DNA of 64,000 nucleotides, taken from IMG/VR virus record IMGVR_UViG_3300034072_000926, positions 401,260-465,259 of that record. One strand, 5' to 3'. A program made the position numbers and the translations under genes. Positions 1 through 64,000 of the stretch are shown here, one piece after another. Position 1 is the first letter of the stretch. The number at the start of each line of letters is the position of its first letter. Below the pieces are notes generated by a model, which made no database searches, had not been told where the DNA came from, and saw nothing but the letters and a program-made list of their open reading frames with translations.

Positions 1-23
1 CAAACAGGAGGGAGTCAACCTGT

Positions 24-386
24 TTATTCGGAACACCAGCTTATTAACATCAAAGTCTTAATTTGCTTCAAATGCTCTTTCGTTACCTTAATTTCTGGCG
101 CATAATGATTCCAGCCGTCACCGCCAACGCCGCCGACACCTCCGCCAATCCGCACCATCGATCGATCTCCTAGCATCTTTAGCAAATCGATGTCATTAAC
201 CACCCCTAAAGTATTGCTTTCGAAATTATTTCCTTTGCTCTCATATTTTACGGGAATCACGCTGCTAACCAATAAACGTCGGTTATTGCTATATCTGATC
301 GATATACCGTAATGGTCACGCAGCAGCTTGTTAATAACCCGGAGACCGGCATTATCAATAATTCGGGCTTCAATGCGCTTATCCAT
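24..386 (-). CDS. hypothetical protein
   Basis: 120-aa ORF in the co-directional minus-strand run; no family recognised. Confidence 0.6.
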   Translation of the reverse strand: MDKRIEARIIDNAGLRVINKLLRDHYGISIRYSNNRRLLVSSVIPVKYESKGNNFESNTLGVVNDIDLLKMLGDRSMVRIGGGVGGVGGDGWNHYAPEIKVTKEHLKQIKTLMLISWCSE

Positions 387-496
387 TTTTCGATCTCCAG
401 TTTGCTTTATTGCCTATAAAAAGACAATAGCACAAACTGGATTTCGTGCAACCAAAAAGTCACCAAAACTCAATAAAAACGGAAAGATTTTGATGT

Positions 497-1297
497 TTAT
501 CGGGAGCCTGAGAGCTTCATCATGAGCGCCGTGTCCTTCAGGGTCATGGGCATTTTCATGATCTTCTGGGTCGAGTTTTCCTCAAGCGGAATGCGGAGCA
601 TTTCGCCATCACCACAAGCTTCAACCAATACCCGGATCTCATCCGCGTAACCCTTGACTACACCTACATCGAGACCCTCGCCATAGAGCTTCGCAACGAC
701 CACAAGGTCGCCAATGTTGACTTCCTGATCGAGTCGATCAAAGAACGTCAATGGACGAACGTCCTCATTGAATGCGTAGACTTCACCACCCTGGTAATCG
801 ATCAGGATGGAAACAGAATCGTCCACACCACTAGCCATATAGCCGGGATAGATCGTGCCGTCCATCATGCGAATCGGAGTAGATCCTGAAAAGGAATACC
901 ACCGCAAATAGCGAGGCGCACGAGTATAAGCGTATTTCTTAGACTTGTTATAGGTTTCCCACGAGGAAAGGTGATAGTTGGTATTTTGAATGGTGACTTC
1001 GTTGACCAAGAAACGCCAACCAGTATGGTCTTTGTCATTTGTCGTGGCACGGAATATCGAACCCTTGTTGATCCCCCGATTGAGTTTCAGCCACACAAAG
1101 GGCTTCTTAACCTCTGCGATAAGGAGATCGATATTTGCTTCGCGCTCGGCCAGCTTCTTCAGATCACCCGCAGTAAGGGGATTATTGTTTGATAACGTGG
1201 AGGGGATAACGTCGTCATCGAAAGCGAATACGCTAGTGGATTTGAGCTTGATTTCTTTCATATAGGTGGGATAATAGGCTACCCCACCTATAGTCAA
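497..1297 (-). CDS. hypothetical protein with C-terminal AxxMKL motif
   Basis: 266-aa ORF ending DTALMMKLSGSR. Confidence 0.7.
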   Translation of the reverse strand: MTIGGVAYYPTYMKEIKLKSTSVFAFDDDVIPSTLSNNNPLTAGDLKKLAEREANIDLLIAEVKKPFVWLKLNRGINKGSIFRATTNDKDHTGWRFLVNEVTIQNTNYHLSSWETYNKSKKYAYTRAPRYLRWYSFSGSTPIRMMDGTIYPGYMASGVDDSVSILIDYQGGEVYAFNEDVRPLTFFDRLDQEVNIGDLVVVAKLYGEGLDVGVVKGYADEIRVLVEACGDGEMLRIPLEENSTQKIMKMPMTLKDTALMMKLSGSR

Positions 1298-1305
1298 TAT
1301 TCACA

Positions 1306-1974
1306 TCATTTGGGTTCGAGACGGAAGTCCGGATCGCCAAATTCGTTGTAGAAATGAATGCCCCAGGTATCCAGCTCACTCTCAGGAATGAGCTCAAATG
1401 ACTTCTTAGAGTCAACATAGCGATGATAGGAAGGACGACCATCGGCATTAAAGTCAGTGCGCTTCTTAAACGCTATCCGACTGATTTCTGTATTGGCTCT
1501 TGCCTTTCGAGCCTCGAGGATCCGTGCCTTTGCCGGTTCAAGATCAGTTCCTGGTTCGACATAGAATCCATAATGAAGACCCTCTCGACAACCCTCCGGT
1601 TGCCAATAGACCATTTCATATTTAGGAGGCCAAGGCAATCCCGCTTCTAACCTTTCAGCCTTCATCTTCGCAACTTCAAGGTGTCGCTCGACACGATGCT
1701 CAGGAAGCTGGAAGTTATATCGTTTGGCAACCTTGATAGCTGCGCCATAGTTGGCGTAACTTCCAAAGGAGGTCACGGACATAGCCTCGTTGACTTCCCG
1801 GTCCTCTTGGCTGATCCCGTGTGGGTCGACTTTCGCTCGATGCGCGTAATATTCTGGCCAGGTCATCGGTGGCAGCTTTTCGGGCTGCGACTTCGCGAGC
1901 GATTCGTTCTCGCCCTTTGATGGTTTTGGCTTTGCGGGCTTTCCGCTTGAGTCGTTCGGGTTCTCTTTCGTCAT
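1306..1974 (-). CDS. hypothetical protein (start uncertain)
   Basis: 222-aa ORF; 5' part overlaps the next ORF by 260 nt, so the true start is probably internal. Confidence 0.55.
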   Translation of the reverse strand: MTKENPNDSSGKPAKPKPSKGENESLAKSQPEKLPPMTWPEYYAHRAKVDPHGISQEDREVNEAMSVTSFGSYANYGAAIKVAKRYNFQLPEHRVERHLEVAKMKAERLEAGLPWPPKYEMVYWQPEGCREGLHYGFYVEPGTDLEPAKARILEARKARANTEISRIAFKKRTDFNADGRPSYHRYVDSKKSFELIPESELDTWGIHFYNEFGDPDFRLEPK

Positions 1975-2338
1975 ACCATTTCATAACTTTTGGGTTAATA
2001 TCTGTCAAGCCGAGATACTTGCGAGCCCGGCCATCCTTCTCGATCGCTGACTCTAGGAACTCAAGAGGCATGACTGTGAAGAAGAATCTCTTGTCCGAGT
2101 TGTAGAACGCGAGAACTTTACCCTTAGACGTATCAAGAAGCCACCATGTCTTAGTCAGCGATTTACGTCCAATGAATCCCTTCCCACTTGTTATGAGGTC
2201 CGGTAGGGCTTTCCATTCTTCATGAGAGATTACAAAATTATATCGCTGGAAGATTCGTTCGTTAAAATGCCGCCATGCTGATTTAGAGGTCCATCCTTTA
2301 CCGGGCATAACCCCACTCATCATAAGAGTTTGCTTCAA
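1715..2338 (-). CDS. hypothetical protein
   Basis: 207-aa basic ORF, protein-like composition. Confidence 0.6.
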   Translation of the reverse strand: MKQTLMMSGVMPGKGWTSKSAWRHFNERIFQRYNFVISHEEWKALPDLITSGKGFIGRKSLTKTWWLLDTSKGKVLAFYNSDKRFFFTVMPLEFLESAIEKDGRARKYLGLTDINPKVMKWYDEREPERLKRKARKAKTIKGRERIAREVAARKAATDDLARILRASSESRPTRDQPRGPGSQRGYVRDLLWKLRQLWRSYQGCQTI

Positions 2339-2699
2339 CGCAGGAACGATCCTGATCGAGTTGCCATCCCTTTACGGGGAGAATGAAGCCATAGTGGGGA
2401 GAAGCTGTTCGATCGTCAATTCGATAACGAGTAGCATTGGAAGGAAAGAAGTCCCAGAACTTCAAGGATCGCTCTTCGCCGTGGAACCGACAGATCAAAT
2501 CGGCCAACATGAGGAAGCTGCGGGCATTTTGCCCCGAGACGCCCCTGTGACGCTCTCTGAGCTGATACGCATAGTCTGCGTAGGGCGTGGGCGCCCGACC
2601 GATCATTGCGTTCTTATAGGCCGTCTCTGCTGCTTCGAAGGATGGCGAATCCCATCCACTCCGAGGCATTGCATCTTCTATGTATTTTTGCGAAGTCAT
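2298..2699 (-). CDS. hypothetical protein
   Basis: 133-aa ORF; TTGAGGACTGC SD-like sequence upstream. Confidence 0.6.
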   Translation of the reverse strand: MTSQKYIEDAMPRSGWDSPSFEAAETAYKNAMIGRAPTPYADYAYQLRERHRGVSGQNARSFLMLADLICRFHGEERSLKFWDFFPSNATRYRIDDRTASPHYGFILPVKGWQLDQDRSCVEANSYDEWGYAR

Positions 2700-2825
2700 G
2701 CAGTCCTCAAGTCTGGTATCACAACTCCATATAGGACAAATACACCAAGGACAAGAGTAAGAATAGACCCAATCATACCGAACTCCTAAAGTGACAAATT
2801 ACCACCTATCCTGTAAACTGGCAGG

Positions 2826-3389
2826 ATGTCTAAGTGGGAATATGTTCTGTTCGATCTGGAGTGCAACGGGTTCAAGCCAGATAAGATTTGGGTCATCTGT
2901 ATGATTGACCTAATCACCCGTGAGCGCAAGAGCTTCGTTGGTATGGAAGCCATAGCAGAAGCTATCATGATCTTGCAAGACGCAAAGTTACTCGTCGGCC
3001 ACAATATCAAGACCTTCGACGTTAGGGTGATTGAGAAGATCATGGAGGGCGCAGTGTCGTTTGACCGCGATCGTGTTCTCGATACACTCTATTTGAGCAA
3101 GGCGCTTGTGAAGATGGACAATCATCGCCTCGAGGCATGGGGCGAGATCCTAGGCGTGCCAAAACTTGATACGCCGTTTGGATGGTTCAAGTTTGATCCA
3201 CGTATGGTTCCCTATTGCGAACGCGACGTGGATCTAAACCTTGAGGTGTTCTTGGCTCTTTGGGCCCTAATGGAACAGAGACACGGTCAGAAAATACCAC
3301 CTAAGTGGAAGATGTTGACCGAGTTTAAGGAATCAGTTGCGGCTCATCAATCCCAAGCCGCCGGAGATCTTGCCGTCCTTAAGGGTTAA
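2826..3389 (+). CDS. stand-alone DEDD 3'-5' exonuclease resembling the T7-type DNA polymerase proofreading domain
   Basis: ExoI FDLE, ExoII GHNIKTFD, LDTLYLSK, HRLEAWG, ExoIII YCERD motifs. Confidence 0.85.
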   Translation: MSKWEYVLFDLECNGFKPDKIWVICMIDLITRERKSFVGMEAIAEAIMILQDAKLLVGHNIKTFDVRVIEKIMEGAVSFDRDRVLDTLYLSKALVKMDNHRLEAWGEILGVPKLDTPFGWFKFDPRMVPYCERDVDLNLEVFLALWALMEQRHGQKIPPKWKMLTEFKESVAAHQSQAAGDLAVLKG

Positions 3390-3743
3390 ATCCTGCAGAC
3401 GGGCAGGTCGCCACGAATTGTGCTGATATGCTCCGTCGTAGACCATCAGGACGAGTTGCCATCCGAACATACTGCGGCGAGGAGCAAAGCAGATAGGAAG
3501 TTCTCCAGCCTCTTTGGGTTCAAGCAGAGTGGACAGGCTCATCGTGCTCAGATGCTCGAGAGTCACATTGTGCCAGTTCTTCCCAATCTCAACCCATTTA
3601 CTCGGAGACATGAAGAAGGTTTTGTATTCTTCGACCTTCTTCTCAGCCTGAAGGATGATGACCGGATCCTTGAACCAGCGAGACTTGAGGGCGAAACGAT
3701 ACCGACCAGTGTGAGTGGAACGATAGTTAGAACCTTCAGACAT
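3333..3743 (-). CDS. hypothetical protein with two internal W-x-x-(A/V)-x-L-x-(D/H)-L repeats
   Basis: WHNVTLEHL and WRPARLQDL in a 136-aa ORF. Confidence 0.55.
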   Translation of the reverse strand: MSEGSNYRSTHTGRYRFALKSRWFKDPVIILQAEKKVEEYKTFFMSPSKWVEIGKNWHNVTLEHLSTMSLSTLLEPKEAGELPICFAPRRSMFGWQLVLMVYDGAYQHNSWRPARLQDLTLKDGKISGGLGLMSRN

Positions 3744-4119
3744 TGTCGTCTGCCAGTGTCAACATTGCAGCGCGCTGCTCTTCGGTCAGATTGTGATCCT
3801 TGACGAGAGTGTTGAGACGATCCCAGATGTTTCGCTGGATCTCGTAAACGCTCTGAACGAACCGTCCGCCCTCCTTCAGAACGATAGATTCCCACCACAT
3901 GAAATCGGTCACGGTGAGTTCCAGACGATATTCCTTCTCGACCTTGTTCCCAACTGTGGTCGGGACACTGATGCTCTTGAAGCTCTTGGCCACATCGTCA
4001 GGGACGATCTTGACCAGTTCACGGTAAAATTCCATGAACTGCTGGTGTTCCTCAGTCTCCTTCTGGCGAGCACCGGTGATGATGGCAATGAGGGACTTAA
4101 AAGCATTGAAGGGAATCAT
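3736..4119 (-). CDS. hypothetical protein
   Basis: 127-aa ORF coupled to neighbours by short overlaps. Confidence 0.6.
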   Translation of the reverse strand: MIPFNAFKSLIAIITGARQKETEEHQQFMEFYRELVKIVPDDVAKSFKSISVPTTVGNKVEKEYRLELTVTDFMWWESIVLKEGGRFVQSVYEIQRNIWDRLNTLVKDHNLTEEQRAAMLTLADDNV

Positions 4120-4712
4120 TCAACAATCTCCACAATGGCGCGCTTCTTACGAGGGCCAAGTTCGTGTCTACCAAGTTCGAGGGGCTTATCCCAACCGTTC
4201 TTGCGAGCCTGAGCCACAGACGGGAAGAAACCCAAGTCCACCATGAGGTGAGCCATTAGGGTCTTGTTCTGCGCCTGCATGTCCGCGATGCTGATACGGT
4301 CGGCTTTGCGCTGGGGATCGCCGTTGCTGTCAATATCCCACCAGCCTATCTTCTCACCACGTTTGATGCCCTCGCGAGCCTGTAGCTTGACTTGACCGAG
4401 CCAATCTTCTTTGGTTCGAGGCTCTCCGGATTGGAACCAACCCCAAAAACCCCAGTCATCATCGCGGATAACCTCGAAGGTCTTGTCGCCGAATGTGAAC
4501 TGACCGCGCAATGGCATAAAGTCGCCATCTTCCACGATAGTTTCATCCACACCTGGATCGGGAACAATCACACCGTGGGACTCGTGAATCTCATGGACCT
4601 TCGTCTCAATGAGATGACCCATCCACCACACTTCTTCCTCTTCAAGACGAAGGGTCTTGAATTCAACGAAGCCGGGCTGAATAGCCGTGCCGGAAGGGAA
4701 TAGAACTTTCAT
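4116..4712 (-). CDS. hypothetical protein with S4-like C-terminal motif
   Basis: MAHLMVDLGFFPSVAQARKNGW resembles the S4 RNA-binding helix of TyrRS C-termini; TTGACA promoter upstream. Confidence 0.6.
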   Translation of the reverse strand: MKVLFPSGTAIQPGFVEFKTLRLEEEEVWWMGHLIETKVHEIHESHGVIVPDPGVDETIVEDGDFMPLRGQFTFGDKTFEVIRDDDWGFWGWFQSGEPRTKEDWLGQVKLQAREGIKRGEKIGWWDIDSNGDPQRKADRISIADMQAQNKTLMAHLMVDLGFFPSVAQARKNGWDKPLELGRHELGPRKKRAIVEIVE

Positions 4713-4751
4713 ATGTCTGCCCTATAGTTAAGCAGGTGAGATGTCAACCGA

Positions 4752-5120
4752 TTAAATCCAGGGCTTGAGACCCTTAAGGATGTCTTCACGATCCTTTGGA
4801 TCAATAGGTCCGATGCCAAGTGCGGTAATCATCGGGCGAGGGAAGACAGTCTTCCCTGCATCCTTAATAAGAGCCACACCATATTTGTCCTTGTAGAGAC
4901 GACTCAGCTTGTGGAGGGTTTCTTCATCGGCAACGAGACAAACCTTGGCTACTATGCCAGAGTCCCGATAAGCCTTGACAACATCTGGGAAGCGATCCAA
5001 AGCGTCAAAGACAGCCTCAGTGTAGGCGTGCCCGATCTGAGCACCCATCTTGCCACGATTGCCCTTGGACTCCTGAACAGCTTCCTTGCTCACAATACAG
5101 TAGAGTTTAAGTTCAGACAT
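4752..5120 (-). CDS. pth2: peptidyl-tRNA hydrolase, Pth2 family
   Basis: GKMGAQIGHA, KVCL, IKDAGKTVF, TALGIGP motifs. Confidence 0.88.
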   Translation of the reverse strand: MSELKLYCIVSKEAVQESKGNRGKMGAQIGHAYTEAVFDALDRFPDVVKAYRDSGIVAKVCLVADEETLHKLSRLYKDKYGVALIKDAGKTVFPRPMITALGIGPIDPKDREDILKGLKPWI

Positions 5121-5415
5121 TCTCTAATTTCCATACCATTGCTGCTGCTCGACCGTTATCTCTAGCCAGCACATAAATGGTGGTATAGAAGATAGCTTCG
5201 TTGGTTGCCTTCATGATACGGCCGAGTTTCGAGTCTCCTTGGCGAATAATATCCGCTTCGGGAAAAATCCCAAAAGTTGCTAAGAAATCATCGAGACTTC
5301 CTTGAATAGCAAGCTCATGAGTATCCGAAAACGTGAATCCCTGACTATTATTGGTGAGAGATTTCACATAATCGCGCTTCTTTTCGGCACGATCTTCAAG
5401 TTCTGATAGTGTCAT
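5113..5415 (-). CDS. hypothetical protein
   Basis: 100-aa ORF ending AAAMVWKLENV; TTGATT-N17-TATAGT promoter upstream. Confidence 0.65.
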   Translation of the reverse strand: MTLSELEDRAEKKRDYVKSLTNNSQGFTFSDTHELAIQGSLDDFLATFGIFPEADIIRQGDSKLGRIMKATNEAIFYTTIYVLARDNGRAAAMVWKLENV

Positions 5416-5446
5416 GCCTTACTATAGCGCAAGGTAGAACAGTTAA

Positions 5447-5602
5447 TCAATTTTTAAGGAAGGCACAAGCTATCTTGCAACAGGAGCCACACTTGACTGC
5501 GCAGCCGAGGATCGAATATGCTTCATGAGGGCTTTTGGCGCCTGCTGCCTTAGCCTTTGCGAGTTTCGTTTCGTTGATATTATTGCAGGAACAAACGATC
5601 AT
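5447..5602 (-). CDS. bfd: Bfd-like (2Fe-2S)-binding ferredoxin, 51 aa
   Basis: Not in ORF track; translates MIVCSCNNINETKLAKAKAAGAKSPHEAYSILGCAVKCGSCCKIACAFLKN with CxC...CxxC; GAGGTG SD. Confidence 0.82.
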   Translation of the reverse strand: MIVCSCNNINETKLAKAKAAGAKSPHEAYSILGCAVKCGSCCKIACAFLKN

Positions 5603-5643
5603 ATTCACCTCATCTCATATTTACATGAAATGAAAGGTGGTTG

Positions 5644-5931
5644 TCAAGCCAAGGTAAGGCGCAAAAGAACAGCTGATTGAACACCGTGCTTCTTCGCGTG
5701 ATAGAACACCTGCCCGTCACGCTCGAACTGTTCGATGAGTGCGTGGTATTCACTCTCAAAGCGTTGCCAAGACCTATTGCCCGGATCGCCGAAACCAGTC
5801 ATGTAGTCATGTGCAAGAGTCCACGTCTCTCGCATATTGCGATCGGTTGCACGATGTCCCATTTTGATATGATACATCTTAAGAGCTTCGAATGATGCCT
5901 TCATTCGTTCCCGTAGATCGTCAATAGTCAT
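5644..5931 (-). CDS. hypothetical protein, paralog of 5921-6196
   Basis: shares VFYHAKKHG(V/L)QSA(V/M)LL(R/K)L tail and MTxxDLRE start. Confidence 0.7.
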   Translation of the reverse strand: MTIDDLRERMKASFEALKMYHIKMGHRATDRNMRETWTLAHDYMTGFGDPGNRSWQRFESEYHALIEQFERDGQVFYHAKKHGVQSAVLLRLTLA

Positions 5932-6196
5932 TGGAAAGCTTCAACAGCATAGCTGATTGCAACCCATGCTTCTTTGCATGATAGAAGACGTCTCCGGCAC
6001 GAACAAGTCGTGTCGCAATGTCTCGATACTGGGCGGTAATATTTGGCGACTTTACAACAACCTTCTTGCAAAAGGCATAATGCTCACGCATTGATTTATT
6101 GCGTACGCCATTTGGAGGATTCATCGACTCACGATAAGCGGAATACTCAGCAAAGACCCTCTTGAGGTCCTCACGTAGATCATTCAGGGTCGTCAT
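5921..6196 (-). CDS. hypothetical protein, paralog of 5644-5931
   Basis: same shared C-terminal block. Confidence 0.7.
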   Translation of the reverse strand: MTTLNDLREDLKRVFAEYSAYRESMNPPNGVRNKSMREHYAFCKKVVVKSPNITAQYRDIATRLVRAGDVFYHAKKHGLQSAMLLKLSNDY

Positions 6197-6480
6197 AGTT
6201 TGCCAGTCATCCTTAGACGCTTGGCACGACGATAGGCCCAGGAACGAAACTTCTTCAGCTTTGCATCACGAGCAATCCAGTTCTTAGTCAGTCGGACCTT
6301 CTCACGATCATACGGGAAGGTTGCCTGCTTCACTCTCTCATATTCTTCCTTAGAAGGGAAGGCGCAGCTATAACGACCGTGGGGACGACGTTCCTCGACA
6401 ATCTTCCAGAACCGCCGGAGATAGTCCTGTCGATTCCACCGAATTAAAGTCTGAGCAATCGAAAGCGGTGTAAGCGTCAC
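6193..6480 (-). CDS. hypothetical basic protein
   Basis: 95-aa ORF, 4-nt overlap with next gene. Confidence 0.6.
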   Translation of the reverse strand: MTLTPLSIAQTLIRWNRQDYLRRFWKIVEERRPHGRYSCAFPSKEEYERVKQATFPYDREKVRLTKNWIARDAKLKKFRSWAYRRAKRLRMTGKL

Positions 6481-6484
6481 AGAT

Positions 6485-6694
6485 TTATCCGTCTAATTTA
6501 TGGGCCAATACATCAGCTTGTTCAGCCAGATTGAGCGCACCGAACTTTGTCCATAGCGCGGCCTTCTGAAGCGAGTCAACACCTTTTTGACCCATCTTCT
6601 CAAGTTCAGACATGGGAAGATTGCGAATGCTCGCAATGATCACGCCTTCACTATCAAGGGTCAAATCGATCGTTATGACGGGTTTATCGCTCAC
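6485..6694 (-). CDS. hypothetical protein
   Basis: 69-aa ORF (GTG start) in tight gene run. Confidence 0.55.
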   Translation of the reverse strand: MSDKPVITIDLTLDSEGVIIASIRNLPMSELEKMGQKGVDSLQKAALWTKFGALNLAEQADVLAHKLDG

Positions 6695-6960
6695 TTCTTA
6701 TCCTTCGCTCTAGCCTGCCTGTCAGACTTCACAGCCTGCACTATAGCGTGATAGAGGAACTTCTCCAAGCCTGCACGTGGCGCATCCTTGAAGCCGTCTC
6801 GGATGGCCCTCTTTACCTCATCTGGAATACCATCCTCACCGAATTTTGCACCCTTGGATACCCAGGCCGCATACTCGATCTGAGCAATCGCAACATCAAG
6901 GAGATCAGCGTCTGGCTTATCTTGGAAGCCTTCGAGCAAAGGATGGTCGCGATATTCCAT
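6691..6960 (-). CDS. hypothetical protein
   Basis: 89-aa ORF in tight gene run. Confidence 0.6.
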   Translation of the reverse strand: MEYRDHPLLEGFQDKPDADLLDVAIAQIEYAAWVSKGAKFGEDGIPDEVKRAIRDGFKDAPRAGLEKFLYHAIVQAVKSDRQARAKDKK

Positions 6961-7196
6961 TACCGAGCCTTATTCTTGAGCATCGTTTCGAGGAACTGGA
7001 TCTTCAGCTTCGGAGCGCGAGCCGGCGTAGCCATCTTGGGCTTGCTGGAGACCACCGGACGGATGCGAGCAGTCATCCCGGTCGCGTAAGCGTCTTCCAT
7101 CAACTGGGCGCGCTCTGCTGCGGTCATCGGGGCCAGGGTTGCTGCGGCTGCTGCAATCACGATCGAAAACATCTGTATCTCCTTGTTGTCTTGCAA
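6960..7196 (-). CDS. hypothetical protein with signal-peptide-like N-terminus
   Basis: MFSIVIAAAAATLAP after AAGGAG SD; true start probably the internal Met. Confidence 0.55.
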   Translation of the reverse strand: MQDNKEIQMFSIVIAAAAATLAPMTAAERAQLMEDAYATGMTARIRPVVSSKPKMATPARAPKLKIQFLETMLKNKAR

Positions 7197-7243
7197 CCTG
7201 GTATATAGGTTTTCAACAAGGAGTCAACACCTAATCTCCTGAA

Positions 7244-7468
7244 TCACGCATAGATGGTTTCGCTGACCGTCCAGTCGTTTTCGTTGCACCACTGTTCTGC
7301 CTCAGCAAGATCACCTGCCTTGTAGAGATAGTCGTAATTGTCGTCCTTGAGACCATAGCGGAGATTCTCAAGTGAATCGTCCTCCTCCATGATGTCCTCA
7401 AATACGTTTGAGAACAGGACGAATACCGCGCCGTCACAATCGACAAGGGTCGCAGGTTTATCCGACAT
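7244..7468 (-). CDS. hypothetical acidic protein
   Basis: 74-aa ORF, GAGGAG SD. Confidence 0.6.
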   Translation of the reverse strand: MSDKPATLVDCDGAVFVLFSNVFEDIMEEDDSLENLRYGLKDDNYDYLYKAGDLAEAEQWCNENDWTVSETIYA

Positions 7469-7979
7469 TCACGTTCTCCTCAAAGAACTGGTTCGCGTCC
7501 TCGACATAGCGGAAAGCATAGAGGATGCCATTTGCGGCGCGCCAGGTGTATCGATGTTCGCTTATCACTTCACTCGGTATCATATCGAAATGCGGAATGA
7601 ACACACAATACCAAGTTGATGCCGAACCTGAACGAGTCGTGACCATACGTTCGGCCCACTTCGGAAGTGAAGCATTTCGCTTCAGATAATCCGACACGCA
7701 TTCACCATGGTGAACGTCGTCCGTTGACAGATTGTCGAGAACTTCCATACGCTCGATTTCAGACTGGACGACGCGCTTGGTAATCTCGAGAGCATTTGGA
7801 TTAGAATGCTCGAGGAACTTCAGCGCAACGGTGTCGGAATTGTAGGGATAGAGTTGAATTCGACGCTGACGATGCAAACGAATGAGCTGAATCGGAGCAT
7901 CAAAGGAAAGATGATATGCGCCTGACCATTTCGATTTGGCTTTTACGCGCTTGTTCAGAAGAATCATACCAACTCCCAA
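7458..7979 (-). CDS. hypothetical protein
   Basis: 173-aa ORF overlapping both neighbours by a few codons. Confidence 0.6.
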   Translation of the reverse strand: MGVGMILLNKRVKAKSKWSGAYHLSFDAPIQLIRLHRQRRIQLYPYNSDTVALKFLEHSNPNALEITKRVVQSEIERMEVLDNLSTDDVHHGECVSDYLKRNASLPKWAERMVTTRSGSASTWYCVFIPHFDMIPSEVISEHRYTWRAANGILYAFRYVEDANQFFEENVNVG

Positions 7980-8599
7980 TCAGAATCCTTAACATCCAGG
8001 CGAGCCGAGAACTTCTCGATCATCACGCTAACATCCTGGAACAACTGCTCGTCACCATCCTTCAGACCGGGCAGCACATCAGCCTTTTCCTGCACCCACT
8101 TGCGGGCAAAACCGGGGTCATTGGCAACAATGCTGGGCATGTTGGACTTGATGTCGGCGAGCTTGACAGTCTGCCGCTCCGGCGTTGCCCGCCAGGCATG
8201 CTCCTTGTCAATGTCCTTCCGAACCTTGCGATTCCCGTCGGACAGCTGACTCACGTCAGTTACCTCGTAGACACCGGTCACAATCTGGCTCGCGACATCA
8301 TCGCCAAACCTCTTGCCGAACGCCTCACGGATATCACCGAGTCCCTTGTGGGTATCCTCAACCACGTCATGCAACAGCGCAACAGCAATCGTCACGGAAT
8401 CGTTGTGCTTGGACAACGACACCATCTTTGCAACTTGGATAGGATGAACCTCATAGTGGGCACCACTATACTTGCGACGCTGGCCTCCCAGCTCAGGGTC
8501 AGGCTTCAGCGCATGATTGCGATGTGCGTCGATCATGAACTCCATCGCAAAAATCACGATGGAATCCTGCATCACGTCATATGTGGTCTCGTTTGTCAT
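7964..8599 (-). CDS. HD-domain protein, RelA/SpoT hydrolase-like (small alarmone hydrolase type)
   Basis: DAH..QRRKYSG..YEVHP, ALLHDVVEDT, VKLADIKSN motifs. Confidence 0.85.
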   Translation of the reverse strand: MTNETTYDVMQDSIVIFAMEFMIDAHRNHALKPDPELGGQRRKYSGAHYEVHPIQVAKMVSLSKHNDSVTIAVALLHDVVEDTHKGLGDIREAFGKRFGDDVASQIVTGVYEVTDVSQLSDGNRKVRKDIDKEHAWRATPERQTVKLADIKSNMPSIVANDPGFARKWVQEKADVLPGLKDGDEQLFQDVSVMIEKFSARLDVKDSDWELV

Positions 8600-8640
8600 G
8601 CTCTGTGCATAACATAGGTGACCTGTTTGTCAACCAAAAG

Positions 8641-9087
8641 TTATCCGACGATTTTCAGGAAATGGTCATTCCATGTCAACTTGAACCAAGCTGCGGTGCT
8701 CTTGTCAAACAATCGTATAATAATGACATGCTGCGATATCACGGGAGCCTTTGCTCCTAAAGCGACAAGATACGAATCCTTGAACTCAACCTCTCGTTTG
8801 TCGACTTTAACCTCAAAGAGAATGTTCATCCCATTAAGCCAAGCAATCGAGGGATGCTTCTTTGCCGCGACTAACCGAGCCCTGTCCCAGCCCTCGGGAT
8901 TTGTTTCAAGACTTCTGATACGACGCAACTCCTCAGAAGCATCGGCTAGCGGCATATTGAGATACTTTGCCTTCTTAAGGAAGTCTCTCTCGAGTTTTTC
9001 GATCTTAACTTTGGGCGGTGGTTTGACGACCGACGAATCTAGGGCGAGAGCAAATTCTATCATTAGCGCCTCCAAGACACGACACAA
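8641..9087 (-). CDS. hypothetical protein
   Basis: 148-aa ORF with AAWFKLTW near the C-terminus. Confidence 0.6.
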   Translation of the reverse strand: MCRVLEALMIEFALALDSSVVKPPPKVKIEKLERDFLKKAKYLNMPLADASEELRRIRSLETNPEGWDRARLVAAKKHPSIAWLNGMNILFEVKVDKREVEFKDSYLVALGAKAPVISQHVIIIRLFDKSTAAWFKLTWNDHFLKIVG

Positions 9088-9187
9088 ATCCTTCCAGAGA
9101 AGCTTATCTGTGCGCTTTGAGTCAAGGTCATCTTCCTTAAATACAGCGTTGCCAGTCTAGAGTCAAGCTGGTAAGATCGGAGGCATA

Positions 9188-9748
9188 GTGAAGAAGCTCG
9201 TCCTTGCAGCTTGTTTGTTTCTGACTGGATGCGCTACCGCATCACGCGATACCTATCCTATTCGTTCCGCCACTGAAGAGATGCTCATCAGCGAAGCCGC
9301 AGAAGATGCAGCTCGTCAGATAATCATCACGATTCCCAAGGGACGACGCTGCTATCTTGATACCACAAACTTCGAGGGACTCGATGGTCGTTATGCAGTC
9401 TCGGCCGTGCGACAGAAGCTCTTAGAGCAAGGAATCGCACTTATGGAAACAAGGTTAGAAGCTGACACAATCATTGAGATAAGGACTGGCGTTCTCTCCA
9501 TCGACAGCATCGGCAAGAGCATCATGATCCCCGCCATTCCAATTGGACAGATCATCCCTCAGATCACCACACCACTATCCTATAACCAGTGGTCGCGTCG
9601 CCGAGACGAGGGTATCGCCAAGATCAGTGCCTTTGCGTATGACAAGAAGACTGGAACCCTCTTGAGCGTAGCTGAGTCTGTTATTGGCAGGTCACATCGT
9701 CGCCGAATTAACGGACAACAGGTCGTCGTCTCTAAACAAGCGAACTGA
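9188..9748 (+). CDS. lipoprotein
   Basis: MKKLVLAACLFLTGC lipobox; GGAGG SD, GTG start. Confidence 0.75.
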   Translation: MKKLVLAACLFLTGCATASRDTYPIRSATEEMLISEAAEDAARQIIITIPKGRRCYLDTTNFEGLDGRYAVSAVRQKLLEQGIALMETRLEADTIIEIRTGVLSIDSIGKSIMIPAIPIGQIIPQITTPLSYNQWSRRRDEGIAKISAFAYDKKTGTLLSVAESVIGRSHRRRINGQQVVVSKQAN

Positions 9749-10400
9749 CGATCTTCTCCGGATCAGAGGTCAAAATCGTCCTCTCCAGATCCAAATTAGC
9801 CTTAGCATGTTTCACCAGTCGTTTTGCCTGGTGGGTATAGAACATGAGTGCTGGATCAATTGTGGAAAGGAACTTGAGCCTATTCTCCACATAGACGTCC
9901 TTGCCGTAGATACTATATTCGCGCCAGATGTTCTTGGCATATTCCAAATAATGATGGTCAGGGCACAGAAAGATGTGCATATCCGCATCGCTCATCATCT
10001 TGTAGATCAGCGATGCATCAGCATCCGGCTTATGGTTTGCGGTCATTCGAATGAGACTGGCGACCAGATTGCTCTTTGCAACGATCTTCTGATAAATCCC
10101 GCTTGCCTTGCTATATACCTCCCATTGCTGGGCCGACATTTCCTCATTGTCCTTGCGCATAACATAATAGACAACGTCATGATAGAACAGTGCAAACTTG
10201 ACCAGAACAGCATCTTCGCCGTTGCCATAATGACGATTCACAAAACGGATGCACTCAGCAATGTGCTGGAATGTATGATAGAACCGTCCAGGCTCACTGT
10301 AAGCAGTGCGAAGACGGAAGAACTCTTTCAGAGACGGACGAACACCCACGGCCAAGTGGATGGACACCCATTCCTTGAATAGAAACAAATCGTTCTTCAT
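9732..10400 (-). CDS. HD superfamily phosphohydrolase (COG4339-like)
   Basis: YSEPGRFYHTFQHI, LFYHDVVY, DNEEMSA, DADM, REY motifs. Confidence 0.8.
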   Translation of the reverse strand: MKNDLFLFKEWVSIHLAVGVRPSLKEFFRLRTAYSEPGRFYHTFQHIAECIRFVNRHYGNGEDAVLVKFALFYHDVVYYVMRKDNEEMSAQQWEVYSKASGIYQKIVAKSNLVASLIRMTANHKPDADASLIYKMMSDADMHIFLCPDHHYLEYAKNIWREYSIYGKDVYVENRLKFLSTIDPALMFYTHQAKRLVKHAKANLDLERTILTSDPEKIVSSLV

Positions 10401-10425
10401 ACGTCCTCTCTACCACTATACAGGA

Positions 10426-10794
10426 TTATTGCTTCAAATCAACAGGAGTTATTTCCTTTGGAGCATCCGGACGAGTCTCGCCGATGCTCTTCAGCTTTTC
10501 GTCCTGTTCTTTCTGTAGTTCTGCCTCTCGTTGCGCAGCATTCATGTCCATCAGGTCATTGCATTCGCCCCTCGTGAACACGCCATCGGCTTTAGATTTC
10601 AGAATGAAGATCCTGAAATTGGGATGGGTTTCATAGAAGGACTCGAACAGACTGTAGCAGGAATCTGAGGCACGTTCGTTGTCACGATGGTGGTTCATGT
10701 AATAGGGAAAGCCTACCCCAAAACCCACTATCACTGCACAACATGAAGCGAACAGTAAAGCTGATGATCGATTAGACAATCTCTTCCTCCTCAA
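10426..10794 (-). CDS. membrane-anchored hypothetical protein
   Basis: N-terminal hydrophobic segment LLFASCCAVIVGFGVGFPYY. Confidence 0.6.
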   Translation of the reverse strand: MRRKRLSNRSSALLFASCCAVIVGFGVGFPYYMNHHRDNERASDSCYSLFESFYETHPNFRIFILKSKADGVFTRGECNDLMDMNAAQREAELQKEQDEKLKSIGETRPDAPKEITPVDLKQ

Positions 10795-12409
10795 TCAACA
10801 CGCCTGCTCGAATCCTCAAAATGTTGATGCAGTTCTCAAGACCATACGCCTCAATGAATGCACCGAACCGAGGACCATCACTGGATCCCAACAGGCACTC
10901 GTATAGCGCCTGGAACCAAGAACGCAAAGGTTCAAATCCATGTGCCTTGCCAACCTCATATACCTGATACTGGTAATGATCAGCCGTCATGTTGGGCAGC
11001 ATTGCCTCAAGGCGAGTAGCAAGGTCGATGAACGCATCAGCTTCCTGAACCGTTGGTTCCCGACATTCACGATCATACAGACCACGCTCAGTCGCGTAGC
11101 GGATGACCTTGTTGGCCTTGATGAGAACCTGCAACCGCTGCTGGAAGTCAAGTGGTCGAGACTGTTCGAGGTAGCTGACCAGCGTTTCAGCGTCCGAAGC
11201 CTGGCTGACCACGCTCAAGTTGAGCAATAGGCTATACGCCACATCGACGATCGGTTCGGCGATCCCATTCTCAGTGAAGAACCACGCAGCATCGTTCGGA
11301 GTGAGCGGTCGCCCAAGCATCTTCAGATAGTCGTCTTCCATCTTGGGAACAAGATCGATATGAATCGGCTTAGATGCAGTCGGCTTCTGGAACAGGAAGA
11401 GCATGAGCGATTCCTTAGAGCCATAGGACAACCAGTCCTCAATCGAAAAGCCATTGCCCTTCGACTTGCTGATCTTCTTGCCCTCTGCGTCGAGGAAGAG
11501 TTCATAGGTCATGCCAACTGGAGGTGTCCCGCCGATTGCACGACAGATCTTCCGAGAAGCCGTAACCGAATCAATGAGATCCTTGCCGGACATTTCGTAG
11601 TCCACATCAAAGTGAGCCCAGCGCATTGCCCAGTCCACCTTCCACTGAAGCTTGGAGCGACCATTACCCGTTGGGCTCGTCACCGCCGTGACATCATCCC
11701 TTCCGGTTTCCCACGTGAGCTGGCGCCCGGGGATCACCATTTCGCGCGAGACACCCTCATTGAGGAGTCGTCCCTCAAAAAGCGGCATGAATGGACTGTA
11801 GGTTGCGCGGCGCTCCTCACCCAGTGTGGGCAGCATCACGCCCTGAATGGCATCGTAATTGTCCCAGATGCGATCCAGCATTTCGTTGAACTTGCCCGAC
11901 CGGTAATAGTCAGAGGAGCTCACGAAGGATACGCGACTCCGATCCGGCGAGCTGCCGACCACCGAGCCATCGTAGGTCTTGAGAATGTCGTCAACAAACC
12001 GCACCAGACGATCGTTGTTAGCGCCCGCAAAGCTGCCTGCATACTGGTCGGCATCGTTGGCCACGCACTCGTCCATTTCCGGATAAGGATTTGGAACCGT
12101 GCTCAGCGGCTTGCCCAGATAATCCTGCATCCACGCGGGCATCCCATCAGGAACCTTCCGCATCGCGTCGTAGTCGTCGCTGAACATGATAAGTCGAGTC
12201 TGATACGCCTTGTCAGTCAGCGTATCAAATGCCTTCATAACCCAAAGGGTGCGAACAACTTCTGCGAACGTGCCGATATGCGGCGCACCCGAGGGACCAT
12301 AGCCGGTCTCGAACGTCACGACATCACCAGGCTTCTTCCCCTTCTTCTCAATATGCTTGAGAAGTGAACGGGCCTCTTGGAAGGGCCAGCTCTTTGCCTG
12401 AGTAGTCAC
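10772..12409 (-). CDS. lysS: lysine--tRNA ligase, class I
   Basis: ETGYGPSGAPHIGT (HIGH), KLQWKVDWAMRW, YEMSGKD, KISKSKGN (KMSKS), GPRFG; GTG start after AGGAGG. Confidence 0.95.
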   Translation of the reverse strand: MTTQAKSWPFQEARSLLKHIEKKGKKPGDVVTFETGYGPSGAPHIGTFAEVVRTLWVMKAFDTLTDKAYQTRLIMFSDDYDAMRKVPDGMPAWMQDYLGKPLSTVPNPYPEMDECVANDADQYAGSFAGANNDRLVRFVDDILKTYDGSVVGSSPDRSRVSFVSSSDYYRSGKFNEMLDRIWDNYDAIQGVMLPTLGEERRATYSPFMPLFEGRLLNEGVSREMVIPGRQLTWETGRDDVTAVTSPTGNGRSKLQWKVDWAMRWAHFDVDYEMSGKDLIDSVTASRKICRAIGGTPPVGMTYELFLDAEGKKISKSKGNGFSIEDWLSYGSKESLMLFLFQKPTASKPIHIDLVPKMEDDYLKMLGRPLTPNDAAWFFTENGIAEPIVDVAYSLLLNLSVVSQASDAETLVSYLEQSRPLDFQQRLQVLIKANKVIRYATERGLYDRECREPTVQEADAFIDLATRLEAMLPNMTADHYQYQVYEVGKAHGFEPLRSWFQALYECLLGSSDGPRFGAFIEAYGLENCINILRIRAGVLIEEEEIV

Positions 12410-12481
12410 GTATGCCTCCTTGAATACTATCAAGCTGCAACGTATAGACAATCACACAGGTGTCAACCTATTTAGGAGGAC

Positions 12482-12934
12482 TCAAAGATATCGGCTATTC
12501 ACACCACGGAATTTGAGACCTCGCATCCTACGAACTTTCACAGTCTTCTTGAAAGCCATCATCTCTTTAACCGTATAGTTGATCTCAGGCCATTTGGCCA
12601 TACGTCCATAGATATACTCACTTCGACGAGCAATGTGATTACGGTAATATACCTCGGTGCGACTGAGATTATTAACATTCTTCTTGAAAATAAGAATGTT
12701 GTTATGACGGCGCTTCATAAACGCCGTATATTCTGTATCAGTTGGATTGAGCTGTCGTAGGCGTTGATTGCGATCACGAACAGTCGTTGCATGATAACGC
12801 TTCATCGACAGATAGCCTGCCATTTCTCCATTTAGACTGGAGATCTTAGCCCGTGCATGTTCCATCCCAGCTTCCTCATAGAGCTTGATGAAGAACTCAG
12901 GGTTGCTGTAGAGATGTTCAATCGTAGGTTTCAT
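12482..12934 (-). CDS. hypothetical basic protein
   Basis: 150-aa ORF, TAATG coupling. Confidence 0.6.
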   Translation of the reverse strand: MKPTIEHLYSNPEFFIKLYEEAGMEHARAKISSLNGEMAGYLSMKRYHATTVRDRNQRLRQLNPTDTEYTAFMKRRHNNILIFKKNVNNLSRTEVYYRNHIARRSEYIYGRMAKWPEINYTVKEMMAFKKTVKVRRMRGLKFRGVNSRYL

Positions 12935-13230
12935 TACGCGACCTTGGTGAGAATGCCGTAGATGTTCTTTATTGTCGTCCAGCCATTCACATGACCATGG
13001 TTATTTGAGATCTGAAACTGATCCCCGCGCACCGCAGAGACAAGATGAAGGTATTGATTACCCCTGACCTTGCATAGCACAATGTCACCCTTTTGCGGGG
13101 GAGACGAGACAGGTGCAACGGTGCAAAGCTGTCCCGAGGAGATCCTTCCAGTCATGGAGTTACCACGGGGACGAAACTCAATAGTCTCGCCAGCTTCTAG
13201 CTTCTTGATATATTGGGTAGCCCAGCTCAT
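12934..13230 (-). CDS. S24/S26 peptidase-like small protein
   Basis: RGNSM...GDIVLCK...YLHLV pattern. Confidence 0.7.
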   Translation of the reverse strand: MSWATQYIKKLEAGETIEFRPRGNSMTGRISSGQLCTVAPVSSPPQKGDIVLCKVRGNQYLHLVSAVRGDQFQISNNHGHVNGWTTIKNIYGILTKVA

Positions 13231-13377
13231 AAGCCACGTTACAGAGTGGCATTACCTGTAGTCAAGATGTTCCTGAAGGGCATTACGAATGCCACGCCGT
13301 ATGACATCCTTTTTATTGCAGTTATCGAATCTATTACTGTATAAAAAGGGTTAATAAAAACAGAACTGGAGAATGGT

Positions 13378-14841
13378 ATGCTGGCGCCAAAACAGCTAGA
13401 CACGACCAAAGACCTTACAATGAAAGGCGGCAGAATCTATCTAGTCGATGGCGACGCGTCATCTGTAAGCCTAGGGTTCCGTGACCATCCCAATACTGGC
13501 TTTTACCGATCGAGTGATGGCTCCATGGGCTTTGCACAGAACGGCGTTAGTCGTCTGCATATCAATCCCTTGGGTGTTATCTCAGGTGCGTTTTCCGGCT
13601 CTATAACAGGGTCTGCTGATACAGCAGTCAAGCTATCAAGTTCAAGGACTTTCTCACTCACAGGGGATGCAACAGCATCTGTGACTAGCGATTTGGCAAC
13701 TGGTGTGAGTCTAGCCGTTACCTTGAAAGATATCGTTGGTTTAACACCTGGAACTTATAATTCCTTGACTGTTGATCAGAAAGGTCGCATTACTAGCGGC
13801 ACTGTCATCAGTTTCACAAAGTCCCTTGTTGGACTTGGTAATGCAGATAACACCTCAGATGCCCTAAAACCAATCAGCAATGCAACTCAGGCTGCACTGA
13901 ACCTCAAGCTCAACAGTAGCGCATTCGTGCCTGTTGGCAATACGAGCGAAGTCATCTATAACAATGCCGGTGCTTGGGGATCGGCATCTAATTTGATGGT
14001 AGAGGGTGGCTATCTCAAACTCGCTGCCAGTCTTCCTACAATTGCAACCAACGGTGTCATACTAGGTGCTAAGGATCATGCGGGTCGAACAATGCCTGCA
14101 TGGGTCGACAGCAACGGTCTTGATATAACACCCCAGCCGCATATTGGTAGGAATTGTGTAAGTCAATGGACTCCACAATTCGGCGCTACAACACTCAGCA
14201 TATGGGGCATGTCAACCGCAACTGCAACTGGCACGGCAACTGCAAGAAGTCCAGCAAACACAAGTCTCCTTGCAAGCTTGCGTCGCACTGGCTTTGTGAG
14301 TGCAGGAACAAGCGGTAGCCTTTGTGGCTATCGTCAACCCACTGCCCAATGGTGGAGGGGTAATGTCGCGGGCGCTGGTGGCTTCCATTATATCCACACC
14401 TTCGGCATCTCAGATGCTTCCACGTTGAGCACGGCTAAGATGTTTGTGGGATTATCAGCTTCGACCGCGGCGCCCACCAACGTAGAGCCCAATACTCTAG
14501 TCAATAGTGTTGGACTTGGAAAGATGTCAACGTCCGCGAACCTCTGCATCATCACAAACGATGCAACGACAGGCTTCACTCCAATTGATCTCGGAGTCAA
14601 CTTCCCAGGGACCGTGGTAGGTGACATCTATACCTTGACCTTATTTGCTCCACCCAACGGTAGCTTTATCGGATATAAGGTCGAGAGAGTGACAACAGGT
14701 ATGAGTGTATCGGGCACACTTACCACAGACCTACCGGTTAACACCACATTCCTCACCTTACAGTCATGGCGAACAAATAGCACCATTTTGGCCGCCGCTG
14801 GACTGGACCTCATTAGTCTCTATATCGAAACTGATAATTGA
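13378..14841 (+). CDS. putative virion fibre/tail-associated structural protein
   Basis: Gly/Ser/Thr-rich; LTGDATAS, PGTYNSLTVDQKGRITSG and VGLGNADNTSDALKP repeats typical of phage fibre proteins. Confidence 0.7.
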   Translation: MLAPKQLDTTKDLTMKGGRIYLVDGDASSVSLGFRDHPNTGFYRSSDGSMGFAQNGVSRLHINPLGVISGAFSGSITGSADTAVKLSSSRTFSLTGDATASVTSDLATGVSLAVTLKDIVGLTPGTYNSLTVDQKGRITSGTVISFTKSLVGLGNADNTSDALKPISNATQAALNLKLNSSAFVPVGNTSEVIYNNAGAWGSASNLMVEGGYLKLAASLPTIATNGVILGAKDHAGRTMPAWVDSNGLDITPQPHIGRNCVSQWTPQFGATTLSIWGMSTATATGTATARSPANTSLLASLRRTGFVSAGTSGSLCGYRQPTAQWWRGNVAGAGGFHYIHTFGISDASTLSTAKMFVGLSASTAAPTNVEPNTLVNSVGLGKMSTSANLCIITNDATTGFTPIDLGVNFPGTVVGDIYTLTLFAPPNGSFIGYKVERVTTGMSVSGTLTTDLPVNTTFLTLQSWRTNSTILAAAGLDLISLYIETDN

Positions 14842-14882
14842 CTCACCGGCGTAAGCCAAAGCCTTCCCCCGAATACAGGTAA

Positions 14883-14913
14883 AGGGGACTCTTCCGGTAT
14901 TGAAGAGTCCCCT
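14883..14913. terminator. GC-rich hairpin between convergent genes
   Basis: AGGGGACTCTTC/GAAGAGTCCCCT 12-bp inverted repeat. Confidence 0.7.
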
Positions 14914-14960
14914 AGTTCGGGCGGCTTATTGGATTGGCTGTGGGGTTGGATGCGCGGCAG

Positions 14961-15296
14961 TTAGCTGTTCTTTTTCGTCCACTTATCCAGATATTTCGTC
15001 AGTTCGGGACTGGCCTTACCCGTTCCGAAAACTCGATTTATTGCGAGTGCCTGTTGCAGATCCTGAGCGTTCATCGGCTGCGCGAACGGCTTGTTCTGTG
15101 ACAGCTTGCGGAAACAGGCGTTCAGTGCGCCCTGTTCGGTCGTGAAGTCGATGCCGTTGAGCCAGCTCTTGTCCGGCTTCTCGCACAGGAATTCGTAGGT
15201 GTCGTCATCGTGATGGATGAGGCAGATCTTCATCTGGGTCAGGAAATCTGCGAAACGAGGATGGGTCAGGCTTTCAAGCTTCGTGAAGGACTTCAT
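14961..15296 (-). CDS. hypothetical protein
   Basis: 111-aa ORF, AAGGAG SD, host-like GC3-rich codons. Confidence 0.7.
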   Translation of the reverse strand: MKSFTKLESLTHPRFADFLTQMKICLIHHDDDTYEFLCEKPDKSWLNGIDFTTEQGALNACFRKLSQNKPFAQPMNAQDLQQALAINRVFGTGKASPELTKYLDKWTKKNS

Positions 15297-15305
15297 GGTA
15301 TCTCC

Positions 15306-15815
15306 TTAAAAGGTATTGCGGTCCTTGTCGAAGGTAACTTCGCGGACATTCATTTGGACGAGAGTGTGGGCGCTCTGCGGCAATTCCTGCGTGTCGAAGG
15401 ACACGTTGATGTTATCACGGAAAAGGAATCCGGGGCCGTGGTGAAGGGTAACGAATACCGGCGTCGTAGCAAGGGCCTGACATTCCGTCATCGTTGCATA
15501 TTCGTTCGGGCATTCGTAGAGGATGGCATCGACCGTCATCTTCTCCATGAAGTCCTGGCTATTGTTCCGGACTTGAACGTCCATCGTGAACGCCGGATTG
15601 AACTGGCCGTTGTCACGTTGGATGTTGTCGATGGTGATGCTGTAGGAGGGGTCCAGACCAGTGACCGTATAGTCACTCTGCCAATCCTTGACCCACTGCA
15701 CGGCGAGCCAGAGCCCCAAAGCGATCATGAACAAGCGGAAGAGTTTGAACTGAAACATCAGAGCGAAAATGGCACCGAAAATTACAAATCCGCTAATGCC
15801 TCCACTCTTCTGCAT
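15306..15815 (-). CDS. membrane-anchored hypothetical protein
   Basis: N-terminal hydrophobic stretch; AGGAGATCGAAC-ATG leader. Confidence 0.7.
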   Translation of the reverse strand: MQKSGGISGFVIFGAIFALMFQFKLFRLFMIALGLWLAVQWVKDWQSDYTVTGLDPSYSITIDNIQRDNGQFNPAFTMDVQVRNNSQDFMEKMTVDAILYECPNEYATMTECQALATTPVFVTLHHGPGFLFRDNINVSFDTQELPQSAHTLVQMNVREVTFDKDRNTF

Positions 15816-15879
15816 GTTCGATCTCCTTGTTGCCTAATCACACGGATAGCAGAAATAGGAGACAAGTCAACCAGAATTT

Positions 15880-16848
15880 TCAGATATATCGAAGACTGGA
15901 TATAACGCTGAGATTCGTGAGCTGCCCGCCAAATACCGAATAGGGAATTGCGAGGATACCCTTGTCTAAGAGTTCCTCCCAGCTATAGGGAACAACCTGC
16001 AAGTAGGAAACTTGCTGGTCACTGATGTAGAAATTGATCTGAAAATCTCGATGCAATTCCCGTTGCATATTCAACCGAGACGTGAGTATCTGGGAACCGT
16101 ATGTCATGCAAGCAAAGCGTTCCTTCCGAAGAAGAAACTCAGCTTTGCGGAAATTCTCCTTATCATCTTCCCAAGTCAATGCCCGGAAGGTAGGAGTGTA
16201 GAGGGAAATGTCCTCACTGGGAACCATGCAGACTCCCATCATCTTCTCAGAAATGAAGCTCTTAGAGAGGCTATGGAGGAAGATAGCCTGGCCGGTATCC
16301 CAGAGACTTTGGGTCAGCTCGTCCATGTCGAAATAGTTGTAGACGCCGTCGATGACGATGCGACGCTTCTTGTCATGTGCAAGCCATTGAAAGAGAGTTG
16401 CACGTTCGCCCATTGAGAGTGGTTCATTGCGCGGCTTGCTAGGATGACAGAAGAGCAGGAAGTCACCCTGGGGTATATTGGCCAGTGGGTAACTCCGATA
16501 TGTCACTGTGAGCTGGAATGGATTCCGCTTTGCAAGTTGCATATAGACCGGATAGACATCTTCCGGAATAACCCATAGCTTGGCGAAATTTGATTTCAGG
16601 AGAACTTCGAGAGAATGACGAACACCCTGAGAGATCAAGGTATTAGGCTTGAGGTCACGGGATAGTTTCATTGCATCGAGCCAGAACTCAGCAAGGTGAC
16701 AGCGGTATGAAACCTCAGGTAGATCATCGGGATGGAAGTTGCGCGGCTTGAGCCTGCTATTGCGTAGGCGAGACTCGGACAGATCGAGAATGTCCGGCTG
16801 TTCGGCGAGGATCTTCTCTTTTGCTTCGATGAAATTCTGAAGGTTCAC
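15880..16848 (-). CDS. PLP-dependent aminotransferase class I/II-fold protein
   Basis: ISQGVRHSL, VYPVY, CHPSKP, VIDGVY, HSLSKS (PLP lysine) motifs. Confidence 0.78.
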   Translation of the reverse strand: MNLQNFIEAKEKILAEQPDILDLSESRLRNSRLKPRNFHPDDLPEVSYRCHLAEFWLDAMKLSRDLKPNTLISQGVRHSLEVLLKSNFAKLWVIPEDVYPVYMQLAKRNPFQLTVTYRSYPLANIPQGDFLLFCHPSKPRNEPLSMGERATLFQWLAHDKKRRIVIDGVYNYFDMDELTQSLWDTGQAIFLHSLSKSFISEKMMGVCMVPSEDISLYTPTFRALTWEDDKENFRKAEFLLRKERFACMTYGSQILTSRLNMQRELHRDFQINFYISDQQVSYLQVVPYSWEELLDKGILAIPYSVFGGQLTNLSVISSLRYI

Positions 16849-18116
16849 TTGATCGTAATCTCGCTCTTAGGGTCCTCGAGACTGGCGAGGACAGTTCCAT
16901 CTTGCATGATATTCCAGCTTCGTGCAATGCCATTTTTCCTCTCCCAGAACATGCTGGGTTCGGTGTAGGCCGCAACACGCATTTTCTTGCCCTTGATTTC
17001 ACCTTCAAAGAAGGGCGCACCCCAGGGAAGCTGACCTTTCTCCTCAAACGCAATGTTCTCCATTGCCTCAAGGACTACAGAGAGCGACACTTGATTCGCC
17101 TCGCTGTAGAGGTTTTCCTCATTGCCTGCGTAGACACTTTCGAAGGTGGTCGAAACGTAGAGCTCTTTGAAGCAGACTTCCTGAACACCAAGCTCTGCAG
17201 CCCATTCCAAATACTTCTCAACCTCAGCGGCCGAGTTGATTCCGCTCTTTTGTAGGACGCAGATGAGACGCGACGTGATCTTCGTCTTTTTGACTTGTTC
17301 GATCACTTCTTCGGTATTCGTGTCAAGACCCATGATGAATTGGTTGACCACCGGCTCATAGTGGTGACGCGAAATTGCTAGGACATTCAAGCCATTGGCA
17401 TCATAGTCTATGACCATATCGGGACGCTTTGCAAGCATTACACCATTTGTAATCAGGACGGTCTTGAACATTGAACTGCCGACTAAGATTGCCTTGCAGA
17501 TTTCAGGATGACTGGCTAGGGTAGGTTCCCCGCCACCTGTTATGACGAACCGAGTTGCACCGCGATGATAGGCAGTTATCATCTTGCGGACGATGGAAGG
17601 ACTGAACATTGCTTTCGAGTCCTGTTCAACCGAGACCGAAGCCTCACTGAAACAGAACTTGCATTTGGCCTGACATGCTTGACCGACTGGGAGCCAGCTA
17701 ATCGAGCGAGGTTCGAGAGACTCGTAGGGTTTGAAGCCACCCTGGATAGCCATCGACATAGCGTAGATTGTCTCCACGTTATATGTCTCGCCATTCATGT
17801 AGATTGTCTCAACAGGGAAGCGATTGCCCTCGATGTAGCGACCCAGCCCCGTGCCCGTTACATCATTGGTACGAACATCGTAGCCTTTAAGATCTCCCTG
17901 CATGATAATGATCTCATCACCAGGAATGTTGAGCTTCTCGAGGAGCCGTTCGGCCTTGGCAGTTCCGATGCCGAGTTCGTGATGTCGGAGGACAAATGTC
18001 GTTCCAGGATAGGAAGACTCGGGGATGGCAGACTTATCATAGGCGCGAGCATACTTGTCGTAGGCTTTCGCAAAGTTGCTCAGCAGCGTCACATGATAAT
18101 AAAAGAACATCAGCAT
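16845..18116 (-). CDS. radical SAM protein with extra N-terminal domain
   Basis: CQAKCKFC (CxxxCxxC), ITGGGEPT, LITNG, AISRHHY. Confidence 0.88.
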   Translation of the reverse strand: MLMFFYYHVTLLSNFAKAYDKYARAYDKSAIPESSYPGTTFVLRHHELGIGTAKAERLLEKLNIPGDEIIIMQGDLKGYDVRTNDVTGTGLGRYIEGNRFPVETIYMNGETYNVETIYAMSMAIQGGFKPYESLEPRSISWLPVGQACQAKCKFCFSEASVSVEQDSKAMFSPSIVRKMITAYHRGATRFVITGGGEPTLASHPEICKAILVGSSMFKTVLITNGVMLAKRPDMVIDYDANGLNVLAISRHHYEPVVNQFIMGLDTNTEEVIEQVKKTKITSRLICVLQKSGINSAAEVEKYLEWAAELGVQEVCFKELYVSTTFESVYAGNEENLYSEANQVSLSVVLEAMENIAFEEKGQLPWGAPFFEGEIKGKKMRVAAYTEPSMFWERKNGIARSWNIMQDGTVLASLEDPKSEITIK

Positions 18117-18169
18117 CCCTTAGGTTTCGCACCTGTTTAGCTGATGTAGGTGTTCCAGTCAAGCGCAAA

Positions 18170-18206
18170 GAAACCCGCCGGAGAGTGGGGGAACCCGGCG
18201 GGTTTC
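18170..18206 (-). terminator. intrinsic terminator-like hairpin
   Basis: AAACCCGCCGG/CCGGCGGGTTT followed by CTTT on the minus strand. Confidence 0.65.
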
Positions 18207-18241
18207 TATCCTCTAGGGTTGCTGACTACAGACTCGCAGGC

Positions 18242-18409
18242 TTATTCGGCCTGGGACTCTTGCTCGGTCACCTCCTCAGGAGTCCCTAGGGAATCTGAGC
18301 TCTTCAGAAGTTGTTGCGCTTGCTGGATTGCCGATTGCTCATCGTTGCTCGTGACAGTGAGTGTTGCACTGTTCGAGCCTTCGTTGATGTTGAACTGATA
18401 CTTCGGCAT
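18242..18409 (-). CDS. small acidic hypothetical protein, 55 aa
   Basis: Not in ORF track; MPKYQFNINEG...QESQAE after AGGAGATCGAA leader. Confidence 0.7.
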   Translation of the reverse strand: MPKYQFNINEGSNSATLTVTSNDEQSAIQQAQQLLKSSDSLGTPEEVTEQESQAE

Positions 18410-18525
18410 TTCGATCTCCTGCTAACCTGTTGTGCTTTTGCACCACAACAAATTGCGCTTGTGAGCACTTCCAGTCAAATGGAAGACAAAACAGGAGAGC
18501 TTAAGGAAACAACGCTCTATCCAGG

Positions 18526-18903
18526 TTAGATGAGAGTGAAGCTTAGACGCAGAATGGCATCATTGCCGGAGACCTTAACATCATGACCGATTTGAGCAGA
18601 TGCAATCTTGTTCGAGAAGTCAAGCAATTGTGCAACCGAGATGCCGTGACCACCGTCGCTGATTGCCACTTCACCAGTCGAGCCATCGATCATAATGGAA
18701 TGCGAATCAGCGAGATCCAAGCCAGTCTGGCGACAGATCATCTTGATGTGCTTTTCCTTGATCTCGTAGTTTTCCGACTCTTCGTCCTCGTTAGTGCGAG
18801 ACCTATCGTCGGCTTCTGCCTGTGCTGCAATACGCTCAACTTCCTCGTCGGGCAAGCCTGCATGTCGCAGTAGAGTGCGGTAATCAGTCATGTATTCCTC
18901 CAT
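18526..18903 (-). CDS. hypothetical acidic protein
   Basis: 125-aa ORF; GAGGAA SD before internal MTDYRT. Confidence 0.6.
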   Translation of the reverse strand: MEEYMTDYRTLLRHAGLPDEEVERIAAQAEADDRSRTNEDEESENYEIKEKHIKMICRQTGLDLADSHSIMIDGSTGEVAISDGGHGISVAQLLDFSNKIASAQIGHDVKVSGNDAILRLSFTLI

Positions 18904-19000
18904 TCACTATAATACTTATCAGTCGAACAAAGGATCTATATCTTTCAGTCACAAGAATGGGCAGGATTGCTCCTGCCCATTAGCTTGCCGAATGCCTATG

Positions 19001-19369
19001 TTAGGCTTCCGTCTGCTCGGTCTGTGCCGGCGTTTCTTCCTTCGACGTCACGGACACTTCAGCGCCCTCGACGTTGTTCTCGGCGCCCGCGGCGGTCAGA
19101 GCGAACCAGCCATACTTGTCGGGGCGCAGGCCGAAGTTCGACGCATCGGCGATCACGCTGTTGGCGCCCATCTTCTCGACCAGCGCGTCGGCGATTTCGA
19201 CGGACAGGCCCTTGCTCTTGCTGCCCTTCAGTTCCACGAGATGCGGCGACGCCTTGCGATCCGTCGGACGAACGAAGAGGACGCCGTCCTTGACCGCGAC
19301 ACGCAGCTTGGCGCCGCTGCGCCCGGAAATTGCCGAAGAAGCCTGGGTATTGAAATTCAGAACACGCAT
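19001..19369 (-). CDS. hypothetical protein, paralog of 21823-22116
   Basis: shared KDG.LF.RPT.R and DKYGWFAL; GC3-rich; GGAGATCGAAT leader. Confidence 0.8.
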   Translation of the reverse strand: MRVLNFNTQASSAISGRSGAKLRVAVKDGVLFVRPTDRKASPHLVELKGSKSKGLSVEIADALVEKMGANSVIADASNFGLRPDKYGWFALTAAGAENNVEGAEVSVTSKEETPAQTEQTEA

Positions 19370-19533
19370 TATTCGATCTCCATCTTTACAGCACTACGAC
19401 CATCCTGCGCTGTTAATTCCAACTTAATGGATTGGATCCAAACGTCAATACCGAAAGTGACATTTTTCCACATTTTTAGAAAAATGCGACTAATCGTGGG
19501 AATGGCCCGAAGCGTCCTCCGGGCCATTCAAAG

Positions 19534-19881
19534 TTAACGGCAGCGACGGTCGATTGCGCGTCCTGCCAGAGCACCAGCACCGGCGCCTACGATAGTGCCA
19601 GTTGCACGATCGCCTTCGGTATCGATGGAGCGACCCAGCAGTCCGCCTGCTACTGCGCCGAGAATTGTGCCGGTGGTTCCACCACGGCAACGCTCGCCAC
19701 GATAGCCATTGCGGTATGGACCACGGCGATCATAACGGTCATAACCACGATAAGGACGATAGTCCCTGTAGTGACGGTCATAGCGATAGCCACGATCATG
19801 ACGACCATGATCCCTTGCCTCAGCGGCAACAGGAGCCAGAACCATCAGAGAGGCCATAAGACCAAGAATGAGCTTTTTCAT
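19534..19881 (-). CDS. secreted glycine-zipper 2TM protein with Arg/Tyr/Asp-rich repeat
   Basis: signal peptide, RxY repeats, GTILGAVAGGLLGR..GTIVGAGAGALAGR. Confidence 0.85.
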   Translation of the reverse strand: MKKLILGLMASLMVLAPVAAEARDHGRHDRGYRYDRHYRDYRPYRGYDRYDRRGPYRNGYRGERCRGGTTGTILGAVAGGLLGRSIDTEGDRATGTIVGAGAGALAGRAIDRRCR

Positions 19882-19938
19882 AGAATTCTCCTTTCCTATA
19901 TGTATCTAGCACAGATCGGCTTAACCTAACCTGTATAG

Positions 19939-20385
19939 TTAATCCTTTTTCTTTTTCTTCTGCTCGTCGAACTGTTTATAGAACAAATAGGAATGCACGC
20001 CTGCGTCCATGATGTGCTGCTCAGTCGGCGAAAGGCTAACCGCGCCGTCCTTGAGTTCTTCGATACAGCTTTTGTCGTAATATGGAAGGGGAAGATCATG
20101 GCCACTGTAGATCTTGGGATTGCTTTCAATGTCCTCGAGATCGTGGTCGAGGATCACAAAAGCTGTATAGACTTCATCATCGCCTGGATGACATACTGCC
20201 ATGGCGATCTTGTTATGGCCACTTCGCATTTCGTTCGCGCCGTCAAGGACTTCGTTGAGAGCGTCCCGAAGAGCTGTTAGGCCCTGTCGTCCGCCAATCA
20301 CGTAAGCGTTGTGGTGATACTTTTTCTGAGGGAAGATAGCGAGGATACGATTCTCAGATGCTTCGATGAATTCGTCACGGTCCAT
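19939..20385 (-). CDS. hypothetical protein
   Basis: 148-aa ORF, AAGGTG SD. Confidence 0.6.
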   Translation of the reverse strand: MDRDEFIEASENRILAIFPQKKYHHNAYVIGGRQGLTALRDALNEVLDGANEMRSGHNKIAMAVCHPGDDEVYTAFVILDHDLEDIESNPKIYSGHDLPLPYYDKSCIEELKDGAVSLSPTEQHIMDAGVHSYLFYKQFDEQKKKKKD

Positions 20386-20482
20386 ATATCACCTTTTAAT
20401 ATTGATTAGCTGTCCTGCTCTATGTATAACAAGGACAGTAGGAAAGCAAATTGTGAGGACGAAATACCGCACAAAGAATTTT

Positions 20483-20752
20483 CCCACTAGACTAGCATCC
20501 CTGCTCAGTGGGCCCTAAATCGGTATGGGGATACAGACCGACGTTGACCTGCCACCGTAAACGCACAGGGGCCTTTCGGGATTGAGCTATATCAATTCTC
20601 GGGTGTTGGATATCACCGCCCTATCCAGGTACGCCTACTATCCAAGGGGCGAAGTTGGGGAAGAACTTCTAAATAAGTCCTGCGGGGCAATCCGCCGAGG
20701 TCAACGTAGCCTCAAGAGCCAGGAAACTTTCTAGTCAACTGTTTCCTGGCTC
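20483..20752. ncRNA. candidate structured non-coding RNA
   Basis: ORF-free; 10-bp helix 20541-20550/20698-20707 enclosing several hairpins including GCGGG-GCAA-TCCGC; flanking hairpins. Confidence 0.45.
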
Positions 20753-20772
20753 GCTTTGCCATAAATACACAT

Positions 20773-20865
20773 GACAGAGACGCCTAATTGGTATGGGCGC
20801 TTCCGCACTTCGGGCAGGCGTATCCAGTGGAAGAGTGTAGCGGGGTTCAAATCCCCGCCCTGTCA
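20773..20865 (+). tRNA. tRNA-like element with 24-nt anticodon loop
   Basis: GACAGAG/CCCTGTC acceptor, GCCT/GGGC D-arm, CTTCC/GGAAG stem, CGGGG-TTCAAAT-CCCCG T-arm; no CCA. Confidence 0.6.
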
Positions 20866-20866
20866 C

Positions 20867-21058
20867 TTACGAAGCGAAATCAGGATCGATCACGCGAGGA
20901 TGATCCTTGGCAGACTCGAACCCCATCTGATAGGCCGGCGTCCCGCTTTTGTAGCGTTCCATCAGCTCAGTGTGACCTTCGCCATAGTAGCGAACTCCAT
21001 CCTGCTGGCCGGTCTGATACTGGGCCTGATTGGTGTCGAAAGTCAAGCTCTTATACAT
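20867..21058 (-). CDS. hypothetical protein
   Basis: 63-aa ORF, GGAAGGA SD. Confidence 0.55.
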   Translation of the reverse strand: MYKSLTFDTNQAQYQTGQQDGVRYYGEGHTELMERYKSGTPAYQMGFESAKDHPRVIDPDFAS

Positions 21059-21073
21059 GAGACGTCCTTCCCG

Positions 21074-21328
21074 TTATACTAGGCGGCGCACTGGATTACC
21101 GTCGCGATCAATACGCTCAATAATGCCATAGCAGAATAATTGCAACTGATCCCATTCCTCGCTTAGTGCGAGGGCACGGCTATATGCCATTTCAATGAGA
21201 TCCGGGATCTTAACGAACCGAGGATCCGTCGACGGAAGGCTGAATTCCTTAACGATCTTGTCCTCGAGAAGAACCGTCACATTATGATCGCGATTGGAAT
21301 GGCGCGGTACATTCATTCTCTGAAACAT
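21074..21328 (-). CDS. hypothetical protein
   Basis: 84-aa ORF, AAGGAG SD. Confidence 0.6.
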   Translation of the reverse strand: MFQRMNVPRHSNRDHNVTVLLEDKIVKEFSLPSTDPRFVKIPDLIEMAYSRALALSEEWDQLQLFCYGIIERIDRDGNPVRRLV

Positions 21329-21382
21329 CGTGGCTCCTTTCTTAACACTTATGACAAATACATAACAGGTGTTAAGAGAGCA

Positions 21383-21694
21383 TTAACGGACAGCGACCTC
21401 CTTCACCTCATATTCGATGTCATAGACGTTGTCGTAGCCGACCTCTTCGAAATAGCCGCCATCGAGTTTCAGGATCTTCTTTATCCAGTCTATCCAGTTC
21501 GTCTGGTTCAGAACCGAGTTCTTCTCGACACTGTCGTAGCGAGCATCGTAGGCATGTCGTGCTGCCTTGACTTCTTCGTTGGCCGAAAACGCCCAGGACT
21601 TTGCGAGCATTTCGTCATCCGTCACAAACGGATACGATAGTTCTTCACCGCCGCTGTAATCACCATGGTCGAGTTTGCGAATTACGAGGAACAT
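21383..21694 (-). CDS. hypothetical acidic protein
   Basis: 103-aa ORF, AGGAGATCGACA leader. Confidence 0.7.
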   Translation of the reverse strand: MFLVIRKLDHGDYSGGEELSYPFVTDDEMLAKSWAFSANEEVKAARHAYDARYDSVEKNSVLNQTNWIDWIKKILKLDGGYFEEVGYDNVYDIEYEVKEVAVR

Positions 21695-21822
21695 TGTCGA
21701 TCTCCTGTTTCTGTTAACCTGGTTATAAGCGGTTCAGATTAGGAGTCAAGAGGAGATTGACTAGATATGATTACGGCACCGACCGAAGCCAGCGCCGTAA
21801 TAGATTCGGGAAGAATCGCTGT

Positions 21823-22116
21823 TTAAGCGATCTTGACCGAGGGACCGCGGCCCTGATGACCCGGAATGAGGGCGAACCAGCCATACTTGTCGGCGCGGAC
21901 GCCGTAGGTGCCGGCGGGCATTTCGACGCCTTCGAGCTCGATCTTGGCGCCGTTCAGCGGGACCAGGTGTTCGGCCGACTTGTCCAGGTTCACCGCCGAT
22001 GCACGATGCGTCGGACGAATGAAGAGGGTTCCATCCTTGATATGAGCGCGGATCTTCTGTGCGCCGACAAAACGATCCTGCCCACGGGCAGCGGTGTTCA
22101 GAGTGAGAGTTGCCAT
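21823..22116 (-). CDS. hypothetical protein, paralog of 19001-19369
   Basis: start MATLTLN after GGTAGATCGAAC; shared motifs; GC3-rich. Confidence 0.8.
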   Translation of the reverse strand: MATLTLNTAARGQDRFVGAQKIRAHIKDGTLFIRPTHRASAVNLDKSAEHLVPLNGAKIELEGVEMPAGTYGVRADKYGWFALIPGHQGRGPSVKIA

Positions 22117-22400
22117 GTTCGATCTACCTTTGTTCACTGTTCGGTTATAGGTTGCGGGATTGCTACCTACTTGTGAACAGCGGAACTTGCCGTTCACAGC
22201 CTGAATATATGTGATAGAATTTTATTGTCAACAGCTTTTCGCACGTTTTCTGCGGTTTTGACTACTCTATAGGGTGTTGTCAAGCGAAAAATCAACGATT
22301 ACTGCGGTTTTTGCACCTAAAATTTTTCACATTTTTCTTGCACCATAGTATAGATGTAGTACGCTATCCAGTGTATTTCAATAGGTTGGAAGCAGGTTAA

Positions 22401-22778
22401 ATGACCAAACCTACCATGTCGGATCTGATGAAGTTGACGACAGATGAAGAGATCGACGCACTCATTATCTGTCATGCCAAGCACTTTAATGTGGTGCAAA
22501 TGAACCCTGGAGGGTTTGTAAGTGGTAGCCGAAACTACCTGCACCATAAAGCATACACGATAGAAGAAGCCCGCACAATGGCCAAAGATCTACATGAGGG
22601 CGATGAGAAACGTCGTCATATCGTGATCTATGCGGTCGCAGATATTGGCTATGTGACTAATATGAGTCGCCCCGTCGAAACTTATCCGCTTTCCAAGCCC
22701 TTTATCAGCAAAGCCGCAAAGGCTAAAAAGGAACGCGAGGAACGTTCCTTAGAGCGTCAGACAAAGCGTAAATCCTGA
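22401..22778 (+). CDS. hypothetical protein
   Basis: 125-aa ORF in its own divergent unit. Confidence 0.6.
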   Translation: MTKPTMSDLMKLTTDEEIDALIICHAKHFNVVQMNPGGFVSGSRNYLHHKAYTIEEARTMAKDLHEGDEKRRHIVIYAVADIGYVTNMSRPVETYPLSKPFISKAAKAKKEREERSLERQTKRKS

Positions 22779-22847
22779 GAGTAAGTCGCACTACTCGAGC
22801 GCAGTTAATTTGCTTGTAAGGCTGCGATAGAGCCCCTCTGATAGCCC

Positions 22848-23210
22848 TTAGGGTAGGGTCAGCTTCTTAGCTGCCATGTAGTCTCTACGGTATTTCAACA
22901 TCTTTTCTTTGGCTTCCTCAGTGAGTTCGTCACGCTCGCTCAGTTCCTTGCAGATATCAAGCTCTGCCTTGTATTTCTCATAGAGCGGAGTGAGGAACTC
23001 GTCATCAGCAGCCGGGCCGGTGTCCAGGGAAATTCCAGAGCTACGAATCACATCGTGCCAACGCAGCCCAACATACTCTTCACCCAAGAGGCCATTGTCC
23101 ATAATGGCCTGGAATGCCTTGCTGAGACCCATGTCCGCGATTGGACCCAGTTCCTTCAATGTAAACGCCTTATCTCCAATGAACATAAAGATATTATTGT
23201 CGAGGGCCAT
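22848..23210 (-). CDS. hypothetical protein
   Basis: 120-aa ORF. Confidence 0.6.
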   Translation of the reverse strand: MALDNNIFMFIGDKAFTLKELGPIADMGLSKAFQAIMDNGLLGEEYVGLRWHDVIRSSGISLDTGPAADDEFLTPLYEKYKAELDICKELSERDELTEEAKEKMLKYRRDYMAAKKLTLP

Positions 23211-23259
23211 GCTTCACCTAAATTGACTATAAGGTGATTATGGACGTATCATACCCTTA

Positions 23260-23586
23260 ATGTCAAATAAGAACACAAGCATCTATGTTATTGGCCCACC
23301 AGAGGGGCCCTTCAAGATTGGTTACTCGGCTAGTCCTACTCATCGTCTGTCCAGTTTACAGACAGGGACGACTGAATACCTTATGCTTCATTACAGTGAA
23401 GAGACAGAAACCGATAAGGCAAAGGTCATCGAGAAGATGATCCATCGCACCCTTGCACATAAGAGGATTCGAGGGGAATGGTTCAAAGTCACCCTCGAGG
23501 AAGCGATCGCAGAGGTCAAGTTTGCATTCATAAGGTGGGACGGTGAGGATGAGCTCACCGTCCGATTTAAGCGAAAGTTGATTTAG
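23260..23586 (+). CDS. GIY-YIG superfamily (T5orf172/Mug113-like) protein
   Basis: IYVIG..FKIGYS..RLSSLQTG..IEKMIH..RIRGEWF. Confidence 0.85.
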   Translation: MSNKNTSIYVIGPPEGPFKIGYSASPTHRLSSLQTGTTEYLMLHYSEETETDKAKVIEKMIHRTLAHKRIRGEWFKVTLEEAIAEVKFAFIRWDGEDELTVRFKRKLI

Positions 23587-23819
23587 CTAACTACGAACCA
23601 AATCCCTAGAGAAACTATCCCAATCCTCACAGTATCGTAGATGAAATCCACAATACGATATGGGATTTTGAAGTCGAAGGGTTCATAGCCGTTCTCTGAA
23701 CGGTATTTTCGTAGCCGTCTATCTGCGATAATGCTTCCAGTCATCGCAAAAATGACAGCACCAATATAGAGTGTGATGGCAAAAGCCACTAGGACCTTTG
23801 CCATCACAATCCAAGTCAT
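23583..23819 (-). CDS. small membrane protein
   Basis: two hydrophobic segments. Confidence 0.6.
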   Translation of the reverse strand: MTWIVMAKVLVAFAITLYIGAVIFAMTGSIIADRRLRKYRSENGYEPFDFKIPYRIVDFIYDTVRIGIVSLGIWFVVS

Positions 23820-24268
23820 GCAGCGAGAACCTGGCGGACGACCGCGCTGGCCTTGGCCTTGTCGAGCGAGGTGCCGAAAGTTGTGGACAGATGTGCCATG
23901 ATGGCGCCCATCTGCTTCATGGTCTTCTCGGGCAGCGTCGCAGCAAAGGTCTCAGCTTCGCCACGGATGTCGTCCTCGCTTGCCATCTGCGGCAGCAGCG
24001 ATTCCAGCATGGCCAGTTCGCGGATGCTCTGCTCATGATCGGGCTTCAGCGCCAGCGTGTCGTTGACCTGTTTGATCGACTTCTGGATTGCACGGAGCGC
24101 GTCCTCATCAGTGACCACAGCCGACGCAGGATCCTGCTTCAGCTTGACCACAGTTTCCTTCGCGTTCGCAGTGGCCAGTGCCTGAACCGCCTGGAACGAG
24201 CCGGCCAGCGGGTCGCGAGTCTTCCGCAGCTCGAGGGTTTTTGCGTTCAACGCGGCGAGAATACTCAC
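23816..24268 (-). CDS. GatB/YqeY domain protein
   Basis: TDEDALRAIQKSIKQ..ELAMLESLLPQM..KQMGAIM..ASAVVRQVL. Confidence 0.8.
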   Translation of the reverse strand: MSILAALNAKTLELRKTRDPLAGSFQAVQALATANAKETVVKLKQDPASAVVTDEDALRAIQKSIKQVNDTLALKPDHEQSIRELAMLESLLPQMASEDDIRGEAETFAATLPEKTMKQMGAIMAHLSTTFGTSLDKAKASAVVRQVLAA

Positions 24269-24708
24269 TTCGTGTCTCCTTCTTCGTATTCGATTGTGAC
24301 CTTAACGTCCAAATCGCTATACAGGCTTTTGAGCCTATTGCAAGCATTTAGGACAGATTCTTTCTTCCTGAATTGCTTGGCTTGGTTCTGATCGTCAACG
24401 AGCTGCGGCAACCGCCGACCAGTGTATTGCTTCTCAATGACGTTCTCGGGACGCGCTAAGGGCTTGCGATAGCTTGCAAGGGTGCCTTTGCGTTCATGTC
24501 GAGCATGTTGTCGTCCATAACGCCTTACTGAATTATAGGAAGATCCTCGACGTGGATCATAAGGCTGACGATCAGGTAATATCGAGACCTCAATCGTCTC
24601 AGCCATTTCACCCGAATAGAACCGATGCCCTACCTTGATATAGAAGTAGGACCCCCTCGGTAGCTTCTCGTTGGCTTTAAGGCTATTGAGCTTTGACATA
24701 TGTCTCAC
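24265..24708 (-). CDS. hypothetical basic protein
   Basis: 147-aa ORF. Confidence 0.6.
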   Translation of the reverse strand: MRHMSKLNSLKANEKLPRGSYFYIKVGHRFYSGEMAETIEVSILPDRQPYDPRRGSSYNSVRRYGRQHARHERKGTLASYRKPLARPENVIEKQYTGRRLPQLVDDQNQAKQFRKKESVLNACNRLKSLYSDLDVKVTIEYEEGDTK

Positions 24709-24730
24709 TTATAGGGAGAAAGGCGTTCTG

Positions 24731-25030
24731 TCAATCGCCCCAGGTCAGTCGAGCCAACACATAGTCGCGATCACAATCGAGCCACACCCGGCACATCTTG
24801 ATCAGTTCGGGATGATGGTAGAAGACTGGCTTCATCGAGTCCTCAAAATTATCATCATTGGCTGCTAGGAACTTGCCATATTGTGTGTTCAACATCCGCT
24901 TGTAGACTAACGGATGCCGGGCATAAACGATTGCAACCCTGAGCAAATCATCGCTCAGGGTCATAAAGTCAGCAAATGTTTTAGGGGTAGGAAGAGGACG
25001 TTCGCCGCTGGACCAACCGAAGGGATACAT
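24731..25030 (-). CDS. hypothetical protein
   Basis: 99-aa ORF ending VLARLTWGD. Confidence 0.6.
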   Translation of the reverse strand: MYPFGWSSGERPLPTPKTFADFMTLSDDLLRVAIVYARHPLVYKRMLNTQYGKFLAANDDNFEDSMKPVFYHHPELIKMCRVWLDCDRDYVLARLTWGD

Positions 25031-25043
25031 CCTCTCTCCTCTC

Positions 25044-27143
25044 TTAGTTGCCGAAGCCGATGCCAGACTTACGATAACCCGGCTTGACCTTCAGTTCGTC
25101 CTCAATAAGGTTGAGGATTTCGTTAGGGTCTTCCACGCCCAGGATCGTGACCTTCTTCATGACCGTCGAGAAGTCACCCGGTGCCAGGTTATCGAAACGC
25201 TCAATGCGCGTCGGAGCAGGCAGCTTGAAATACTTCTCAAAGAGCTTCGCGCTTTGTTCAGGACGCATGAAGTCAAACTTCATCTTGAAGGTGAACCTAC
25301 GCAGCGAGGCAGGGTCCAGGTTGTCCATCAAGTTGGTCGTGATAATGAAGGGCTGGTCGTGATTTTCCATCTGCGACAGCATTTCATTGACCTGGCTGAT
25401 CTCCCAGCTCTGACGTGCCTTGGTGCGATCCTGAAGGAAGGAGTCGCCTTCGTCGATGATCAGGACCTTCTTGCCCTCACGCGCTTCCTTGAAAGCCTTC
25501 GCGATGTTCTTCTCGCACTCGCCGAGCCACATGCTCTGCAGGTCCGATGCGCGCTTGTAGAGCACTTGCTTGCCTAGGCGCTTTGCAAGGTAGCGACCAT
25601 ATTCGCTCTTACCCGTGCCAGGAGCACCGTAGAGGCAAAGCGAGAATGCCGGGTTAGCGGTCATCAGACGCTCAGTGAACTTATTGAGGTCCAAGTCAGT
25701 GTTTGCGCAAGACACATCGTAGGGAGTGTCCTTCATCTTCACTTCATCGAACTTGCGAGTCTCACCGAAGTTCATCAGTCGGTCGAGGCTAACGATAACT
25801 TCAGAGATGTCATCGCCCTCAAGGCCGGCCATGCCGCTGATCTTCATGGAGTTGTTGATCAGAGCAGGAACAATGTCAAAGGAGTTGCCGAAGCTTTCCA
25901 CGAGTTCGTCGGACAGGTTGACGTTATACTTTGCTGCCGCACGAGCCCACATTCCCTTGCGAGCTTCCTGAGGAGGAATTTCGAAGTGAATGTTATAGAC
26001 CATTCGACGCAAGCAAGCCGAACCCATCGCGGTCACGCTGTTGGTGGTCCAGATGATGGGGATGGTAGTCGTCTCAATAATGCGGTTGATGAACGCCTTG
26101 GAGAACGACGCATTGTTGTCGACCTTGAACAAGTCTTCCATTTCATCGAAAAGGATGACCGCCTTCGGATCTTTCTTGAACAGCTTCAGTGCCAGCTTGA
26201 GCGAGGTCAAACGCTGAGCACGACCCTTTTCAGCATCGTCGTTTTCCGAGATGTCGCCGACGATGTGGAGGTTCCAGTCGTTCTGCTTCGCCAGTGCAAG
26301 AGCCAGTTCGGTCTTACCCGTGCCCGGCAGGCCCCAGAACATCACGTTCGTGCCCTTGTTCTTGGTTTCCAAGCTCGTGTTCACGATCCGAACAGTGCGG
26401 TCGATTTCCTTTGCGAGGTGCGGATAATTCTCCATTCCGAGCGTGGATTCCACGTTGCTGGGAAAGAGCTTCTCTTCGAGAGATTCGATGGAGAAGCTAG
26501 TGGCGCAGAGCGCTTCCTTGAGTTCCGCATTCACGTAGGGAAGGCGATTACCTTCGCTCTCAATAAGGACACCCGACTTGAAGAGGAAGCCCTTGACAAT
26601 CTTCTCCATATCCTGCGAAGGGATACCGAGGAGAATGTTGTAGCGTTGGACCGGATCCTTCATGTCCATGTGGTGCCCAAACTTGTCGAACACATAATTG
26701 TATCCGTAGGGCAGGCTCTGACGCAGTCGAATTGCAAGGTCGAGAATGACCGCTTCGTGCTCGTTCAAATCCAGCAAGTCAGCTAGTGCAACCGAGTTCT
26801 CGAGCAGTTCGAAGGGTTCCAGGACCTCAGGGAAGAGTTCGGCCATACGAGCAGCAGCAGCCTGCATGTCGTCGATGGTCATATACTTCTTGAAGCTTGC
26901 GTAGCTCGCGAATTCTGCCTTCTCGGGCGAGAGCGTTGCCATCCACTCGTTCCGACGAGTAGTGATGATCGTCCACCACTGATTCTCGTTCTCAGAACCA
27001 TCCTCGAGGTTGCCGACATACATGAGATGCCGATCCATCGCCTGCTCGATAGCCGAGTCCTGATGGGTGTGGGCAGTCCACGCTCGAACGAGGTTGTAGA
27101 TCATCTTGTTGTAAAAGCGATTATGCATCTGAGGTCCCAACAT
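25044..27143 (-). CDS. AAA+ ATPase with two AAA domains (SpoVK/Ycf46/Vps4-like)
   Basis: GLPGTGKT/ILFDEME and GAPGTGKS/LIIDEGD, TTN, LRRF. Confidence 0.92.
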   Translation of the reverse strand: MLGPQMHNRFYNKMIYNLVRAWTAHTHQDSAIEQAMDRHLMYVGNLEDGSENENQWWTIITTRRNEWMATLSPEKAEFASYASFKKYMTIDDMQAAAARMAELFPEVLEPFELLENSVALADLLDLNEHEAVILDLAIRLRQSLPYGYNYVFDKFGHHMDMKDPVQRYNILLGIPSQDMEKIVKGFLFKSGVLIESEGNRLPYVNAELKEALCATSFSIESLEEKLFPSNVESTLGMENYPHLAKEIDRTVRIVNTSLETKNKGTNVMFWGLPGTGKTELALALAKQNDWNLHIVGDISENDDAEKGRAQRLTSLKLALKLFKKDPKAVILFDEMEDLFKVDNNASFSKAFINRIIETTTIPIIWTTNSVTAMGSACLRRMVYNIHFEIPPQEARKGMWARAAAKYNVNLSDELVESFGNSFDIVPALINNSMKISGMAGLEGDDISEVIVSLDRLMNFGETRKFDEVKMKDTPYDVSCANTDLDLNKFTERLMTANPAFSLCLYGAPGTGKSEYGRYLAKRLGKQVLYKRASDLQSMWLGECEKNIAKAFKEAREGKKVLIIDEGDSFLQDRTKARQSWEISQVNEMLSQMENHDQPFIITTNLMDNLDPASLRRFTFKMKFDFMRPEQSAKLFEKYFKLPAPTRIERFDNLAPGDFSTVMKKVTILGVEDPNEILNLIEDELKVKPGYRKSGIGFGN

Positions 27144-27223
27144 TAAGTCGATCTATCTTCGGACCTTGTTCGCACCTTTTAGTTTGTGGTAGGTGCTGCG
27201 TCAAGCAGGAAAATCACCTGCCC

Positions 27224-27598
27224 TTAATAATCTTCTCGCCATGCCAGTTTCGCCAAAACCATGTCGTAATGGTTCTCCATATAGCAGATGACCATTCGAC
27301 GATTGGTATAAAATTCGATAAAGGATTCCGAGATGTCGATCAATTCCCAAGTCGATAGGGTTGTGTTCATATCACGACGACATTTGATATAACTGTAGAT
27401 GTCTCTTTCGCACCAGTCATAGACAATTTCGTTACGACCGGCTTCGTAGACTAGAGCTTCCCGAACCAATTCAGGAAGTCTCTGGAAAGTGTCGAAGGGC
27501 CGGGAGATAGTGCCTGACCAGTCAACCATCTTGGCAACCACTACCGGCCCTTCCACTTCAAAGTCTGCAAGCGAGGATCCTGGGGTTCCTTCGCCCAC
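27224..27598 (-). CDS. hypothetical protein (start uncertain)
   Basis: 124-aa ORF; first ~19 codons overlap the upstream gene. Confidence 0.5.
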   Translation of the reverse strand: MGEGTPGSSLADFEVEGPVVVAKMVDWSGTISRPFDTFQRLPELVREALVYEAGRNEIVYDWCERDIYSYIKCRRDMNTTLSTWELIDISESFIEFYTNRRMVICYMENHYDMVLAKLAWREDY

Positions 27599-28341
27599 GT
27601 GTCGTTGAACTTGCCAATCGTCAAGTGCAGGTTCCAGTTCGAGGGAATATCGAATTCGTCCCGAATCTGCTTCAGCATAGGAGCCTGAACCACAATAAAC
27701 CAGTGCAACGCCTTGCGGTCGCCAGTCGTATCGCCCGTGAACCGAATGTCCGGCTCATAAGTGAACTCGATCTGCTGACCCTCATACTTGCCCCAAAGGG
27801 CATGACGCTCCTCACGAGGAACATCAATGAGGTCGTTGACGCCACGGGTAATCGTAATGTGCGGCACGTGGCTCGGAGCGAGAAGCCCCAGACCTTCGAC
27901 GCCCGTCATGTTCAGCAGCTCTCGATCAACGAACCAGCGATAATAGCTTGCAAGGTCCAGATCGACCGTTGCTACCGCCCAGTAGTGATACTGGTTACGG
28001 TAACGAGACATCTGCTCCAGCTTGTCGCGGAACTTGCCACCGCCCTTGCAAGCAAGCAAAGCCCGTGCAAGGAACCTGCAAGCCAGCTGCGCGTCGACTA
28101 CATCGCCGGCCGCATAAGCGTCAAAGAGCGCGATACGCTGCTGAGCAACCACATCATCAGCCGTCGGCGTTACGCGGAACTGACTCAGGTCGAGGTCATC
28201 CATGACGAACTTGTAGAAGTCATAGGCAACTCGATCTTCGCGCTTCTTCAGCGTGGGATTGCGATAAGGCTCATAATGGATCACTCCCTGTCCAGTGAGC
28301 GAGCCCTTGGGCTTTGCAGTAAGGATGCGTCTCTGTTCCAT
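27541..28341 (-). CDS. 2H phosphoesterase-fold protein with N-terminal extension
   Basis: two H-x-T motifs, PHITITRG and LHLTIG, about 70 aa apart. Confidence 0.7.
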   Translation of the reverse strand: MEQRRILTAKPKGSLTGQGVIHYEPYRNPTLKKREDRVAYDFYKFVMDDLDLSQFRVTPTADDVVAQQRIALFDAYAAGDVVDAQLACRFLARALLACKGGGKFRDKLEQMSRYRNQYHYWAVATVDLDLASYYRWFVDRELLNMTGVEGLGLLAPSHVPHITITRGVNDLIDVPREERHALWGKYEGQQIEFTYEPDIRFTGDTTGDRKALHWFIVVQAPMLKQIRDEFDIPSNWNLHLTIGKFNDTWAKEPQDPRLQTLKWKGR

Positions 28342-28380
28342 ATCACCTGTTTAGCAGGAAAGAAAGACTTGTCAAGCGAA

Positions 28381-28406
28381 AAGGGTGGAAGTTTCCTTCC
28401 ACCCTT
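28381..28406. terminator. intergenic hairpin
   Basis: AAGGGTGGAAG/CTTCCACCCTT inverted repeat. Confidence 0.5.
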
Positions 28407-28478
28407 CCCTTCCGTCAACCGTGAAGGAACTTAGGCTTGGATGAAATTTGATTGATATTTGGGAAAGAGACTGGAAAG

Positions 28479-28823
28479 TTAGCTCTCGACAAATACCTTC
28501 TTAGTATGATTCCAATTATAGGTTCGACCGTTCATCCTTAGGCCAACCAAAGCGTCCAAATTTACGTTACGAAATGCACCCTTCTGCATTTCCTCCTGCG
28601 TCTTGCCCTTGTTGTGGGCCGCGCTAGGGTCCAGCTTCTGCATGTCATATACAGTGAGGAGGTTGTGGTCGCTGGGCTTGTAAGCCTGGCCGACACCCTT
28701 GACGCCCTTGCTGACACCACGACGGCAATTCATTGTGCGGATGCTGCCATCGCCGCGCTTCACGAAGTCGACGGTGAAGAGCTGACCACTGGCGGTCTTT
28801 TCCATAAACTGGTCGAGGGTCAT
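28479..28823 (-). CDS. phage SH3/WYL-like small beta-barrel protein
   Basis: FTVDFVKRGDGSIRTMNC..VYDM..FRNVNL pattern. Confidence 0.65.
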   Translation of the reverse strand: MTLDQFMEKTASGQLFTVDFVKRGDGSIRTMNCRRGVSKGVKGVGQAYKPSDHNLLTVYDMQKLDPSAAHNKGKTQEEMQKGAFRNVNLDALVGLRMNGRTYNWNHTKKVFVES

Positions 28824-28909
28824 TTCCTGTGCCAAAGTGCAGTCTCCCTTTAGTTGATACATATCAATTAGCGGGAAAACTGCACTCTGTCAAGCCCGAT
28901 CTAGAACTT

Positions 28910-29248
28910 TTATCGTTTTGCCGAAACTTTCTTCGGCTTGGTCTTCTTTGTGGGCATAGATATCCCACCATAGCCGATCCGTTTGACGCCTGCTCCTGCG
29001 CCACTGACGATCACGAGGTCATGATCGCAAGCTTTGAGCATTGCACGGATGGTTGCAAGCTGCGGGAAGCGGGTCTCGCGATACAACCATTTGCTGGTCG
29101 TCTGAGGGGTGGGGCCACCACGCTCATGCACTCGCTTGAGGGACTGGCCACTGTTGAGCATGACTGCGATACAATCGTCTCTCAGGTCTTCCAGTTCAAC
29201 CAGCGGCTGACGTGCGAGAACAAACGGTTTACCTTTTGCCTTTGCCAT
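28910..29248 (-). CDS. XRE/Cro-like HTH protein
   Basis: GQSLKRVHERGGPTPQTTSKWL..PQLATIRAMLKA. Confidence 0.65.
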   Translation of the reverse strand: MAKAKGKPFVLARQPLVELEDLRDDCIAVMLNSGQSLKRVHERGGPTPQTTSKWLYRETRFPQLATIRAMLKACDHDLVIVSGAGAGVKRIGYGGISMPTKKTKPKKVSAKR

Positions 29249-29257
29249 GATATCTCC

Positions 29258-30562
29258 TTACAGTTTTGGCAATTCCCACTTGATCCGGATGCTGCGGATT
29301 GGCTTGCCCTTACGGAACGCCATAAATCCACGCATCAAGACTTCGACTTTCTGTTCCCTAACAAGCGAACTCAATTCGAGCAGCTTCTCGCGAGTCACAT
29401 AAGCGGGACTCTGAGCATCCAAGCCGATACCTGTGATGACCTGCCCCATGAAGGTATCAGCTGCATCCTTGTCAGCTTGGCTCATCACATAGTAACAGAA
29501 CCCTATCACACTTGGCGGAGCAAGTCGCTTGCTCTTGTTGCCATGCTTGTAGGGAAACTGGCTTGCAAGATCGAGCATCTTGTCGGTCTTGGCTCGCTCA
29601 TAGATCTCAGCGGCTGTCACACGATTCAAGTTGGCAAAGTTCTGCCCATCATTGCGCTCATATGCAATGAGGAAGCGAGTCAGTGCCGCGAGGGTTGTGG
29701 GCTGGGTGAACCCATCGACGCTCAGATGATCGTGGGCGCCACGATTAGCCCCGGTATCCACTGTTCGCCGCGATGCGCGTTCCACGCCAAAAACAAAGAG
29801 AACCGGGATCGCCTTCTGTGTGTCCAAGACCGCGAGGCTGCGATGCTGACCATTGTTGACCAACCCTTCCTTGCTGATGATGATGGTTTCACCGTTGAAG
29901 TCCCAACGATCAGCATTGATGTCGCTGATGTATTGGTTCAGCTTTGCTTGCCGGACAGGACGATTCCCGTCATTGTGTTCCAACAAGACCGTTGCAAGTT
30001 CGGGAGTCATATCGACTTGGACGGTATGGACCCGTTTCTGGGAGAGTCTGACCTGTTCCTGATACCACGCTTTCGCATCGTCGATGTCTGTGAGGTCTGC
30101 ATGAGCAGCCCGTTCAGAGGAGACATCTTCCTGGAAATGTGTAGCAGGGAAGTTGTGTTCGGGTTCTGCGCTCTCTTTCAAGCCCACAATGTCCACGAAC
30201 GTTTCGCGAACCAAGTCTGGAAGTTCGCTTGTCACTTCGATCTCATGTGTCTCAGGATGATAGACACCCTTGAGATGTTGGGCTGGCATTTCCCTGGACG
30301 CCGTCGTGAGACCAGTGAGATGATGTTCGCCCAGTGAGGTCGCATAAGCAAAATTGCCTCGGTTGCGGTCACTAAGTTTCACACCATCTTCGCCGATCTT
30401 GATCCGCAGTCGGCCATCGGACTGTTCGATCCGCGCATTTCGATCTGCTTCTGGGATTTGAGAAATGAATTCCTTGTGGACTCCCAGGCTCCACACAAGG
30501 CGCGGATTGGCCTTGGTTCCCATTCGTAGGCTAGATAGCCTCAAATCAATTGCTTGGTTCAT
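29258..30562 (-). CDS. ParB/Srx-like domain protein with N-terminal extension
   Basis: MTPELA..NRPVR..WDFNGETIII..NGQHR. Confidence 0.8.
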   Translation of the reverse strand: MNQAIDLRLSSLRMGTKANPRLVWSLGVHKEFISQIPEADRNARIEQSDGRLRIKIGEDGVKLSDRNRGNFAYATSLGEHHLTGLTTASREMPAQHLKGVYHPETHEIEVTSELPDLVRETFVDIVGLKESAEPEHNFPATHFQEDVSSERAAHADLTDIDDAKAWYQEQVRLSQKRVHTVQVDMTPELATVLLEHNDGNRPVRQAKLNQYISDINADRWDFNGETIIISKEGLVNNGQHRSLAVLDTQKAIPVLFVFGVERASRRTVDTGANRGAHDHLSVDGFTQPTTLAALTRFLIAYERNDGQNFANLNRVTAAEIYERAKTDKMLDLASQFPYKHGNKSKRLAPPSVIGFCYYVMSQADKDAADTFMGQVITGIGLDAQSPAYVTREKLLELSSLVREQKVEVLMRGFMAFRKGKPIRSIRIKWELPKL

Positions 30563-30565
30563 AGT

Positions 30566-30799
30566 TTACTCCGATCTAACTGTAGCGATGACTCGATCCA
30601 TAAAAGCTTTCTCGACGGTCTGTTTGTCATTCGTAAATGCACTAAGGGCCTCGATAAGTTTGGGGTTTATATCTGGATCGAAGAACATCTTTATGACAGT
30701 GCTGGCAAGGTATTGCTTGCTCATGCCAGTTCTCTTGGCTACAAGATCGAGCGCACCACTCGCCTCTTTTGTTATTGAAACGCTTGTGGTTGTCGTCAT
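30566..30799 (-). CDS. ribbon-helix-helix-like protein
   Basis: TSVSIT beta strand followed by ALDLVAKRTGMSKQYLASTVIK. Confidence 0.6.
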   Translation of the reverse strand: MTTTTSVSITKEASGALDLVAKRTGMSKQYLASTVIKMFFDPDINPKLIEALSAFTNDKQTVEKAFMDRVIATVRSE

Positions 30800-30982
30800 A
30801 CTGACCTCATAAGGCTATAGGAATGCAGAAGAAGCCCGAACGCCGAAGCGATCAGGCTACTACTTGCTTTTGTCGAGATGCGCGTATTGCGACCCACTGA
30901 CATTCCTATCTCTCTACTGTCAGTGAGCTAACTTATAGATTGCTTATAAGAAGTCAAGAACACACTTATAAGCCGTTTATGG

Positions 30983-31423
30983 CTATGATATTTCACTCAC
31001 AATGTCAGCCAGAATCTCATCTGCTAGAGCGAGAAGTTCAGCTTTTTGTACGAGTTGAAGCGCGATTGGTGCTCGACGATCCTGAGTCATCTTGAGTTCG
31101 AAGGAGCAAGTTCGGTAACTGAACAGGTCTTTTGCTTCAATATTTCCTAGATCGATCTGTTGCTGATTGTGGGAGAGTCTTTCCCTGCGGGCTTCAATGA
31201 GACTGTGGAACTTCTGTATGAACCACGGCCCCCCGCCATGCTTTATCATATTGTTGTCAGCGAAGAATCGTCCCTTGGGTTCACGTTTCGCAACCTCAAA
31301 TGCAAGGAAGGGCGTTATTAGGACGATGTTCTTGGAATTTGTTTCGAAGCGACCAAACATCTTCGCATTTCGGAAGACCTTAGCGGAGTCAATTACATTA
31401 GGAACGAGTTCACTCATGTTCAC
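30983..31423 (-). CDS. hypothetical protein
   Basis: 146-aa ORF, GAGGTG SD. Confidence 0.6.
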   Translation of the reverse strand: MNMSELVPNVIDSAKVFRNAKMFGRFETNSKNIVLITPFLAFEVAKREPKGRFFADNNMIKHGGGPWFIQKFHSLIEARRERLSHNQQQIDLGNIEAKDLFSYRTCSFELKMTQDRRAPIALQLVQKAELLALADEILADIVSEIS

Positions 31424-31740
31424 CTCTCATAACAACGGGGAGGGCTTTGCAGCACCTCCCCGTCGGTAGCCCGCTTACTAGACAACTTGGGAACCAGGTC
31501 GGGTCGCTACAACCAGATCCTTTAGCCGTCTTTCCACACCGTCCGCCACGCACACCGTAAAGCCCTGTATGCCCCGCGAAATGTGCCCACCTTCCCTAGA
31601 AGGAAAGGCTCTCCCTCAGCAAACTACAGCCTGCAGAGTAGTGGAATTCGTAGAAAAAGCAAGACGTTTACGCCTATGCAACAAAATTTTTCTAGGTTAG
31701 TCAAGTCTTTAACCTAATATCATTATATTCAATGCAGTAG

Positions 31741-32040
31741 TTACATGAATGTGATGCGAATATAATGAGTAAAGTTTGCACAATGCTTGGATTCGTCGAC
31801 TACGGGCCCGTAGATGGCCTCCAAGTAGGCAAAATTATAGGTCTGGTGCGCGTCCTTAACCGTTGACATTGTGAGCTCTCGAAGCTGCTGGCGATCCAGT
31901 TCAGGGTCGACTAACATGCGGAAAACTCGCTGTCCGTTATGGTTGGTGAAATTCGCGACTTTGACATAAACGCCCAGTTCGTTCGAGACGACCTGAGCGT
32001 ATGTGTAATCAGCGGGGTAATCACGACAATCTAAGTGCAT
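31741..32040 (-). CDS. hypothetical protein
   Basis: 99-aa ORF. Confidence 0.6.
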   Translation of the reverse strand: MHLDCRDYPADYTYAQVVSNELGVYVKVANFTNHNGQRVFRMLVDPELDRQQLRELTMSTVKDAHQTYNFAYLEAIYGPVVDESKHCANFTHYIRITFM

Positions 32041-32091
32041 AATGAACCTCTAAGTAGGAAGGCTACTTCCTACTTATCAGTTGTTCAGCCC

Positions 32092-32580
32092 TCAGGATGC
32101 AAGGATCATAGCCTGGTAGCGGCCAGAGAAATCGTCCCAGCTCTTCATGCCGGTCGGGTTGAAGCTGATCCGCTGGAATGCAAGCAAGTGGCGCATCACT
32201 GCAACGGGAATCACGACCTCGAGGATCTTCCGCAAACCTTCCTCGGTCATCGTGTCCATATAATTGCGGTCTGCGAACATCTTGCGACATTCCTCAAAAG
32301 CTTCCTTGGACTTGTAGTCGCCGGTGAAGTTCTCCATCGAGTAGCGCAGAAGGGTATCAATTTTCGGATTCATGACCTCCTGATACTGCGGATTCAGGTG
32401 GGTCGGACCATCCGACTTGTCCTTCATGAGCGTGTGGAAAGCGATCACATCCTGCTGGAGACGGACCATAGTCGCATACTTGTTCAGACCGGCGGCCTTG
32501 GCAGCACCTTCAAGTGCGCCCATCGCTGCGCCGGCGATTGCAGCTTTGAAAATGTTCTTCAGAATTTCACGGCGGTTCAT
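32092..32580 (-). CDS. hypothetical protein with twin-arginine-like leader
   Basis: MNRREILK followed by Ala/Gly-rich stretch; AGGAGATCGAAC leader. Confidence 0.7.
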   Translation of the reverse strand: MNRREILKNIFKAAIAGAAMGALEGAAKAAGLNKYATMVRLQQDVIAFHTLMKDKSDGPTHLNPQYQEVMNPKIDTLLRYSMENFTGDYKSKEAFEECRKMFADRNYMDTMTEEGLRKILEVVIPVAVMRHLLAFQRISFNPTGMKSWDDFSGRYQAMILAS

Positions 32581-32671
32581 GTTCGATCTCCTGTTTGTCT
32601 CTATGCCATATTCATAGCATCAAACAGGAGACACGCAACCTCTTTTTCACCTTTGTTGAAAGAAAGGTGAC

Positions 32672-34213
32672 TTATACGGCGTAACGAACCTCCGCTTCCC
32701 AGTTGCCAATACGCACACCGCCCTTCTTCACCTTGCTCATCTCATACGTTGCGAGAATGTCCTCGATAACCCCGTAGCGGGTGTTCAGAGCTCCGTCGAT
32801 GAAGATCTCCTTATCGAGTTGCTTATTGACCAACTGCTGGAAGAGGACGTTCCCAGCAAGTCCATTCTTGATCTTCGGTTCCATCTCCTGGAACTTCTTG
32901 TGGTCAATACCCAGGTAGTCCCGAACCATAATGTTGATCGTGGAAACGACCTGCAAGGTGTGTTCGCGGCTGCAAAGACCACAGATCTTTGTGGTCTTGA
33001 TGTTGAATACGTGACCACAATCCTCGTCTTCACAACGCTTCCAAACATTGGTGCGCTTCTCGTAGCTCTTAGCCGACAGTTCGCGTTCCTCACGTTCGAG
33101 GAGCAGACCCTTTGCAGCACGGGGCCATTCAATTGCTTCGACCGGACCATGCTCCTTGATGTTGCCGGCAAAATCGAAAACATAGCCGAAACGCTCGCCT
33201 TCACACTTGCGGAGGACACGACCTACCATCTGCTGGTAAAACGCAATGCTGCCGACCTTGCGGGTCAGGAAGCAGAACTTGGCCAGCTTCTCGTCAAAGC
33301 CTTCACACAGAGCGTTAACGCTGATCAGCACCTGCGTGATGCCCTCATGGAAACGCTTGAAGATGTCTTCCCGAACCACCGGGCTCTGACCCTGAACATA
33401 ATCGACATCGCCAACATTGCCCTTGCCTGCCGTTACGACTTCGCACTTAATGCCCAGTGCAAGGAACTGCGCTTCCAGTTGCTTGGAGTGGTTCGTATCA
33501 TCGGTAAACACGATAGTGCGCTTGTTCTCATGCGAGGCAGTTGCGAGCAGCCATGTCTTGCCAACATGGTCATCAGCGAGGCTGAGCTCTTCATATACGG
33601 GCTTCTTCAAGTCGCCTCGTTCGATGAGTTCGCTCATCGTTGCTGCAACGATCATCCGATCCCCATACCATTCTGCAAGGCTTTCGCCGGGCTTATCAGT
33701 GCCATCCCGATACGGAGTAGCGGTGAAGCCGACGACCTTAGCGTTGGGCCAGCGGTTGCGGATTGCTTGGAACTCCGACGAGGTTGCCTTGTGGGCTTCA
33801 TCGAAGATGATCATTGTGGGTTCGAAGCTGGGATCGAAGTAGAGGTCGTTGGACAGACCGAGGGTGTTGGTCAACGTCTTCGGAAGCGTAACGAGCAAGT
33901 TACGCTTATAGTCGCATACCAGCTTGTGGGAAGCCTTGCCGACCAAGTAGGTCTTGATCGAATCATGCAGGGCGCTCGACATAATCTGGAAGCCATGCTG
34001 CATGGTTGCAATCGTCTGTCCCAGGAGAACCTGCAAGTTAACGATTGCAAGAACCCGACCGCCCCGCTTGATTTCCTCAGCCGCTACGTCTCCCATCACG
34101 ACCGTCTTGCCGTATCCCGTAGGAGCAACGACAAGAACAGAAGGCTGTTGCTGCAAAATGTTAAACACTTGCGTTGTTACGTTGCGCTGTTCTTCACGAG
34201 GCTTGATGACCAT
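32672..34213 (-). CDS. SF2 DEAH helicase (RadD/UvsW-like) with C-terminal Zn-finger
   Basis: APTGYGKT, DEAH, FTATP, LCEGFD, QQMVGRVLR, CEDEDC..CGLC. Confidence 0.92.
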   Translation of the reverse strand: MVIKPREEQRNVTTQVFNILQQQPSVLVVAPTGYGKTVVMGDVAAEEIKRGGRVLAIVNLQVLLGQTIATMQHGFQIMSSALHDSIKTYLVGKASHKLVCDYKRNLLVTLPKTLTNTLGLSNDLYFDPSFEPTMIIFDEAHKATSSEFQAIRNRWPNAKVVGFTATPYRDGTDKPGESLAEWYGDRMIVAATMSELIERGDLKKPVYEELSLADDHVGKTWLLATASHENKRTIVFTDDTNHSKQLEAQFLALGIKCEVVTAGKGNVGDVDYVQGQSPVVREDIFKRFHEGITQVLISVNALCEGFDEKLAKFCFLTRKVGSIAFYQQMVGRVLRKCEGERFGYVFDFAGNIKEHGPVEAIEWPRAAKGLLLEREERELSAKSYEKRTNVWKRCEDEDCGHVFNIKTTKICGLCSREHTLQVVSTINIMVRDYLGIDHKKFQEMEPKIKNGLAGNVLFQQLVNKQLDKEIFIDGALNTRYGVIEDILATYEMSKVKKGGVRIGNWEAEVRYAV

Positions 34214-34507
34214 TTACATTCCCCAGTTAATTTACCGATCTCTTGTCCATTCTTATACATAGGTGGAACAAGCGAGTCAACCAGGTATTTCACCTTTTCT
34301 CGATCTAGTTGCTAGGTCGGTACGCCCTCCTCCTTACCGACACCGAGGTCCACGCTATTCACGCTTCTGCCCTCTGAAATCCAGCTCAGTGCTACTTGTC
34401 GGCCGCCGTTCACACCTCTGCTCTAGCATTGGTGAGCGTATGGTGAATACAAAGGTGTGTCAACTCTAGATATGGGAATGGGCCGAAATTTCTTCCGGCC
34501 CAAAATC

Positions 34508-34798
34508 TTACTTGACTTTGCCGCCGCAACCGATGATACCAGCTTCGAGGCTCTTGATGTAGGCTTTCTGTTCCGCAATTGTCTGGCGCAACATAGCATT
34601 CTGCTGTTCTAGCTTCAGTCCACGTTCTGCCTTATCAATTGCAATCTCAGCCTTTGCGATTTCGACCGTGCAAAGAACTGGAATAGGCACGTCGTTCTGG
34701 ACGACCTCTGTGTTCTCTGGCGGTTTAGGGATAGTCTCAACATGCTTGTCGCCACAGGCAGCAAGCGATAGAAGAGCTAGGATGGCAAGTTTTTTCAT
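34508..34798 (-). CDS. outer-membrane spanin (Rz1-like lipoprotein)
   Basis: LLSLAAC lipobox, Pro-rich, directly after a TM/coiled-coil gene. Confidence 0.75.
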   Translation of the reverse strand: MKKLAILALLSLAACGDKHVETIPKPPENTEVVQNDVPIPVLCTVEIAKAEIAIDKAERGLKLEQQNAMLRQTIAEQKAYIKSLEAGIIGCGGKVK

Positions 34799-35325
34799 TC
34801 TACCTTCCTCCAATCCTTAATGAATTCGTCAGTTGTTTTCTGTTCACGATCAATGCGATCGTCTGCGGTGCCGGTGCTTGGGTTAGCTGCACGATACTTG
34901 GCCGCTAAAGCCAAGTATTCCAAACGCTTTGCCTCGACCTTAGCAGCTTCCCTGCGAGCACTTGCGAGAGCCTGATCGGCAATACGCTTGAGATCCGCAA
35001 TGGCACGGTTGTTGGTCGCGATGGTCTTGCGATGCTGGGTCTTTTCCGTATCCAGAGCCTTGACATACTGCTTAAGAGCGGCATCCTGTTGCTTAATGAA
35101 TACTTCCTTTTCCTTCACAATGACACGAGTTTCCTCAAGTATATTGTAGGTAGCAACCGCATACCAACCTAAGAAACCCAAACCTATCGATAGCAAAAGT
35201 GTGAGGAACTGAAATGGGCAATTCCAGGCGAACTTTGCAATTCCCTTAATGGCGTCCCAAATCCATGTCATAACTAGCTTACCAAAGCCCAGGGTCTTGA
35301 GCAGGATACTCAGCAATATTCCCAT
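34795..35325 (-). CDS. inner-membrane spanin (Rz-like)
   Basis: N-terminal TM helix plus long coiled coil; TAAATA motif upstream. Confidence 0.75.
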   Translation of the reverse strand: MGILLSILLKTLGFGKLVMTWIWDAIKGIAKFAWNCPFQFLTLLLSIGLGFLGWYAVATYNILEETRVIVKEKEVFIKQQDAALKQYVKALDTEKTQHRKTIATNNRAIADLKRIADQALASARREAAKVEAKRLEYLALAAKYRAANPSTGTADDRIDREQKTTDEFIKDWRKVE

Positions 35326-35412
35326 AATGACTCTCCTAAAAGGATGGTAAAACTACCTCCTATTTAGTCGAGACATGGGAATGGGGTGGACTTGAAATCC
35401 ACCCCATTCTGG

Positions 35413-37110
35413 TCAGCGATCGTTGTCGCCGGCCTGCTCTTCGTTGGAGAAGTTGCTCGTGCGAGCAATTACCGAATCGATGAGCACATTGTCAACGGGC
35501 TTGCTTTCGGCCCTGGCAAGCTTCACAGCCAGCTTGATCACGTTCTTGATCTGACGACCATTCAGATCATGCTCAGCCAGTTTAGCGAGATCCAGACCCT
35601 GGACACCGGCAGCGTCAGTCAGGTTCGTCCAAATCTTAGCGCGCTTCTCGACCGTGGCAGCACCAAAACGCAGGCCGATGGAAATACGCGAGTAGAACGC
35701 CTGGTCAATGTTCTTCACGCGGTTGGTCGTGAGGAAGAGAACACCCTGATGGTATTCCAAGAGACGCAGGAACACGCCGACCATTGCGTTGCGGACGATG
35801 TCCTTCTCGTCACGCTCTTCAAGGAAGATGTCAGCTTCGTCGAGCAGCAGAACCGCATTCCAGACCGTCGCGACATCAAGGATGCGACGCAGAGTCTTTT
35901 CCAGCGAGTCAGGGTTGGTTCCGAGTTCGCCAACGCTGATGCTATAGAGAGGACGCTGGAGCTCTTCCGCGATGGCTTCTGCGGTCAGAGTCTTGCCCTG
36001 TCCCGGCGGACCATGCAGCAGGAAGATCGACCCGCCGCCCTTGCCGTCGATGAGGTCAGAGAAGTCACCACTGTCATCCTGCACGATGGCTTTGACTAGT
36101 GCCTTGTCCTCTTCGGGCAGAACCAGCTTCTCGAACGCGTCAGTACGGAACTCAATGTCGCTGAGACCCGAAACTGCCATACGACCCCACTGCTTCACAG
36201 ACATGCTGAAGCCATAGAGGTATGGATAGGTGCGCCACAGATCGCTATCGGGAATCACGATGTCAATCTTCTTGTTGTTGCGCTCTTCGCGGTTCGATTC
36301 GATGCCGCTCTGGTAGCTCTCGTTGGAGAACTGGTTGTTGTCAACCTGCTGGAAGCTCGAGATGTCCATGATCACACGACCATCGGCGCGGAACGCCTGA
36401 CTCGACCAGTAACTGTTGCGAGTCAGCTGACCCTTATACTGAATATAGTGAACGCCATTCGCATACTTGCGGTAACGAGCGCCACGCTCGGTCAGGTAAG
36501 CCTTGGTCTCGTCATCGAGGGGACGAACAGTCAGCGAGTTGATCTTCTGGAAACCAGCGAAGTAGCCCACGTTGGTTTCAAAGATGTTGTCCTTTATCGT
36601 GCCGTGGACGTTCGAGATCACCTTAATCTGGACCTTGTAATAGGTCGAGAAGAAAGTCTGAACCAGCTTGACGCTCTCGATAGTGCCGGCGATCAATTCA
36701 CCGTCAGCGGAGGTAACGACTTCCTTGTCCTTCTCGAGCAGGAAGTTGAGGTCACCAAATTCAACATGGCCCTTCGCCAGCTTGTCAGCCAGCTGAGACT
36801 TGATTTCAGTCTCGTAGGCATCGATGATGTCGAGGACAGGCTTATACTTGCTCGAATTGCTCGTGAAATCGACTTCGTAGTCACCGAATTCGCGCACGAT
36901 ATCTGCACGGCGCCCCATCAGGACCGACAGAGGATAGATGTGAGAAAAACGCAGAGCTTCGTGGTAGCCGAGGACTCCCTGCATGATGCTCTGCATCATG
37001 TGCTTGATGTCTTCGCCGACCTTGGTGCAGTCCAGATAGGACTGGCCACCGTCATCAAAACGCGAGATGATCTGCTTCACCTGCGTCTTCTTTGCTTTGG
37101 CTGTGGTCAC
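35413..37110 (-). CDS. AAA+ ATPase (single C-terminal AAA domain)
   Basis: HGPPGQGKT, LLLDEADIF, LRLLEY, LTTNR, LNGRQIKN. Confidence 0.92.
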   Translation of the reverse strand: MTTAKAKKTQVKQIISRFDDGGQSYLDCTKVGEDIKHMMQSIMQGVLGYHEALRFSHIYPLSVLMGRRADIVREFGDYEVDFTSNSSKYKPVLDIIDAYETEIKSQLADKLAKGHVEFGDLNFLLEKDKEVVTSADGELIAGTIESVKLVQTFFSTYYKVQIKVISNVHGTIKDNIFETNVGYFAGFQKINSLTVRPLDDETKAYLTERGARYRKYANGVHYIQYKGQLTRNSYWSSQAFRADGRVIMDISSFQQVDNNQFSNESYQSGIESNREERNNKKIDIVIPDSDLWRTYPYLYGFSMSVKQWGRMAVSGLSDIEFRTDAFEKLVLPEEDKALVKAIVQDDSGDFSDLIDGKGGGSIFLLHGPPGQGKTLTAEAIAEELQRPLYSISVGELGTNPDSLEKTLRRILDVATVWNAVLLLDEADIFLEERDEKDIVRNAMVGVFLRLLEYHQGVLFLTTNRVKNIDQAFYSRISIGLRFGAATVEKRAKIWTNLTDAAGVQGLDLAKLAEHDLNGRQIKNVIKLAVKLARAESKPVDNVLIDSVIARTSNFSNEEQAGDNDR

Positions 37111-37187
37111 TTCTTTACTCTCTTTAGTTGCAACTCCACCTTAGCTAGGCTGGGTTGAAACTGTCACTAAAGAAAGTAGAAAAAGTT

Positions 37188-37622
37188 TTACCGGCTCAAA
37201 AGCTTTATCTGAGCGTCATCGGACTGCCAGTAGGCGTGCTGGCGTTCGAACGAAACATCGTTGAGATATTTGCTGATGAAGCCCTTGCCGGGATTGACCA
37301 CGCGCTGATCTTCACCCAGGTTTTCGACCAGGTCGTGGATCAGCTCATCGAATGACCAGATGTCGTTGGTGAAGAACGCCGCGTCTTTGAAGACATCATA
37401 TTCCCGATGCTGGGTGGGATAGAGCTTCTTGTCCTTGAAGTTCATTGCATGGCCGCCCACTGCACCTTCGACGAGAAGCATCCATCCCGAATTGTCGGAG
37501 AAGGTCCGCTTGATCAGCTTGATCTTGCTGCTGAAGCGAAGCTCAGTCACACAGGAGAGATGACGGGAAATCATCGCTTCATTGAAGAAGCCATCATACT
37601 TGGGGTCATCGGCCTTAGCCAT
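37188..37622 (-). CDS. hypothetical protein
   Basis: start MAKADD after AGGAGATCGAAA and a TTGACG promoter. Confidence 0.7.
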   Translation of the reverse strand: MAKADDPKYDGFFNEAMISRHLSCVTELRFSSKIKLIKRTFSDNSGWMLLVEGAVGGHAMNFKDKKLYPTQHREYDVFKDAAFFTNDIWSFDELIHDLVENLGEDQRVVNPGKGFISKYLNDVSFERQHAYWQSDDAQIKLLSR

Positions 37623-37689
37623 TTTCGATCTCCTGTTTGTGCTTCCGATAAAACACGAATAGCACAAACAGGTGATACGTCAACCTATT

Positions 37690-38286
37690 TCAGGCGATCA
37701 ATGCCCTGAAAGTGAGGCTGATCCTCGACCGACTATTGAAGCCGGCTTTCGGAATACGATGCTGATTACCGTCCTGGAATCCAGCTGGCATCAAGCAAAG
37801 CGAGCCCTGCTCCAGTGCGACTTCCTGAGGCTCACTCCAGGTCTTTTCGTTTGTTGCCTCGTTGAATGAAACCAACTGTCGGAACTGAATTGCGCGAGGC
37901 GTGTGGACACCTTCGCCGCCATAGAGAGTCACGATCGCAATGGGCTTCGAATGATCGATGCCTGGATCATCGTCGGCATGCCAACCGAGCCAATCCCTCG
38001 AGGTCTCGTAACCGTTCAGGAAACAGCCCTCGAATTCAACAGCCACATCCGTGTGAGCAGCCAAGGCGTCGCTGACTTCCTTGATCGACCGATGAAGTTC
38101 CTGTGCCTTGTAGGTGCGAATGCCTGCGCCACGACCATAGGTATAGTCGCGATCGAAGGTGTTCGTCCAATATTCGCGGCGAGGAGCATCTTCGCGTCGT
38201 TCCCAGTTGAGCTCATCCCAGAGTTCATAGAACATCTTCCCCGCCCGAGCAGATGGGATGAAATCAGGAATATAGACGACGGTCAT
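37690..38286 (-). CDS. AlkB-like 2OG-Fe(II) dioxygenase
   Basis: YTYG, FLNGY, GWHADD (HxD), HRIPK, RISLTFR; start MTVVYI after AAAGGAG. Confidence 0.88.
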   Translation of the reverse strand: MTVVYIPDFIPSARAGKMFYELWDELNWERREDAPRREYWTNTFDRDYTYGRGAGIRTYKAQELHRSIKEVSDALAAHTDVAVEFEGCFLNGYETSRDWLGWHADDDPGIDHSKPIAIVTLYGGEGVHTPRAIQFRQLVSFNEATNEKTWSEPQEVALEQGSLCLMPAGFQDGNQHRIPKAGFNSRSRISLTFRALIA

Positions 38287-38648
38287 GGTAACATCTGCTC
38301 CTTTATGGTGTGGAAGTTGCGGTCGTCTCCGACCTGTAAAAGCGAAACATTGAGGCCATTGTCGATGATCAACTGTCTGACCTCGAACATATCGTGGACG
38401 TAGCCATCGGTATAGACCGCGATCGGACCTTTGAAATCCTTGACAATGCGGAGTGCCGGGCAGAGCAATGAGCCACCGCCGCCGATGAATTGGAAATAGT
38501 TGATGTGATCCTGGCTCTTCATCGTGCCAATCACATGCGGGCGACAGTCGAAGCAAATGACCTTGTCGCCAACTTTGAGCTCGCTGCGAATTCGTGATAT
38601 CTCACTGACGGGCAGACTGCCACTTGTATCTATGAGAACTGCTCGCAC
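38283..38648 (-). CDS. small VWA-like domain protein
   Basis: IDTSGS (MIDAS), GGGS, YTDG. Confidence 0.75.
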   Translation of the reverse strand: MRAVLIDTSGSLPVSEISRIRSELKVGDKVICFDCRPHVIGTMKSQDHINYFQFIGGGGSLLCPALRIVKDFKGPIAVYTDGYVHDMFEVRQLIIDNGLNVSLLQVGDDRNFHTIKEQMLP

Positions 38649-38695
38649 GACGATCTCCTTTCACACCCTTATAGCATAAAAGGAGATCCAGTCAA

Positions 38696-47865: not shown

Positions 47866-49143
47866 TCAGTCCAACTCGCTCAGAAGGAATTTGTTCTCGA
47901 GATAGGGACGAAGCACCTCAGGGATACGTATCTCTCCGCCGTCCTGATAGTTCTCGAGCACCGCCACAAGTGTTCGACCAACAGCTAGACCACTACCGTT
48001 GAGGGTATGTGCGAAGACCGTGTGGCCATCAACCTTGTAGCGGGTATTCATGCGACGTGCTTGGAAATCGCCGCAGTTAGAGACGCTGCTGATCTCTCGA
48101 TACGCTTGCTGACCCGGAAGCCAGACCTCAATATCATAGGTCTTCTGTGCGCTGAAACCCATATCGCCCTTACAGAGCAACATCGTGCGATAAGGAAGAT
48201 CAAGACGAGCAAGGATCTGTTCAGCAGCATTCAGCATATAGTCATGCTCGCTGACACTTTGTTCGGGCTTGCAAATCGAAACCAATTCAACTTTCTGGAA
48301 CTGGTGTTGACGAATCAGCCCACGAGTATCACGACCTGCCGAGCCTGCCTCACTACGGAAGCAATCAGTCAATGCCACATAGCGATGCATCCCTAGCAGG
48401 ATTTCATCAGCATGGATATTGGTCAGGCTGACCTCGGCAGTGGGAATGAGATATTGTTCGGTTGCAAAGGCATCTTCGCTATTGGCAATTCCGAAGAGAT
48501 CATCTTTGAACTTGGGAAGCTGCCCAGTGCCGAATAGTGCTTCCTTGTTGACGATCACTGGAGGGATGACCTCGAGGAAGCCCCGCTCACGATGACTATC
48601 AAGCATGAACTGACCGAGGGCACGATGGAGACGAGCGACTGGACCCATCAACATGCTGAAGCGGGATCCGCTGATCTTCGCAGCACGGTCCATACCGAAT
48701 TGCAGGTCAAGTTCGTAATGAGGAACGGAGTTCTTGGGAAGGATGACGCCCCATTTGCGAACTTCTACATTGCTTGATTCGTTCGAGCCATCGGGAACAT
48801 CATCAGCCGCGATATTGGGACACTGTAGGAGATAGCCGTTGAGAACAAACTCACTGCTATTGGCCTGGTGCTCATATAGCTTGATATCGTCCTTCAGTTT
48901 CGCGATAATCGCTTTTAGCTCATCGACTTTCTCAAGGTCATTAGACTTCATAGCCAGACCAATATCCCCGCTGAGCTTTTTCAGAGCGGACTGCGCCTGC
49001 TGTTGCTTGGAAAGGAAGCCTCGACGATTCTCGTCATATTCGAGAATCTTATCCGTTTTTGGATCATGGCCTCGACTCTTCATAGCGTCAGTGAAGGCCT
49101 GTGGATTGTCCCTGATGGACTTGATATCGAAGTGATAATTCAT
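47866..49143 (-). CDS. serS: serine--tRNA ligase
   Basis: N-terminal coiled coil, LIPTAEV, FRSEAGSAGRDTRGLIRQHQFQKVE, EISSVSNC, TLNGSGLAVGRT. Confidence 0.96.
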   Translation of the reverse strand: MNYHFDIKSIRDNPQAFTDAMKSRGHDPKTDKILEYDENRRGFLSKQQQAQSALKKLSGDIGLAMKSNDLEKVDELKAIIAKLKDDIKLYEHQANSSEFVLNGYLLQCPNIAADDVPDGSNESSNVEVRKWGVILPKNSVPHYELDLQFGMDRAAKISGSRFSMLMGPVARLHRALGQFMLDSHRERGFLEVIPPVIVNKEALFGTGQLPKFKDDLFGIANSEDAFATEQYLIPTAEVSLTNIHADEILLGMHRYVALTDCFRSEAGSAGRDTRGLIRQHQFQKVELVSICKPEQSVSEHDYMLNAAEQILARLDLPYRTMLLCKGDMGFSAQKTYDIEVWLPGQQAYREISSVSNCGDFQARRMNTRYKVDGHTVFAHTLNGSGLAVGRTLVAVLENYQDGGEIRIPEVLRPYLENKFLLSELD

Positions 49144-49240
49144 ACCGCTTCGTAACATTGGTTACACTAGGCGTCAAGACTAGATTGGGTAGTCATGGTG
49201 AAACCCAGTTCGTTTCCGAACCGGGCCTCATGTATTTAGA

Positions 49241-50289
49241 GCAGGCTGAGATTACACCTACAAGCGAGTGTCTTTGGTCATTATCCCCGGCTTTGACACC
49301 GGTTTTCTCCCGTTATCCACTAAGCGTAGCCGAAGCATTCACCTAGTAACACTCAAAACCGCTTCCAATTTATATACCGCTGGCATTTGCGGTGTCCTAG
49401 TGATTTATCGGCAGCCTCTGTTCACGTCAGCCCTCGCAGACTGTTAAGGGGTTGCGGCCCCAACAAGAACTCTTCTACCAACACCTTTGAGGTCCCCCTC
49501 TCCAGTGCCTCTGTTAGCCTTAGCCCAGAGGATTGGGTTTCTTTTCTTCCATCGCTGGAAGTCACTAGCGAGTCAGGCTTTCGATTTTTATGCGTCAAGC
49601 ATAGCAAGTTTGACTGTAAACCCATTGCGATGTGCTGACTCAGTAGCTTCATTGGCTTTTGACCAACAAAATACTACACACCACGTATCTTTCGGCTTGC
49701 GACCTACTTGATGTTCTTTCAGGAATTGTCACAGGATTTGACTCCCATACCAACACCTTCAGAATGCCAATCGCCCTTGGTGCAACCTTCGGACTAATTG
49801 ACTATCTCTTACCACTAAGTAATGACCATATTTCGCTGGGAACGTCGGGTTGCGAAGCCCGTTGGATAGCCGCTCGTCGCCACTACCTTTATACCAACTT
49901 GCGTTGGAACAGTTGTCCTATGGTGTCCTACCTATCTCCACTGACCTGCAAGGCCTTGAAGAACTTCCTTTTGGGAAGTAGGTTGAGACTTGCTTGGTGA
50001 GACGACATTGCTATCGCGGAACCTATTGGGTTTCGGTTCCTTTCCACTAAGTTACCCTAGTGTCACTCTGTTAATGGCCCCAAGCGGCCAAACTTTCTAA
50101 CTCTGTAGTTGACCACTTTAACACCGAAGCGCCTTGTTGTCAACAACTTTGTTTCGATCGTTGCCTCTGCGGCACAACGCCCTACTTCTGATCAACTCTC
50201 ATCGTATCCCGCGGTCGGGAAATCCTTTCGGAAACCCCAGGCCTTGTTCTACTCCTGCTGACCTCTGTAGTGCGTTGCACCGCGTTGGT
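49241..50289 (-). ncRNA. large structured ncRNA, GOLLD-like
   Basis: ~1 kb without a credible ORF after a TTGACG-N17-TATAAC promoter; contains GGCGATTGGCATTCTGAAGGTGTTGGTATGGG and ends AGTGGATAA...GTGTAATCTCAGC, which match GOLLD motifs as I recall them. Confidence 0.65.
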
Positions 50290-50645
50290 CTAGCTGTTAT
50301 ATGCAAATAACCAGAGCGCGTCAACAACAAAAATAGATTATTTTGAAATTATTTTGCCCTGGTGCAAACCATAAGGATGGGCCCCAACAATCCTGAGAAT
50401 TGCTGGGACCCTAAGTAGGAACTGGGGGAGTTCCTACCCCGATGCGCTATTGTGTTTGGCTCACGAAGTCCAACCGACCTTAGGCTTCGGTATCCTGTCA
50501 ACGCTGCAATGCGACCTAGGAAAGCAACTCGCCGATCTAGCAAAACTTTCCAGAGAGCGCTAACAAGGATTAGCGTGTCGTATTACTAGAGCGATAAAAA
50601 TTAAGCAAATGAAAAATTGCGAACTATTTGAATCTTATATTTGAT

Positions 50646-51133
50646 ATGGTTAGGGCCTTAGAAACCTAAGTCTCTAAGGCCCAACCATCGAACCGAAGTT
50701 CTCTGGTTTTTGTCACCCTCGGTTCTTTCGCCTATCCCGAAGGATTAGCCAGGGAGTGCCGGAAGGTAACAAAACTCGGTTTAGGCCAGCTAGTTCAATA
50801 CCCACGAAAGGAAAGTTCTAGCTGGCCAACCAACAAAGACCTAAGTCTCTGTGGTATTCGTGTAGGTTTTCCTATATAGGCCAAAGCCACTAAACAGGAC
50901 CCTTGCACAAATTCGGTTTAGGGACCAGTCAATCCGAAAACTAACTGGTCCCAACCAACAAAGACCTAAGTCTCTGTGGTTTCTGTGCCAGTGATCTACT
51001 GTTGCTATGATCCGACCGAAGTCTTCTCAGGGAGTTCAGCAGTCTTTGCACAAAACTCGGGTTTAGGACAGTTGAGTGTTTATCCGGAGATTACTAACTC
51101 AACTGTCCAACCATCGAACCTAAGTTCTTTGGT
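50646..51133. repeat. array of four structured repeats with constant flanks and covarying stems
   Basis: units at about 50646-50707, 50778-50855, 50915-50980 and 51060-51133: GGTT(T)AGG-stem-loop-stem-CCAACCA plus a CCTAAG/CCGAAG hairpin ending TGGT. Confidence 0.8.
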
Positions 51134-51279
51134 ATCGGAAGGTTCTACGCGATTAACAAATCTAGTTAGCCGAAGCTTCTATTAAGTGTCACATCAGCGT
51201 GTGTGCGCTTCCGATAGCTGTTAAGTATGCGATGCCCGCAGAGTTTGCAAGTGGAGATTGCAAAAATTTTACAAAGACC

Positions 51280-51300
51280 TGTGCATAACTCTGTGGATTA
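51280..51300 (-). promoter_or_regulatory. two adjacent DnaA-box-like 9-mers
   Basis: TTATGCACA (fits TTWTNCACA) and TAATCCACA (one mismatch). Confidence 0.35.
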
Positions 51301-52110
51301 TTTCCGTTGGACCCGTCGACCTAGCAGAAGACCGGCACTCGCGAGACCAAACAGGAGAAGCATAGGTGGCGCAGGAACCGGCGTGGGATTGCCAGAACTT
51401 GTGCTGCCGCCCGATGAACTTGTCCAGTCGCCGCCGGTCGACGTTGAGGAACTGGAAGACGAACTGCTGGAAGAGCTCGAAGAAGACGAGCTACTCGAGG
51501 AAGAGCTGCTAGAACTACTCGACGACACGTTTCCAGAACTGCTCGTTACGTTTCCGCTCGAAGTTGACACGTTGCCACTCGAAGTTGAGACCCCTCCCGT
51601 TGAGCTTGAAACAGCCCCAGAGGAAGTGGACACACCGCCCGTAGACGTCGAGACACCGCCGGACGTAGAAGAGGTTGAACTTGAGATACCACCGGTGGAA
51701 CTACTCGTTGAGGAGATCACAACAGATCCGCCCCCACTACCACCGCCGCCGCCGAAGAAGCCGCCCATAAATCCACCGCTGCCGCCAAAGCCTCCTCCGT
51801 TCGCGACTGGAGCAGCACCGCCGCCGCTCGATCCGGACTGAACTGAAGCCTGCACAGGCAATACTGGAACTGGAGCAATGTTATTCACGACAGTGACCTG
51901 AACGGGCTGTGGTTTAACGACCTTTGTGGACTTTACGATATGTCGCTTACGGACAATGTGTCGCCGCACTGGTGCCTTGACCGACTTCCCTTTGGTGCTC
52001 TGAACATATGCAGGGCGTGGCTTCTGAGCAACATGAACTGCGCCACCCGCTAACAGAGCACCACCACAAGTGCAGGCACAGATCTTTGCTAGAGCCATAC
52101 GAACTGACAT
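51298..52110 (-). CDS. PEP-CTERM sorting-domain protein with Ser/Gly low-complexity tract
   Basis: C-terminal PVPAPPMLLLFGLASAGLLLGRR; N-terminus MSVRMALAKICACTCGG as I recall from sphingomonad PEP-CTERM proteins. Confidence 0.85.
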   Translation of the reverse strand: MSVRMALAKICACTCGGALLAGGAVHVAQKPRPAYVQSTKGKSVKAPVRRHIVRKRHIVKSTKVVKPQPVQVTVVNNIAPVPVLPVQASVQSGSSGGGAAPVANGGGFGGSGGFMGGFFGGGGGSGGGSVVISSTSSSTGGISSSTSSTSGGVSTSTGGVSTSSGAVSSSTGGVSTSSGNVSTSSGNVTSSSGNVSSSSSSSSSSSSSSSSSSSSSSSSSSSTSTGGDWTSSSGGSTSSGNPTPVPAPPMLLLFGLASAGLLLGRRVQRK

Positions 52111-52173
52111 AGATTCCTCCTATATACCTGTAATGTAATAGGATGACACCTTTGTCAACATTATTAAGAACCG

Positions 52174-52530
52174 TTAACTATTAAAAACCCAACCCGATTG
52201 GCTTGCCCGTTCGACCAGCTTACTGGTGAACTCCTTGATATAGTCGTCTGAGTCACAATTGCACGGCCACACCATGTCAGTATATTCGTTTGATATAACA
52301 TCCAAGAGATGTTCACGATCATATGTGTCGAGGGTTGGAGGAGTCTTTCGATCTTTCCAGTGTATTGCGATACGCTTTGGATAGCCGGTGATTAGCAGTC
52401 GAACCAGCTTTGGATCTTTGATTATGATCGCTGCCAAGAGTGCCTTGTTGGGAGCGACGAGACCTCGTTCACGCAAAGTATTGTCGCATATCTCGAGGTG
52501 ATGGGGTGCGAGGGTGCAGAGACGAGGCAT
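52174..52530 (-). CDS. hypothetical protein
   Basis: 118-aa ORF, TAATG coupling. Confidence 0.6.
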   Translation of the reverse strand: MPRLCTLAPHHLEICDNTLRERGLVAPNKALLAAIIIKDPKLVRLLITGYPKRIAIHWKDRKTPPTLDTYDREHLLDVISNEYTDMVWPCNCDSDDYIKEFTSKLVERASQSGWVFNS

Positions 52531-52721
52531 TATATCTTTCCTCTGGCTAGCAGTCGAACCCGTTCACGCGAGCATTCCTCAGGATTGGCGCGCATGAATT
52601 CAAGGATGGTCATGCCTTCACTATGTGCCCATCGAACCCATTTGGATTCAATGATGGCATCGATCTGTCGCTCGCCATAGCCAGCATCTCGCAATTCTTT
52701 GATCTCAGCGTTCTGGATCAT
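52530..52721 (-). CDS. hypothetical protein
   Basis: 63-aa ORF, GGAGGT SD, TTGACA promoter. Confidence 0.6.
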   Translation of the reverse strand: MIQNAEIKELRDAGYGERQIDAIIESKWVRWAHSEGMTILEFMRANPEECSRERVRLLARGKI

Positions 52722-52882
52722 TTATACCTCCTGTGCCTATTTCATAACATAGGATAGGAGTTTGTCAACCATTCATGATAACACCTCCGGACGAGGGGGA
52801 CTCAATCCGGAGGTGTATCGGTGAGAGGGTGTAAGTTCGCGCTCCTTACACGGCGGTCGCTACAGCGTCAAGCACTATTTCA

Positions 52883-53296
52883 TTAGCTTTGTGACTTTTG
52901 AGGCTCTTTGAAGTCAGTTCCGGTTCCACATCCGCGCTGGAGCGGAAGACCGGACAGAGTCTTCCCGCTCGGTCGGGGGAAGGTCGACTCGTCGTTCTGG
53001 ACGAATTCGCAGCCAGTCTGTTTGTCCCGAAGGATGTAGACACCGCGCTGGCTGTCGAGATTCGTATATTCGAATACCTCGCCATCATCTGGACTTTCGG
53101 ACACGACCTCGGGTTCGGCGGAGTTCGAGACATTCTCGGCATCCGCAAGAGGAACCTCAGAAGTAACAGCCGCTGCATTGACCTCATTCTGGATGATATC
53201 ATTGAGGGCGTGGTCTTCGACCGCCTGGTCCGGTCCACGACGCGAACAGGCCGACAAAGCCAATACTGCGCATCCAATTAGTAGAAAACGTCGCAT
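52883..53296 (-). CDS. lipoprotein with DUF6440-like C-terminus
   Basis: LALSAC lipobox; VYILRDKQTGCEF. Confidence 0.7.
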   Translation of the reverse strand: MRRFLLIGCAVLALSACSRRGPDQAVEDHALNDIIQNEVNAAAVTSEVPLADAENVSNSAEPEVVSESPDDGEVFEYTNLDSQRGVYILRDKQTGCEFVQNDESTFPRPSGKTLSGLPLQRGCGTGTDFKEPQKSQS

Positions 53297-53347
53297 ACGA
53301 TCTCCTTTCACCTACCCATTACAGTAGGGTAAGGAGAAGTCAACCGT

Positions 53348-53758
53348 TTATAGATTGCCTGCGCGTTTTAGTAGAAGAGCGGTTAGTTCGGCCATATTGC
53401 TCACCCGACACTTGGTGTAAGCTTTGTGGATTTGGGTGCGAACAGTTGAGACCTGTTTGCCAGTCTCGGCGCTTATCTCAGCCGGTGATTTGCCCTGCGC
53501 CAATAGCTGCAAGACTTCATACTCAGCTTGGCTCAAGCGATATTCATCCTTCAACCAAGTAAGGTCGTAGGGACTATCCATGTGGGTTAAGATGTCTTTA
53601 AGCAATTGTCGAAGGTCGCGGTCTCGGACATCTTTCAAGTGCGACATAATTCGTGCCCGAATACCAGAACCAGGCATTGGGATGGCCACCGTAGACATAT
53701 CGTTCGTATCAGCCCTGCTAGAGGTCTTGATAGCAACAGTATAATGGCTATTTTGCAC
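53348..53758 (-). CDS. LuxR-family HTH transcriptional regulator
   Basis: LSQAEYEVLQLLAQGKSPAEISAETGKQVSTVRTQIHKAYTK. Confidence 0.85.
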   Translation of the reverse strand: MQNSHYTVAIKTSSRADTNDMSTVAIPMPGSGIRARIMSHLKDVRDRDLRQLLKDILTHMDSPYDLTWLKDEYRLSQAEYEVLQLLAQGKSPAEISAETGKQVSTVRTQIHKAYTKCRVSNMAELTALLLKRAGNL

Positions 53759-53777
53759 GATTTGTCAACACCATATT

Positions 53778-54848
53778 CTAAATCAAACCAGTCGCAATTG
53801 CCCAGCGGGGATCTGAGACAATGGCGAGTAGTTCTTTACGATATTCATGCACTGATTCCAATGCTTCTTGCTTCTCACTTGATTTGTTCTTCGAAGCAAC
53901 GGTATAGAAGGGCATGAGCAACCAAGTAAACGAACTGAACATCCGATGATACTTGTCATCGAGTTCCATGACTCGATCCCTGGCCCAGAACTGTTCAGTT
54001 GAGAAATATGTCTCAGGAACCCATGTGGCAATCTTGAATGTGTAGTGCGCCTCAGGACCCCCTAGGGCTTCCAAATAGGGCCTATACGGCGGCTGACTAG
54101 CCCAACTACGCTGCACTCCGTCTTGATAGCGCAGACGTTCTAACGTGCAACCACCGGGGCCCTCAAAGCGATGTGTCTTCCCTATCTGACAGAGAAGCGC
54201 ACCATTAGCATATGGTATGAAGAACCTCTCGCCAATAGAGCCACCCGATGAAGCAAACGAGAACAAGTAGTGAGCAACGTGGCGCTTCCAATCGAACAGG
54301 TTGTCCGAGAGATGCTTGAGTGGCTCCCGATCAACTGCGCCGCGCTGAATCATGCGATACAAGGCATGTTGGCCGAGAAGAACAAAGCAAGAGGTCAAAT
54401 CGCCTACAAGCTTCTTGCGATTGACGCTCGTGGTGATCTGATACAGATCCAGCATCATTTCGTTGTGTTGGGTTTCGTCCTCTTCGTCGACATTGTTGGT
54501 CACGCGACGTTCGGAGAGATTCCAGAACTGATATGTCTTTGCCTGAGCAAAGCCAAATTCCGGACCGAGTTTGGCCCGCATCTCGATTTCACGGAATGGA
54601 GAGAACTTTTCTCGGATGTTGGCTTCGATTTGATTCTGAACTTCAATGAGACGTTTGTTCGACAACGTGCCATCAATATAGAAACCAGAGGGTTGGCCTT
54701 TGATTTCTATGCCGGGCTTGAGAATCCTGCCCGCAATGTTCTGGATTGTTTCGTTATTTCGAGGTTTCACAAGGTGTCGGATCTCCTCCTTTACGAGGCC
54801 CCAAGCTAACCTATCATACTCCTCGTCAAACACCGTTTCGATCTCCAA
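53778..54848 (-). CDS. hypothetical protein
   Basis: 356-aa ORF, TAG stop. Confidence 0.7.
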   Translation of the reverse strand: MEIETVFDEEYDRLAWGLVKEEIRHLVKPRNNETIQNIAGRILKPGIEIKGQPSGFYIDGTLSNKRLIEVQNQIEANIREKFSPFREIEMRAKLGPEFGFAQAKTYQFWNLSERRVTNNVDEEDETQHNEMMLDLYQITTSVNRKKLVGDLTSCFVLLGQHALYRMIQRGAVDREPLKHLSDNLFDWKRHVAHYLFSFASSGGSIGERFFIPYANGALLCQIGKTHRFEGPGGCTLERLRYQDGVQRSWASQPPYRPYLEALGGPEAHYTFKIATWVPETYFSTEQFWARDRVMELDDKYHRMFSSFTWLLMPFYTVASKNKSSEKQEALESVHEYRKELLAIVSDPRWAIATGLI

Positions 54849-54913
54849 TGCAATCTATGTAGCACGGATCGCAAAGGTGTCAAGACTGGTTAGTGAAAAA
54901 GAAACCCAGTCCG

Positions 54914-55585
54914 TTACTTTATGGATCTGCCTAATGACCAACCATTGGATAGAAGATCAACTACATCAGATCCTTTTACTTTCTTCGGTCCTTCTTCAGG
55001 ATGACACATCCATTTTGAGCCGAATTGGGAATTACCAGAACCTGTTTGATGCTTTGAAGTATTGGCTCCGATTTTCTTCTTAGCCTCATCAGTATGTTCT
55101 AGACCAGTGAAAGTGCCTTTACGACCCTTAGTAACAGTCAATGCCTTTTGGCTCATTTTCAAAAGCTGGGTGCGAATCTCTGCATCGAACTCCGGATCTT
55201 CCTTACGACGTTCTGTCTGTAGTTGGTTCTTTTTGCGAGCGCCTGCAGGACAAGCAACAGCACGATTTCGGGCACGAACTTCGGGATTGTCGTTTATATA
55301 TTTGAAACCGTTTCCGCCCCAACCACCCGGTATTAGATTGTAACAGTTGTCAGACTTTAGCAGATCTTCTGTTATAAGTTCTCGCTCTTTCAAACGCATT
55401 TCATGTTCATCTTTACAATAGAACAGAATTTCCCGTTTGAAATTTTCTCGTCCATGTTTAGCGATTGCTTGACCTAAAAGTTTCCCAGATCCGAGATAAC
55501 CGTCGTCAATCTTTAATGTTTGATGCATCCCGATATAGAATTTTCCATTTAGGATGTTAGTCGTTTTGTAGATTATATAGAACAC
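54914..55585 (-). CDS. GIY-YIG homing endonuclease with NUMOD3-like motif
   Basis: IIYKTTNILNGKFYIG..YLGSG..FKREIL; HTDEAKKKIG; AT-rich. Confidence 0.9.
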   Translation of the reverse strand: MFYIIYKTTNILNGKFYIGMHQTLKIDDGYLGSGKLLGQAIAKHGRENFKREILFYCKDEHEMRLKERELITEDLLKSDNCYNLIPGGWGGNGFKYINDNPEVRARNRAVACPAGARKKNQLQTERRKEDPEFDAEIRTQLLKMSQKALTVTKGRKGTFTGLEHTDEAKKKIGANTSKHQTGSGNSQFGSKWMCHPEEGPKKVKGSDVVDLLSNGWSLGRSIK

Positions 55586-55630
55586 AAAATACCCGCAGTC
55601 ATTACTAACTGCGGGTATTTATTAAAGCGG

Positions 55631-55705
55631 CAGCGAGGGATGGGCTCGAACCACCGCCGACGATCTCTTCACAAGATCGCGCTCTACCAACTGAGCTACC
55701 CCGCT
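55631..55705 (-). tRNA. tRNA with 9-nt anticodon loop (TT-GTG-AAGA, His-like anticodon)
   Basis: AGCGGGG/CCTCGCT acceptor, GCTC/GAGC D-stem, CGATC/GATCG stem, GGTGG-TTCGAGC-CCATC; G73; no CCA. Confidence 0.65.
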
Positions 55706-55849
55706 ATGGTTGGGATGGAAGTTCTTCAAGTTTGGACAATTGCTTGTCCGCACAGGCATTTTACTTCCATCCCTCAGTGTGCGTCGCTGTAAGCTTGCAC
55801 ATCAGACCTTATTACTACAAGACTCTGATACAAGCGTCAACAACTATTT

Positions 55850-56551
55850 TCAGTCTTTCTTCACGCCCACAAAGCGGAGCAGGAAGAGGAAGAGATTGAG
55901 GAAGTCGAGGTAGAGGTTCAGCGCACCCATGACCACGATTCGACCCTTCGTATCACTGTCCATACGCGGGCTATAGGCTTCCTTGAGAGTCTGCGTATCC
56001 CAGGCAGTCAAGCCGGCGAAGATCAGGATACCCGCGATGCCGATGAACAAGTTCAGTCCAGTGCTGGGCATGAAAATGTTCAGGATCATGAGGCCCAGAA
56101 GACCGAACAAGCTGAAGATCAGGAAGCCACCGATTGGACCGAGGTCACGCTTGGTCGTGTAACCGTAGAGGCTACAGCCCGCAAAACCGATAGCAGCACC
56201 GAGGAATGCGAACAGAATCGAACCACCGGTATATTTGCTCAGGATCAGACCGAGACCCAGACCTTCGAGGATCACGAACGACCAGTAAAGGCCATGCAGC
56301 GTGGACAGTTTCATGCGCTCGACACCGAGGCTCATCGCGAACACCAAGGCTAGCGGCGACAGTGCGACGATCCAGAAAAGCAGACCGCCCTGCTTGAGAG
56401 TCTCGACCATACCGCTGATCTGTGCGAACCATGCAGCGCCGGCGCTGACGAGAAGACCCATGAGCATCAGATTGTAGATGCTCGTCATATAGTTGCGAAG
56501 GCCTTGGTCAACGGCCTCGCGTTCTGCAATATACATTCGTGAAACCTCCAT
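55850..56551 (-). CDS. Bax inhibitor-1/YccA family membrane protein
   Basis: multiple TM helices; YGYTTKRDL, AWDTQTLK, GALNLYLDFLNLFLFLLR. Confidence 0.92.
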   Translation of the reverse strand: MEVSRMYIAEREAVDQGLRNYMTSIYNLMLMGLLVSAGAAWFAQISGMVETLKQGGLLFWIVALSPLALVFAMSLGVERMKLSTLHGLYWSFVILEGLGLGLILSKYTGGSILFAFLGAAIGFAGCSLYGYTTKRDLGPIGGFLIFSLFGLLGLMILNIFMPSTGLNLFIGIAGILIFAGLTAWDTQTLKEAYSPRMDSDTKGRIVVMGALNLYLDFLNLFLFLLRFVGVKKD

Positions 56552-56598
56552 TTAGACTCACTCATACCACTATACAGGGTGGTAGGAAGGATGTCAAC

Positions 56599-56817
56599 CT
56601 ACTTGAACTTACCCTTCGGCCGAACGATGGTTGCGTTCTTGATATCAAGCGATGAGAAGAAGCCGTTCCGCTTCGAGAGTTCCTCGCGAGTGACTTTGCC
56701 CGACTTTAAGTCAGCTTCGTCTTTATCCCTCGCTGCCTGTTTCTCCGCCGCCCTCGCTTTCGGGTCGAATGTTCCTACGGATATAGGCTTTTTGGTTGAG
56801 GATTTCTTCTGGTTCAC
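56599..56817 (-). CDS. hypothetical basic protein
   Basis: 72-aa ORF, AAGGA SD. Confidence 0.55.
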   Translation of the reverse strand: MNQKKSSTKKPISVGTFDPKARAAEKQAARDKDEADLKSGKVTREELSKRNGFFSSLDIKNATIVRPKGKFK

Positions 56818-56971
56818 GGGGATGATCCTTTAGTCGCTCGATTATGGCTTGGAAGATCATTGGCTTCATGGAACCGAATGGCGCATTGATTCCACTCAGC
56901 TCTTCAAGTTGGTTCTCACAGAACCGAATGATCTCAATATCGGTTAGTGGATATTGGGCTAGATTTCGCAT
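56723..56971 (-). CDS. hypothetical protein
   Basis: 82-aa ORF overlapping the next by 95 nt. Confidence 0.45.
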   Translation of the reverse strand: MRNLAQYPLTDIEIIRFCENQLEELSGINAPFGSMKPMIFQAIIERLKDHPREPEEILNQKAYIRRNIRPESEGGGETGSEG

Positions 56972-57031
56972 ATCAGTGTCCTGAAAGTAATAAGACCATT
57001 ACGGTCAATAAGAAAGCCGCGACACCTTGTT

Positions 57032-57412
57032 TCATATCATCTTTTCCATAATAACATAGGTGCTGATAATCATAGCAAGATAACGCCAGTTGTTCCAACG
57101 CAAGGATTGCTTGATATAATACCAGTCCCTTAGTGAATCCTGACACCTCTGCGAATGATCTCGATAATCACCGTTGTGACGAATCACGTATTTCCCATTT
57201 TGGTAGCTGATACCCTGGAAGCCACTTCTCATATGCCTTCGTTCATTCTCTCGATGTGCTGCCGTTTCATCAGCATCAAAGGCAAGATTGGCGAAGATAC
57301 GAGTAGCATAATAGACAATGACCATCAGACAGATAAAGGTCTGGAGGTCTCTACCGTGCATACCCTGAAGGTATCCGAGGAATAGAGCGGCGGGGAGGAG
57401 AAGAAAGATCAT
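57032..57412 (-). CDS. membrane protein
   Basis: hydrophobic N- and C-terminal segments. Confidence 0.6.
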   Translation of the reverse strand: MIFLLLPAALFLGYLQGMHGRDLQTFICLMVIVYYATRIFANLAFDADETAAHRENERRHMRSGFQGISYQNGKYVIRHNGDYRDHSQRCQDSLRDWYYIKQSLRWNNWRYLAMIISTYVIMEKMI

Positions 57413-57654
57413 TTGATTTGAATTGCCGCTTGTCTACATTCTTGGAGGGAATCAATAGAAGCCCGTCCATAAGAGTTCTTCATAATCGTATCAACACATT
57501 GGAGATAGAAATCCCTTGTGGATTTCTTATCAGCAATTAGCCTATCCGAATTGGTTGGCATATCGCATGAACCTAGGACGACTAGACATAAAAGAAGACC
57601 GAAACGAGCAGAAGTCATAAAGTGACTATACTGTCGTTTCGGTCTGAAAATCAA
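57409..57654 (-). CDS. putative lipoprotein
   Basis: LLLCLVVLGSC lipobox-like sequence. Confidence 0.55.
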   Translation of the reverse strand: MIFRPKRQYSHFMTSARFGLLLCLVVLGSCDMPTNSDRLIADKKSTRDFYLQCVDTIMKNSYGRASIDSLQECRQAAIQIK

Positions 57655-57658
57655 TTTG

Positions 57659-57737
57659 TCCTAGATGTAGGAATCGAACCTACTCGTCTTTCGAAACCCG
57701 TTATGAGCGGGCAGGCTCCCCATTCGCCTTATCTAGG
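57659..57737 (-). tRNA. tRNA with CAU anticodon and long variable arm
   Basis: CCTAGAT/ATCTAGG, GCCCG-CT CAT AA-CGGGT, 12-nt variable region, GTAGG-TTCGATT-CCTAC; A8; no CCA. Confidence 0.7.
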
Positions 57738-57742
57738 ATGTT

Positions 57743-57879
57743 GTGACGGGCAAGTAATCGCTAATGGAATTTAGCCGGCTGCTCTAACCACCTGAGCTAC
57801 ACCGGGCCCTAAGACCCGATGAAGGGAGTCGAACCCTCGACACGCTGGTTGGGATAACCCATCAACTACGGCCCGTCAC
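57743..57879 (-). ncRNA. Y RNA-like element enclosing a circularly permuted tRNA (AT-CCC-AA loop, U73)
   Basis: GTGACGGGCCG..GGGTTATC / T-arm / acceptor closed by TTAG / D-arm / CTTGCCCGTCAC. Confidence 0.8.
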
Positions 57880-57937
57880 GTGTTCTTGATATGGTAAAAG
57901 GGCACTGTTGTCAAGCGCCCTTTTACCATAATGATTA

Positions 57938-58120
57938 TTAAATGTGGACGCCTGAGAGCAGTCCCGATTTCTGCAATAGAACCAGTAGGGCGATTACACC
58001 CACGACCAGTTTTGCTGGCATGTGGACAGGGGCCGGGAATGCCGAGTCAATGACCCAGAATGCACACCACACGATGGCCACAAAGATAACCAGCATTAGT
58101 AGAAGTGAAATGATATCCAT
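57938..58120 (-). CDS. small two-TM membrane protein
   Basis: 60 aa, two hydrophobic helices, AAGGAG SD. Confidence 0.7.
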   Translation of the reverse strand: MDIISLLLMLVIFVAIVWCAFWVIDSAFPAPVHMPAKLVVGVIALLVLLQKSGLLSGVHI

Positions 58121-58189
58121 GTCTTTTCTCCTTTTTCTGGATACTAATACTTACTAGGATAGGAGCGTGGTTAAACACATGGATCAAAA

Positions 58190-58218
58190 TGGTGCGCGCA
58201 GTGGGGGTCGAACCCACG
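58190..58218 (-). pseudogene. isolated tRNA 3' fragment (T-arm + acceptor strand + CCA)
   Basis: GTGGG-TTCGACC-CCCAC-TGCGCGC-A-CCA without a 5' half. Confidence 0.6.
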
Positions 58219-58224
58219 CTTGAG

Positions 58225-58298
58225 TGTCCCCAGTCGGATTCGAACCGACAACATGCGGGGTTTAAGGCCGCCGACTCTACCAGTTGGCCTATAGGGAC
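58225..58298 (-). tRNA. tRNA-Leu(UAA) with short variable loop
   Basis: GTCCCTA/TGGGGAC, CT-TAA-AC loop, GTCGG-TTCGAAT-CCGAC. Confidence 0.75.
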
Positions 58299-58307
58299 AT
58301 AAGTATT

Positions 58308-58392
58308 TGGTAGGCACGGTGGGACTCGAACCCACACGGATTAACCACACAATTTTAAGTCGTGCGCGTATGACCAATTTCGCCACGTGCCC
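58308..58392 (-). tRNA. tRNA-Leu(UAA)
   Basis: GGGCACG/CGTGCCT, GCG/CGC D-stem, CT-TAA-AA, extended variable region, A73, CCA. Confidence 0.88.
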
Positions 58393-58402
58393 ATGGAGAA
58401 GT

Positions 58403-58978
58403 ATGTCTAAGAACGAAGTGATAAAACAATTCGGCTACACATGTTCAGCTTGTAGCATATCTGAATGGATGGGTAAACCTATTTGTTTAGAGCTTGATCA
58501 CATCGATGGCAATAATCGAAACAATGAATTGTCGAATCTGCGTCTACTCTGTCCCAATTGTCACTCTCAGACAGAGACATTCAGAGGTCGCAATATCAAT
58601 AAAGGTGAGACTAAAGTTTCAGATGAGGATCTAGTCGAGGCTCTGACTTCGACGAAAAACATTCGTCAAGCCCTCATCAAGGTCGGTCTAACACCAAAGG
58701 GTATGAACTATCAGCGAGCTTCAAAACTTCTTAATCATCAATACCAAACGGTAGATAAGAATAATTCGCAATATGGATCAGTTTGGATCCATAATGGAAC
58801 TTCAAATAAGAAGATCAAAGCTGACTTACTTTCAGAATATCTCGAGCAAGGGTGGGTCAAAGGCAGGATCATGCTAACGAAAGCCCCATCACAACGCGGC
58901 AAGTTTTGGGTAACGAACGGTCTTCAAAACCGAATGGTTACTGAGATTCCTGAAGGATGGTGGAAAGGTATGTGTTAA
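58403..58978 (+). CDS. HNH homing endonuclease
   Basis: CSAC..LELDHIDGNNRNNELSNLRLLCPNCHS; inserted antisense next to tRNA-Leu. Confidence 0.9.
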   Translation: MSKNEVIKQFGYTCSACSISEWMGKPICLELDHIDGNNRNNELSNLRLLCPNCHSQTETFRGRNINKGETKVSDEDLVEALTSTKNIRQALIKVGLTPKGMNYQRASKLLNHQYQTVDKNNSQYGSVWIHNGTSNKKIKADLLSEYLEQGWVKGRIMLTKAPSQRGKFWVTNGLQNRMVTEIPEGWWKGMC

Positions 58979-58993
58979 GTCTCTACCTTTGGG

Positions 58994-59425
58994 CTATGCG
59001 CGCTTAACGTCCTCAACGGCTCGACGGAGAATGTCTTCCATCAGCGTATTGAACGTAATATCCCTCTTATGTGCTTCCTTGAATAGAAATAGAAGCAATT
59101 CGTCATCCAGATCGAGAGGTATCTGAACACGGAGATCGAAGGTCTTATTAGCCACGATGGCTTCGGCCTTCTCGACAAAGTCCTCAAGCACGTCAAGCTC
59201 AACAAACTCGATGCTCGTATCTAGCTGATCAGCTACGGCATCCTTATGATCTGGATCAATCCAACGATAAGCGAAGCTACCATGCTCATAATCGGGACGG
59301 GTCACAACAGTTAGGACACGAGTGCCATGACCCTGAACTACTCCGGCGGTCATTCTCGCAGTATCCTGATTCAGACCCTTGCTGGCCTGATCCACATACC
59401 AGTTATAGATTTCTGCTTCGTTCAT
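58994..59425 (-). CDS. hypothetical protein
   Basis: 143-aa ORF, RHH-like C-terminus, TAG stop. Confidence 0.65.
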   Translation of the reverse strand: MNEAEIYNWYVDQASKGLNQDTARMTAGVVQGHGTRVLTVVTRPDYEHGSFAYRWIDPDHKDAVADQLDTSIEFVELDVLEDFVEKAEAIVANKTFDLRVQIPLDLDDELLLFLFKEAHKRDITFNTLMEDILRRAVEDVKRA

Positions 59426-59446
59426 CTTGTTACCTCTTTATCTCAC

Positions 59447-60355
59447 CTACTTATTAGCAGGGTTAAGGTCAGAGGACAATCTTTCTTTCGCAAACTCGAT
59501 ATAATGTTCATCAACATCAAAGCCGAGCCAATCAAGACCTTCGGCTTGAGCCGCCACAGCACTGGTTCCTGTTCCCATAAAGGGGTCGAGGAGGGTTCCC
59601 TCGACGTTGCTGAACCTAATACAGCGACGAACCAATTCAACGGGGAAGGTTGCCGGATGAGAGCCCCTATGAGTCCCTCGACTAGCAATCGTTTCATACG
59701 GTATAAACCACACATTGCCGGGGCAATGTCGGTCGTCTACGGGCTTGGCTGATGCTAATTTGAGGGCTAGAGCGTCCTCGAGTGCAACCTTTTGCTCTTC
59801 GGTCGCATTCGCGTCATAGTCTCGCTTATCCTTCCATCCGGCTTTCTTGATCATACGACCACGCCAGCGGCCACTCTTGTCCAAGTTTGCTTTATCTGCA
59901 TATGGAACACCGACTGCCGATTTATTACAAGGGACATTGCCTGACTTTGTGAAGTGGAAGAGATGTTCCCATGTGGGATTTGCGAAACGCTCGCTATTGA
60001 TGGGCTTGTAATGACCCAATTGTTGATCATCGATTGCGATGCTTTTGGTCCAAATGAAATTGTTCTGTAGGACCATATGCTTGCGAGCTTCGTTGGCTAC
60101 ATCCATACCAACCCAGGGATCCACATTACTGTAGCCCATATTAAGCCAGAAATGTCCATCGGGTTTGAGCACTCGTTTCACTTCTGCGAAAACGCAAGAA
60201 AGCCACGTGAGATAATCCTCACGTGGCGTTGTATCTTGATATGTGGAATACTTGATTCCAAGATTATATGGAGGGCTAGTGACGCAGATATCTAGGGATT
60301 CTGCATCCAACTCTTTCAAACCCTCGAGGCAATCCTTCAGTTCTATTCTTCCCAT
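59447..60355 (-). CDS. beta-class amino DNA methyltransferase (N4-C/N6-A)
   Basis: VTSPPY, HPATFP, LLDPFMGTGTS. Confidence 0.92.
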   Translation of the reverse strand: MGRIELKDCLEGLKELDAESLDICVTSPPYNLGIKYSTYQDTTPREDYLTWLSCVFAEVKRVLKPDGHFWLNMGYSNVDPWVGMDVANEARKHMVLQNNFIWTKSIAIDDQQLGHYKPINSERFANPTWEHLFHFTKSGNVPCNKSAVGVPYADKANLDKSGRWRGRMIKKAGWKDKRDYDANATEEQKVALEDALALKLASAKPVDDRHCPGNVWFIPYETIASRGTHRGSHPATFPVELVRRCIRFSNVEGTLLDPFMGTGTSAVAAQAEGLDWLGFDVDEHYIEFAKERLSSDLNPANK

Positions 60356-60386
60356 ACATCTAATTAGCGATGTAGGAAAGTGAACT

Positions 60387-60557
60387 TTAGCCCAGGGTAG
60401 CGAGCTCCTCAGGGGTCAGCCGGCTCTTGATCTCTTCCACGGCTGCATTGATGCGAACCAGTTCGGGATGATCAGGCTGTTCCAGGCAGTCCAACCTCAA
60501 GCCATTCAGGCGAAGCTGGGCGTTGCGTAGGTGCTGAAGATTCGTTGCGTTGTTCAT
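60387..60557 (-). CDS. small hypothetical protein, 56 aa
   Basis: MNNATNLQHLRNAQLRL...; AGGAG SD; TTGCAA promoter; not in ORF track. Confidence 0.65.
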   Translation of the reverse strand: MNNATNLQHLRNAQLRLNGLRLDCLEQPDHPELVRINAAVEEIKSRLTPEELATLG

Positions 60558-60661
60558 GTATTCTCCTGTTGCTGGTCACGCATCAGTAGAACACAATTGC
60601 ATCCTTTGCAACCTAAAAATGTAACCGATTTAGTGACATGATTGGTTAGGAGCCTATAAGT

Positions 60662-60862
60662 ATGCAGAAACGCAACATACCCGAGGTGGGTTACATGTTC
60701 ATCCTACAATCACTTCTAGTTCTATATCTGACCGCAGCCATAGCAATGAGCGCAGCGCTCTGCAGGCATTATCCACAATTTATGGGATGGGCTAACGTGA
60801 GTCGCGGAATGGCTTGGCCAGTCACGATCTACGAAATCGTCTCAGGATTGATCGACGAATAA
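60662..60862 (+). CDS. small membrane protein
   Basis: hydrophobic segment; WPV motif. Confidence 0.5.
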   Translation: MQKRNIPEVGYMFILQSLLVLYLTAAIAMSAALCRHYPQFMGWANVSRGMAWPVTIYEIVSGLIDE

Positions 60863-60863
60863 G

Positions 60864-60953
60864 CGGGAAGCAGTGGAATTGAACCACTCACCTGTAGGGG
60901 TTATAGGTGCTCATAGCTTGAAGCCAGACTAGGACCATCCTAGCTTACTTCCC
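60864..60953 (-). tRNA. tRNA-Sec-like / allo-tRNA-like RNA, anticodon UCA
   Basis: GGGAAGT(A)/(T)GCTTCCC, 6-bp D-stem GCTAGG/CCTAGT with 5-nt loop, CT-TCA-AG, long variable arm CACCT/AGGTG, G73; anticodon stem weak. Confidence 0.7.
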
Positions 60954-61154
60954 AGGTTGCAAGCGATCATAGAACGTCCTCAAGAGATCGTTCGACATCT
61001 TTGCATAATAAGAACGCGGATAGTTGGTTGCAATGTGGTTGAGCTGATTACTCAGCATCTTTGCATCATCGGCTGAGATTTGACGATCATTGATCCAATC
61101 GCTTCCGTTGTGGTTGCGAAGCCAATAATTCTTATTCAATTCCCAAAGACGCAT
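60945..61154 (-). CDS. small protein starting MRLWEL after a TAAATA motif
   Basis: GGAGG SD; its stop codon overlaps the 5' end of the UCA tRNA. Confidence 0.6.
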   Translation of the reverse strand: MRLWELNKNYWLRNHNGSDWINDRQISADDAKMLSNQLNHIATNYPRSYYAKMSNDLLRTFYDRLQPGK

Positions 61155-61177
61155 AATATCCTCCACGTTCAGGATAT

Positions 61178-61453
61178 TTAGCGTTCTGGGCGATGCTCAA
61201 CTGTCCAACCAGGAAGCTCTCTTTGTAGCCTCTTGTGAAGGTTTGCGCCTTGTTTGTTGAATCCCTTGAGATCAAAGGGACGTTTGCGGTCCTCGACGTC
61301 TAGGTAGAATTCACTCTGTTCATACCAAAGCGTCCACTTATAGATATCATCGAAGAGTCGCTGACTGATGGGGAGTTCCTCGAGGTCCATCATGCTACCG
61401 TCTTTACTCCAAACACCACTGCTGGAATAATCGGCCATCAACTTAACGAACAT
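61178..61453 (-). CDS. hypothetical protein
   Basis: start MFVKLMADY after AAGGAG; the upstream ORF-track extension runs through an RNA gene. Confidence 0.65.
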   Translation of the reverse strand: MFVKLMADYSSSGVWSKDGSMMDLEELPISQRLFDDIYKWTLWYEQSEFYLDVEDRKRPFDLKGFNKQGANLHKRLQRELPGWTVEHRPER

Positions 61454-61462
61454 TGGAACTCC

Positions 61463-61706
61463 TTTTGAGGGCAAGTTTTGTGCTGGCCTTTCTTCCGCTG
61501 CGTCTGCCAATTCCGCCACCTCGCCCATCAACTGCCTTGGATACAACAGCAATTATGATCTTGCGTATCCATTCTTGTCTTACTGTCCTAGGCGGATTTT
61601 AGCCGGAGACCTAGTCCAAGACAGATGGTGGGGAGGGAAGGACTCGAACCTTCATGACTTTAGTCCACGGTCTTACATCGATAACCCAGAACTTCGGCCC
61701 TCAAAA
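61463..61706 (-). ncRNA. Y RNA-like element enclosing a permuted tRNA-Tyr-like domain (GTA, long variable arm, A73-CCA)
   Basis: TTTTGAGGGCCGAAG..GGGTTATC, 3' half ending CCTCCCC-A-CCA, ~95-nt linker, 5' half GGCGAGG-TG-GCG..CGC, CTTGCCCTCAAAA. Confidence 0.78.
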
Positions 61707-61715
61707 CGATCTAAA

Positions 61716-61858
61716 AGTTCGACGGGCAAGTGTTGCGAAGGACCTTTTTCAGCGTCCTATCCACTAGACGATCCCCGCACAATGGAGCGGGGACTGGGAT
61801 TCGAACCCAGGTTTCCGGCTTGACATGCGATAACCCTTTGCTATCGGCCCGTCGAACT
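61716..61858 (-). ncRNA. Y RNA-like element enclosing a permuted tRNA (AT-GTC-AA loop, Gly-like acceptor, CCA)
   Basis: AGTTCGACGGGCCGA..GGGTTATC, T-arm CTGGG/CCCAG, TCCCCGC-T-CCA-TTGT-GCGGGGA, D-arm, CTTGCCCGTCGAACT. Confidence 0.82.
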
Positions 61859-61894
61859 AATGACTTTATACACTGGCATCTAACCAGTGTCAAG

Positions 61895-61963
61895 TGCTCT
61901 AGGAGGGATTCGAACCCACAAGAGTCGCTTTAGGAGAGCAACGTCCGTCCAGTCGGCTAGAGC
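61895..61963 (-). tRNA. tRNA-Arg(CCU)-like with shortened D region
   Basis: GCTCTAG/CTAGAGC, TTGCT-CT CCT AA-AGCGA; only 15 nt between acceptor and anticodon stems. Confidence 0.6.
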
Positions 61964-61974
61964 ATAAGTAGAAT

Positions 61975-62283
61975 ATGTTTAGATATCTTCAACCCGGTGA
62001 AAAGGGCGACTATTGGGGAACCTCAAGTCTCCTTGAATGGCTTACAAAGCTTCTAAAAGGTCATGTTGTTCCGGAAGATGCAACTGTTCAGCACATTGAA
62101 TTCTTTCTTCAAGAATATTATGCCAATGCACAGAAAACAGGCCCATATGCTATAATCACTTTCTATCCTTCATCTATCCGATATTTGGGTCCTGAAGGAG
62201 TAGACGGGACTACCTTTGATGCTCATCGAATCAATATCAATTACGATACTAATCGAGTTATTCAAAGTATTAGCTTAGGGTAA
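61975..62283 (+). CDS. hypothetical protein
   Basis: AT-rich 102-aa ORF antisense within the tRNA island; C-terminus resembles small protease-inhibitor motifs (RININYD..VIQSISLG). Confidence 0.6.
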   Translation: MFRYLQPGEKGDYWGTSSLLEWLTKLLKGHVVPEDATVQHIEFFLQEYYANAQKTGPYAIITFYPSSIRYLGPEGVDGTTFDAHRININYDTNRVIQSISLG

Positions 62284-62284
62284 G

Positions 62285-62356
62285 TGGTCCTACCAAGATT
62301 CGAACTTGGGCTTACGCTTTCGTAGAGCGTCGTGATATCCATTTCACTATAGGACC
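62285..62356 (-). tRNA. tRNA-Arg(ACG)
   Basis: GGTCCTA/TAGGACC, GTGA/TCAC D-stem, ACGCT-CT ACG AA-AGCGT. Confidence 0.88.
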
Positions 62357-62361
62357 ATGGG

Positions 62362-62466
62362 TGACGAGCAAGTGGAGGATTCCGTGCGCTCCCAATTGAG
62401 CTAACCGTTGTTCGTGAACAACGATTGGAGTCGAACCAATGATAACGGAAGCCAATCGGCTCGTCA
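62362..62466 (-). ncRNA. YrlA-type Y RNA (T-arm, closed acceptor-like stem, D-arm, no anticodon)
   Basis: TGACGAGCCGA..CGTTATC-ATTGG-TTCGACT-CCAAT-CGTTGTT-CACG-AACAACG..GCTC/GAGC..CTTGCTCGTCA; compensatory change in the terminal stem. Confidence 0.82.
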
Positions 62467-62472
62467 TTTGTT

Positions 62473-62633
62473 TGAACCCCGAGGCCAGTTTCCGCACCTG
62501 GCTCCTTTCATCTCCGTCCATCTTCTCAAGATGGTGAGCTCGCCCAACAAACTTCAAAGATACTCGATTGGGGCGAAGGCCATCGATTGCCTAGCCTGAT
62601 CCGCTCTTTTTCTGAGAAGCTTCAAGGGGTTCA
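62473..62633 (-). ncRNA. candidate structured RNA within the tRNA island
   Basis: closed by TGAACCCC/GGGGTTCA; internal hairpins CCATCTT/AAGATGG, GCCAG/CTGGC, CGCCC/GGGCG. Confidence 0.45.
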
Positions 62634-62634
62634 G

Positions 62635-62705
62635 TGCTCTGAGAGAGAATCGAACTCTCGTTGGCGGGTTACGAATCCGCTATCTTACCACTAAATGACC
62701 AGAGC
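62635..62705 (-). tRNA. tRNA-Thr(CGU)
   Basis: GCTCTGG/TCAGAGC, TT-CGT-AA loop, GAGAG-TTCGATT-CTCTC. Confidence 0.78.
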
Positions 62706-62710
62706 GTGGT

Positions 62711-62784
62711 TGGTGCCGGCTAAGGGAATCGAACCCTTGATTGATGCTTACAAGGCAACTGTTATACCATTTAACTAAGCCGGC
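62711..62784 (-). tRNA. tRNA-Thr(UGU)
   Basis: GCCGGCT/AGCCGGC, GTTA/TAAC, CT-TGT-AA, A73-CCA. Confidence 0.88.
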
Positions 62785-62789
62785 ATTTT

Positions 62790-62923
62790 CCATAGTTTGT
62801 GATCAGACCAGTGACCGCCACGGTTGAGCGTCTGTCTAGCGTCCTTCGTGTAAAAACTCTAGATACTACTGCCTAAGCGGGTAGCCTAATCCGCCCAGAT
62901 TACTCCGAACGAACCAACTATGG
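62790..62923 (-). ncRNA. candidate structured RNA
   Basis: 8-bp terminal inverted repeat CCATAGTT/AACTATGG; ORF-free; lies between tRNAs. Confidence 0.35.
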
Positions 62924-63017
62924 AAGAAACAAAGAGCCTCGCAGCGCATTACTTCTGTAAACTCTTTGTTTCCGATCTGGACTCTACAGCAGTACATCCG
63001 TGCTGTCAAGTCCATAG

Positions 63018-63086
63018 AGGCCCTGTCGAGACTCGAACTCGACATCAGACGTTCGAAGCGTCCGGGCTAGATCCACTAGCAGGGCC
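63018..63086 (-). tRNA. tRNA-Arg(UCG)-like with shortened D region
   Basis: GGCCCTG/CAGGGCC, GGACG-CT TCG AA-CGTCT, TCGAG/CTCGA; 16 nt between acceptor and anticodon stems. Confidence 0.6.
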
Positions 63087-63087
63087 A

Positions 63088-63378
63088 TTAGATCGCCATG
63101 AACATCATCTTGAAGGTCATAGCGTGTTTCTTCTCAAGAAACCAGATCTCTCTGGTCAGAAGCTCTCGGTCGCAAGTCTTATGCCACCAAGTGTCTCCAC
63201 ATTGCCCGATCATGCGTTCGAACCACTGGAGACTCTCAAGCTTCATATACCGATAGCCTTCGCTCCAGTCCTTCATCGACAACCCTCTGTCGAATTTGTC
63301 GAACGGGTCGAACAACTTGTCGGTCTCTTCCCGGCTGAGCTCGAAGACATAGTCTCCGTTCTCTTCATACATGTTCAT
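63088..63378 (-). CDS. hypothetical protein
   Basis: 96-aa ORF ending KHAMTFKMMF. Confidence 0.65.
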   Translation of the reverse strand: MNMYEENGDYVFELSREETDKLFDPFDKFDRGLSMKDWSEGYRYMKLESLQWFERMIGQCGDTWWHKTCDRELLTREIWFLEKKHAMTFKMMFMAI

Positions 63379-63435
63379 GCTTGCCTCCTGTCAACGACAC
63401 GTTAAACTAGAGGCAAGCATGAAGTCAACACCAGG

Positions 63436-63690
63436 TTATTTGTCAGCGATTGCATCAGTGGTCGCGAAACGCAGAAGCGCAGTCGTGATACCAACAACCG
63501 AGAGCAAAGCACCATAATGGTTTCCGATTACATCCTTCAGGAAAGGCATGTAGAGCTCAACAGCACCAAGAATGGTAACTGCGGTCGAGAACCAAACGGT
63601 CTTGGATTTGCCGGCCTTGAGCAACCAGTCCTTAGCGTTAAAGCCTAGGCTCTTTAGTGCGTCAAGTGCGGGAACAACATTGTAGGCCAT
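63436..63690 (-). CDS. small two-TM protein, possible holin
   Basis: KSKTVWF..two TM helices..LRFAT; TAAATA motif and GGAGATCGG leader upstream. Confidence 0.6.
   Translation of the reverse strand: MAYNVVPALDALKSLGFNAKDWLLKAGKSKTVWFSTAVTILGAVELYMPFLKDVIGNHYGALLSVVGITTALLRFATTDAIADK

Positions 63691-64000: not shown

What the first reader, a model, noticed from the sequence alone, without database searches (positions are those of the whole stretch)
16845..18116. Radical SAM + PLP enzyme two-gene cassette
Seen: 4-nt overlap (16845-16848) couples a 423-aa radical SAM protein, with a ~135-aa N-terminal domain (YYHVT), to a class I/II aminotransferase-fold protein. The pair is bounded by a terminator and promoter-like sites. 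Inference: a compact pathway making a small molecule or modifying a nucleotide or tRNA base, either a counter-defence product or a captured antiviral system. The substrate is unknown.
Basis: partly seen in the sequence, partly recalled or inferred. Interest (0 to 1): 0.6.

Follow-up and report, generated by a model that had tools for sequence, protein, structure and literature searches.

The report
Coupled radical SAM–PLP enzyme pair
A 465-kb phage carries two always-paired enzyme genes of unknown chemistry (a radical SAM enzyme and an aminotransferase-fold partner) that in many bacteria sit inside operons that sense and process ADP-ribose, so the pair probably alters an NAD-derived nucleotide in the phage–host contest over NAD.

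Summary
Window 16845-18116 (-) encodes a radical SAM protein with an unmatched ~135-residue N-terminal domain. It overlaps by 4 nt a 322-aa protein (15880-16848, -) with a class I aminotransferase fold.

The two genes are an obligate module. They were adjacent or fused in all 86 loci examined, and about 57 protein clusters are PLP–rSAM fusions, with two more in the reverse order. The family is uncharacterised and spread patchily by horizontal transfer: about 214 of 185,579 species genomes, and at least three separate viral acquisitions. It is not viperin, MoaA, a SPASM enzyme, a PADLOC defence protein or the phage thymidine-hypermodification pair.

The new result is context. In 21 of 86 loci, plus one hold-out locus, spanning several phyla, the pair lies within about 2.5 kb of an NrtR (ADP-ribose-sensing) regulator, ADP-ribosyl hydrolases (ARH, NADAR, PARG), Tpt1, a DUF4291 ART-like protein or NAD salvage genes. 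A methyltransferase often follows directly. Operator-like palindromes lie upstream of the rSAM gene.

My best reading is a two-step radical plus PLP modification of an NAD/ADP-ribose-type nucleotide. The chemistry is inferred, not shown. The phage role (counter-defence or exclusion of rival phages) is open.

The parts
16845..18116 (-). Radical SAM enzyme gene. It encodes 423 aa from the first ATG; the likelier start is Met3 at 18110, giving 421 aa.
   Evidence: ORF and translation. PF04055 at 46.1 bits against a 29.5 cut-off. More than 1000 full-length homologues. AF2 pLDDT 93. Nearest folds are GDGT-MAS, viperin and MoaA at Z 21-22.
17712..18116 (-). Family-specific N-terminal domain of the rSAM protein (residues 1 to about 135, mixed alpha/beta).
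   Evidence: Conserved over the full length in 121 homologues, with S13, N14, Y22, K28, G51, G92 and E115 invariant. Confidently modelled. No Pfam or PHROG hit. Best Atlas TM 0.39, and nothing domain-specific in the VIA search.
17652..17675 (-). CX3CX2C [4Fe-4S]/SAM cluster motif (C148, C152, C155).
   Evidence: Invariant in alignment A1. Only two further near-invariant Cys residues (C286, C315), so no SPASM- or MoaA-type auxiliary cluster.
16845..16848 (-). 4-nt overlap (GTGA) between the rSAM stop and the GTG start of the partner gene, which implies translational coupling.
   Evidence: The same 4-nt overlap occurs in at least 26 of the 86 loci where start calls are unambiguous.
15880..16848 (-). 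Fold-type I (class I aminotransferase fold) partner of 322 aa, presumed PLP-dependent. The Schiff-base Lys196 codon is at 16261-16263.
   Evidence: Homologues carry PF00155. K196, D167, Y170 and S193 are invariant. HisC is the best PDB profile match at E 1e-8. AF2 pLDDT 93 with Foldseek TM 0.70. The canonical PLP-phosphate Arg (HisC R222) is replaced by a hydrophobic residue.
18162..18214 (-). GC-rich hairpin (20-nt arms) that ends the upstream 55-aa gene. This is the terminator upstream of the cassette.
18153..18162 (-). TTGACTGGAA box, a -35-like element just upstream of the rSAM gene. An identical copy lies at 18469-18478.
   Evidence: Two exact copies against 0.21 expected by chance. Read. 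The generic sigma-70 scan did not call a full promoter here.
15306..15815 (-). 169-aa protein with a hydrophobic N-terminus, 64 nt downstream of the PLP gene. Probably co-transcribed and specific to this phage lineage.
   Evidence: No Pfam or PHROG hit. No homologue in the bacterial loci. A 171-aa gene occupies the same position in the 8.5-kb relative.
14961..15296 (-). 111-aa protein, the last gene before a hairpin at about 14884-14912. Specific to this phage lineage.
   Evidence: A 112-aa gene occupies the same position in the 8.5-kb relative.

Best explanation
The two genes encode an obligate two-enzyme module of an uncharacterised family.

Shown:
- The first enzyme is a radical SAM protein with a viperin/MoaA-like core and a private N-terminal domain.
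- The second is a HisC/CobD-like protein with a fold-type I PLP fold.
- The two are always adjacent or fused.
- The module moves horizontally among bacteria and has entered large viruses several times.
- In many bacteria it is embedded in NrtR-controlled operons with ADP-ribosyl hydrolases, Tpt1, an ART-like protein and NAD salvage genes, usually followed by a SAM methyltransferase.

Inferred mechanism:
1. The rSAM enzyme abstracts a hydrogen from the ribose of an NAD+/ADP-ribose-type nucleotide and, by radical dehydration or oxidation, creates a carbonyl.
2. The PLP partner transaminates, or otherwise processes, that position to give an amino-modified nucleotide.
3. Where present, the downstream methyltransferase N-methylates it. 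This is the logic of DesII, DesV and DesVI in desosamine synthesis.

In bacteria, expression would be switched on when free ADP-ribose accumulates. The phage also encodes NadE, PncB, an NMNAT-like enzyme, a Nudix protein, NADAR and ARH. I infer that it uses the pair to reshape the NAD/ADP-ribose pool during infection, probably as a counter-measure to NAD-based host immunity.
For: Coupling:
- The genes are adjacent or fused in 86/86 loci, and also in L088, L089, L095 and the 8.5-kb relative.
- About 57 fusion clusters are in the PLP-rSAM order. P0190 and P0208 are in the reverse order.
- Full-length domains within the fusions were verified.

Context:
- Recurrent neighbours, identified by Pfam, are NrtR, ARH, DUF4291, Tpt1/KptA, NADAR, microbial PARG, NAPRTase and a methyltransferase. 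Two neighbours are NadE and one carries a Macro domain.
- These genes are concentrated within 0-2.5 kb of the pair, mostly on the same strand, in 21 loci from Verrucomicrobiota, Planctomycetota, Acidobacteriota and Pseudomonadota.
- The context is scattered over the rSAM tree, requiring at least 9 changes, so it is not an artefact of one clade.
- A hold-out Ralstonia megaplasmid shows Tpt1, NrtR, rSAM, PLP and MT.
- In two Acidobacteriota loci the cluster is just rSAM, PLP and NrtR on one strand, behind a perfect 8+8 palindrome (TAGTGTAC-N3-GTACACTA). L014 and L026 have related palindromes.
- NrtR is reported to sense ADP-ribose (PMC9503650, section 3.8).

Enzymology:
- The nearest solved folds include viperin (Z 20.8, rmsd 2.8), MoaA (Z 20.7) and BlsE (Z 19.2), with DesII and AbmM lower down. 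All of these act on nucleotides or nucleotide sugars.
- The partner is closest to HisC and CobD, whose substrates are phosphorylated amines.
- Many basic residues are invariant in the rSAM protein: R137, R189, R283, K317, R399.

Phage: its own genome encodes NadE, PncB, Nudix, an NMNAT-like enzyme, NADAR and ARH.
Against: - No substrate or product was observed. The chemistry is analogy only.
- The NAD/ADP-ribose context is present in only about a quarter of loci. It is absent from all 36 actinobacterial loci, from the three fused genes inspected, and from the window itself, where the neighbours are ORFans and a tail-fibre gene.
- The structural neighbours also include peptide-modifying SPASM enzymes (SuiB, SkfB) and the lipid enzyme GDGT-MAS at equal Z, so a nucleotide substrate is not implied by fold alone.
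- The partner lacks the canonical PLP-phosphate Arg, and no conserved carboxylate-binding Arg was found. PLP dependence is therefore itself inferred.
- ADP-ribose-processing operons are themselves mobile conflict islands, so some of the co-location could be island hitch-hiking.
Confidence: 0.42

Rival explanations
1. The pair is a self-contained antiviral (defence) system. It makes a toxic or chain-terminating nucleotide analogue in the manner of viperin. The phage captured it to exclude competing phages.
For: The rSAM core is closest to viperin by NCBIfam and PADLOC partial hits and by fold. The family is rare, patchy and horizontally transferred. Some loci lie beside CRISPR I-E, McrBC plus a reverse transcriptase, AbiE, PDC-M05 or AriA-like genes. 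The ARH/NrtR operons it joins have been predicted to be conflict systems (PMC9503650).
Against: The pair matches no PADLOC model beyond the generic SAM-binding core (38 bits, residues 145-281). The viperin equivalog scores 41 bits against a 180 cut-off. Defence genes appear in only a handful of the 150 neighbours scanned. No paper in the library describes such a system.
Confidence: 0.22
2. The pair provides NAD precursor supply: a two-enzyme de novo route to a pyridine precursor (nicotinate-like) that feeds PncB and NadE when NAD is depleted.
For: The pair sits directly beside pncB, nadE, a weak nicotinamidase-like gene (faint Isochorismatase hit) and nrtR in L002/L003, and beside pncB, nadE and nrtR in L013. 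This fits the logic of an NrtR regulon. The phage encodes PncB, NadE and an NMNAT-like enzyme, but no nicotinamidase was noticed. The module works stand-alone, so its substrates must be common metabolites.
Against: There is no homology to any pyridine-forming enzyme. The frequent downstream methyltransferase, and the ARH, NADAR, PARG and Tpt1 partners, do not fit a simple precursor pathway. Streptomyces and other carriers are generally NAD prototrophs (general knowledge, not tested here).
Confidence: 0.1
3. The pair is the core of a secondary-metabolite pathway, for example an NAD-derived or amino-sugar natural product, carried by the phage as an auxiliary gene.
For: It is abundant in Streptomyces, Kitasatospora and myxobacteria. 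There is a precedent for a PLP enzyme (SbzP) that builds an alkaloid from NAD and SAM (PMC13518217). A tailoring methyltransferase is often present.
Against: No surrounding biosynthetic cluster was seen; the neighbours are heterogeneous. No SbzP-named chain appears among the solved structures matched by the partner's profile. The fused genes are monocistronic.
Confidence: 0.12
4. The pair performs phage DNA hypermodification (like the phage thymidine-hypermodification pathways that use radical SAM and PLP-dependent enzymes) or a tRNA base modification.
For: A radical SAM plus PLP-dependent enzyme combination is known in thymidine hypermodification (PMC8989533). The window is rich in tRNA and aminoacyl-tRNA synthetase genes.
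Against: The partner has no tblastn match in 50,697 phage records, and the rSAM has only two weak matches. The partner has no PHROG hit. Most carriers are bacterial chromosomes, with no kinase or glycosylase-type partners nearby. TYW1, QueE and similar models score below their cut-offs.
Confidence: 0.05

Closest known systems
Viperin / prokaryotic viperins (pVip)
   Same: Radical SAM core of the same structural neighbourhood (Z 20.8, rmsd 2.8 over 234 residues, 18% identity). Best NCBIfam and PADLOC partial hits. Horizontally mobile and found at the virus–host interface.
   Different: Scores 41 bits against the 180-bit family cut-off. Has an extra 135-residue N-terminal domain. Has an obligate aminotransferase-fold partner instead of a nucleotide kinase. 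No evidence of ddhNTP formation.
MoaA (GTP 3',8-cyclase)
   Same: Similar core fold (Z 20.7; Foldseek E 4e-12). MoaA acts on a nucleoside triphosphate.
   Different: TIGR02666 scores 39.5 bits against a 284 cut-off. There is no C-terminal second [4Fe-4S] cysteine triad; only C286 and C315 are conserved.
DesII / DesV / DesVI of desosamine biosynthesis
   Same: The same three-part logic on a nucleotide-linked sugar: a radical SAM enzyme creates a keto sugar, a PLP aminotransferase aminates it, and a SAM methyltransferase N-methylates it. DesII is among the fold matches (Z 15).
   Different: Only distant fold similarity. DesV is a DegT-type aminotransferase, not HisC-like. The substrate here is unknown. 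The methyltransferase is present in only about a quarter of loci and is absent from the phage.
Phage thymidine-hypermodification pathways that use radical SAM and PLP-dependent enzymes (PMC8989533)
   Same: A phage-borne combination of radical SAM and PLP-dependent enzymes.
   Different: No detectable sequence similarity to any deposited phage genome for the partner. Most carriers are bacterial chromosomes. No hydroxymethyl-dU pathway partners were seen.
Lysine 2,3-aminomutase
   Same: Couples radical SAM chemistry with PLP. Appears as a fold match (2a5h, Z 15.0).
   Different: In the aminomutase, PLP is bound within the rSAM protein itself. Here a separate (or fused) complete aminotransferase-fold domain is used.
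HisC / CobD subgroup of class I aminotransferases
   Same: Best sequence-profile and NCBIfam matches of the partner. The Lys, Asp, Tyr and Ser of the PLP site are conserved.
   Different: 12-17% identity. Lacks the PLP-phosphate Arg. Has private invariant motifs (HRCHLAE-WL and GVRHSL). Scores far below the family cut-offs.
ARG-centred, NrtR/WYL-regulated ADP-ribose-processing systems (Iyer et al. 2022, PMC9503650, section 3.8)
   Same: The same neighbourhood vocabulary: NrtR, ADP-ribosylglycohydrolase, NADAR, Macro/PARG, in variable mobile operons.
   Different: That description contains no radical SAM or aminotransferase component. The pair also occurs without any of these genes.

Membership tests
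Radical SAM superfamily (PF04055) | CX3CX2C cluster motif, a glycine-rich SAM-binding motif, and a Pfam score above the gathering threshold | tested here: met
   C148, C152 and C155 and GGGEP (194-198) are invariant in 121 sequences. PF04055 scores 46.1 bits against a 29.5 cut-off. Partial TIM-barrel fold.
Viperin / pVip | Score above the NF038283 equivalog cut-off (180 bits), or a full-length PADLOC pVip match | tested here: not met
   41.2 bits over residues 145-261 only. PADLOC pVip scores 38 bits over residues 145-281 only.
MoaA | TIGR02666 score of at least 284 bits, and a C-terminal auxiliary [4Fe-4S] cysteine triad | tested here: not met
   39.5 bits. Only two further conserved Cys residues, C286 and C315.
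SPASM/twitch radical SAM enzymes | Cysteine-rich C-terminal auxiliary-cluster domain | tested here: not met
   No such Cys pattern among the conserved columns. All SPASM-family NCBIfam models score far below their cut-offs.
Class I/II aminotransferase fold (PF00155, fold-type I PLP enzymes) | The fold, plus the Schiff-base Lys in an S-x-S-K context, the Asp that binds the pyridine N, and Tyr | tested here: met
   Foldseek probability 1.0, TM 0.70. PF00155 on most homologues. K196, S193, D167 and Y170 invariant. The window protein itself gives no Pfam hit at E 0.1 or below.
Class I/II aminotransferase fold (PF00155, fold-type I PLP enzymes) | Arg that binds the PLP phosphate (AAT R266 / HisC R222), and Arg that binds the substrate alpha-carboxylate | tested here: not met
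   HisC R222 aligns with a hydrophobic residue. There is no invariant Arg in the C-terminal domain. R77, in the GVRHSL motif, is the only invariant Arg.
Known anti-phage defence systems (PADLOC-DB v2) | A match of either protein to a system model | tested here: not met
   The partner has no hit, and the rSAM matches only the generic pVip core.
Phage thymidine hypermodification enzymes | Homology to the radical SAM and PLP-dependent enzymes of hypermodifying phages | tested here: not met
   tblastn against 50,697 phage records gives no match for the partner and only two weak matches (26% identity) for the rSAM. The partner has no PHROG hit.
NrtR regulon / ADP-ribose-processing operons | Physical linkage to nrtR with an operator-like palindrome upstream, and linkage to NAD/ADP-ribose enzymes | tested here: inconclusive
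   Met in 21 of 86 loci plus the hold-out L095, with palindromes in L024, L038, L014 and L026. Not met in the window, in actinobacterial loci, or for fused genes. NrtR binding cannot be tested here.

The most novel reading that the evidence does not exclude
The rSAM–PLP pair is a previously unrecognised enzyme module that chemically rewrites ADP-ribose or NAD+, for example to an amino- or deoxy-ribose analogue. In bacteria it is induced by the ADP-ribose sensor NrtR. Giant phages have captured it at least three times, to blunt NAD-depleting or ADP-ribose-signalling immunity or to poison rival phages. That would add a new radical-chemistry branch to the NAD/ADP-ribose arms race.
Probability: 0.3. 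Interest if true: 0.85.

Novelty: new variant of a known kind. Interest (0 to 1): 0.62.

Why it matters
NAD+ depletion and ADP-ribose-derived signals are central to bacterial immunity, and phages are known to answer with NAD salvage and ADP-ribose hydrolases. A radical SAM/PLP module wired into the same ADP-ribose-sensing operons, and repeatedly taken up by very large viruses, would have three consequences:

1. It would define a new enzymatic reaction on a central cofactor or its breakdown product.
2. It would give a function to a family of more than 1000 uncharacterised proteins, currently mislabelled as MoaA, PFL-activase or TYW1.
3. It would add a testable component to the predicted ARH/NrtR conflict systems.

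The natural fusions offer convenient single-polypeptide targets for biochemistry and structure determination.

Tried and rejected
- **Complex prediction** of rSAM with the partner gave no answer (score 0.00). It is not evidence for or against binding.
- **Phage collection searches.** Megablast of the cassette and tblastn of both proteins found essentially nothing.
- **PADLOC and PHROGs** gave nothing specific.
- **N-terminal domain.** The Atlas search by features and by structure (best TM 0.39), the VIA wide search and Foldseek gave no domain-level match. With both structure-prediction jobs used, the domain could not be folded and searched alone.
- **Literature.** Nine searches found no paper that links this pair with NrtR, ADP-ribose or defence. 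SbzP is only a chemical precedent, not a relative.
- **Actinobacterial neighbour 'families'.** Representatives of seven of my BLAST clusters from actinobacterial loci (and two of the three from Nannocystis loci) have no Pfam hit. They are probably spurious long ORFs in high-GC DNA, so the actinobacterial context remains unresolved. A look-up of a Kitasatospora copy returned only contigs of about 3.6 kb or less.
- **L002/L003.** I first took these for phage contigs, but no phage hallmark was found in the 17 kb examined. Their origin is undetermined, and they are not counted among the viral acquisitions.
- **TAG recoding.** A tRNA with a CUA anticodon suggested it, but TAG ends 57 of 309 long open frames, so it was rejected.
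- **Plasmid records** had no usable annotation.
Full report
**1. What is in the window**

One is 16845..18116 (423 aa, ATG start) and the other is 15880..16848 (322 aa, GTG start). The stop codon of the first and the start codon of the second share four bases.

The first protein is a radical SAM enzyme. Pfam PF04055 scores 46.1 bits against a cut-off of 29.5 over residues 143-277. C148, C152 and C155 and the GGGEP motif are invariant in an alignment of 121 homologues. Residues 1-135 are conserved throughout the family and modelled with high confidence. They match no Pfam or PHROG family and no known fold.

The second protein gives no Pfam hit by itself, but three results place it in the class I aminotransferase fold. 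Most of its homologues carry PF00155. A profile of the family finds histidinol-phosphate aminotransferase in the PDB at E 1e-8. Its AlphaFold model (pLDDT 93) superposes on class I aminotransferases with Foldseek probability 1.0 and TM about 0.70. The Schiff-base lysine (K196 in S-L-S-K), D167, Y170 and S193 are invariant. The arginine that normally holds the PLP phosphate is replaced by a hydrophobic residue, and no conserved carboxylate-binding arginine was found. PLP dependence is therefore likely but inferred, and the substrate is probably not an ordinary alpha-amino acid.

Three small corrections apply:
- Met3 is the likelier start.
- A strong hairpin (18162-18214) and a TTGACTGGAA box precede the cassette.
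- No terminator follows the second gene. Two small lineage-specific genes of 169 aa and 111 aa come first, and a hairpin near 14884-14912 closes the unit. Genes of matching size occupy the same positions in the closest relative. These genes have no homologues in the bacterial loci.

**2. The host genome**

The window is positions 401260-465259 of a 465,259-bp virus record rated complete by CheckV. GC content is 49%. The window also holds a tail-fibre-like gene, class I LysRS, SerRS and ten tRNA genes.

**3. The two genes are one module**

The rSAM protein has more than 1000 full-length homologues at 45-50% identity, nearly all bacterial or metagenomic. The partner's homologues fall on the same contigs.

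In 86 loci (80 from a scan of one genome per species, 6 from assemblies), a profile of the partner hits the ORF immediately downstream of the rSAM gene, or the same ORF, in every case. At least 26 of these loci show the same 4-nt overlap. The pairing also held in all later loci.

Full-length fusions exist:
- Schlesneria, Gemmata, an Alcaligenaceae MAG and a low-GC IMG/VR contig carry PLP–rSAM fusions.
- A search with one fusion found about 57 clusters of 700-840 aa in that order.
- Two proteins are fused in the opposite order.

Independent fusions in both orders are strong evidence that the two activities act on one pathway, probably as a complex. The one complex prediction I ran returned no verdict, so it is not evidence either way.

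**4. Distribution**

The species-level scan found 214 relatives among 185,579 genomes. They come from Streptomycetaceae, Nannocystaceae and other Myxococcota, Verrucomicrobiota, Planctomycetota, Acidobacteriota, several classes of Pseudomonadota and one Bacteroidota.

A FastTree phylogeny is not congruent with taxonomy. For example, an Alcaligenaceae sequence nests among Planctomycetota, and a Bdellovibrionales sequence pairs with Phycisphaerales.

The window protein groups with an 8.5-kb contig (61% identity) and a 120-kb contig that shares local synteny, with 95-100% support. Two IMG/VR contigs, L088 and L089, branch elsewhere. There were therefore at least three viral acquisitions. This tree is quick and has long branches, so its details should not be over-read.

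**5. What it is not**

- Viperin, MoaA, TYW1, QueE, SPASM and similar NCBIfam models all score an order of magnitude below their cut-offs.
- Only two cysteines are conserved beyond the SAM cluster, so no auxiliary cluster is expected.
- PADLOC recognises only the generic SAM-binding core.
- The partner has no match in 50,697 phage genomes, and the rSAM has only two weak matches. This excludes kinship with the thymidine-hypermodification enzymes (PMC8989533).

**6. The context signal**

I clustered the neighbours of the 86 loci and identified the recurrent clusters with Pfam:

| Neighbour | Loci | Note |
|---|---|---|
| Class I SAM methyltransferase | 23-25 | directly downstream |
| NrtR (Nudix plus winged-helix regulator) | 16-19 | |
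| ADP-ribosylglycohydrolase | 8-10 | |
| DUF4291 | 6-7 | proposed ART-like family, bioRxiv 10.1101/2024.07.30.605764 |
| Tpt1/KptA | 5-7 | |
| NADAR | 4-5 | |
| Microbial PARG | 3 | |
| NAPRTase | 3-4 | |

Two further neighbours are NadE and one carries a Macro domain.

Several observations argue that this is a real association:
- These genes lie overwhelmingly within 0-2.5 kb of the pair and mostly on its strand. None of them, except the methyltransferase, occurs in the actinobacterial loci.
- 21 of the 86 loci carry at least one such gene. They are spread over the rSAM tree, requiring at least nine changes.
- A Ralstonia megaplasmid found later, and not used to build the profiles, shows Tpt1, NrtR, rSAM, PLP and MT.
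- In two Acidobacteriota loci the cluster consists only of rSAM, PLP and NrtR on one strand. It is preceded by a promoter-like TTGACT box overlapped by a perfect palindrome, TAGTGTAC-N3-GTACACTA. Two gammaproteobacterial loci with divergent nrtR carry related palindromes, ACTTAGTGGG...CCCACTTAGT.

NrtR-type regulators sense ADP-ribose, as summarised in PMC9503650. The remaining neighbours are heterogeneous, with a sprinkling of defence and mobility genes: Cas I-E, McrBC, a reverse transcriptase, AbiE, HEPN and integrases.

The fused versions I inspected are solitary genes in unrelated surroundings. The module can therefore work alone on common metabolites.

**7. The phage's own NAD genes**

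Outside the window, the same phage encodes a cluster of glutamine-dependent NadE, PncB, a Nudix protein and an NMNAT-like nucleotidyltransferase at genome positions 145.7-151.1 kb. It also encodes a NADAR protein and an ADP-ribosylglycohydrolase. None of these is adjacent to the pair, which lies at 417.1-419.4 kb.

**8. Mechanism**

The following is shown: the coupling, the two folds, the conserved catalytic residues, the mobility of the module, and the association with ADP-ribose-sensing and ADP-ribose-processing genes.

The following is inferred. The closest solved rSAM structures include viperin, MoaA and BlsE, with DesII and AbmM lower down, and all of these act on nucleotides or nucleotide-linked sugars. 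Peptide-modifying and lipid-modifying enzymes score equally well, however. The partner resembles HisC and CobD, which handle phosphorylated amines. A methyltransferase commonly follows.

The most economical scheme has three steps:
1. The rSAM enzyme performs a radical dehydration or oxidation of a ribose in an NAD+/ADP-ribose-type molecule, giving a carbonyl.
2. The PLP partner transaminates that position.
3. The methyltransferase, where present, N-methylates the product.

This is analogous to DesII, DesV and DesVI.

The bacterial operons would switch this on when ADP-ribose accumulates. The phage could use it to drain or disguise ADP-ribose or NAD-derived molecules, or to make an analogue that interferes with NAD-consuming immunity. 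I give the NAD/ADP-ribose-linked reading about 0.4, and the specific chemistry less.

The rivals are a viperin-like stand-alone defence or exclusion system (0.22), a natural-product core (0.12), a pyridine-precursor route (0.1), and DNA or tRNA modification (0.05).

**9. Novelty**

Nine full-text searches found no description of this pair or of its link to NrtR. The most relevant survey of ADP-ribose systems lists the same neighbourhood components but no radical SAM enzyme. The enzymes belong to known superfamilies, so I rate the finding a new variant of a known kind. It has a concrete, testable hypothesis and natural fusion proteins as handles.

**10. Limits**

- The actinobacterial context is unresolved because my ORF calls are unreliable in high-GC DNA.
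- The origin of contigs L002/L003, where the pair abuts pncB, nadE, a weak nicotinamidase-like gene and nrtR, is undetermined.
- The N-terminal domain could not be folded and searched on its own.

Noticed in passing
window 40312-40388 (-): A tRNA with a CUA anticodon (amber suppressor type; ARAGORN calls it tRNA-Pyl), among ten tRNA genes in the window. TAG still ends 57 of 309 long open frames in the genome, so there is no sign of genome-wide TAG recoding.
   Followed up: partly
window 10772-12451 (-) and 47866-49158 (-): The phage encodes a class I lysyl-tRNA synthetase (PF01921, E 6e-88) and a seryl-tRNA synthetase (PF00587 plus Seryl_tRNA_N).
   Followed up: no
window 18153-18162 and 18469-18478 (-): An exact 10-nt box, TTGACTGGAA, occurs twice (0.21 expected), each time just upstream of a minus-strand gene and after a hairpin. 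It may be a phage-specific promoter element. A related TTGACT lies in the 64-nt gap after the PLP gene, at about 15863-15868.
   Followed up: partly
own genome G000:C1 145.7-151.1 kb (L093), 69.6-70.2 kb (L094), 18.8-19.8 kb (L087): A Preiss–Handler-type NAD cluster (NadE with a CN-hydrolase domain, PncB, Nudix, an NMNAT-like protein), plus NADAR, ADP-ribosylglycohydrolase and a TelA-like protein, elsewhere in the same phage genome.
   Followed up: partly
L024:2402-2420, L038:9908-9924, L014:9926-9952, L026:9922-9946: Operator-like palindromes overlap TTGACT/TTGACA promoter boxes upstream of the rSAM gene in bacterial loci that carry nrtR. They share the half-site TTAGTG.
   Followed up: partly
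L088:8861-11278 (IMG/VR GVMAG contig, GC 27%): A PLP–rSAM fusion on a contig binned as a giant-virus MAG, with an ADP-ribosylglycohydrolase about 6.5 kb away.
   Followed up: partly
L096:907-1086 and the equivalent position in L097 and L098: In Kitasatospora-type copies, a called 59-aa gene overlaps the rSAM start by 8 nt. Assemblies of this locus repeatedly break at about 3.6 kb or less.
   Followed up: no
window 25044-27143, 35413-37110, 32672-34213, 37690-38556 (-), 46508-47821 (+): Two AAA+ ATPases, a ResIII/DEAD helicase, a 2OG-Fe(II) oxygenase (AlkB-like family PF13532) and a weak group 1 glycosyltransferase match (just below the Pfam cut-off) in the same window.
   Followed up: no
window 19534-19881 (-) and L001:5488-5808: A glycine-zipper (Rick_17kDa_Anti) small protein is conserved a few genes upstream of the cassette, both in the window and in the related 120-kb contig. 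This marks local synteny.
   Followed up: no

What the first reader, a model, noticed from the sequence alone, without database searches (positions are those of the whole stretch)
49241..50289. ~1 kb GOLLD-like giant ncRNA upstream of serS
Seen: near-consensus promoter (50296-50324), ~1050 nt with no credible ORF, many hairpins with GAAA/GCAA/UUCG loops, and a terminator-like hairpin at 49201-49227. Recalled: the motifs GGCGATTGG..CTGAAGG.TGTTGGT.TGGG and AGTGGATAA..GTGTAATCTCAGC match GOLLD RNAs, which occur near phage tRNA clusters and have no known function. This copy would be at the long end of the family and lies co-directionally upstream of serS.
Basis: partly seen in the sequence, partly recalled or inferred. 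Interest (0 to 1): 0.68.

Follow-up and report, generated by a model that had tools for sequence, protein, structure and literature searches.

The report
Giant GOLLD RNA in jumbo phage
The 1 kb gene-free stretch upstream of serS in this 465 kb phage encodes an unusually long member of the GOLLD family, large phage RNAs known to self-assemble into hollow cages of unknown function; it is a separate gene, not a serS leader, and a second, undescribed structured RNA lies just upstream.

Summary
Window 49243-49684 (- strand) matches the whole Rfam GOLLD model (416/416 positions, E 2e-41). Its score of 149.6 bits is 0.4 below the gathering score, so a default scan misses it. Orthologues in three relatives score 164-187 bits.

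The ~400 nt upstream (50093-49690) is the family's variable 5' domain. A further ~195 nt (50289-50094) is a clade-specific 5' extension. From the predicted start the RNA is ~1047 nt.

Across four phages, 238 consensus pairs are 93% canonical (about 40% in slid controls), and 84 show compensatory changes. No internal ORF survives in relatives. Promoter hexamers and the 3' hairpin are conserved.

One public library holds a single 1025-nt molecule (49245-50269) at depth 139 with adapters at both ends and nothing on serS. Two metatranscriptomes hold almost only GOLLD-internal contigs.

GOLLD-serS adjacency is not conserved, and serS has its own promoter-like site.

The likely mechanism, inferred from solved GOLLDs, is a homo-oligomeric RNA cage. 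The L14 A-loop, the covarying J13/15-L20 pairing and the L27 loop are all present. The linker holds no tRNA.

Upstream (about 51215-50643) lies an unreported RNA of four tandem three-hairpin modules, conserved in three jumbo phages.

The parts
50319..50324 (-). -35 hexamer TTGACG of the GOLLD promoter, preceded by an AT-rich stretch
   Evidence: Sequence. TTGA is kept in G002, TTGACG in G001 and TTGCAA in Phosso, at the same distance from the -10.
50296..50301 (-). -10 hexamer TATAAC, 17-nt spacer. Predicted start at about 50290-50288.
   Evidence: TATAA(C/G) is conserved in all four phages while the spacer is free to vary. The last base is never T, so the scan does not list it.
50094..50289 (-). 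Clade-specific 5' extension: one long branched hairpin (closing stem 50283-50272 with 50181-50169) and a second hairpin (50157-50096)
   Evidence: Present in G002, shortened to ~106 nt in G001 and ~55 nt in Phosso. For window plus G002: 53 pairs, 100% canonical, 5 double changes. Covered by RNA-library contigs up to 50269 and 50240.
49690..50093 (-). GOLLD 5' domain (variable domain; forms the cap of the cage in solved structures)
   Evidence: nhmmer match to Phosso at E 9e-9. 102 consensus pairs, 40 with compensatory changes. An iterated profile links it to the region directly upstream of the 3' domain in 8 other GOLLD loci. Family core motif present.
49243..49684 (-). GOLLD conserved 3' domain, Rfam RF02032 positions 1-416 (P13/P14 hairpin to P27)
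   Evidence: 149.6 bits, E 2.3e-41 and 1.2e-42 in the genome. 117 consensus pairs, 40 compensatory.
49656..49662 (-). L14 loop UCAAAAG (A-run that makes inter-subunit A-minor bridge B6 in env-38)
   Evidence: Aligned to the model's UCAAAAG. The role comes from the literature.
49592..49617 (-). Linker: a 26-nt hairpin with no tRNA
   Evidence: No tRNA called here. MD18 and DSS3_MAL1 have tRNA-Arg(UCU) and Phosso a tRNA-like insert at this place.
49562..49568 (-). J13/15 strand CUAGUGA of the long-range pairing
   Evidence: Pairs with 49403-49397. Covaries: G002 CUUGC/GCAGG, G001 CUUACG/CGUAAG. Pseudoknot brackets in the Rfam model.
49397..49403 (-). L20 strand UCACUAG, partner of J13/15 (bridge B7 in env-38)
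49243..49258 (-). P27/L27 (GGUGUAAUCUCAGCCU), the conserved 3' terminal element
   Evidence: alignment. Conserved in all four phages.
49200..49225 (-). Conserved 3' hairpin with GAAA loop and a short U tract (weak terminator or 3' protective hairpin)
   Evidence: Pair-preserving changes in G001 and G002. Phosso has a canonical terminator here. The RNA-library molecule ends just before it, at 49245.
49245..50269 (-). Extent of the single abundant molecule seen in public run X5
   Evidence: A 1070-nt contig at depth 138.6 with 1 mismatch, Illumina adapters abutting both ends and flanks at depth 0.
49149..49177 (-). Promoter-like site of the downstream gene: TTGACG-17-TACGAA
   Evidence: TTGAC(A/G) is kept after the GOLLD hairpin in G002 and G001, where a different gene follows. 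Inference only.
47866..49143 (-). serS (seryl-tRNA synthetase); likely start is ATG 49143. Not part of the RNA.
   Evidence: TIGR00414, 461.6 bits against a cut-off of 301.65. The N-terminus MNYHFDIKS matches MKYHFDIKS in G002.
50643..51215 (-). Neighbouring separate element: undescribed structured RNA of four tandem three-hairpin modules (units 51133-51047, 50980-50904, 50855-50765, 50709-50643), with its own promoter-like site TTGCAA (51250-51245), 17 nt, TACTTA (51227-51222)
   Evidence: 159 consensus pairs, 91.9% canonical (32-45% when slid), 34 with double changes (1-6 when slid). No Rfam match.

Best explanation
Window about 50289 to 49243 (- strand) is an independently transcribed gene for a GOLLD-family non-coding RNA of about 1.03-1.05 kb, carried by a 465 kb jumbo phage.

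Shown here: it has the complete conserved GOLLD 3' domain, the family's variable 5' domain, a clade-specific 195-nt 5' extension and a minimal 26-nt linker with no tRNA. It is conserved as a structure, not as a coding sequence. It appears in RNA libraries as a discrete abundant molecule that does not extend into serS.

Inferred from solved GOLLD structures: the RNA folds without protein and self-assembles into a dihedral homo-oligomeric cage. The 3' domains form the ring and join the two half-shells. The 5' domains form the caps and set the number of subunits. The linker points into the interior. The elements solved GOLLDs use for this are present: the L14 A-run, the covarying J13/15-L20 pairing and the L27 loop. 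My estimate that it forms such a multimer is about 0.7. The enlarged 5' end may change the cap geometry or the copy number.

Speculative: the cage acts on the translation apparatus during infection, sequestering or scaffolding tRNAs or ribosomes, in keeping with its place beside a large tRNA island and serS (about 0.3). Because this copy has no embedded tRNA, tRNA storage cannot be its only role.
For: Rfam GOLLD match over 416/416 positions, 149.6 bits, E 2e-41. Orthologues score 186.6 (Phosso), 171.1 (G002) and 164.1 (G001) bits.

Four-phage consensus: 238 pairs, 92.8% canonical against 37-42% when partners are slid, 84 pairs with double changes against 10-19. The opposite strand gives 76% canonical and half the energy.

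The 5' domain is homologous to those of other GOLLDs. The J13/15-L20 pairing covaries. Internal ORFs are broken in relatives. Promoter hexamers and the 3' hairpin are conserved.

Run X5 holds one 1025-nt molecule at depth 139 with adapters at both ends and flanks at 0. Metatranscriptomes X16 and X17 hold almost only GOLLD-internal contigs.

Cage assembly, bridge identities and the role of the 5' domain come from the literature.
Against: The score is 0.4 bits under Rfam's gathering cut-off. Multimer formation was not and cannot be tested here, and the helix numbering of the 5' domain (P1-P12) could not be mapped onto this sequence.

X5 is only guessed to be RNA, so the adapter-flanked molecule could be an amplicon or a synthetic transcript. 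Contigs cannot show strand, level or true ends. The X5 5' end (50269) is 20 nt inside the predicted start and cuts a conserved covarying stem, so at least one end is technical or processed.

Only four sequences support the covariation, and three of them are close relatives. The function of any GOLLD is unknown.
Confidence: 0.85

Rival explanations
1. GOLLD and the upstream four-module RNA are made as one long precursor (about 1.9 kb or more) that is then cut into pieces, so the GOLLD promoter is secondary.
For: Same strand. Adjacent in the window and in G002 with no strong terminator between them. X6 has contigs on both elements.
Against: GOLLD has its own promoter, with conserved hexamers, in all four phages, including Phosso, which lacks the array. 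In G001 a 376-aa ORF separates the two. X5, X16 and X17 hold GOLLD but not the array.
Confidence: 0.12
2. Only the 442-nt 3' part is the GOLLD RNA, and the upstream 600 nt is a separate RNA or an untranslated spacer.
For: The Rfam model covers only 49243-49684. An internal promoter-like site (50143-50115) exists.
Against: One contig at uniform depth spans 49245-50269, and an X16 contig (50083-50240) crosses the internal site. The 5' domain is homologous to the region directly upstream of the 3' domain in other GOLLDs. The Rfam model is known to cover only the conserved half. Promoter-like hits in this region are at chance level: 4 found, 4.0 expected.
Confidence: 0.05
3. It is a cis-acting leader or attenuator that controls serS, like a T-box.
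For: It lies directly upstream of serS in the same direction, and its terminator hairpin has a weak U tract.
Against: No T-box or other cis-regulatory family matched even at E 10. G002 has a 239-aa gene between GOLLD and serS. G001 has a 239-aa ORF there, with no serS in the 7 kb fetched, and the Phosso locus has no serS. A TTGAC promoter-like site follows the hairpin in all three jumbo phages. X5 shows depth 139 on GOLLD and 0 on serS.
Confidence: 0.02
4. It is a decaying, non-functional remnant of a GOLLD gene, which is why it falls under the Rfam cut-off.
For: The score is just under gathering. There is no tRNA in the linker.
Against: The full model length is matched. 84 compensatory pairs show selection on structure. 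The promoter and 3' hairpin are conserved. It is abundant in RNA libraries.
Confidence: 0.02

Closest known systems
GOLLD env-38 (marine metagenome; 833 nt; cryo-EM 14-mer cage, PDB 9MEE)
   Same: Same family by the Rfam 3' domain. 5' domain followed by linker followed by 3' domain. L14 A-run, J13/15-L20 pairing and L27 loop. Phage context near tRNA genes.
   Different: Ours is about 200 nt longer owing to a 5' extension ahead of the canonical 5' domain. The sequence is highly diverged. Subunit number is unknown. Ours is not directly downstream of a tRNA.
Streptococcus agalactiae GOLLD (700 nt; 12-mer, PDB 9L0R; 3' domain alone forms a 10-mer)
   Same: Same conserved 3' domain. It shows that the 5' domain's size and shape set the stoichiometry.
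   Different: The S. agalactiae RNA has a reduced 5' domain (lacks P9, P11a-c and P21b), while ours is enlarged. The host is a Gram-positive bacterium.
Unannotated GOLLDs of Sinorhizobium phage Phosso (469 kb) and Roseobacter phages MD18 and DSS3_MAL1
   Same: Closest sequence relatives among isolates. The P13/P14 hairpin is 77-84% identical. The Phosso 5' domain is homologous. Same promoter type in Phosso.
   Different: They carry a tRNA (Arg-UCU, or tRNA-like in Phosso) in the linker, while ours has a 26-nt hairpin. They lack the long 5' extension and, by the module pattern, the upstream array RNA. MD18 and DSS3_MAL1 have a tmRNA gene just downstream.
Mycobacterial GOLLDs inside tRNA arrays (tRNA-Phe embedded in J13/15)
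   Same: Association with large tRNA islands.
   Different: Chromosomal or plasmid tRNA arrays with an embedded tRNA. Ours is in a lytic-type jumbo phage genome and has no embedded tRNA.
ROOL RNA (phage or prophage RNA; 8-mer cage)
   Same: A large phage-borne RNA near tRNA islands that forms an RNA-only cage. It may work in a similar way.
   Different: Unrelated sequence and fold. No ROOL match in this region at E 10.

Membership tests
GOLLD RNA (Rfam RF02032) | Conserved 3' domain matching the covariance model at or above the gathering score (150 bits) | tested here: inconclusive
   149.6 bits, E 2.3e-41, model positions 1-416 of 416. That is 0.4 bits below the curated cut-off, so it is absent from the gathering scan. 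Orthologues in G001, G002 and Phosso score 164-187 bits. Statistically unambiguous, but formally just under threshold.
GOLLD RNA (Rfam RF02032) | Long-range pairing J13/15-L20 (pseudoknot in the model; inter-subunit bridge B7 in the structure) | tested here: met
   CUAGUGA/UCACUAG in the window. Compensatory versions at the same aligned position in G002 (CUUGC/GCAGG) and G001 (CUUACG/CGUAAG). Phosso also has a complementary pair, placed further 3' because of its tRNA-bearing linker.
GOLLD RNA (Rfam RF02032) | Conserved loops L14 (A-run) and L27 (GUAAUCUCA) | tested here: met
   UCAAAAG at 49662-49656 and GUGUAAUCUCAGC at 49256-49244 align to the model consensus.
GOLLD RNA (Rfam RF02032) | A structured, less conserved 5' domain of about 400 nt directly upstream of the 3' domain | tested here: met
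   102 consensus pairs, 40 compensatory. The iterated profile reaches 8 other GOLLD loci at the same relative position. Core motif shared.
GOLLD RNA (Rfam RF02032) | Variable linker between P13/14 and J13/15, sometimes holding a tRNA | tested here: met
   A 26-nt hairpin here. tRNA-Arg in MD18 and DSS3_MAL1, and a tRNA-like insert in Phosso.
GOLLD RNA (Rfam RF02032) | Phage or prophage location near tRNA genes | tested here: met
   465 kb virus record. Nine tRNAs lie 5-14 kb upstream on the same strand. They continue, across the record ends, into an array of at least 18 tRNAs. They are not immediately adjacent.
GOLLD RNA (Rfam RF02032) | Expressed as a stable non-coding RNA | tested here: inconclusive
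   A discrete 1025-nt molecule in X5 and GOLLD-internal contigs in two metatranscriptomes. X5's library type is a guess, and contigs show neither strand nor level.
GOLLD RNA (Rfam RF02032) | Protein-free homo-oligomeric cage (10-, 12- or 14-mer) | not testable with these tools
   Known for env-38 and S. agalactiae GOLLD. There is no RNA 3D or multimer tool here.
T-box or other cis-regulatory leader of an aminoacyl-tRNA synthetase gene | Match to a leader family, and conserved linkage to the regulated gene | tested here: not met
   No such Rfam match at E 10 in 48800-50800. serS adjacency is absent in G001 and Phosso and interrupted in G002.
ROOL RNA | Match to the ROOL covariance model | tested here: not met
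   No match at E 10 over 48800-52200.

The most novel reading that the evidence does not exclude
This locus is a two-gene island of giant non-coding RNAs that work together. One is a GOLLD whose extra 195-nt 5' module gives a cage with a new cap or subunit number. The other is a previously undescribed RNA of about 570 nt or more, built from four tandem three-hairpin modules. That RNA is confined to this clade of 435-465 kb phages and serves as partner, cargo or assembly regulator of the cage. The structured-RNA status of the array is well supported (about 0.8). The functional link and the altered cage are not.
Probability: 0.2. Interest if true: 0.75.

Novelty: new member of a known kind. Interest (0 to 1): 0.45.

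Why it matters
GOLLD is one of the few natural RNAs known to build large protein-free cages, and nobody knows what the cages are for. This copy matters in three ways.

First, it and its relatives sit at or just under the Rfam cut-off, so routine annotation misses them in the largest known phages.

Second, it is a natural size variant. It has a 195-nt 5' extension, a minimal linker and no embedded tRNA, and can be compared with Phosso (cultured, tRNA in the linker, short 5' end). That offers a direct test of two ideas: that the 5' domain sets the subunit number, and that the linker tRNA is cargo.

Third, Phosso infects a tractable host (Sinorhizobium meliloti), so deleting its GOLLD is a realistic experiment.

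The neighbouring four-module RNA is a candidate new family of phage RNA.

Tried and rejected
1. The default Rfam gathering scan found no GOLLD. Only the E-value scan did.

2. Internal promoter 50143-50115: rejected. RNA contigs span it, the upstream extension is conserved and covaries, and hits of this kind are at chance level.

3. I read the 'ACCA' at each array module boundary as tRNA-like acceptor ends. Rejected: the consensus fold pairs ACCA with the UGGU of UGGUUGG to close a hairpin, and ARAGORN finds no tRNA there.

4. Searches for more relatives:
- the 5'-domain motif in viral contigs gave 0
- the junction motif gave only G002 in viral contigs and 0 in metagenomes
- the array pattern in metagenomes gave 44 loci, all chance
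- L126 and L127 are chance hits inside a coding gene
- blastn of the array against isolated phages gave no match.

5. Stop-codon recoding suggested by the CUA-anticodon tRNA: no sign of it. TAG ends 57 of 309 long ORFs.

6. The first MAFFT alignment placed Phosso's linker tRNA against our J13/15. By eye, Phosso's AAAAACGCAAAGACUG after the tRNA is the true equivalent.

7. Helix-by-helix mapping to P1-P27, and to the L21a/L21b kissing loops, was not possible without the published alignment, which I could not load into the tools.

8. No covariance model of the array module was built, because MAFFT misaligns the variable hairpin.

Full report
**What the window is.** The window is the last 64 kb of a 465,259-bp virus record that CheckV rates complete. 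GC content is about 50% and most genes are on the - strand. It holds ten tRNA genes, all on the - strand, and a full-length seryl-tRNA synthetase gene (TIGR00414, 461.6 bits against a cut-off of 301.65). The closest isolated relative found is Sinorhizobium phage Phosso (469 kb). A published Sinorhizobium jumbo phage, AP-J-162 (471.5 kb), similarly carries 66 tRNAs, a CUA-anticodon tRNA, a tmRNA and one 'misc RNA' (PMC11242549).

**Checking the observation.**
- The promoter is TTGACG, 17 nt, TATAAC (50324-50296). The consensus scan misses it because the -10 ends in C.
- The hexamers are kept while the spacer diverges in three relatives, which is how a real promoter evolves.
- The four longest internal ORFs (74-113 aa) carry 1-7 in-frame stops, and mostly frameshifts, in every relative. 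The two short ones in the 5' extension are broken in G002, and most of that stretch is missing in G001 and Phosso.
- The interval 49159-51226 is the third-largest ORF-free stretch in the genome. The largest is a tRNA array.

**The direct test.** The default Rfam scan reports only tRNAs. With permissive filters, GOLLD (RF02032) matches 49243-49684 on the - strand over all 416 model positions, at 149.6 bits and E 2.3e-41. It is the only such match in the genome. The score is 0.4 bits under the gathering cut-off of 150. The same element scores 186.6 bits in Phosso, 169.6 in Phaeobacter phage MD18, 160.5 in DSS3_MAL1, 171.1 in a 462-kb IMG/VR phage (G002) and 164.1 in a 436-kb one (G001).

**The other 600 nt.** The Rfam model covers only the conserved half of GOLLD. 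The literature describes a variable 5' domain, a variable linker and a conserved 3' domain.
- The 415 nt upstream of the model match align with the corresponding part of Phosso (E 9e-9).
- A profile of four subtype members, iterated over other GOLLD-bearing viral loci, recruits the 385-400 nt directly upstream of their 3' domains. L028 comes in at 2e-19, DSS3_MAL1 at 3e-7 and L019 at 2e-6 before they were added to the profile.
- So 50093-49690 is the GOLLD 5' domain.
- The 195 nt before it (50289-50094) are shared only with G002. They are shortened to about 106 nt in G001 and about 55 nt in Phosso.

**Structure and strand.** RNAalifold on the four full-length sequences gives 238 pairs.
- 92.8% of cells are canonical, against 37-42% when partners are slid by 1-3 columns.
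- 84 pairs carry changes on both sides, against 10-19 in the slid controls.
- Read on the opposite strand, the same pairs are only 76% canonical and the consensus energy halves.
- The 5' and 3' domains contribute 40 compensatory pairs each.
- The extension, testable only against G002, has 53 pairs, all canonical, with 5 double changes. Two of these are in the terminal stem 50283-50272 with 50181-50169.

**Elements used for cage assembly.** In solved GOLLDs the L14 A-run makes an A-minor bridge. J13/15 pairs with L20 of a neighbouring chain. L27 organises the 3' domain core. Here L14 is UCAAAAG and L27 is GUAAUCUCA. The J13/15-L20 pairing is CUAGUGA/UCACUAG, replaced by CUUGC/GCAGG in G002 and CUUACG/CGUAAG in G001. 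Phosso also has a complementary pair after its tRNA insert. The linker is a 26-nt hairpin with no tRNA, whereas MD18 and DSS3_MAL1 carry tRNA-Arg(UCU) and Phosso a tRNA-like insert at that spot.

**Expression.** Twenty public runs from 15 studies hold part of the 2.2-kb stretch. I laid four runs on 47300-52800.
- X5 holds a single 1070-nt contig at depth 138.6 that equals 49245-50269 with one mismatch. Illumina adapter sequence abuts both ends, and serS and the upstream region have no coverage.
- X16 (wastewater metatranscriptome) holds four contigs between 49563 and 50240 and two small pieces further upstream.
- X17 holds 49633-50066 from a relative.
- X6 covers more, including the upstream RNA and the flanking genes.

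This fits a discrete, abundant RNA of at least 1025 nt that does not continue into serS.

Caveats: X5's library type is a guess, so the molecule could be an amplicon. Contigs give no strand or level. The 5' end at 50269 cuts a covarying stem, so the true 5' end is probably nearer 50289.

**Relation to serS.**
- G002 has a 239-aa gene between GOLLD and serS.
- G001 has a 239-aa ORF after GOLLD, with no serS in the 7 kb fetched.
- The Phosso locus has no serS.
- A TTGAC(A/G) promoter-like site follows the GOLLD hairpin in all three jumbo phages.
- No cis-regulatory family matches.

The adjacency in this genome therefore looks like the result of a gene loss, not a regulatory coupling.

**Mechanism.** Shown: a structured, conserved, independently promoted GOLLD RNA gene. 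Inferred from the family: protein-free assembly into a dihedral cage, with 3' domains forming the ring and 5' domains the caps. The subunit number depends on the 5' domain: 10 for the 3' domain alone, 12 for S. agalactiae and 14 for env-38. The enlarged 5' end here might therefore change the cage. Function remains unknown for the whole family. Given the position beside a tRNA island and serS, I favour a role in handling translation components. The missing linker tRNA shows that tRNA storage cannot be the general explanation.

**The neighbour.** Directly upstream (about 51215-50643, - strand) are four tandem modules. Each has a hairpin closed by ACCA/UGGU, then a variable hairpin flanked by the invariant UGGUUGG and CCUAAACC, then a third hairpin.
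- The array has its own promoter-like site resembling the GOLLD one (TTGCAA-17-TACTTA, followed by AACAGCTA).
- It is conserved in G001 and G002.
- It shows 159 consensus pairs that are 91.9% canonical (32-45% when slid), with 34 double changes (1-6 when slid).
- It occurs once in the genome and matches no Rfam family.
- It is absent from Phosso, MD18 and DSS3_MAL1 by pattern and from isolated phages by blastn.
- In G001 a 376-aa ORF lies between it and GOLLD, so the two are separable units.

**Verdict.** It is a new, unusually long, sub-threshold member of a known family, and it is not linked to serS. The more novel item is the companion RNA upstream.

Noticed in passing
window 50643-51250 (- strand): Undescribed structured RNA made of four tandem three-hairpin modules (invariant UGGUUGG and CCUAAACC around a covarying hairpin), with its own promoter-like site. 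It is conserved in two other 435-462 kb phages, has no Rfam match and occurs at no other place in the genome.
   Followed up: yes
window 50378-50585 (- strand): Between the array and the GOLLD promoter lies a further block conserved with G002 (CTAGATCGG...GTTGGACTTCGTGAGCCAAACAC), followed by two hairpins whose stems covary (GGGTCCCAGCAATTCTCAGGATTGTTGGGGCCC against GGGCTCCTGGTGAGAAATCATCGGGGGCCC). It is absent in G001. It could be the 3' part of the array RNA or a third small RNA.
   Followed up: partly
window 40312-40388 (- strand): A tRNA with a CUA anticodon (amber suppressor; ARAGORN labels it Pyl). TAG still ends 57 of 309 long ORFs in the genome, so there is no sign of recoding. A similar tRNA is reported in Sinorhizobium phage AP-J-162.
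   Followed up: partly
window 49141-49158: The serS ORF as listed starts at ATG 49158. The N-terminus conserved with G002 (M-N/K-YHFDIKS) starts at ATG 49143, which would lie only a few bases after the predicted start of a TTGACG-17-TACGAA promoter. That suggests a nearly leaderless mRNA.
   Followed up: partly
window 54914-55705: A GIY-YIG type homing endonuclease gene (phrog_314, E 2e-42) sits directly beside tRNA-Ser(UGA). The phage thus carries both SerRS and a tRNA-Ser.
   Followed up: no
L130 4161-5291 (G001): In the 436-kb relative a 376-aa ORF lies between the array RNA and the GOLLD promoter. Its C-terminal part looks like a T5orf172 or GIY-YIG-type domain by eye. It is probably a mobile-gene insertion.
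   Followed up: partly
G000:C1:52807-54967 (outside the window; L176): A second ORF-free stretch of 2.1 kb in the same phage genome, with no Rfam match at E 0.01. It may hold another unknown RNA.
   Followed up: no
G000:C1:about 4000-7200 (L175) and window 55629-63086: An array of at least 18 tRNA genes at the start of the record, on the same strand as the window's tRNA cluster at the end of the record. On a circular or permuted map they form one large tRNA island just upstream of the two RNA genes.
   Followed up: partly
window 49563 and 49616: Contigs from two wastewater metatranscriptomes (X6, X16) match the GOLLD down to 49563 and then diverge completely. They also carry an extra T after 49616. 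Strains therefore differ from the J13/15 strand onward, the part whose pairing partner covaries.
   Followed up: no
L002 4090-4161 (Phosso): The tRNA-like insert in the Phosso GOLLD linker scores 54 bits with the Rfam tRNA model but is not called by ARAGORN. Its anticodon loop reads CUUCUAA (UCU, Arg), as in MD18 and DSS3_MAL1. The GOLLD itself is not annotated in any of the three GenBank records.
   Followed up: partly

What the first reader, a model, noticed from the sequence alone, without database searches (positions are those of the whole stretch)
50646..51133. Four-unit array of covarying hairpins with constant junctions
Seen: units start about 130-145 nt apart. Each has GGTT(T)AGG, a different perfect 9-12 bp stem (GGGCCTTAGA, GGCCAGCTAG, GGGACCAGT, GGACAGTTGAGT), CCAACCA, and a second hairpin reading UUAG/UUCG-looped on the minus strand. 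The spacers are themselves closed by TGT(G)/(C)ACA pairing. Sequence varies while pairing is kept, unlike CRISPR repeats or simple iterons. A TTGCAA promoter-like site near 51245 could drive a minus-strand transcript. Inference: a multivalent RNA sponge or antitoxin mimic, a concatemer processed into unit RNAs, an unrecognised ribozyme array, or ssDNA hairpins of an origin. I recognise no named family.
Basis: partly seen in the sequence, partly recalled or inferred. Interest (0 to 1): 0.78.

Follow-up and report, generated by a model that had tools for sequence, protein, structure and literature searches.

The report
Modular hairpin RNA beside phage GOLLD
A giant-phage genome carries a gene for a previously undescribed, highly folded non-coding RNA of about 0.6 kb, built from repeated two-hairpin modules and lying just upstream of a GOLLD RNA and a phage seryl-tRNA synthetase; it recurs in at least ten related phage contigs, so it is real, but what it does is still unknown.

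Summary
On the minus strand, 51215 to 50641, lies a chain of helices. A leader domain is followed by four modules, each with a short hairpin A and a long hairpin B, separated by closed spacer domains. The junctions are constant (RCC, GGUUG, AACC) and the stems covary.

A covariance model built from the units finds 36 units in 10 jumbo-phage contigs, with 2 to 5 units per array. Of the paired cells, 95% are paired against 70% in shuffles, and 20 of 23 pairs show compensatory changes. The same model finds nothing comparable in 761 kb of other phage DNA.

G-U pairs, cUUCGg loops and model scores all point to an RNA read from the minus strand. A promoter-like site is conserved in eight genomes. 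No Rfam family matches the array.

This order is conserved.

The first spacer holds an invariant internal loop. A variant unit changes all three junction elements together (ACG/CGU/ACG), which suggests two alternative pairings.

The most likely reading is a stand-alone structured RNA that presents a repeated junction as a multivalent platform. A processed precursor is the main rival. Origin, ribozyme and antitoxin readings are disfavoured.

The parts
51280..51300 (-). Two tandem TTATCCACA-like (DnaA-box-like) boxes upstream of the array promoter. Probably a regulator site.
   Evidence: TAATCCACA and TTATGCACA. The same tandem boxes stand at the same place in the relatives. The number of such boxes in the whole window is not above chance.
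51222..51250 (-). Promoter-like site: TTGCAA (51250-51245), a 17-nt spacer, then TACTTA (51227-51222).
   Evidence: The hexamers CTTGCR and (C)RTAnAnA are conserved in 8 genomes while the 17-nt spacer varies, 6-7 nt before the conserved ATCGGAAGCG. The generic sigma-70 scan did not call it. Function is inferred.
51134..51215 (-). Leader domain C0, closed by ATCGGAAG/CTTCCGAT. Probable 5' end of the RNA.
   Evidence: Consensus fold of window, L003 and L059. The closing stem stays paired with changes in L059 and L087 (reading).
51053..51133 (-). Unit 4, the first one transcribed. It has hairpin A, GGTTG, a 12-bp hairpin B with a conserved apical internal loop, and TAAACC.
   Evidence: Model R1 gives 105.1 bits and R2 gives 89.4 bits. 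There is a compensatory change against L003 and L059.
50981..51055 (-). Spacer domain C4, a rod with an invariant asymmetric internal loop (GAACUCCCUG opposite UCAWAGCAAC).
   Evidence: Both loop strands are invariant in 9 genomes while the flanking helices covary, with 9 of 21 pairs showing double changes. The domain is present right after the first unit in 9 of 10 arrays.
50908..50980 (-). Unit 3: hairpin A with a TTAG loop, and a 14-bp hairpin B capped by TTCG.
   Evidence: R2 gives 64.4 bits; stem pairs are listed.
50856..50912 (-). Spacer domain C3, closed by ATTTGTG/CACGAAT.
   Evidence: Consensus fold. The same domain type is found at another position in L059, which points to module shuffling (reading).
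50771..50855 (-). Unit 2: hairpin A identical to that of unit 3, and a 10-bp hairpin B.
   Evidence: R2 gives 59.9 bits.
50708..50774 (-). Spacer domain C2, closed by a 10-bp stem. It contains a second ACUCCCUG motif.
   Evidence: Consensus fold; reading.
50641..50707 (-). Unit 1, the last one: hairpin A with a TTCG loop, a 13-bp hairpin B, and TAACC.
   Evidence: R2 gives 60.0 bits. There are compensatory changes against L003.
50355..50480 (-). Separate small structured region between the array and GOLLD. In relatives it holds a solitary variant unit.
   Evidence: A conserved block (GGTCGGTTGGACTTCGTGAGCC) and covarying hairpins occur in window, L003 and L059. R2 scores the relatives at 27.5 bits (L087), 21.9 (L086) and 19 (L003, L091). 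The window's own copy is not scored as a unit.
50296..50324 (-). Promoter-like site ahead of GOLLD: TTGACG, 17 nt, TATAAC.
   Evidence: It is conserved in L003, L059, L085 and L087, with an A/T-rich stretch upstream. Inferred.
49243..49684 (-). GOLLD RNA, conserved 3' region. The whole RNA probably runs from about 50290.
   Evidence: RF02032 matches at 149.6 bits with E = 1.8e-41 over the full model 1-416, just under the gathering score of 150. The same RNA scores 118-175 bits in the relatives.
47866..49158 (-). Phage seryl-tRNA synthetase gene, downstream on the same strand.
   Evidence: Pfam PF00587 and PF02403; TIGR00414 at 461.6 bits against a cut-off of 301.65.

Best explanation
The array is the gene for a stand-alone, highly structured non-coding RNA of about 575 nt. 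It is read from the minus strand, from a promoter at about 51250-51222 to about 50640. It belongs to a lineage of jumbo phages, and the SerRS relatives suggest sphingomonad hosts.

Shown:
- The RNA is a chain of helices: a leader domain C0, then repeats of a variable hairpin A, a variable hairpin B and a closed spacer domain.
- The stems are kept by compensatory change. Only the junction letters are constant: RCC at the 5' foot of A, GGUUG between A and B, and AACC after B.
- The module number varies from 2 to 5 among relatives.
- The first module and the following spacer C4, with its invariant internal loop, are the conserved head.

Inferred (my estimate is about 0.35-0.4 for this part): the hairpins, mostly capped by inert UUCG loops, are struts. 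The working parts are the repeated junction and the C4 loop. The RNA would then act as a multivalent platform that binds several copies of one partner, either a protein or an RNA end complementary to GGU or ACC. It may do so within the translation-related island formed by GOLLD, aminoacyl-tRNA synthetase genes and tRNA genes.

The central GGU can pair with either ACC copy, closing A or extending B. In the variant unit all three elements changed together. Each module is therefore probably a two-state toggle that exposes one ACC, or the GGU when a partner is bound.
For: Structure and covariation:
- 36 units in 10 contigs have 95.3% of cells paired against 69.8% in shuffles and at most 51% in slid controls. 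There are 190 double-change cells, and 20 of 23 pairs are compensatory.
- For the first 10 bp of B, 120 of 120 cells are paired, whereas non-cognate arms pair at 51%.

Strand:
- The fold is -245 kcal/mol (z = -11.9) on the minus strand against -210 (z = -7.5) on the plus strand.
- cUUCGg occurs 4, 5 and 8 times on the array strand and 0 times opposite.
- The model scores 85-105 bits on the array strand against 19-22 bits opposite.
- There are many G-U cells, for example 11 of 36 at one pair.
- It is the same strand as GOLLD, SerRS and all 10 tRNAs.

Not coding: there is no ORF under the standard code or under TAG or TGA recoding.

Own gene:
- The promoter-like hexamers are conserved with a variable spacer in 8 genomes.
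- L088 has GOLLD without the array.
- L094 has the array without GOLLD.
- L090 has an ORF between the two.
- The upstream gene differs between genomes.

Repeated functional unit: the copy number is 2, 3, 3, 4 (in six arrays, one of them cut by a contig end) and 5.

Toggle:
- The base of A and the extension of B have comparable predicted probabilities.
- The solitary variant unit has ACG/CGU/ACG in place of ACC/GGU/ACC.

C4 loop: it is invariant in 9 genomes while the neighbouring helices covary.
Against: - No partner is known.
- Transcription, strand and RNA ends are not shown directly. Pieces of the array stand in RNA libraries. A neighbouring coding stretch is found in as many RNA runs, the contigs carry no direction, and DNA carry-over cannot be excluded.
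- In known sponge RNAs the binding motifs sit in loops, whereas here the loops are not conserved.
- A variable unit number fits a processed precursor equally well.
- The three-element change rests on one old paralogue, that is, on one or two evolutionary events.
- Three of 36 units lack a good 3' AACC.
Confidence: 0.45

Rival explanations
1. Polycistronic precursor. The transcript is cut at the constant junctions by host RNase E or RNase P, or by a phage enzyme. This would release unit-sized RNAs, either the A+B hairpin pairs or the closed spacer domains, which would end in a tRNA-like stem followed by RCCA.
For: - The modules are tandem with constant junctions and a variable copy number of 2-5.
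- In 10 of 12 cases the closing stem of a spacer is followed directly by R-CCA, like an acceptor end (reading).
- The linker GAG/UUUU resembles an RNase E site. This is my own knowledge and was not tested.
- Several tRNA genes of the phage encode CCA.
Against: - ARAGORN and Rfam see no tRNA-like fold.
- The spacer domains are not equivalent: C4 is unique and the others are shuffled.
- The RCC is also explained as the foot of hairpin A.
- No preferred molecule ends were seen, although only low-depth contigs were available.
Confidence: 0.25
2. A 5' extension or cis-acting leader of one long transcript that also carries GOLLD and the synthetase gene(s).
For: - All lie on the same strand, and the order array-GOLLD-aaRS holds in 9 of 10 contigs.
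- No intrinsic terminator is predicted on the minus strand between the array and SerRS.
Against: - Conserved promoter-like sites lie between the array and GOLLD.
- The array and GOLLD occur without each other (L094, L088), and an ORF separates them in L090.
- About 1.5 kb separates the array from the first codon.
- There is no T-box or other leader family match.
Confidence: 0.12
3. A DNA-level element, such as ssDNA hairpins of a replication origin, a priming signal or recombination sites.
For: - Two conserved DnaA-box-like repeats lie just upstream.
- Perfect stems could also form in single-stranded DNA.
Against: - G-U pairs and cUUCGg loops occur on one strand only.
- Model scores are strongly strand-specific.
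- Cumulative GC skew runs on without a turn through 50-52 kb.
- The box count in the window is at chance level.
- The order of the GTT... and ...AAC elements is the reverse of integron attC sites, and there are no cassettes.
Confidence: 0.04
4. An RNA decoy or antitoxin mimic against a host defence, in the manner of pseudo-ToxI repeats or RNA anti-CRISPRs.
For: It is a tandem structured RNA in a phage, and multivalency would suit titration of a host factor.
Against: - The units are 125-156 nt long and differ in sequence, unlike 34-45-nt near-identical antitoxin repeats.
- PADLOC finds no toxin or defence gene among the neighbours.
- There is no CRISPR-like repeat.
Confidence: 0.04
5. An array of self-cleaving ribozymes of an unrecognised class.
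For: Only the general picture supports this: repeated structured units in a phage.
Against: - No ribozyme family matches at E up to 10.
- The constant letters are short and mostly base-paired, with no conserved unpaired core in the units.
Confidence: 0.03

Closest known systems
GOLLD and ROOL RNAs (large ornate phage RNAs)
   Same: It is a large, heavily paired phage RNA of unknown function, found in tRNA and translation-gene islands. Its stems covary around short conserved unpaired stretches. Here it lies physically next to a GOLLD gene.
   Different: It has no sequence or model similarity to either. It is built from a variable number of tandem modules rather than one fixed multi-pseudoknot fold. 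It occurs with and without GOLLD.
CsrB/RsmZ-type protein-sponge RNAs
   Same: They are many hairpins in a row presenting one short motif several times, and the copy number varies between relatives.
   Different: In those RNAs the motif (GGA) sits in the loops. Here the loops are UUCG-type caps and are not conserved, and the constant letters lie at helix junctions.
CcsR / 'cuckoo' tandem small RNAs of Alphaproteobacteria
   Same: They form tandem arrays of about four homologous units of two hairpins each, in the same bacterial class as the likely hosts.
   Different: Their units are about half as long, carry C-rich anti-Shine-Dalgarno loops and have no spacer domains. None of these holds here. 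This comparison rests on my recollection of that family.
ToxI-type (type III) antitoxin repeats
   Same: They are tandem RNA repeats that fold and act in multiple copies, and phages can carry mimics.
   Different: ToxI-type repeats are near-identical, 34-45 nt long, and directly precede a toxin gene. Here the units are 125-156 nt, they diverge, and no toxin gene is nearby.
T-box discriminator and RNase P L15 loop (UGGN / GGU pairing with tRNA NCCA)
   Same: An invariant (U)GGU faces an RCCA, and the element lies among synthetase and tRNA genes.
   Different: Here both strands are in the same RNA. There is no Stem I, specifier or terminator, and no model match. The variant unit with CGU could not bind CCA. 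This is a lead only.
CRISPR arrays and integron attC arrays
   Same: Constant short elements alternate with variable stretches at a regular spacing.
   Different: The variable stretches are self-complementary hairpins kept by covariation, and the constant parts are only 4-17 nt. There are no cas or integrase genes and no cassettes.

Membership tests
GOLLD (Rfam RF02032) | Match of the covariance model over the element | tested here: not met
   The only GOLLD match is at 49243-49684, about 1 kb downstream. Nothing matches in 50600-51250 at E up to 10.
Any Rfam 15 family (including ROOL, T-box, tmRNA, Y RNA and the ribozymes) | cmscan match at a permissive threshold | tested here: not met
   Only chance microRNA or snoRNA hits with E of 1.5 or more appear, on the window array and on the L059 array.
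tRNA / tRNA-like RNA | Cloverleaf recognised by ARAGORN or RF00005 | tested here: not met
   Ten tRNAs are found elsewhere in the window and none in the array.
tRNA / tRNA-like RNA | Acceptor-type stem followed by R-CCA | tested here: inconclusive
   Ten of 12 spacer stems are followed directly by RCCA (reading). The same letters also form the foot of hairpin A.
CRISPR array | Near-identical direct repeats of 23-50 nt separated by unique spacers | tested here: not met
   Only short junction motifs repeat, and the variable parts are hairpins.
Type III toxin-antitoxin (ToxI-like) | Near-identical tandem repeats of about 34-45 nt | tested here: not met
   The units are 125-156 nt apart, and the sequences between paralogues are largely different.
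Type III toxin-antitoxin (ToxI-like) | Toxin endoribonuclease gene directly downstream | tested here: not met
   PADLOC finds no ToxN-, Abi- or other toxin model among the neighbouring ORFs searched. None of the neighbours with a Pfam hit is a toxin; they are a synthetase, a glycosyltransferase, an HTH/sigma-like protein and a GIY-YIG endonuclease.
CsrB/RsmZ-type sponge | GGA motif in most hairpin loops | tested here: not met
   The loops are mostly UUCG or UUAG, and GGA is not conserved among orthologous loops.
T-box leader | Stem I with specifier, T-box sequence, terminator/antiterminator | tested here: not met
   There is no RF00230 match and no terminator after the units.
T-box leader | UGGN element that binds the free NCCA end of tRNA | not testable with these tools
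   An invariant (U)GGU exists, but binding of tRNA needs an experiment.
Integron attC array | RYYYAAC ... GTTRRRY in that order, cassette ORFs, integrase | tested here: not met
   The order is reversed on both strands (reading). There are no ORFs between units, and no integrase was found among the neighbours searched.
Replication origin | Turn of cumulative GC skew | tested here: not met
   The skew falls steadily across the whole window.
Replication origin | Cluster of initiator boxes | tested here: inconclusive
   Two conserved DnaA-box-like repeats lie at 51280-51300. The window-wide count is at chance level.
Self-cleaving ribozyme | Cleavage activity | not testable with these tools
   No known ribozyme model matches. 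Activity of a new class would need a bench test.

The most novel reading that the evidence does not exclude
Each module is a docking toggle for the free 3' end of tRNA. The invariant (U)GGU between the two hairpins would normally be masked by one of two internal ACC copies. It could be captured by the NCCA end of an uncharged tRNA, as in T-box discriminators and the RNase P L15 loop. The RNA would then tether several tRNAs at once and work together with the neighbouring GOLLD cage RNA and the phage's own synthetases and tRNAs. That would give the first functional handle on what GOLLD-type islands do. The evidence does not exclude this. The variant unit with CGU, which cannot pair with CCA, and the lack of any tRNA-body recognition element speak against it.
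Probability: 0.08. Interest if true: 0.9.

Novelty: new variant of a known kind. Interest (0 to 1): 0.62.

Why it matters
Large structured phage RNAs such as GOLLD and ROOL have recently been shown to form RNA-only cages, yet their function is unknown.

This is a second conserved and strongly covarying RNA gene. It lies next to GOLLD in a lineage of jumbo phages that also carry their own synthetases and tRNAs. Its architecture is unusual: a variable number of two-hairpin modules with a three-element junction that appears to toggle, plus one invariant internal loop.

It therefore offers a new RNA family for structural work and a possible partner or context clue for GOLLD. It also offers a simple model for how modular RNAs grow by duplicating units. 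If the junction binds a defined partner, the RNA would be a natural multivalent scaffold.

Tried and rejected
- **Coding reading.** There is no ORF under the standard code or under TAG- or TGA-sense codes.
- **Rfam at gathering and at E up to 10.** Nothing matches the array.
- **First pattern scan of viral contigs.** Three of the five loci (L002, L004, L005) were chance hits in coding DNA.
- **C4-motif scans.** The metagenome-contig scan and the first genome-contig scan used the C4 motif. They gave only chance hits (L062, L063) or nothing.
- **Unit-junction scan.** The second genome-contig scan used a unit-junction pattern and gave one chance hit, L084.
- **51 other GOLLD loci and 17 more distant SerRS-carrying phage loci.** These contain no units by descriptor or by covariance model. 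The repeats seen there are a different, promoter-like motif or tRNA genes.
- **GenBank phages.** Only the first hairpin of GOLLD matches, in Phosso, DSS3_MAL1 and MD18.
- **MAFFT alignment of paralogous units.** It was unusable because the stems vary. A model built from unit-4 orthologues and iterated replaced it.
- **Alternative pairing in which the 3' strand of one spacer pairs with the 5' strand of the next, giving a cloverleaf-like closure.** This is rejected, because C0, C2 and the L059 spacer have stem sequences that fit only their own partner.
- **Trans targets in the window for the junction or for the C4 loop.** None is above chance.
- **RNA-seq support.** It is inconclusive after a control stretch.
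- **My first impression that the array is better conserved than its flanks.** This was wrong. Identity to L003 is 75% overall, like the genome, and only C4 reaches 97%.

Full report
**What is there.** The window comes from a 465-kb viral contig, since L001 is identical to it. It carries ten tRNA genes, all on the minus strand, a seryl-tRNA synthetase gene at 47866-49158 and homing-endonuclease genes. From about 49160 to 51300 there is no credible ORF, even if TAG or TGA is read as sense. The finding covers the upper quarter of this gap.

Read on the minus strand, the stretch from 51215 to 50641 is a chain of helices.
- It starts with a leader domain closed by ATCGGAAG/CTTCCGAT.
- Four modules follow, at 51133, 50980, 50855 and 50707.
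- Each module starts with RCC(A), then a short hairpin A with a UUAG or UUCG loop, then (U)GGUUG.
- Next comes a long hairpin B of 10-14 uninterrupted pairs with a different sequence in each module. A one- or two-letter bulge and AACC follow.
- Between modules lie spacer domains, each closed by its own stem.
- The module spacing is 156, 125 and 145 nt.
- The minus strand folds to -245 kcal/mol (z = -11.9) and the plus strand to -210 (z = -7.5).

**Relatives.**
- Pattern scans and searches with the neighbouring SerRS gene first gave two related jumbo-phage contigs with the same array, L003 and L059.
- A covariance model built from the unit-4 orthologues recovered all twelve units and nothing else significant in the window, apart from weaker opposite-strand echoes of the same sites.
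- The model rebuilt from the twelve units found no further unit in 761 kb. That stretch included 51 other GOLLD-bearing viral loci and 17 more distant SerRS-bearing phage loci.
- A protein search with SerRS, followed by look-ups of the contigs that encode its closest phage-type relatives, then gave seven more arrays.
- In all, 36 units in ten contigs were aligned.
- Arrays have 2 units (L085), 3 (L089, L090), 4 (window, L003, L059, L086, L087 and probably the cut L094) or 5 (L091). Four is therefore not a fixed number.

**Covariation.**
- On the 36-unit alignment, 95.3% of cells form standard pairs, against 69.8% when partners are shuffled and at most 51% when they are slid.
- Twenty of 23 pairs show changes on both sides, in 190 cells.
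- The alignment was fitted to the model, which favours the structure. The independent count on the raw sequences agrees: 120 of 120 cells are paired in the first ten pairs of B, against 51% for non-cognate arms.

**It is RNA, from the minus strand.** Five points agree.
- The better fold is on that strand.
- cUUCGg caps occur 4, 5 and 8 times in three arrays, against none on the other strand.
- There are many G-U cells, which would be A-C mismatches on the other strand.
- The model scores 85-105 bits on that strand against 19-22 bits for the opposite strand of the same sites.
- The orientation is shared with GOLLD, SerRS and the tRNAs.

A promoter-like pair of hexamers (CTTGCR, 17 variable letters, (C)RTAnAnA) is conserved in eight genomes, 6-7 nt before the conserved start ATCGGAAGCG. 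The generic sigma-70 scan does not call it, so its function is inferred.

Direct evidence of transcription is weak. Exact pieces of the array stand in several RNA libraries. A control coding stretch is found in as many, the contigs have no direction, and the runs were selected with the array itself.

- At a permissive threshold, Rfam finds GOLLD at 49243-49684 on the same strand. The score is 149.6 bits, a hair under the gathering score of 150, which is why the default scan was silent.
- GOLLD follows the array in nine of ten contigs, and synthetase genes follow GOLLD.
- The array is nevertheless its own module. Conserved promoter-like sites lie between it and GOLLD.
- L088 has GOLLD but no array, L094 has the array but no GOLLD, and L090 has an ORF between them.
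- The gene upstream of the array differs between genomes.
- According to the paper read, GOLLD forms a 14-mer cage, is often near tRNA islands, and has no known function.

**Anatomy that bears on function.**
- Loops are mostly UUCG-type caps and are not conserved between orthologues. Stems change freely. The hairpins therefore look like struts.
- The constant letters are RCC, GGUUG, the first G-C pair of B, and AACC (33 of 36 units).
- The central GGU can pair with the 5' ACC, which closes A, or with the 3' ACC, which extends B. The thermodynamic model gives both comparable weight, varying from unit to unit.
- A solitary variant unit downstream of the array, in L087, L086, L059 and L091, has ACG, CGU and ACG at the three places. 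All three elements changed together there, which is what one expects if both pairings are selected. This rests on one old paralogue and is suggestive only.
- The spacer after the first unit (C4) has two invariant loop strands, GAACUCCCUG and UCAWAGCAAC, in nine genomes while its helices covary. It is present in nine of ten arrays and is the best candidate for a specific binding or docking site.
- The spacer stems pair locally. An alternative cloverleaf-like closure across modules is excluded, because C0, C2 and one L059 spacer have stem sequences that fit only their own partner.
- Spacer types sit at different positions in L059 than in the window, so modules have been shuffled or duplicated.

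**Most likely mechanism.** I read it as a stand-alone structured RNA whose repeated junction is presented two to five times, with a conserved head formed by the leader, the first unit and C4. It would be a multivalent platform for a still unknown partner, with each junction able to switch between two pairings. That it is a real, conserved, minus-strand structured RNA gene I hold at about 0.9. The platform mechanism I hold at about 0.35-0.4.

**Rivals.**
- The main rival is a precursor that is cut at the junctions (0.25). It is supported by the variable copy number and by the stem-plus-RCCA look of the spacer ends. It is weakened by the non-equivalence of the spacers and the absence of any tRNA-like fold.
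- A leader or extension of the GOLLD-synthetase transcript (0.12) is weakened by the independent presence and absence of the two elements and by the internal promoters.
- DNA-level readings (0.04) are contradicted by the strand asymmetries and the flat GC-skew trend. Two conserved DnaA-box-like repeats do lie just upstream.
- The antitoxin or decoy reading (0.04) has little support.
- The ribozyme reading (0.03) also has little support.

**Comparison with known systems.** The array is not a member of GOLLD, ROOL, tRNA, T-box, CRISPR, ToxI, CsrB-type or attC families. In each case a defining feature was tested and not met (see the membership table). In kind it is closest to the large ornate phage RNAs of tRNA islands. 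In logic it is closest to multi-hairpin platform RNAs. The GGU facing RCCA recalls the way T-box leaders and RNase P hold the tRNA 3' end. That is a lead from memory, not a test.

**Novelty and limits.** No Rfam family, no GenBank phage and no paper found covers it. All members are metagenomic contigs and no isolate is known. The closest cellular relatives of the phage SerRS are from Sphingomonadaceae at 54-55% identity, which suggests the host group. Function, ends and strand of the RNA still need experiments.

Noticed in passing
window 49243-49684 (-), probably up to about 50290: A GOLLD RNA scores 149.6 bits, just under Rfam's gathering score of 150, so default annotation misses it. It lies directly upstream of the phage SerRS gene. 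In relatives the same RNA scores 118-175 bits.
   Followed up: yes
window 50355-50480 (-); L087 3241-3311, L086 1946-2015, L091 3052-3123, L003 7681-7749: A further small structured region lies between the array and GOLLD. It has a conserved block and covarying hairpins. In relatives it scores as a solitary variant unit, with ACG/CGU/ACG in place of ACC/GGU/ACC.
   Followed up: partly
window 51280-51300 (-); the same place in L003, L059, L085-L087, L089, L091: Two tandem TTATCCACA-like (DnaA-box-like) repeats lie upstream of the array promoter and are conserved in eight genomes. A single TTGTCCACA box also precedes a downstream promoter in L059 and L087. This may be a host DnaA site or a phage regulator site.
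   Followed up: partly
window 50115-50143 and 50296-50324 (-): Several promoter-like sites share an extended TTGTTGAC -35 element. They lie within the 2.1-kb non-coding stretch and are conserved in relatives. The stretch may therefore hold a cluster of separately transcribed RNA genes.
   Followed up: partly
window 40312-40388 (-): A tRNA with anticodon CUA, which ARAGORN calls tRNA-Pyl, would be an amber suppressor and has an encoded CCA end. ORF lengths give no sign that TAG in particular is recoded: reading TAG, TGA or TAA as sense lengthens ORFs about equally.
   Followed up: partly
window 47866-49158 (-) and relatives L085, L086, L088, L090, L092: The closest cellular relatives of the phage SerRS are Sphingobium, Novosphingobium and Sphingomonas at 54-55% identity, which hints at the host group. 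Relatives carry a second synthetase gene beside it, class I in L085, L086, L088 and L090, and class II in L092.
   Followed up: partly
L060/L081 7732-8068; L092 168-364; L087 9794-9879, L088 9696-9784, L093 6740-6824: More distant or related jumbo-phage contigs carry other RNA genes nearby: an alphaproteobacterial two-piece tmRNA gene, a group I intron-like element (47.3 bits against a cut-off of 50), and tRNA-Sec-like sequences just below Rfam's cut-off.
   Followed up: no
L009, L010, L016, L017, L024, L035, L037, L046, L054, L055 (other GOLLD-bearing viral contigs): A roughly 20-nt motif (TTGTTTTACAAAGATAAGTA and variants) repeats three to five times at 90-230-nt spacing near GOLLD. It looks like a phage promoter repeated in a tRNA or small-RNA cluster and is unrelated to the array studied here.
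   Followed up: no
window, 5' flanks of the ten tRNA genes (for example 40389-40391, 58393-58395): Nine of the ten tRNA genes are preceded directly by AT, mostly as CAT or TAT, which may be a shared processing or leader signal. Only some of the genes encode the CCA end.
   Followed up: no
public runs X1-X42: Near-identical phage sequence stands in many unrelated public runs, including soil, subsurface, indoor, wastewater and sediment samples and runs labelled with several single organisms. The phage or its host is therefore widespread and perhaps a frequent companion of cultures.
   Followed up: no
L090 697-2058; L093 902-1336: In two relatives a T5orf172/MUG113-type (GIY-YIG-like) ORF is inserted into the RNA-synthetase island. 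In L090 it lies between the array and GOLLD, and in L093 between GOLLD and SerRS. The island therefore seems to be a landing site for mobile endonuclease genes.
   Followed up: no

What the first reader, a model, noticed from the sequence alone, without database searches (positions are those of the whole stretch)
57743..57879. Permuted tRNA whose acceptor stem is sealed by a UUAG tetraloop
Seen: CATCGGG-TC-TTAG-GG-CCCGGTG forms a 9-bp hairpin with no CCA. The 5' half keeps GCCGG-CT and the 3' piece keeps AT-CCC-AA-CCAGC, so joining at U33/C34 would give CU-CCC-AA with U73 (Gly-like). All three anticodon-bearing copies show A-T immediately before the triplet. Inference: an intermediate between a full permuted tRNA and a YrlA, possibly an uncharged anticodon-nuclease decoy.
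Basis: partly seen in the sequence, partly recalled or inferred. Interest (0 to 1): 0.7.

Follow-up and report, generated by a model that had tools for sequence, protein, structure and literature searches.

The report
Phage Y RNA with tRNA-like head
The "permuted tRNA" is real, but it is a YrlA-type Y RNA, the known tRNA-mimicking partner RNA of the Ro60 protein. It is one of at least eleven such RNAs in a 465-kb phage that also carries a Ro60 gene, so it is a new member of a known class rather than a new kind of molecule.

Summary
A T arm, a 9-bp hairpin sealed by UUAG with no CCA, and a D arm lie in permuted order. When the halves are rejoined, ARAGORN calls tRNA-Gly(CCC).

The two ends of the RNA form a 9-bp stem with a bulged C, an 8-bp upper stem and a GGGUUAUC motif. 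This is the Ro60-binding module of Y RNAs.

- The window is the last 64 kb of a 465,259-bp phage that encodes a full Ro60/Rsr (TROVE plus Ro60-vWA domains).
- The phage carries at least 11 RNAs with this module, 10 of them interleaved with about 52 tRNA genes.
- A covariance model built only from bacterial RNAs encoded beside rsr scores the finding at 81.8 bits (E about 4e-17), the best hit in the genome.
- Two orthologues, one in the cultured Sinorhizobium phage Phosso, keep every helix through compensatory changes and keep a promoter -35 box at the same distance.
- The published description of YrlA already reads "circularly permuted tRNA with a closed acceptor stem".

The "anticodon" is not conserved, and its flanking A-U and C belong to the invariant UUAUC motif. 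Nothing supports the decoy idea.

Verdict: new member of a known kind, moderate interest.

The parts
57743..57880 (-). Whole Y RNA (about 138 nt), YrlA type: Ro60-binding stem plus tRNA-like head
   Evidence: Model R1, built from bacterial rsr-adjacent RNAs, scores 81.8 bits, E 4.4e-17, at 57748-57874. Rfam gives RF01656 37.9 bits and RF02553 33.1 bits. Fold z = -3.54.
57871..57879 (-). Lower (terminal) stem, 5' strand GUGACGGGC. It pairs with 57743-57751.
   Evidence: 9 Watson-Crick pairs. Across 42 motif matches (a few of them chance or composite hits) there are 31 different 5' strands, all but one closed by 5-12 contiguous complementary bases.
57743..57751 (-). Lower stem, 3' strand GCCCGUCAC, preceded by the conserved ACUU
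   Evidence: ACUUGCYC is present in all eleven paralogues.
57867..57870 (-). Bulged C followed by GUA, completing GCCGUAG, the counterpart of the YrlA motif GNCGAAN0-1G and of vertebrate GGUCCGA
   Evidence: Read from the sequence. The motif definition is from PMC4201824. Paralogues carry GCCGAAG, GCCGAUAG or GCCGAAAG.
57859..57866 (-). Upper stem, 5' strand. It pairs with 57760-57767 (8 pairs, two of them G.U).
   Evidence: Identical in orthologue L017.
57849..57858 (-). 5' side of the internal loop, GUUAUCCCAA.
   Evidence: GGGUUAUC is present in ten of the eleven paralogues, and CCGUUAUC in the eleventh. UUAUC is a conserved loop motif of nematode sbRNAs and vertebrate Y RNAs (PMC4726728).
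57844..57848 (-). Anticodon-stem-like helix, 3' strand CCAGC. It pairs with 57775-57779 (GCCGG) with one C.A mismatch.
   Evidence: In three orthologues the outer pairs covary (C-G, U-A, A-U at one end; C-G, A-U, C-G at the other) and the A.C mismatch is kept.
57822..57843 (-). Variable loop GUGUC followed by the T arm (GAGGG-UUCGACU-CCCUU)
   Evidence: The T stem is 100% paired in 17 members, with 4 of 5 pairs compensatory. The last variable-loop base, C, is kept in all three orthologues.
57800..57821 (-). Sealed acceptor hairpin: 9 bp (7-bp tRNA-length core plus 2) closed by UUAG, with no CCA
   Evidence: The 9-bp length is kept in all three orthologues although the sequences differ completely. 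The loops are UUAG, AUCACA and CUUUG.
57781..57799 (-). UA linker plus D arm (GCUC-AGGUGGUUA-GAGC), with A14, G15 and G18G19
   Evidence: Read from the sequence. The conserved features listed for YrlA are in 10.1101/312249.
57768..57774 (-). 3' side of the internal loop, CUAAAUU.
   Evidence: CU is kept in three orthologues. The A-rich remainder matches the family motif AAAACAUCC.
57886..57914 (-). Putative sigma-70-type promoter: TTGACA, 17 nt, TATCAA. It ends 6 nt before the first stem base.
   Evidence: An exact TTGACA or TTGACT lies at the same distance in orthologues L032 and Phosso L153 and upstream of three other paralogues. The simple scan tool did not list it because the last base of the -10 hexamer is A.
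57658..57737 (-). Downstream tRNA (anticodon CAU, 13-nt variable region). It starts 5 nt after the Y RNA.
   Evidence: ARAGORN and Rfam tRNA, 43.6 bits. The same arrangement is in orthologue L032. Metatranscriptome contig X26 spans the junction, 57633-57807.
63733..63794 (-). Paralogue: short Y RNA without a tRNA-like head
   Evidence: R1 scores 34.2 bits.
62358..62467 (-). Paralogue: YrlA-like, with T arm, sealed acceptor and D arm. UUAUC occupies the variable-loop position.
   Evidence: Rfam YrlA 30.4 bits. R1 35.9 bits. Fold.
61716..61858 (-). Paralogue: tRNA-like Y RNA with a 7-bp sealed acceptor
   Evidence: R1 68.6 bits. Four orthologues in IMG/VR.
61463..61706 (-). Paralogue: long Y RNA whose acceptor 3' strand is followed by ACCA and a spacer of about 100 nt
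   Evidence: R1 47.0 bits.

Best explanation
The element is a phage-encoded Y RNA of the YrlA class, the non-coding RNA partner of the Ro60/Rsr protein.

Proposed mechanism, with the status of each step:
1. Transcription (inferred). It is transcribed from its own sigma-70-like promoter together with the tRNA that starts 5 nt downstream. RNase P cleavage at that tRNA's 5' end would set the Y RNA's 3' end.
2. Ro60 binding site (structure shown; binding inferred). The 5' and 3' ends pair into a 9-bp stem with a bulged C, then an 8-bp upper stem and the GGGUUAUC motif. This is the surface that the phage's own Ro60 ring is expected to bind.
3. tRNA-like head (shown by sequence and covariation). The rest folds as a tRNA L-shape entered through the anticodon stem: a 5-position anticodon-like stem, variable loop, T arm, a 9-bp acceptor hairpin closed by a tetraloop, and a D arm. 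All elbow-forming bases are in place.
4. Function (inferred by analogy). The head presents a tRNA elbow without an anticodon or a CCA end. As proposed for other Y RNAs, it would tether or gate Ro60 toward a tRNA-recognising or RNA-degrading partner, such as host PNPase, during infection.

The identity of the partner and the benefit to the phage are unknown.
For: The genome context:
- The window is the last 64 kb of a 465,259-bp virus record that encodes a 590-aa Ro60 (TROVE 150 bits, Ro60-vWA 173 bits). It matches D. radiodurans Rsr 2nvo at 1e-115 and vertebrate Ro60 at about 1e-107 to 1e-110.

Matches to known RNA families:
- Rfam's only matches to the element are Y-RNA families: nematode sbRNA RF01656 at 37.9 bits (cut-off 38), over the whole model, and YrlA RF02553 at 33.1 bits. 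The orthologue scores 39.0 on RF01656.
- The head is 79% identical to an unannotated stretch 142 nt downstream of the Ro gene of Mycobacterium phage Whirlwind.

The module is linked to rsr in bacteria:
- In bacterial genomes the same three-part signature was found at 26 loci. The 12 loci that also encode Rsr (tblastn, inside the fetched locus of up to 8 kb) look like real Y RNAs, nearly all with a T arm. The other 14 have no Rsr hit and look like chance matches in coding DNA.
- A covariance model built from eight of those bacterial RNAs scores the finding at 81.8 bits, E 4.4e-17, full length, the top hit in the whole genome. It also recovers the ten paralogues.

The family co-occurs with Ro60 in phages:
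- There are 11, 6, 5 and 4 copies in related phages, all on one strand, with 0-1 hits for the reversed-pattern control.
- TROVE is present in all 4 complete relatives tested, as well as in this genome.

Transcription signals are conserved:
- The -35 box sits at the same distance in three orthologues.
- The Phosso orthologue is followed directly by a rho-independent terminator.

Literature:
- YrlA crystal structure (10.1101/312249).
- A phage Ro60 with Y-like RNAs and host PNPase (PMC12135203).
Against: - No experiment shows that this RNA exists or binds Ro60.
- The RNA-library evidence is only short low-depth contigs. They extend 12-20 nt upstream of the predicted start, and DNA carry-over is not excluded.
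- The element lies about 328 kb from rsr, whereas published YrlAs were defined as lying within 4 kb of it.
- It fails Rfam's YrlA gathering score (33.1 against 69). The rsr-adjacent Whirlwind locus fails it too, at 38.3 bits.
- The 5' motif is GCCGUAG, one base off GNCGAAN0-1G. This turns the A-U pair next to the bulged C into U.U.
- Model R1 was trained on sequences picked with the same three short motifs, so part of its score is built in.
- The phage has no RtcB, so the RNA-repair-operon context known from Salmonella is absent.
Confidence: 0.8

Rival explanations
1. The same Y RNA, but the sealed acceptor is not the final form. RNase P cuts at the 5' side of the 7-bp acceptor core, the 3' side is trimmed and CCA is added. 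The result is a nicked two-piece RNA with a free tRNA-like 3' end, as shown for M. smegmatis YrlA.
For: - The core is exactly 7 bp and stacks on a 5-bp T stem, which is the RNase P measuring geometry.
- M. smegmatis YrlA, also with 7 bp, is cut by RNase P and receives CCA in vivo (PMC4201824).
- The phage encodes a CCA-adding-type nucleotidyltransferase.
- Other paralogue groups keep an encoded ACCA right after the acceptor 3' strand while the spacer varies.
Against: - In this orthologue group the helix continues 2 bp past the core.
- The total of 9 bp is kept in three orthologues with unrelated sequences and short 4-6-nt loops, and there is no CCA. This points to selection on the closed hairpin.
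- Paired -1/73 and -2/74 positions are generally poor RNase P contexts (established knowledge, not tested here).
Confidence: 0.15
2. A tRNA-shaped decoy that protects phage or host tRNAs from a tRNA-targeting defence nuclease, acting independently of Ro60.
For: - The head is a close tRNA mimic that cannot be charged.
- The phage invests heavily in tRNA supply and repair: about 58 tRNA calls, a T4 Rnl1-like and an Rnl2-like RNA ligase, and a CCA-adding-type enzyme.
- CU and AA flanking the anticodon-like stem are kept in three orthologues.
Against: - There is no closed anticodon loop. The 'loop' is an open internal loop whose bases largely belong to family-wide Y-RNA motifs.
- The triplet is not conserved.
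- The most constrained part is the Ro60-binding module, 100% identical between orthologues whose heads have diverged.
- The module is tied to rsr in bacteria and phages.
- A literature search found no precedent for such a decoy.
Confidence: 0.07
3. A true split or permuted tRNA gene. The Y-type stem is removed, the anticodon loop is ligated and the acceptor loop is opened, giving a working tRNA-Gly(CCC).
For: - The rejoined halves are called tRNA-Gly(CCC) by ARAGORN.
- The phage has no Gly-CCC tRNA.
- The phage encodes RNA ligases.
Against: - There is no CCA and no bulge-helix-bulge motif.
- The ends are locked in a 17-bp, sequence-conserved Ro-type stem.
- The 'anticodon' differs in the Phosso orthologue, and the spacing to the stem differs by 2 nt.
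- The acceptor helix is 9 bp and closed in all orthologues.
- The anticodon-like stem carries a conserved C.A mismatch.
- No phage tRNA is more than 69% identical to the rejoined sequence.
Confidence: 0.03
4. A decayed junction of two tandem tRNA genes (T arm of one, D arm of the next) with no function of its own.
For: - BLAST of the head mostly hits junctions of adjacent tRNA genes in other phages.
- The element sits in a dense tRNA array.
- The published origin model for YrlA is a dimeric tRNA transcript (10.1101/312249).
Against: - Every helix is maintained by compensatory change across three orthologues and 17 relatives.
- The flanks are not tRNA remnants. They are a conserved Y-RNA module with its own promoter.
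- No tRNA overlaps the element.
Confidence: 0.02

Closest known systems
YrlA RNAs of bacteria and mycobacteriophages (Salmonella YrlA, PDB 6CU1; M. smegmatis YrlA; Rfam RF02553)
   Same: - The order of parts is the same: Ro60-binding terminal stem, anticodon-like stem, variable loop, T arm, closed acceptor stem-loop, UA linker, D arm.
- The elbow bases are conserved.
- A Ro60 gene is in the same genome.
- The 7-bp acceptor core matches M. smegmatis YrlA.
- The head is 79% identical to the rsr-adjacent region of Mycobacterium phage Whirlwind.
   Different: - It lies about 328 kb from rsr, inside a tRNA array, with its own promoter and a tRNA 5 nt downstream.
- It scores only 33 bits on RF02553.
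- Its Ro module keeps both strands, a bulged C and GGGUUAUC.
- The acceptor helix is extended to 9 bp.
- The anticodon-like stem has 5 positions with a conserved C.A mismatch.
rsr-adjacent Y RNAs of Armatimonadota and Chloroflexota found here (loci L158-L183)
   Same: - They carry the same GGGCCG...GGGUUAUC...ACUUGCCC module, the same T and D arms and a closed acceptor.
- A model built from them scores the finding at 81.8 bits.
   Different: - They sit directly beside rsr in cellular genomes.
- Most have a small hairpin, rather than an open 5-position stem, between UUAUC and the T arm.
Thermus phage phiLo Ro60 with Yrl1 and Yrl2 (PMC12135203)
   Same: A phage-encoded Ro60 plus phage-encoded Y-like RNAs. 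The proposed action is capture of host PNPase in a RYPER-like complex.
   Different: - The phiLo RNAs lie just upstream of the Ro60 gene.
- There are two of them, not eleven.
- The passages read describe them only as stem-bulge-stem RNAs with a CGAA motif and mention no tRNA-like domain.
Nematode stem-bulge RNAs and vertebrate Y RNAs (Rfam RF01656; PMC4726728)
   Same: - A terminal helix with a single bulged C.
- G.U and A-U pairs next to the bulge, a bulge on the 3' strand, an upper stem, and a UUAUC motif at the start of the loop.
- The score is at the family's gathering threshold (37.9 here and 39.0 for the orthologue, against 38).
   Different: - This is a phage gene with a bacterial-type promoter and no oligo-U tail.
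- The loop is replaced by a complete tRNA-like domain.
- The resemblance may reflect shared constraints from Ro60 binding rather than direct descent.
Circularly permuted tRNA genes of the red alga Cyanidioschyzon merolae
   Same: The 3' half precedes the 5' half in one transcript, and the acceptor strands are joined by a short linker.
   Different: - Those genes yield working tRNAs through circularisation at a bulge-helix-bulge motif followed by RNase P and RNase Z processing.
- Here there is no such motif, no CCA, no conserved anticodon, and a conserved Ro-type stem at the ends.

Membership tests
YrlA-type Y RNA (Chen et al. 2014; Rfam RF02553) | The 5' and 3' ends pair, with the motif GNCGAAN0-1G near the 5' end | tested here: inconclusive
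   A 9-bp terminal stem is present. The motif reads GCCGUAG, one base off (U for the first A). Paralogues have GCCGAAG, GCCGAAAG or GCCGAUAG. Definition from PMC4201824.
YrlA-type Y RNA (Chen et al. 2014; Rfam RF02553) | T arm and D arm with tRNA-like loops, a UA linker, and a pyrimidine ending the variable loop | tested here: met
   T loop UUCGACU; D loop with A14, G15 and GG; UA linker; variable loop ending in C. All are kept in the orthologues. Criteria from 10.1101/312249.
YrlA-type Y RNA (Chen et al. 2014; Rfam RF02553) | A closed acceptor-like stem-loop between the T and D arms, with no free CCA end | tested here: met
   9 bp plus a UUAG loop and no CCA. All 7 core pairs show compensatory change across 17 relatives.
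YrlA-type Y RNA (Chen et al. 2014; Rfam RF02553) | Encoded within about 4 kb of the Ro60 gene and on the same strand | tested here: not met
   rsr lies at G000 129,219-130,991 (minus strand). The finding lies at about 459,002-459,139 (minus strand). The strand is the same but the distance is about 328 kb. This was a search criterion of the 2014 survey rather than a property of the molecule.
YrlA-type Y RNA (Chen et al. 2014; Rfam RF02553) | Reaches Rfam's gathering score (69 bits) | tested here: not met
   33.1 bits. The rsr-adjacent locus of mycobacteriophage Whirlwind also reaches only 38.3 bits, so the model is narrow.
YrlA-type Y RNA (Chen et al. 2014; Rfam RF02553) | Recognised by a model of RNAs that are encoded beside rsr | tested here: met
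   Model R1, from 8 bacterial rsr-adjacent RNAs, scores 81.8 bits, E 4.4e-17, full length, top hit in the genome. Caveat: the training set was picked with the same three short motifs.
YrlA-type Y RNA (Chen et al. 2014; Rfam RF02553) | Bound by Rsr/Ro60, and modified by TruB and DusA | not testable with these tools
   Needs immunoprecipitation, gel shift and modification mapping.
Metazoan Y RNA / nematode sbRNA (RF01656) | Terminal helix with a bulged C, a 3'-strand bulge, an upper stem, and UUAUC at the loop start | tested here: met
   Alignment to RF01656 over model positions 1-130. Features as listed in PMC4726728.
Metazoan Y RNA / nematode sbRNA (RF01656) | Reaches the gathering score (38 bits) | tested here: inconclusive
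   37.9 bits for the finding and 39.0 bits for orthologue L032:1390-1528.
Metazoan Y RNA / nematode sbRNA (RF01656) | Eukaryotic Pol III gene with an oligo-U 3' end | tested here: not met
   It is a phage gene with a TTGACA-type -35 box. It is followed by a tRNA, or by a rho-independent terminator in Phosso.
Functional permuted tRNA gene | Processing signals that free the acceptor ends (CCA or trailer) and join the termini (bulge-helix-bulge) | tested here: not met
   No CCA. A 4-nt loop on a conserved 9-bp helix. The termini lie in a 17-bp Y-type stem with no bulge-helix-bulge motif.
Functional permuted tRNA gene | An anticodon conserved among orthologues | tested here: not met
   CCC, CCC and CAA when read from the stem. 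The spacing to UUAUC differs by 2 nt.
tRNA (RF00005) | Detected as a tRNA in native order | tested here: not met
   There is no ARAGORN or Rfam tRNA call on 57743-57880. It is called only after artificial rejoining.

The most novel reading that the evidence does not exclude
These huge soil phages, relatives of the cultured Sinorhizobium phage Phosso, carry a modular Y-RNA toolkit.

- Up to eleven paralogues share one Ro60-binding module of the metazoan type: both strands, a bulged C and UUAUC.
- The paralogues carry different heads: none; a T arm only; a closed permuted tRNA, as in this finding; a cloverleaf with a closed anticodon-like hairpin; or a permuted tRNA with an encoded ACCA.
- They are wired into the tRNA array as tRNA-Y-tRNA transcripts.

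If this reading is right, one phage Ro60 could be aimed at several different partners. The series would also be living intermediates for the proposed birth of Y RNAs from tandem tRNA genes. Some members might be opened by RNase P and expose a chargeable CCA end.
Probability: 0.3. Interest if true: 0.65.

Novelty: new member of a known kind. Interest (0 to 1): 0.4.

Why it matters
What the tRNA-like domain of bacterial and phage Y RNAs binds, and what Ro60 does for a phage, are open questions.

- **The element itself.** It adds a well-supported member to the YrlA class.
- **A gap in earlier surveys.** Surveys that only looked within 4 kb of rsr and discarded hits in tandem tRNA regions would have missed Y RNAs like this one, which lie hundreds of kilobases away inside tRNA arrays.
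- **A gap in Rfam.** Rfam's YrlA model also misses this branch, including rsr-adjacent bacterial members.
- **A route to experiments.** An orthologue, currently unannotated, exists in a cultured phage of Sinorhizobium meliloti (Phosso). The predictions can therefore be tested directly in a tractable, harmless host.

Tried and rejected
**Expression from public RNA libraries.** Only short, low-depth contigs were found.
- Three libraries cover just the Y-RNA/tRNA unit and not the flanks.
- The contigs extend 12-20 nt beyond the predicted start, and one library is probably DNA.
- I draw no conclusion from this.

**More orthologues in IMG/VR.** Two further pattern scans gave only L017, one unrelated Y RNA (L091) and many ordinary tRNAs.

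**MAFFT alignments.** MAFFT misaligned the upper stem, the anticodon-like stem and the D stem across subfamilies, and the acceptor region of the two-sequence alignment. I compared those segment by segment in scripts instead.

**A recent tRNA ancestor.** None was found. The rejoined sequence is at most 69% identical to any of the 58 ARAGORN calls in the genome, which is the background level for tRNAs.

**The RtcB repair-operon context.** RtcB is absent from the genome.

**Megablast of the 9-kb region against cultured phages.** It gave only a 54-nt match.

**Literature.** Two review papers on bacterial Y RNAs were not held in the library. A search for tRNA-like decoys of anticodon nucleases found no precedent.

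**Complex prediction.** I did not run complex prediction for Ro60 with the RNA, because the tool gives no verdict for jobs that contain RNA.

**Bacterial pattern hits.** 14 of the 26 bacterial loci look like chance matches in coding DNA, with no Rsr hit, and I set them aside.
Full report
**1. What is in the sequence**

The feature lies on the minus strand, window 57880-57743. Read 5' to 3' it contains:
- a 9-base strand GUGACGGGC;
- a single C, then GU and A;
- an 8-base strand;
- GUUAUCCCAA;
- CCAGC;
- a 5-nt variable loop ending in C;
- a canonical T arm (loop UUCGACU);
- the hairpin CAUCGGGUC-UUAG-GGCCCGGUG;
- UA;
- a canonical D arm (GCUC-AGGUGGUUA-GAGC);
- A, GCCGG, CUAAAUU;
- the complement of the 8-base strand;
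- a 6-nt bulge, UU;
- the complement of the first strand.

In native order no tRNA is detected.

The RNA folds much better than shuffled versions, z = -3.54 with 0 of 200 shuffles as good. The cloverleaf-on-a-stem structure lies within 3 kcal/mol of the minimum free energy.

**2. What the ends are**

Rfam's permissive scan gives two matches to the element, and both are Y-RNA families:
- the nematode stem-bulge RNA family RF01656, at 37.9 bits (cut-off 38), across the whole model;
- YrlA RF02553, at 33.1 bits (cut-off 69).

The alignment to RF01656 shows shared features on both strands: ..CGG-CCG-AG..AUGG-UUAUC on the 5' side and ..CCAU..ACUUG-CCGU on the 3' side.

This is the Ro60-binding architecture described for Y RNAs: a terminal helix, one bulged C, a bulge on the opposite strand, an upper stem, and a UUAUC motif at the start of the loop (PMC4726728). 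It also corresponds, with one base changed, to the GNCGAAN0-1G motif of bacterial YrlA RNAs (PMC4201824).

**3. The genome**

The window is the last 64 kb of a 465,259-bp IMG/VR virus record that CheckV rates as complete.
- The record encodes a 590-aa Ro60/Rsr with TROVE and Ro60-vWA domains.
- That protein is very similar to D. radiodurans Rsr (1e-115) and to vertebrate Ro60 (about 1e-107 to 1e-110).
- The gene sits between the tail sheath and tail tube genes.
- There is no RtcB.
- The phage does have a CCA-adding-type enzyme, a T4 Rnl1-like ligase and an Rnl2-like ligase.

The closest cultured phage is Sinorhizobium phage Phosso (469 kb, host S. meliloti). Its Ro-like protein is 52.5% identical and it has the same sheath-Ro-tube order.

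**4. A family of eleven**

A motif scan of the genome finds eleven minus-strand RNAs with the same module: GCCG, 5-13 nt, then GGGUUAUC (CCGUUAUC in one), the head, then ACUUGCYC. Each is closed by its own complementary terminal stem.
- Ten lie in a tRNA array that runs across the contig end: 10 tRNAs at 456.9-464.3 kb and about 42 at 0.4-10.3 kb.
- One lies just upstream of rsr.

The heads differ:
- three are short hairpins;
- some have a T arm plus other hairpins;
- some are complete permuted tRNA-like folds, including this finding;
- one has an encoded ACCA after the acceptor 3' strand;
- one carries ACCA plus a spacer of about 100 nt.

Four have an exact TTGACA 34-40 nt upstream. Most of the others start within about 10 nt of an upstream tRNA's 3' end, and most are followed within a few bases by another tRNA.

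**5. Relatives**

The three-part signature occurs in several other huge phages (277-462 kb) and in some smaller ones.
- In five records the GCCG...GGGUUAUC pattern occurs 11, 6, 5, 4 and 4 times, always on one strand, against 0-1 for the reversed control.
- All four complete relatives tested have a TROVE gene.

In bacterial genomes the signature hit 26 loci.
- The 12 loci that look like real Y RNAs (Armatimonadota, Chloroflexota) all carry Rsr inside the fetched locus.
- The other 14 look like chance hits in coding DNA and have no Rsr.

A covariance model built from eight of these bacterial RNAs gives the following:
- 81.8 bits, E 4.4e-17, full length, for the finding, which is the best hit in the whole phage genome;
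- 86.7 bits for its orthologue;
- recovery of all ten paralogues;
- a hit on the rsr-adjacent YrlA region of mycobacteriophage Whirlwind.

The training set was chosen with the same short motifs, so the score is partly built in. The independent information is the linkage of such RNAs to rsr.

**6. Orthologues of this particular RNA**

Two were found:
- L017/L032, in a 462-kb IMG/VR phage;
- Phosso, about 24,426-24,559, unannotated in the GenBank record.

Between the finding and L017:
- the Ro module is 100% identical (32 nt on the 5' side and 25 nt on the 3' side);
- the head has diverged, with 3 of 9 identical bases in each acceptor strand;
- there are nine double compensatory changes and no broken pair.

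Across all three orthologues:
- the acceptor helix is 9 bp with unrelated sequences and loops of 4, 6 and 5 nt;
- the anticodon-like stem covaries at both ends and keeps the same A.C mismatch;
- the variable loop ends in C.

All three have TTGACA or TTGACT at the same distance from the first stem base. L032 keeps the odd downstream tRNA(CAU). Phosso instead has a rho-independent terminator right after the 3' strand. This argues for a discrete small-RNA gene whose ends are those of the Y stem.

Across 17 tRNA-like family members, the terminal stem, the T stem and the acceptor core show strong covariation.

**7. The "anticodon" question**

That motif is present in all paralogues, including those without any tRNA-like part.

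The AAAUU after CU corresponds to an A-rich strand (consensus AAAACAUCC) that faces UUAUC in most tRNA-like members.

In Phosso the five bases before the stem read CAAAA, not CCCAA, and the spacing from UUAUC is 2 nt longer.

What is conserved in all three is CU directly after the stem and AA directly before it, the consensus of tRNA positions 32-33 and 37-38. This is compatible with descent from a tRNA broken in its anticodon loop, as the published tandem-tRNA origin model would predict (10.1101/312249), or with a small structural role. It is not evidence for a usable anticodon.

**8. Comparison with what is known**

- They have variable acceptor, anticodon-stem and variable-loop sizes.
- They occur in phages.
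- In M. smegmatis, YrlA with a 7-bp acceptor is cut by RNase P and CCA-tailed (PMC4201824).
- A phage Ro60 with two Y-like RNAs forms a complex with host PNPase in vitro (PMC12135203).

The finding therefore belongs to a known kind. It differs in several respects:
- its location, 328 kb from rsr and inside a tRNA array;
- its own promoter and the tRNA 5 nt downstream;
- the two-stranded, UUAUC-bearing Ro module;
- the 9-bp closed acceptor;
- the conserved C.A mismatch.

The 2014 survey reported only hits within 4 kb of rsr and discarded hits overlapping tandem tRNAs. Rfam's model misses this branch. Such RNAs would therefore have been overlooked.

**9. Mechanism and confidence**

- Shown: the fold, its conservation, the family, the co-occurrence with Ro60, and the conserved -35 box.
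- Inferred: transcription, 3'-end formation by RNase P at the downstream tRNA, Ro60 binding at the terminal module, and a tethering or gating role of the tRNA-like head toward an unknown partner.

I put 0.8 on "YrlA-class Y RNA that partners the phage Ro60". Within that, about 0.15 goes to the variant in which RNase P opens the acceptor hairpin. The decoy, split-tRNA and junk readings are each below 0.1.

Expression could not be settled from public data.

Noticed in passing
G000 8198-8342 (= L009, minus strand); L011:4978-5123; L016:5463-5622; L019:2293-2437; Phosso from about 19,156 (L152); window 61463-61706: Two paralogue groups keep ACCA directly after the acceptor 3' strand, while the spacer before the 5' strand varies from 4 to about 100 nt. 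This looks like a permuted tRNA with an encoded CCA end. It could be opened by RNase P, as M. smegmatis YrlA is.
   Followed up: partly
G000 6449-6587 (L009); L016:5997-6134; L010:5878-6015; L022:2191-2332; L024:1399-1546: In other subfamilies a closed anticodon-arm-like hairpin follows UUAUC. It has a 4-5-bp covarying stem and a 7-nt loop, often CUUGAAA. The Y stem therefore enters between the D arm and the anticodon arm. ARAGORN and Rfam partly call one of these as a tRNA (27.6 bits).
   Followed up: partly
window 57658-57737 (-) and L032 orthologue: The tRNA 5 nt downstream of the finding has anticodon CAU but a 13-nt variable region, which is unusual for Met or Ile2 tRNAs. It is conserved in the 462-kb relative, where ARAGORN does not call it.
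   Followed up: no
window 40312-40388 (-); G000 222209-222282 (-); window 60865-60953 (-): There are two tRNAs with anticodon CUA (amber-suppressor type, labelled Pyl by ARAGORN). There is also a sub-threshold tRNA-Sec-like RNA with a UCA anticodon loop (36.2 bits, cut-off 47). Whether the phage reassigns stop codons was not examined. Long ORFs read normally under table 11.
   Followed up: no
window 63831-64000 (-), contig end: The 3' part of a tmRNA is cut by the end of the record. The tRNA and Y-RNA array continues at the start of the record (about 42 tRNAs in 0.4-10.3 kb). The 'linear' record is therefore probably a circularly permuted genome opened inside the array.
   Followed up: partly
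window 57893-57927, 63780-63830, 61860-61900 (-); G000 about 132,400-132,440: The promoter-like sites TTGACA-17 nt-TAnnnA lie in front of Y RNAs. In three cases the -35 box sits inside or beside a short palindrome. A further TTGACA-17-TAGAGT site at window 63009-62981 precedes a non-Y hairpin region (62975-62920).
   Followed up: partly
PV764938.1 (Sinorhizobium phage Phosso) about 19,160; 24,190-24,320; 24,430; 288,700; 420,442: The cultured phage Phosso has at least five unannotated Y RNAs in intergenic gaps. One lies upstream of its Ro-like gene. A tandem pair lies near 24.2-24.6 kb; the second member was found only by model R1 (53.6 bits).
   Followed up: partly
L032:1390-1528 (-): The phage orthologue passes the curated gathering score of a nematode sRNA family (RF01656, 39.0 against 38). 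An automatic annotation would label a phage gene as a C. elegans sbRNA.
   Followed up: yes
L168:1864-2209; L178:6589-6729 (Anaerolineae, Caldilineaceae): Some bacterial rsr-adjacent loci have a short second Y module nested inside or directly following a first one that carries only a T arm.
   Followed up: no
G000 132219-132391 (-), L008:6228-6384: The Y RNA next to rsr has no tRNA-like head, which makes it YrlB-like. It is conserved in relatives L031 and L058. It lies upstream of a 234-aa ORF with no Pfam match, and that ORF is followed by rsr.
   Followed up: partly
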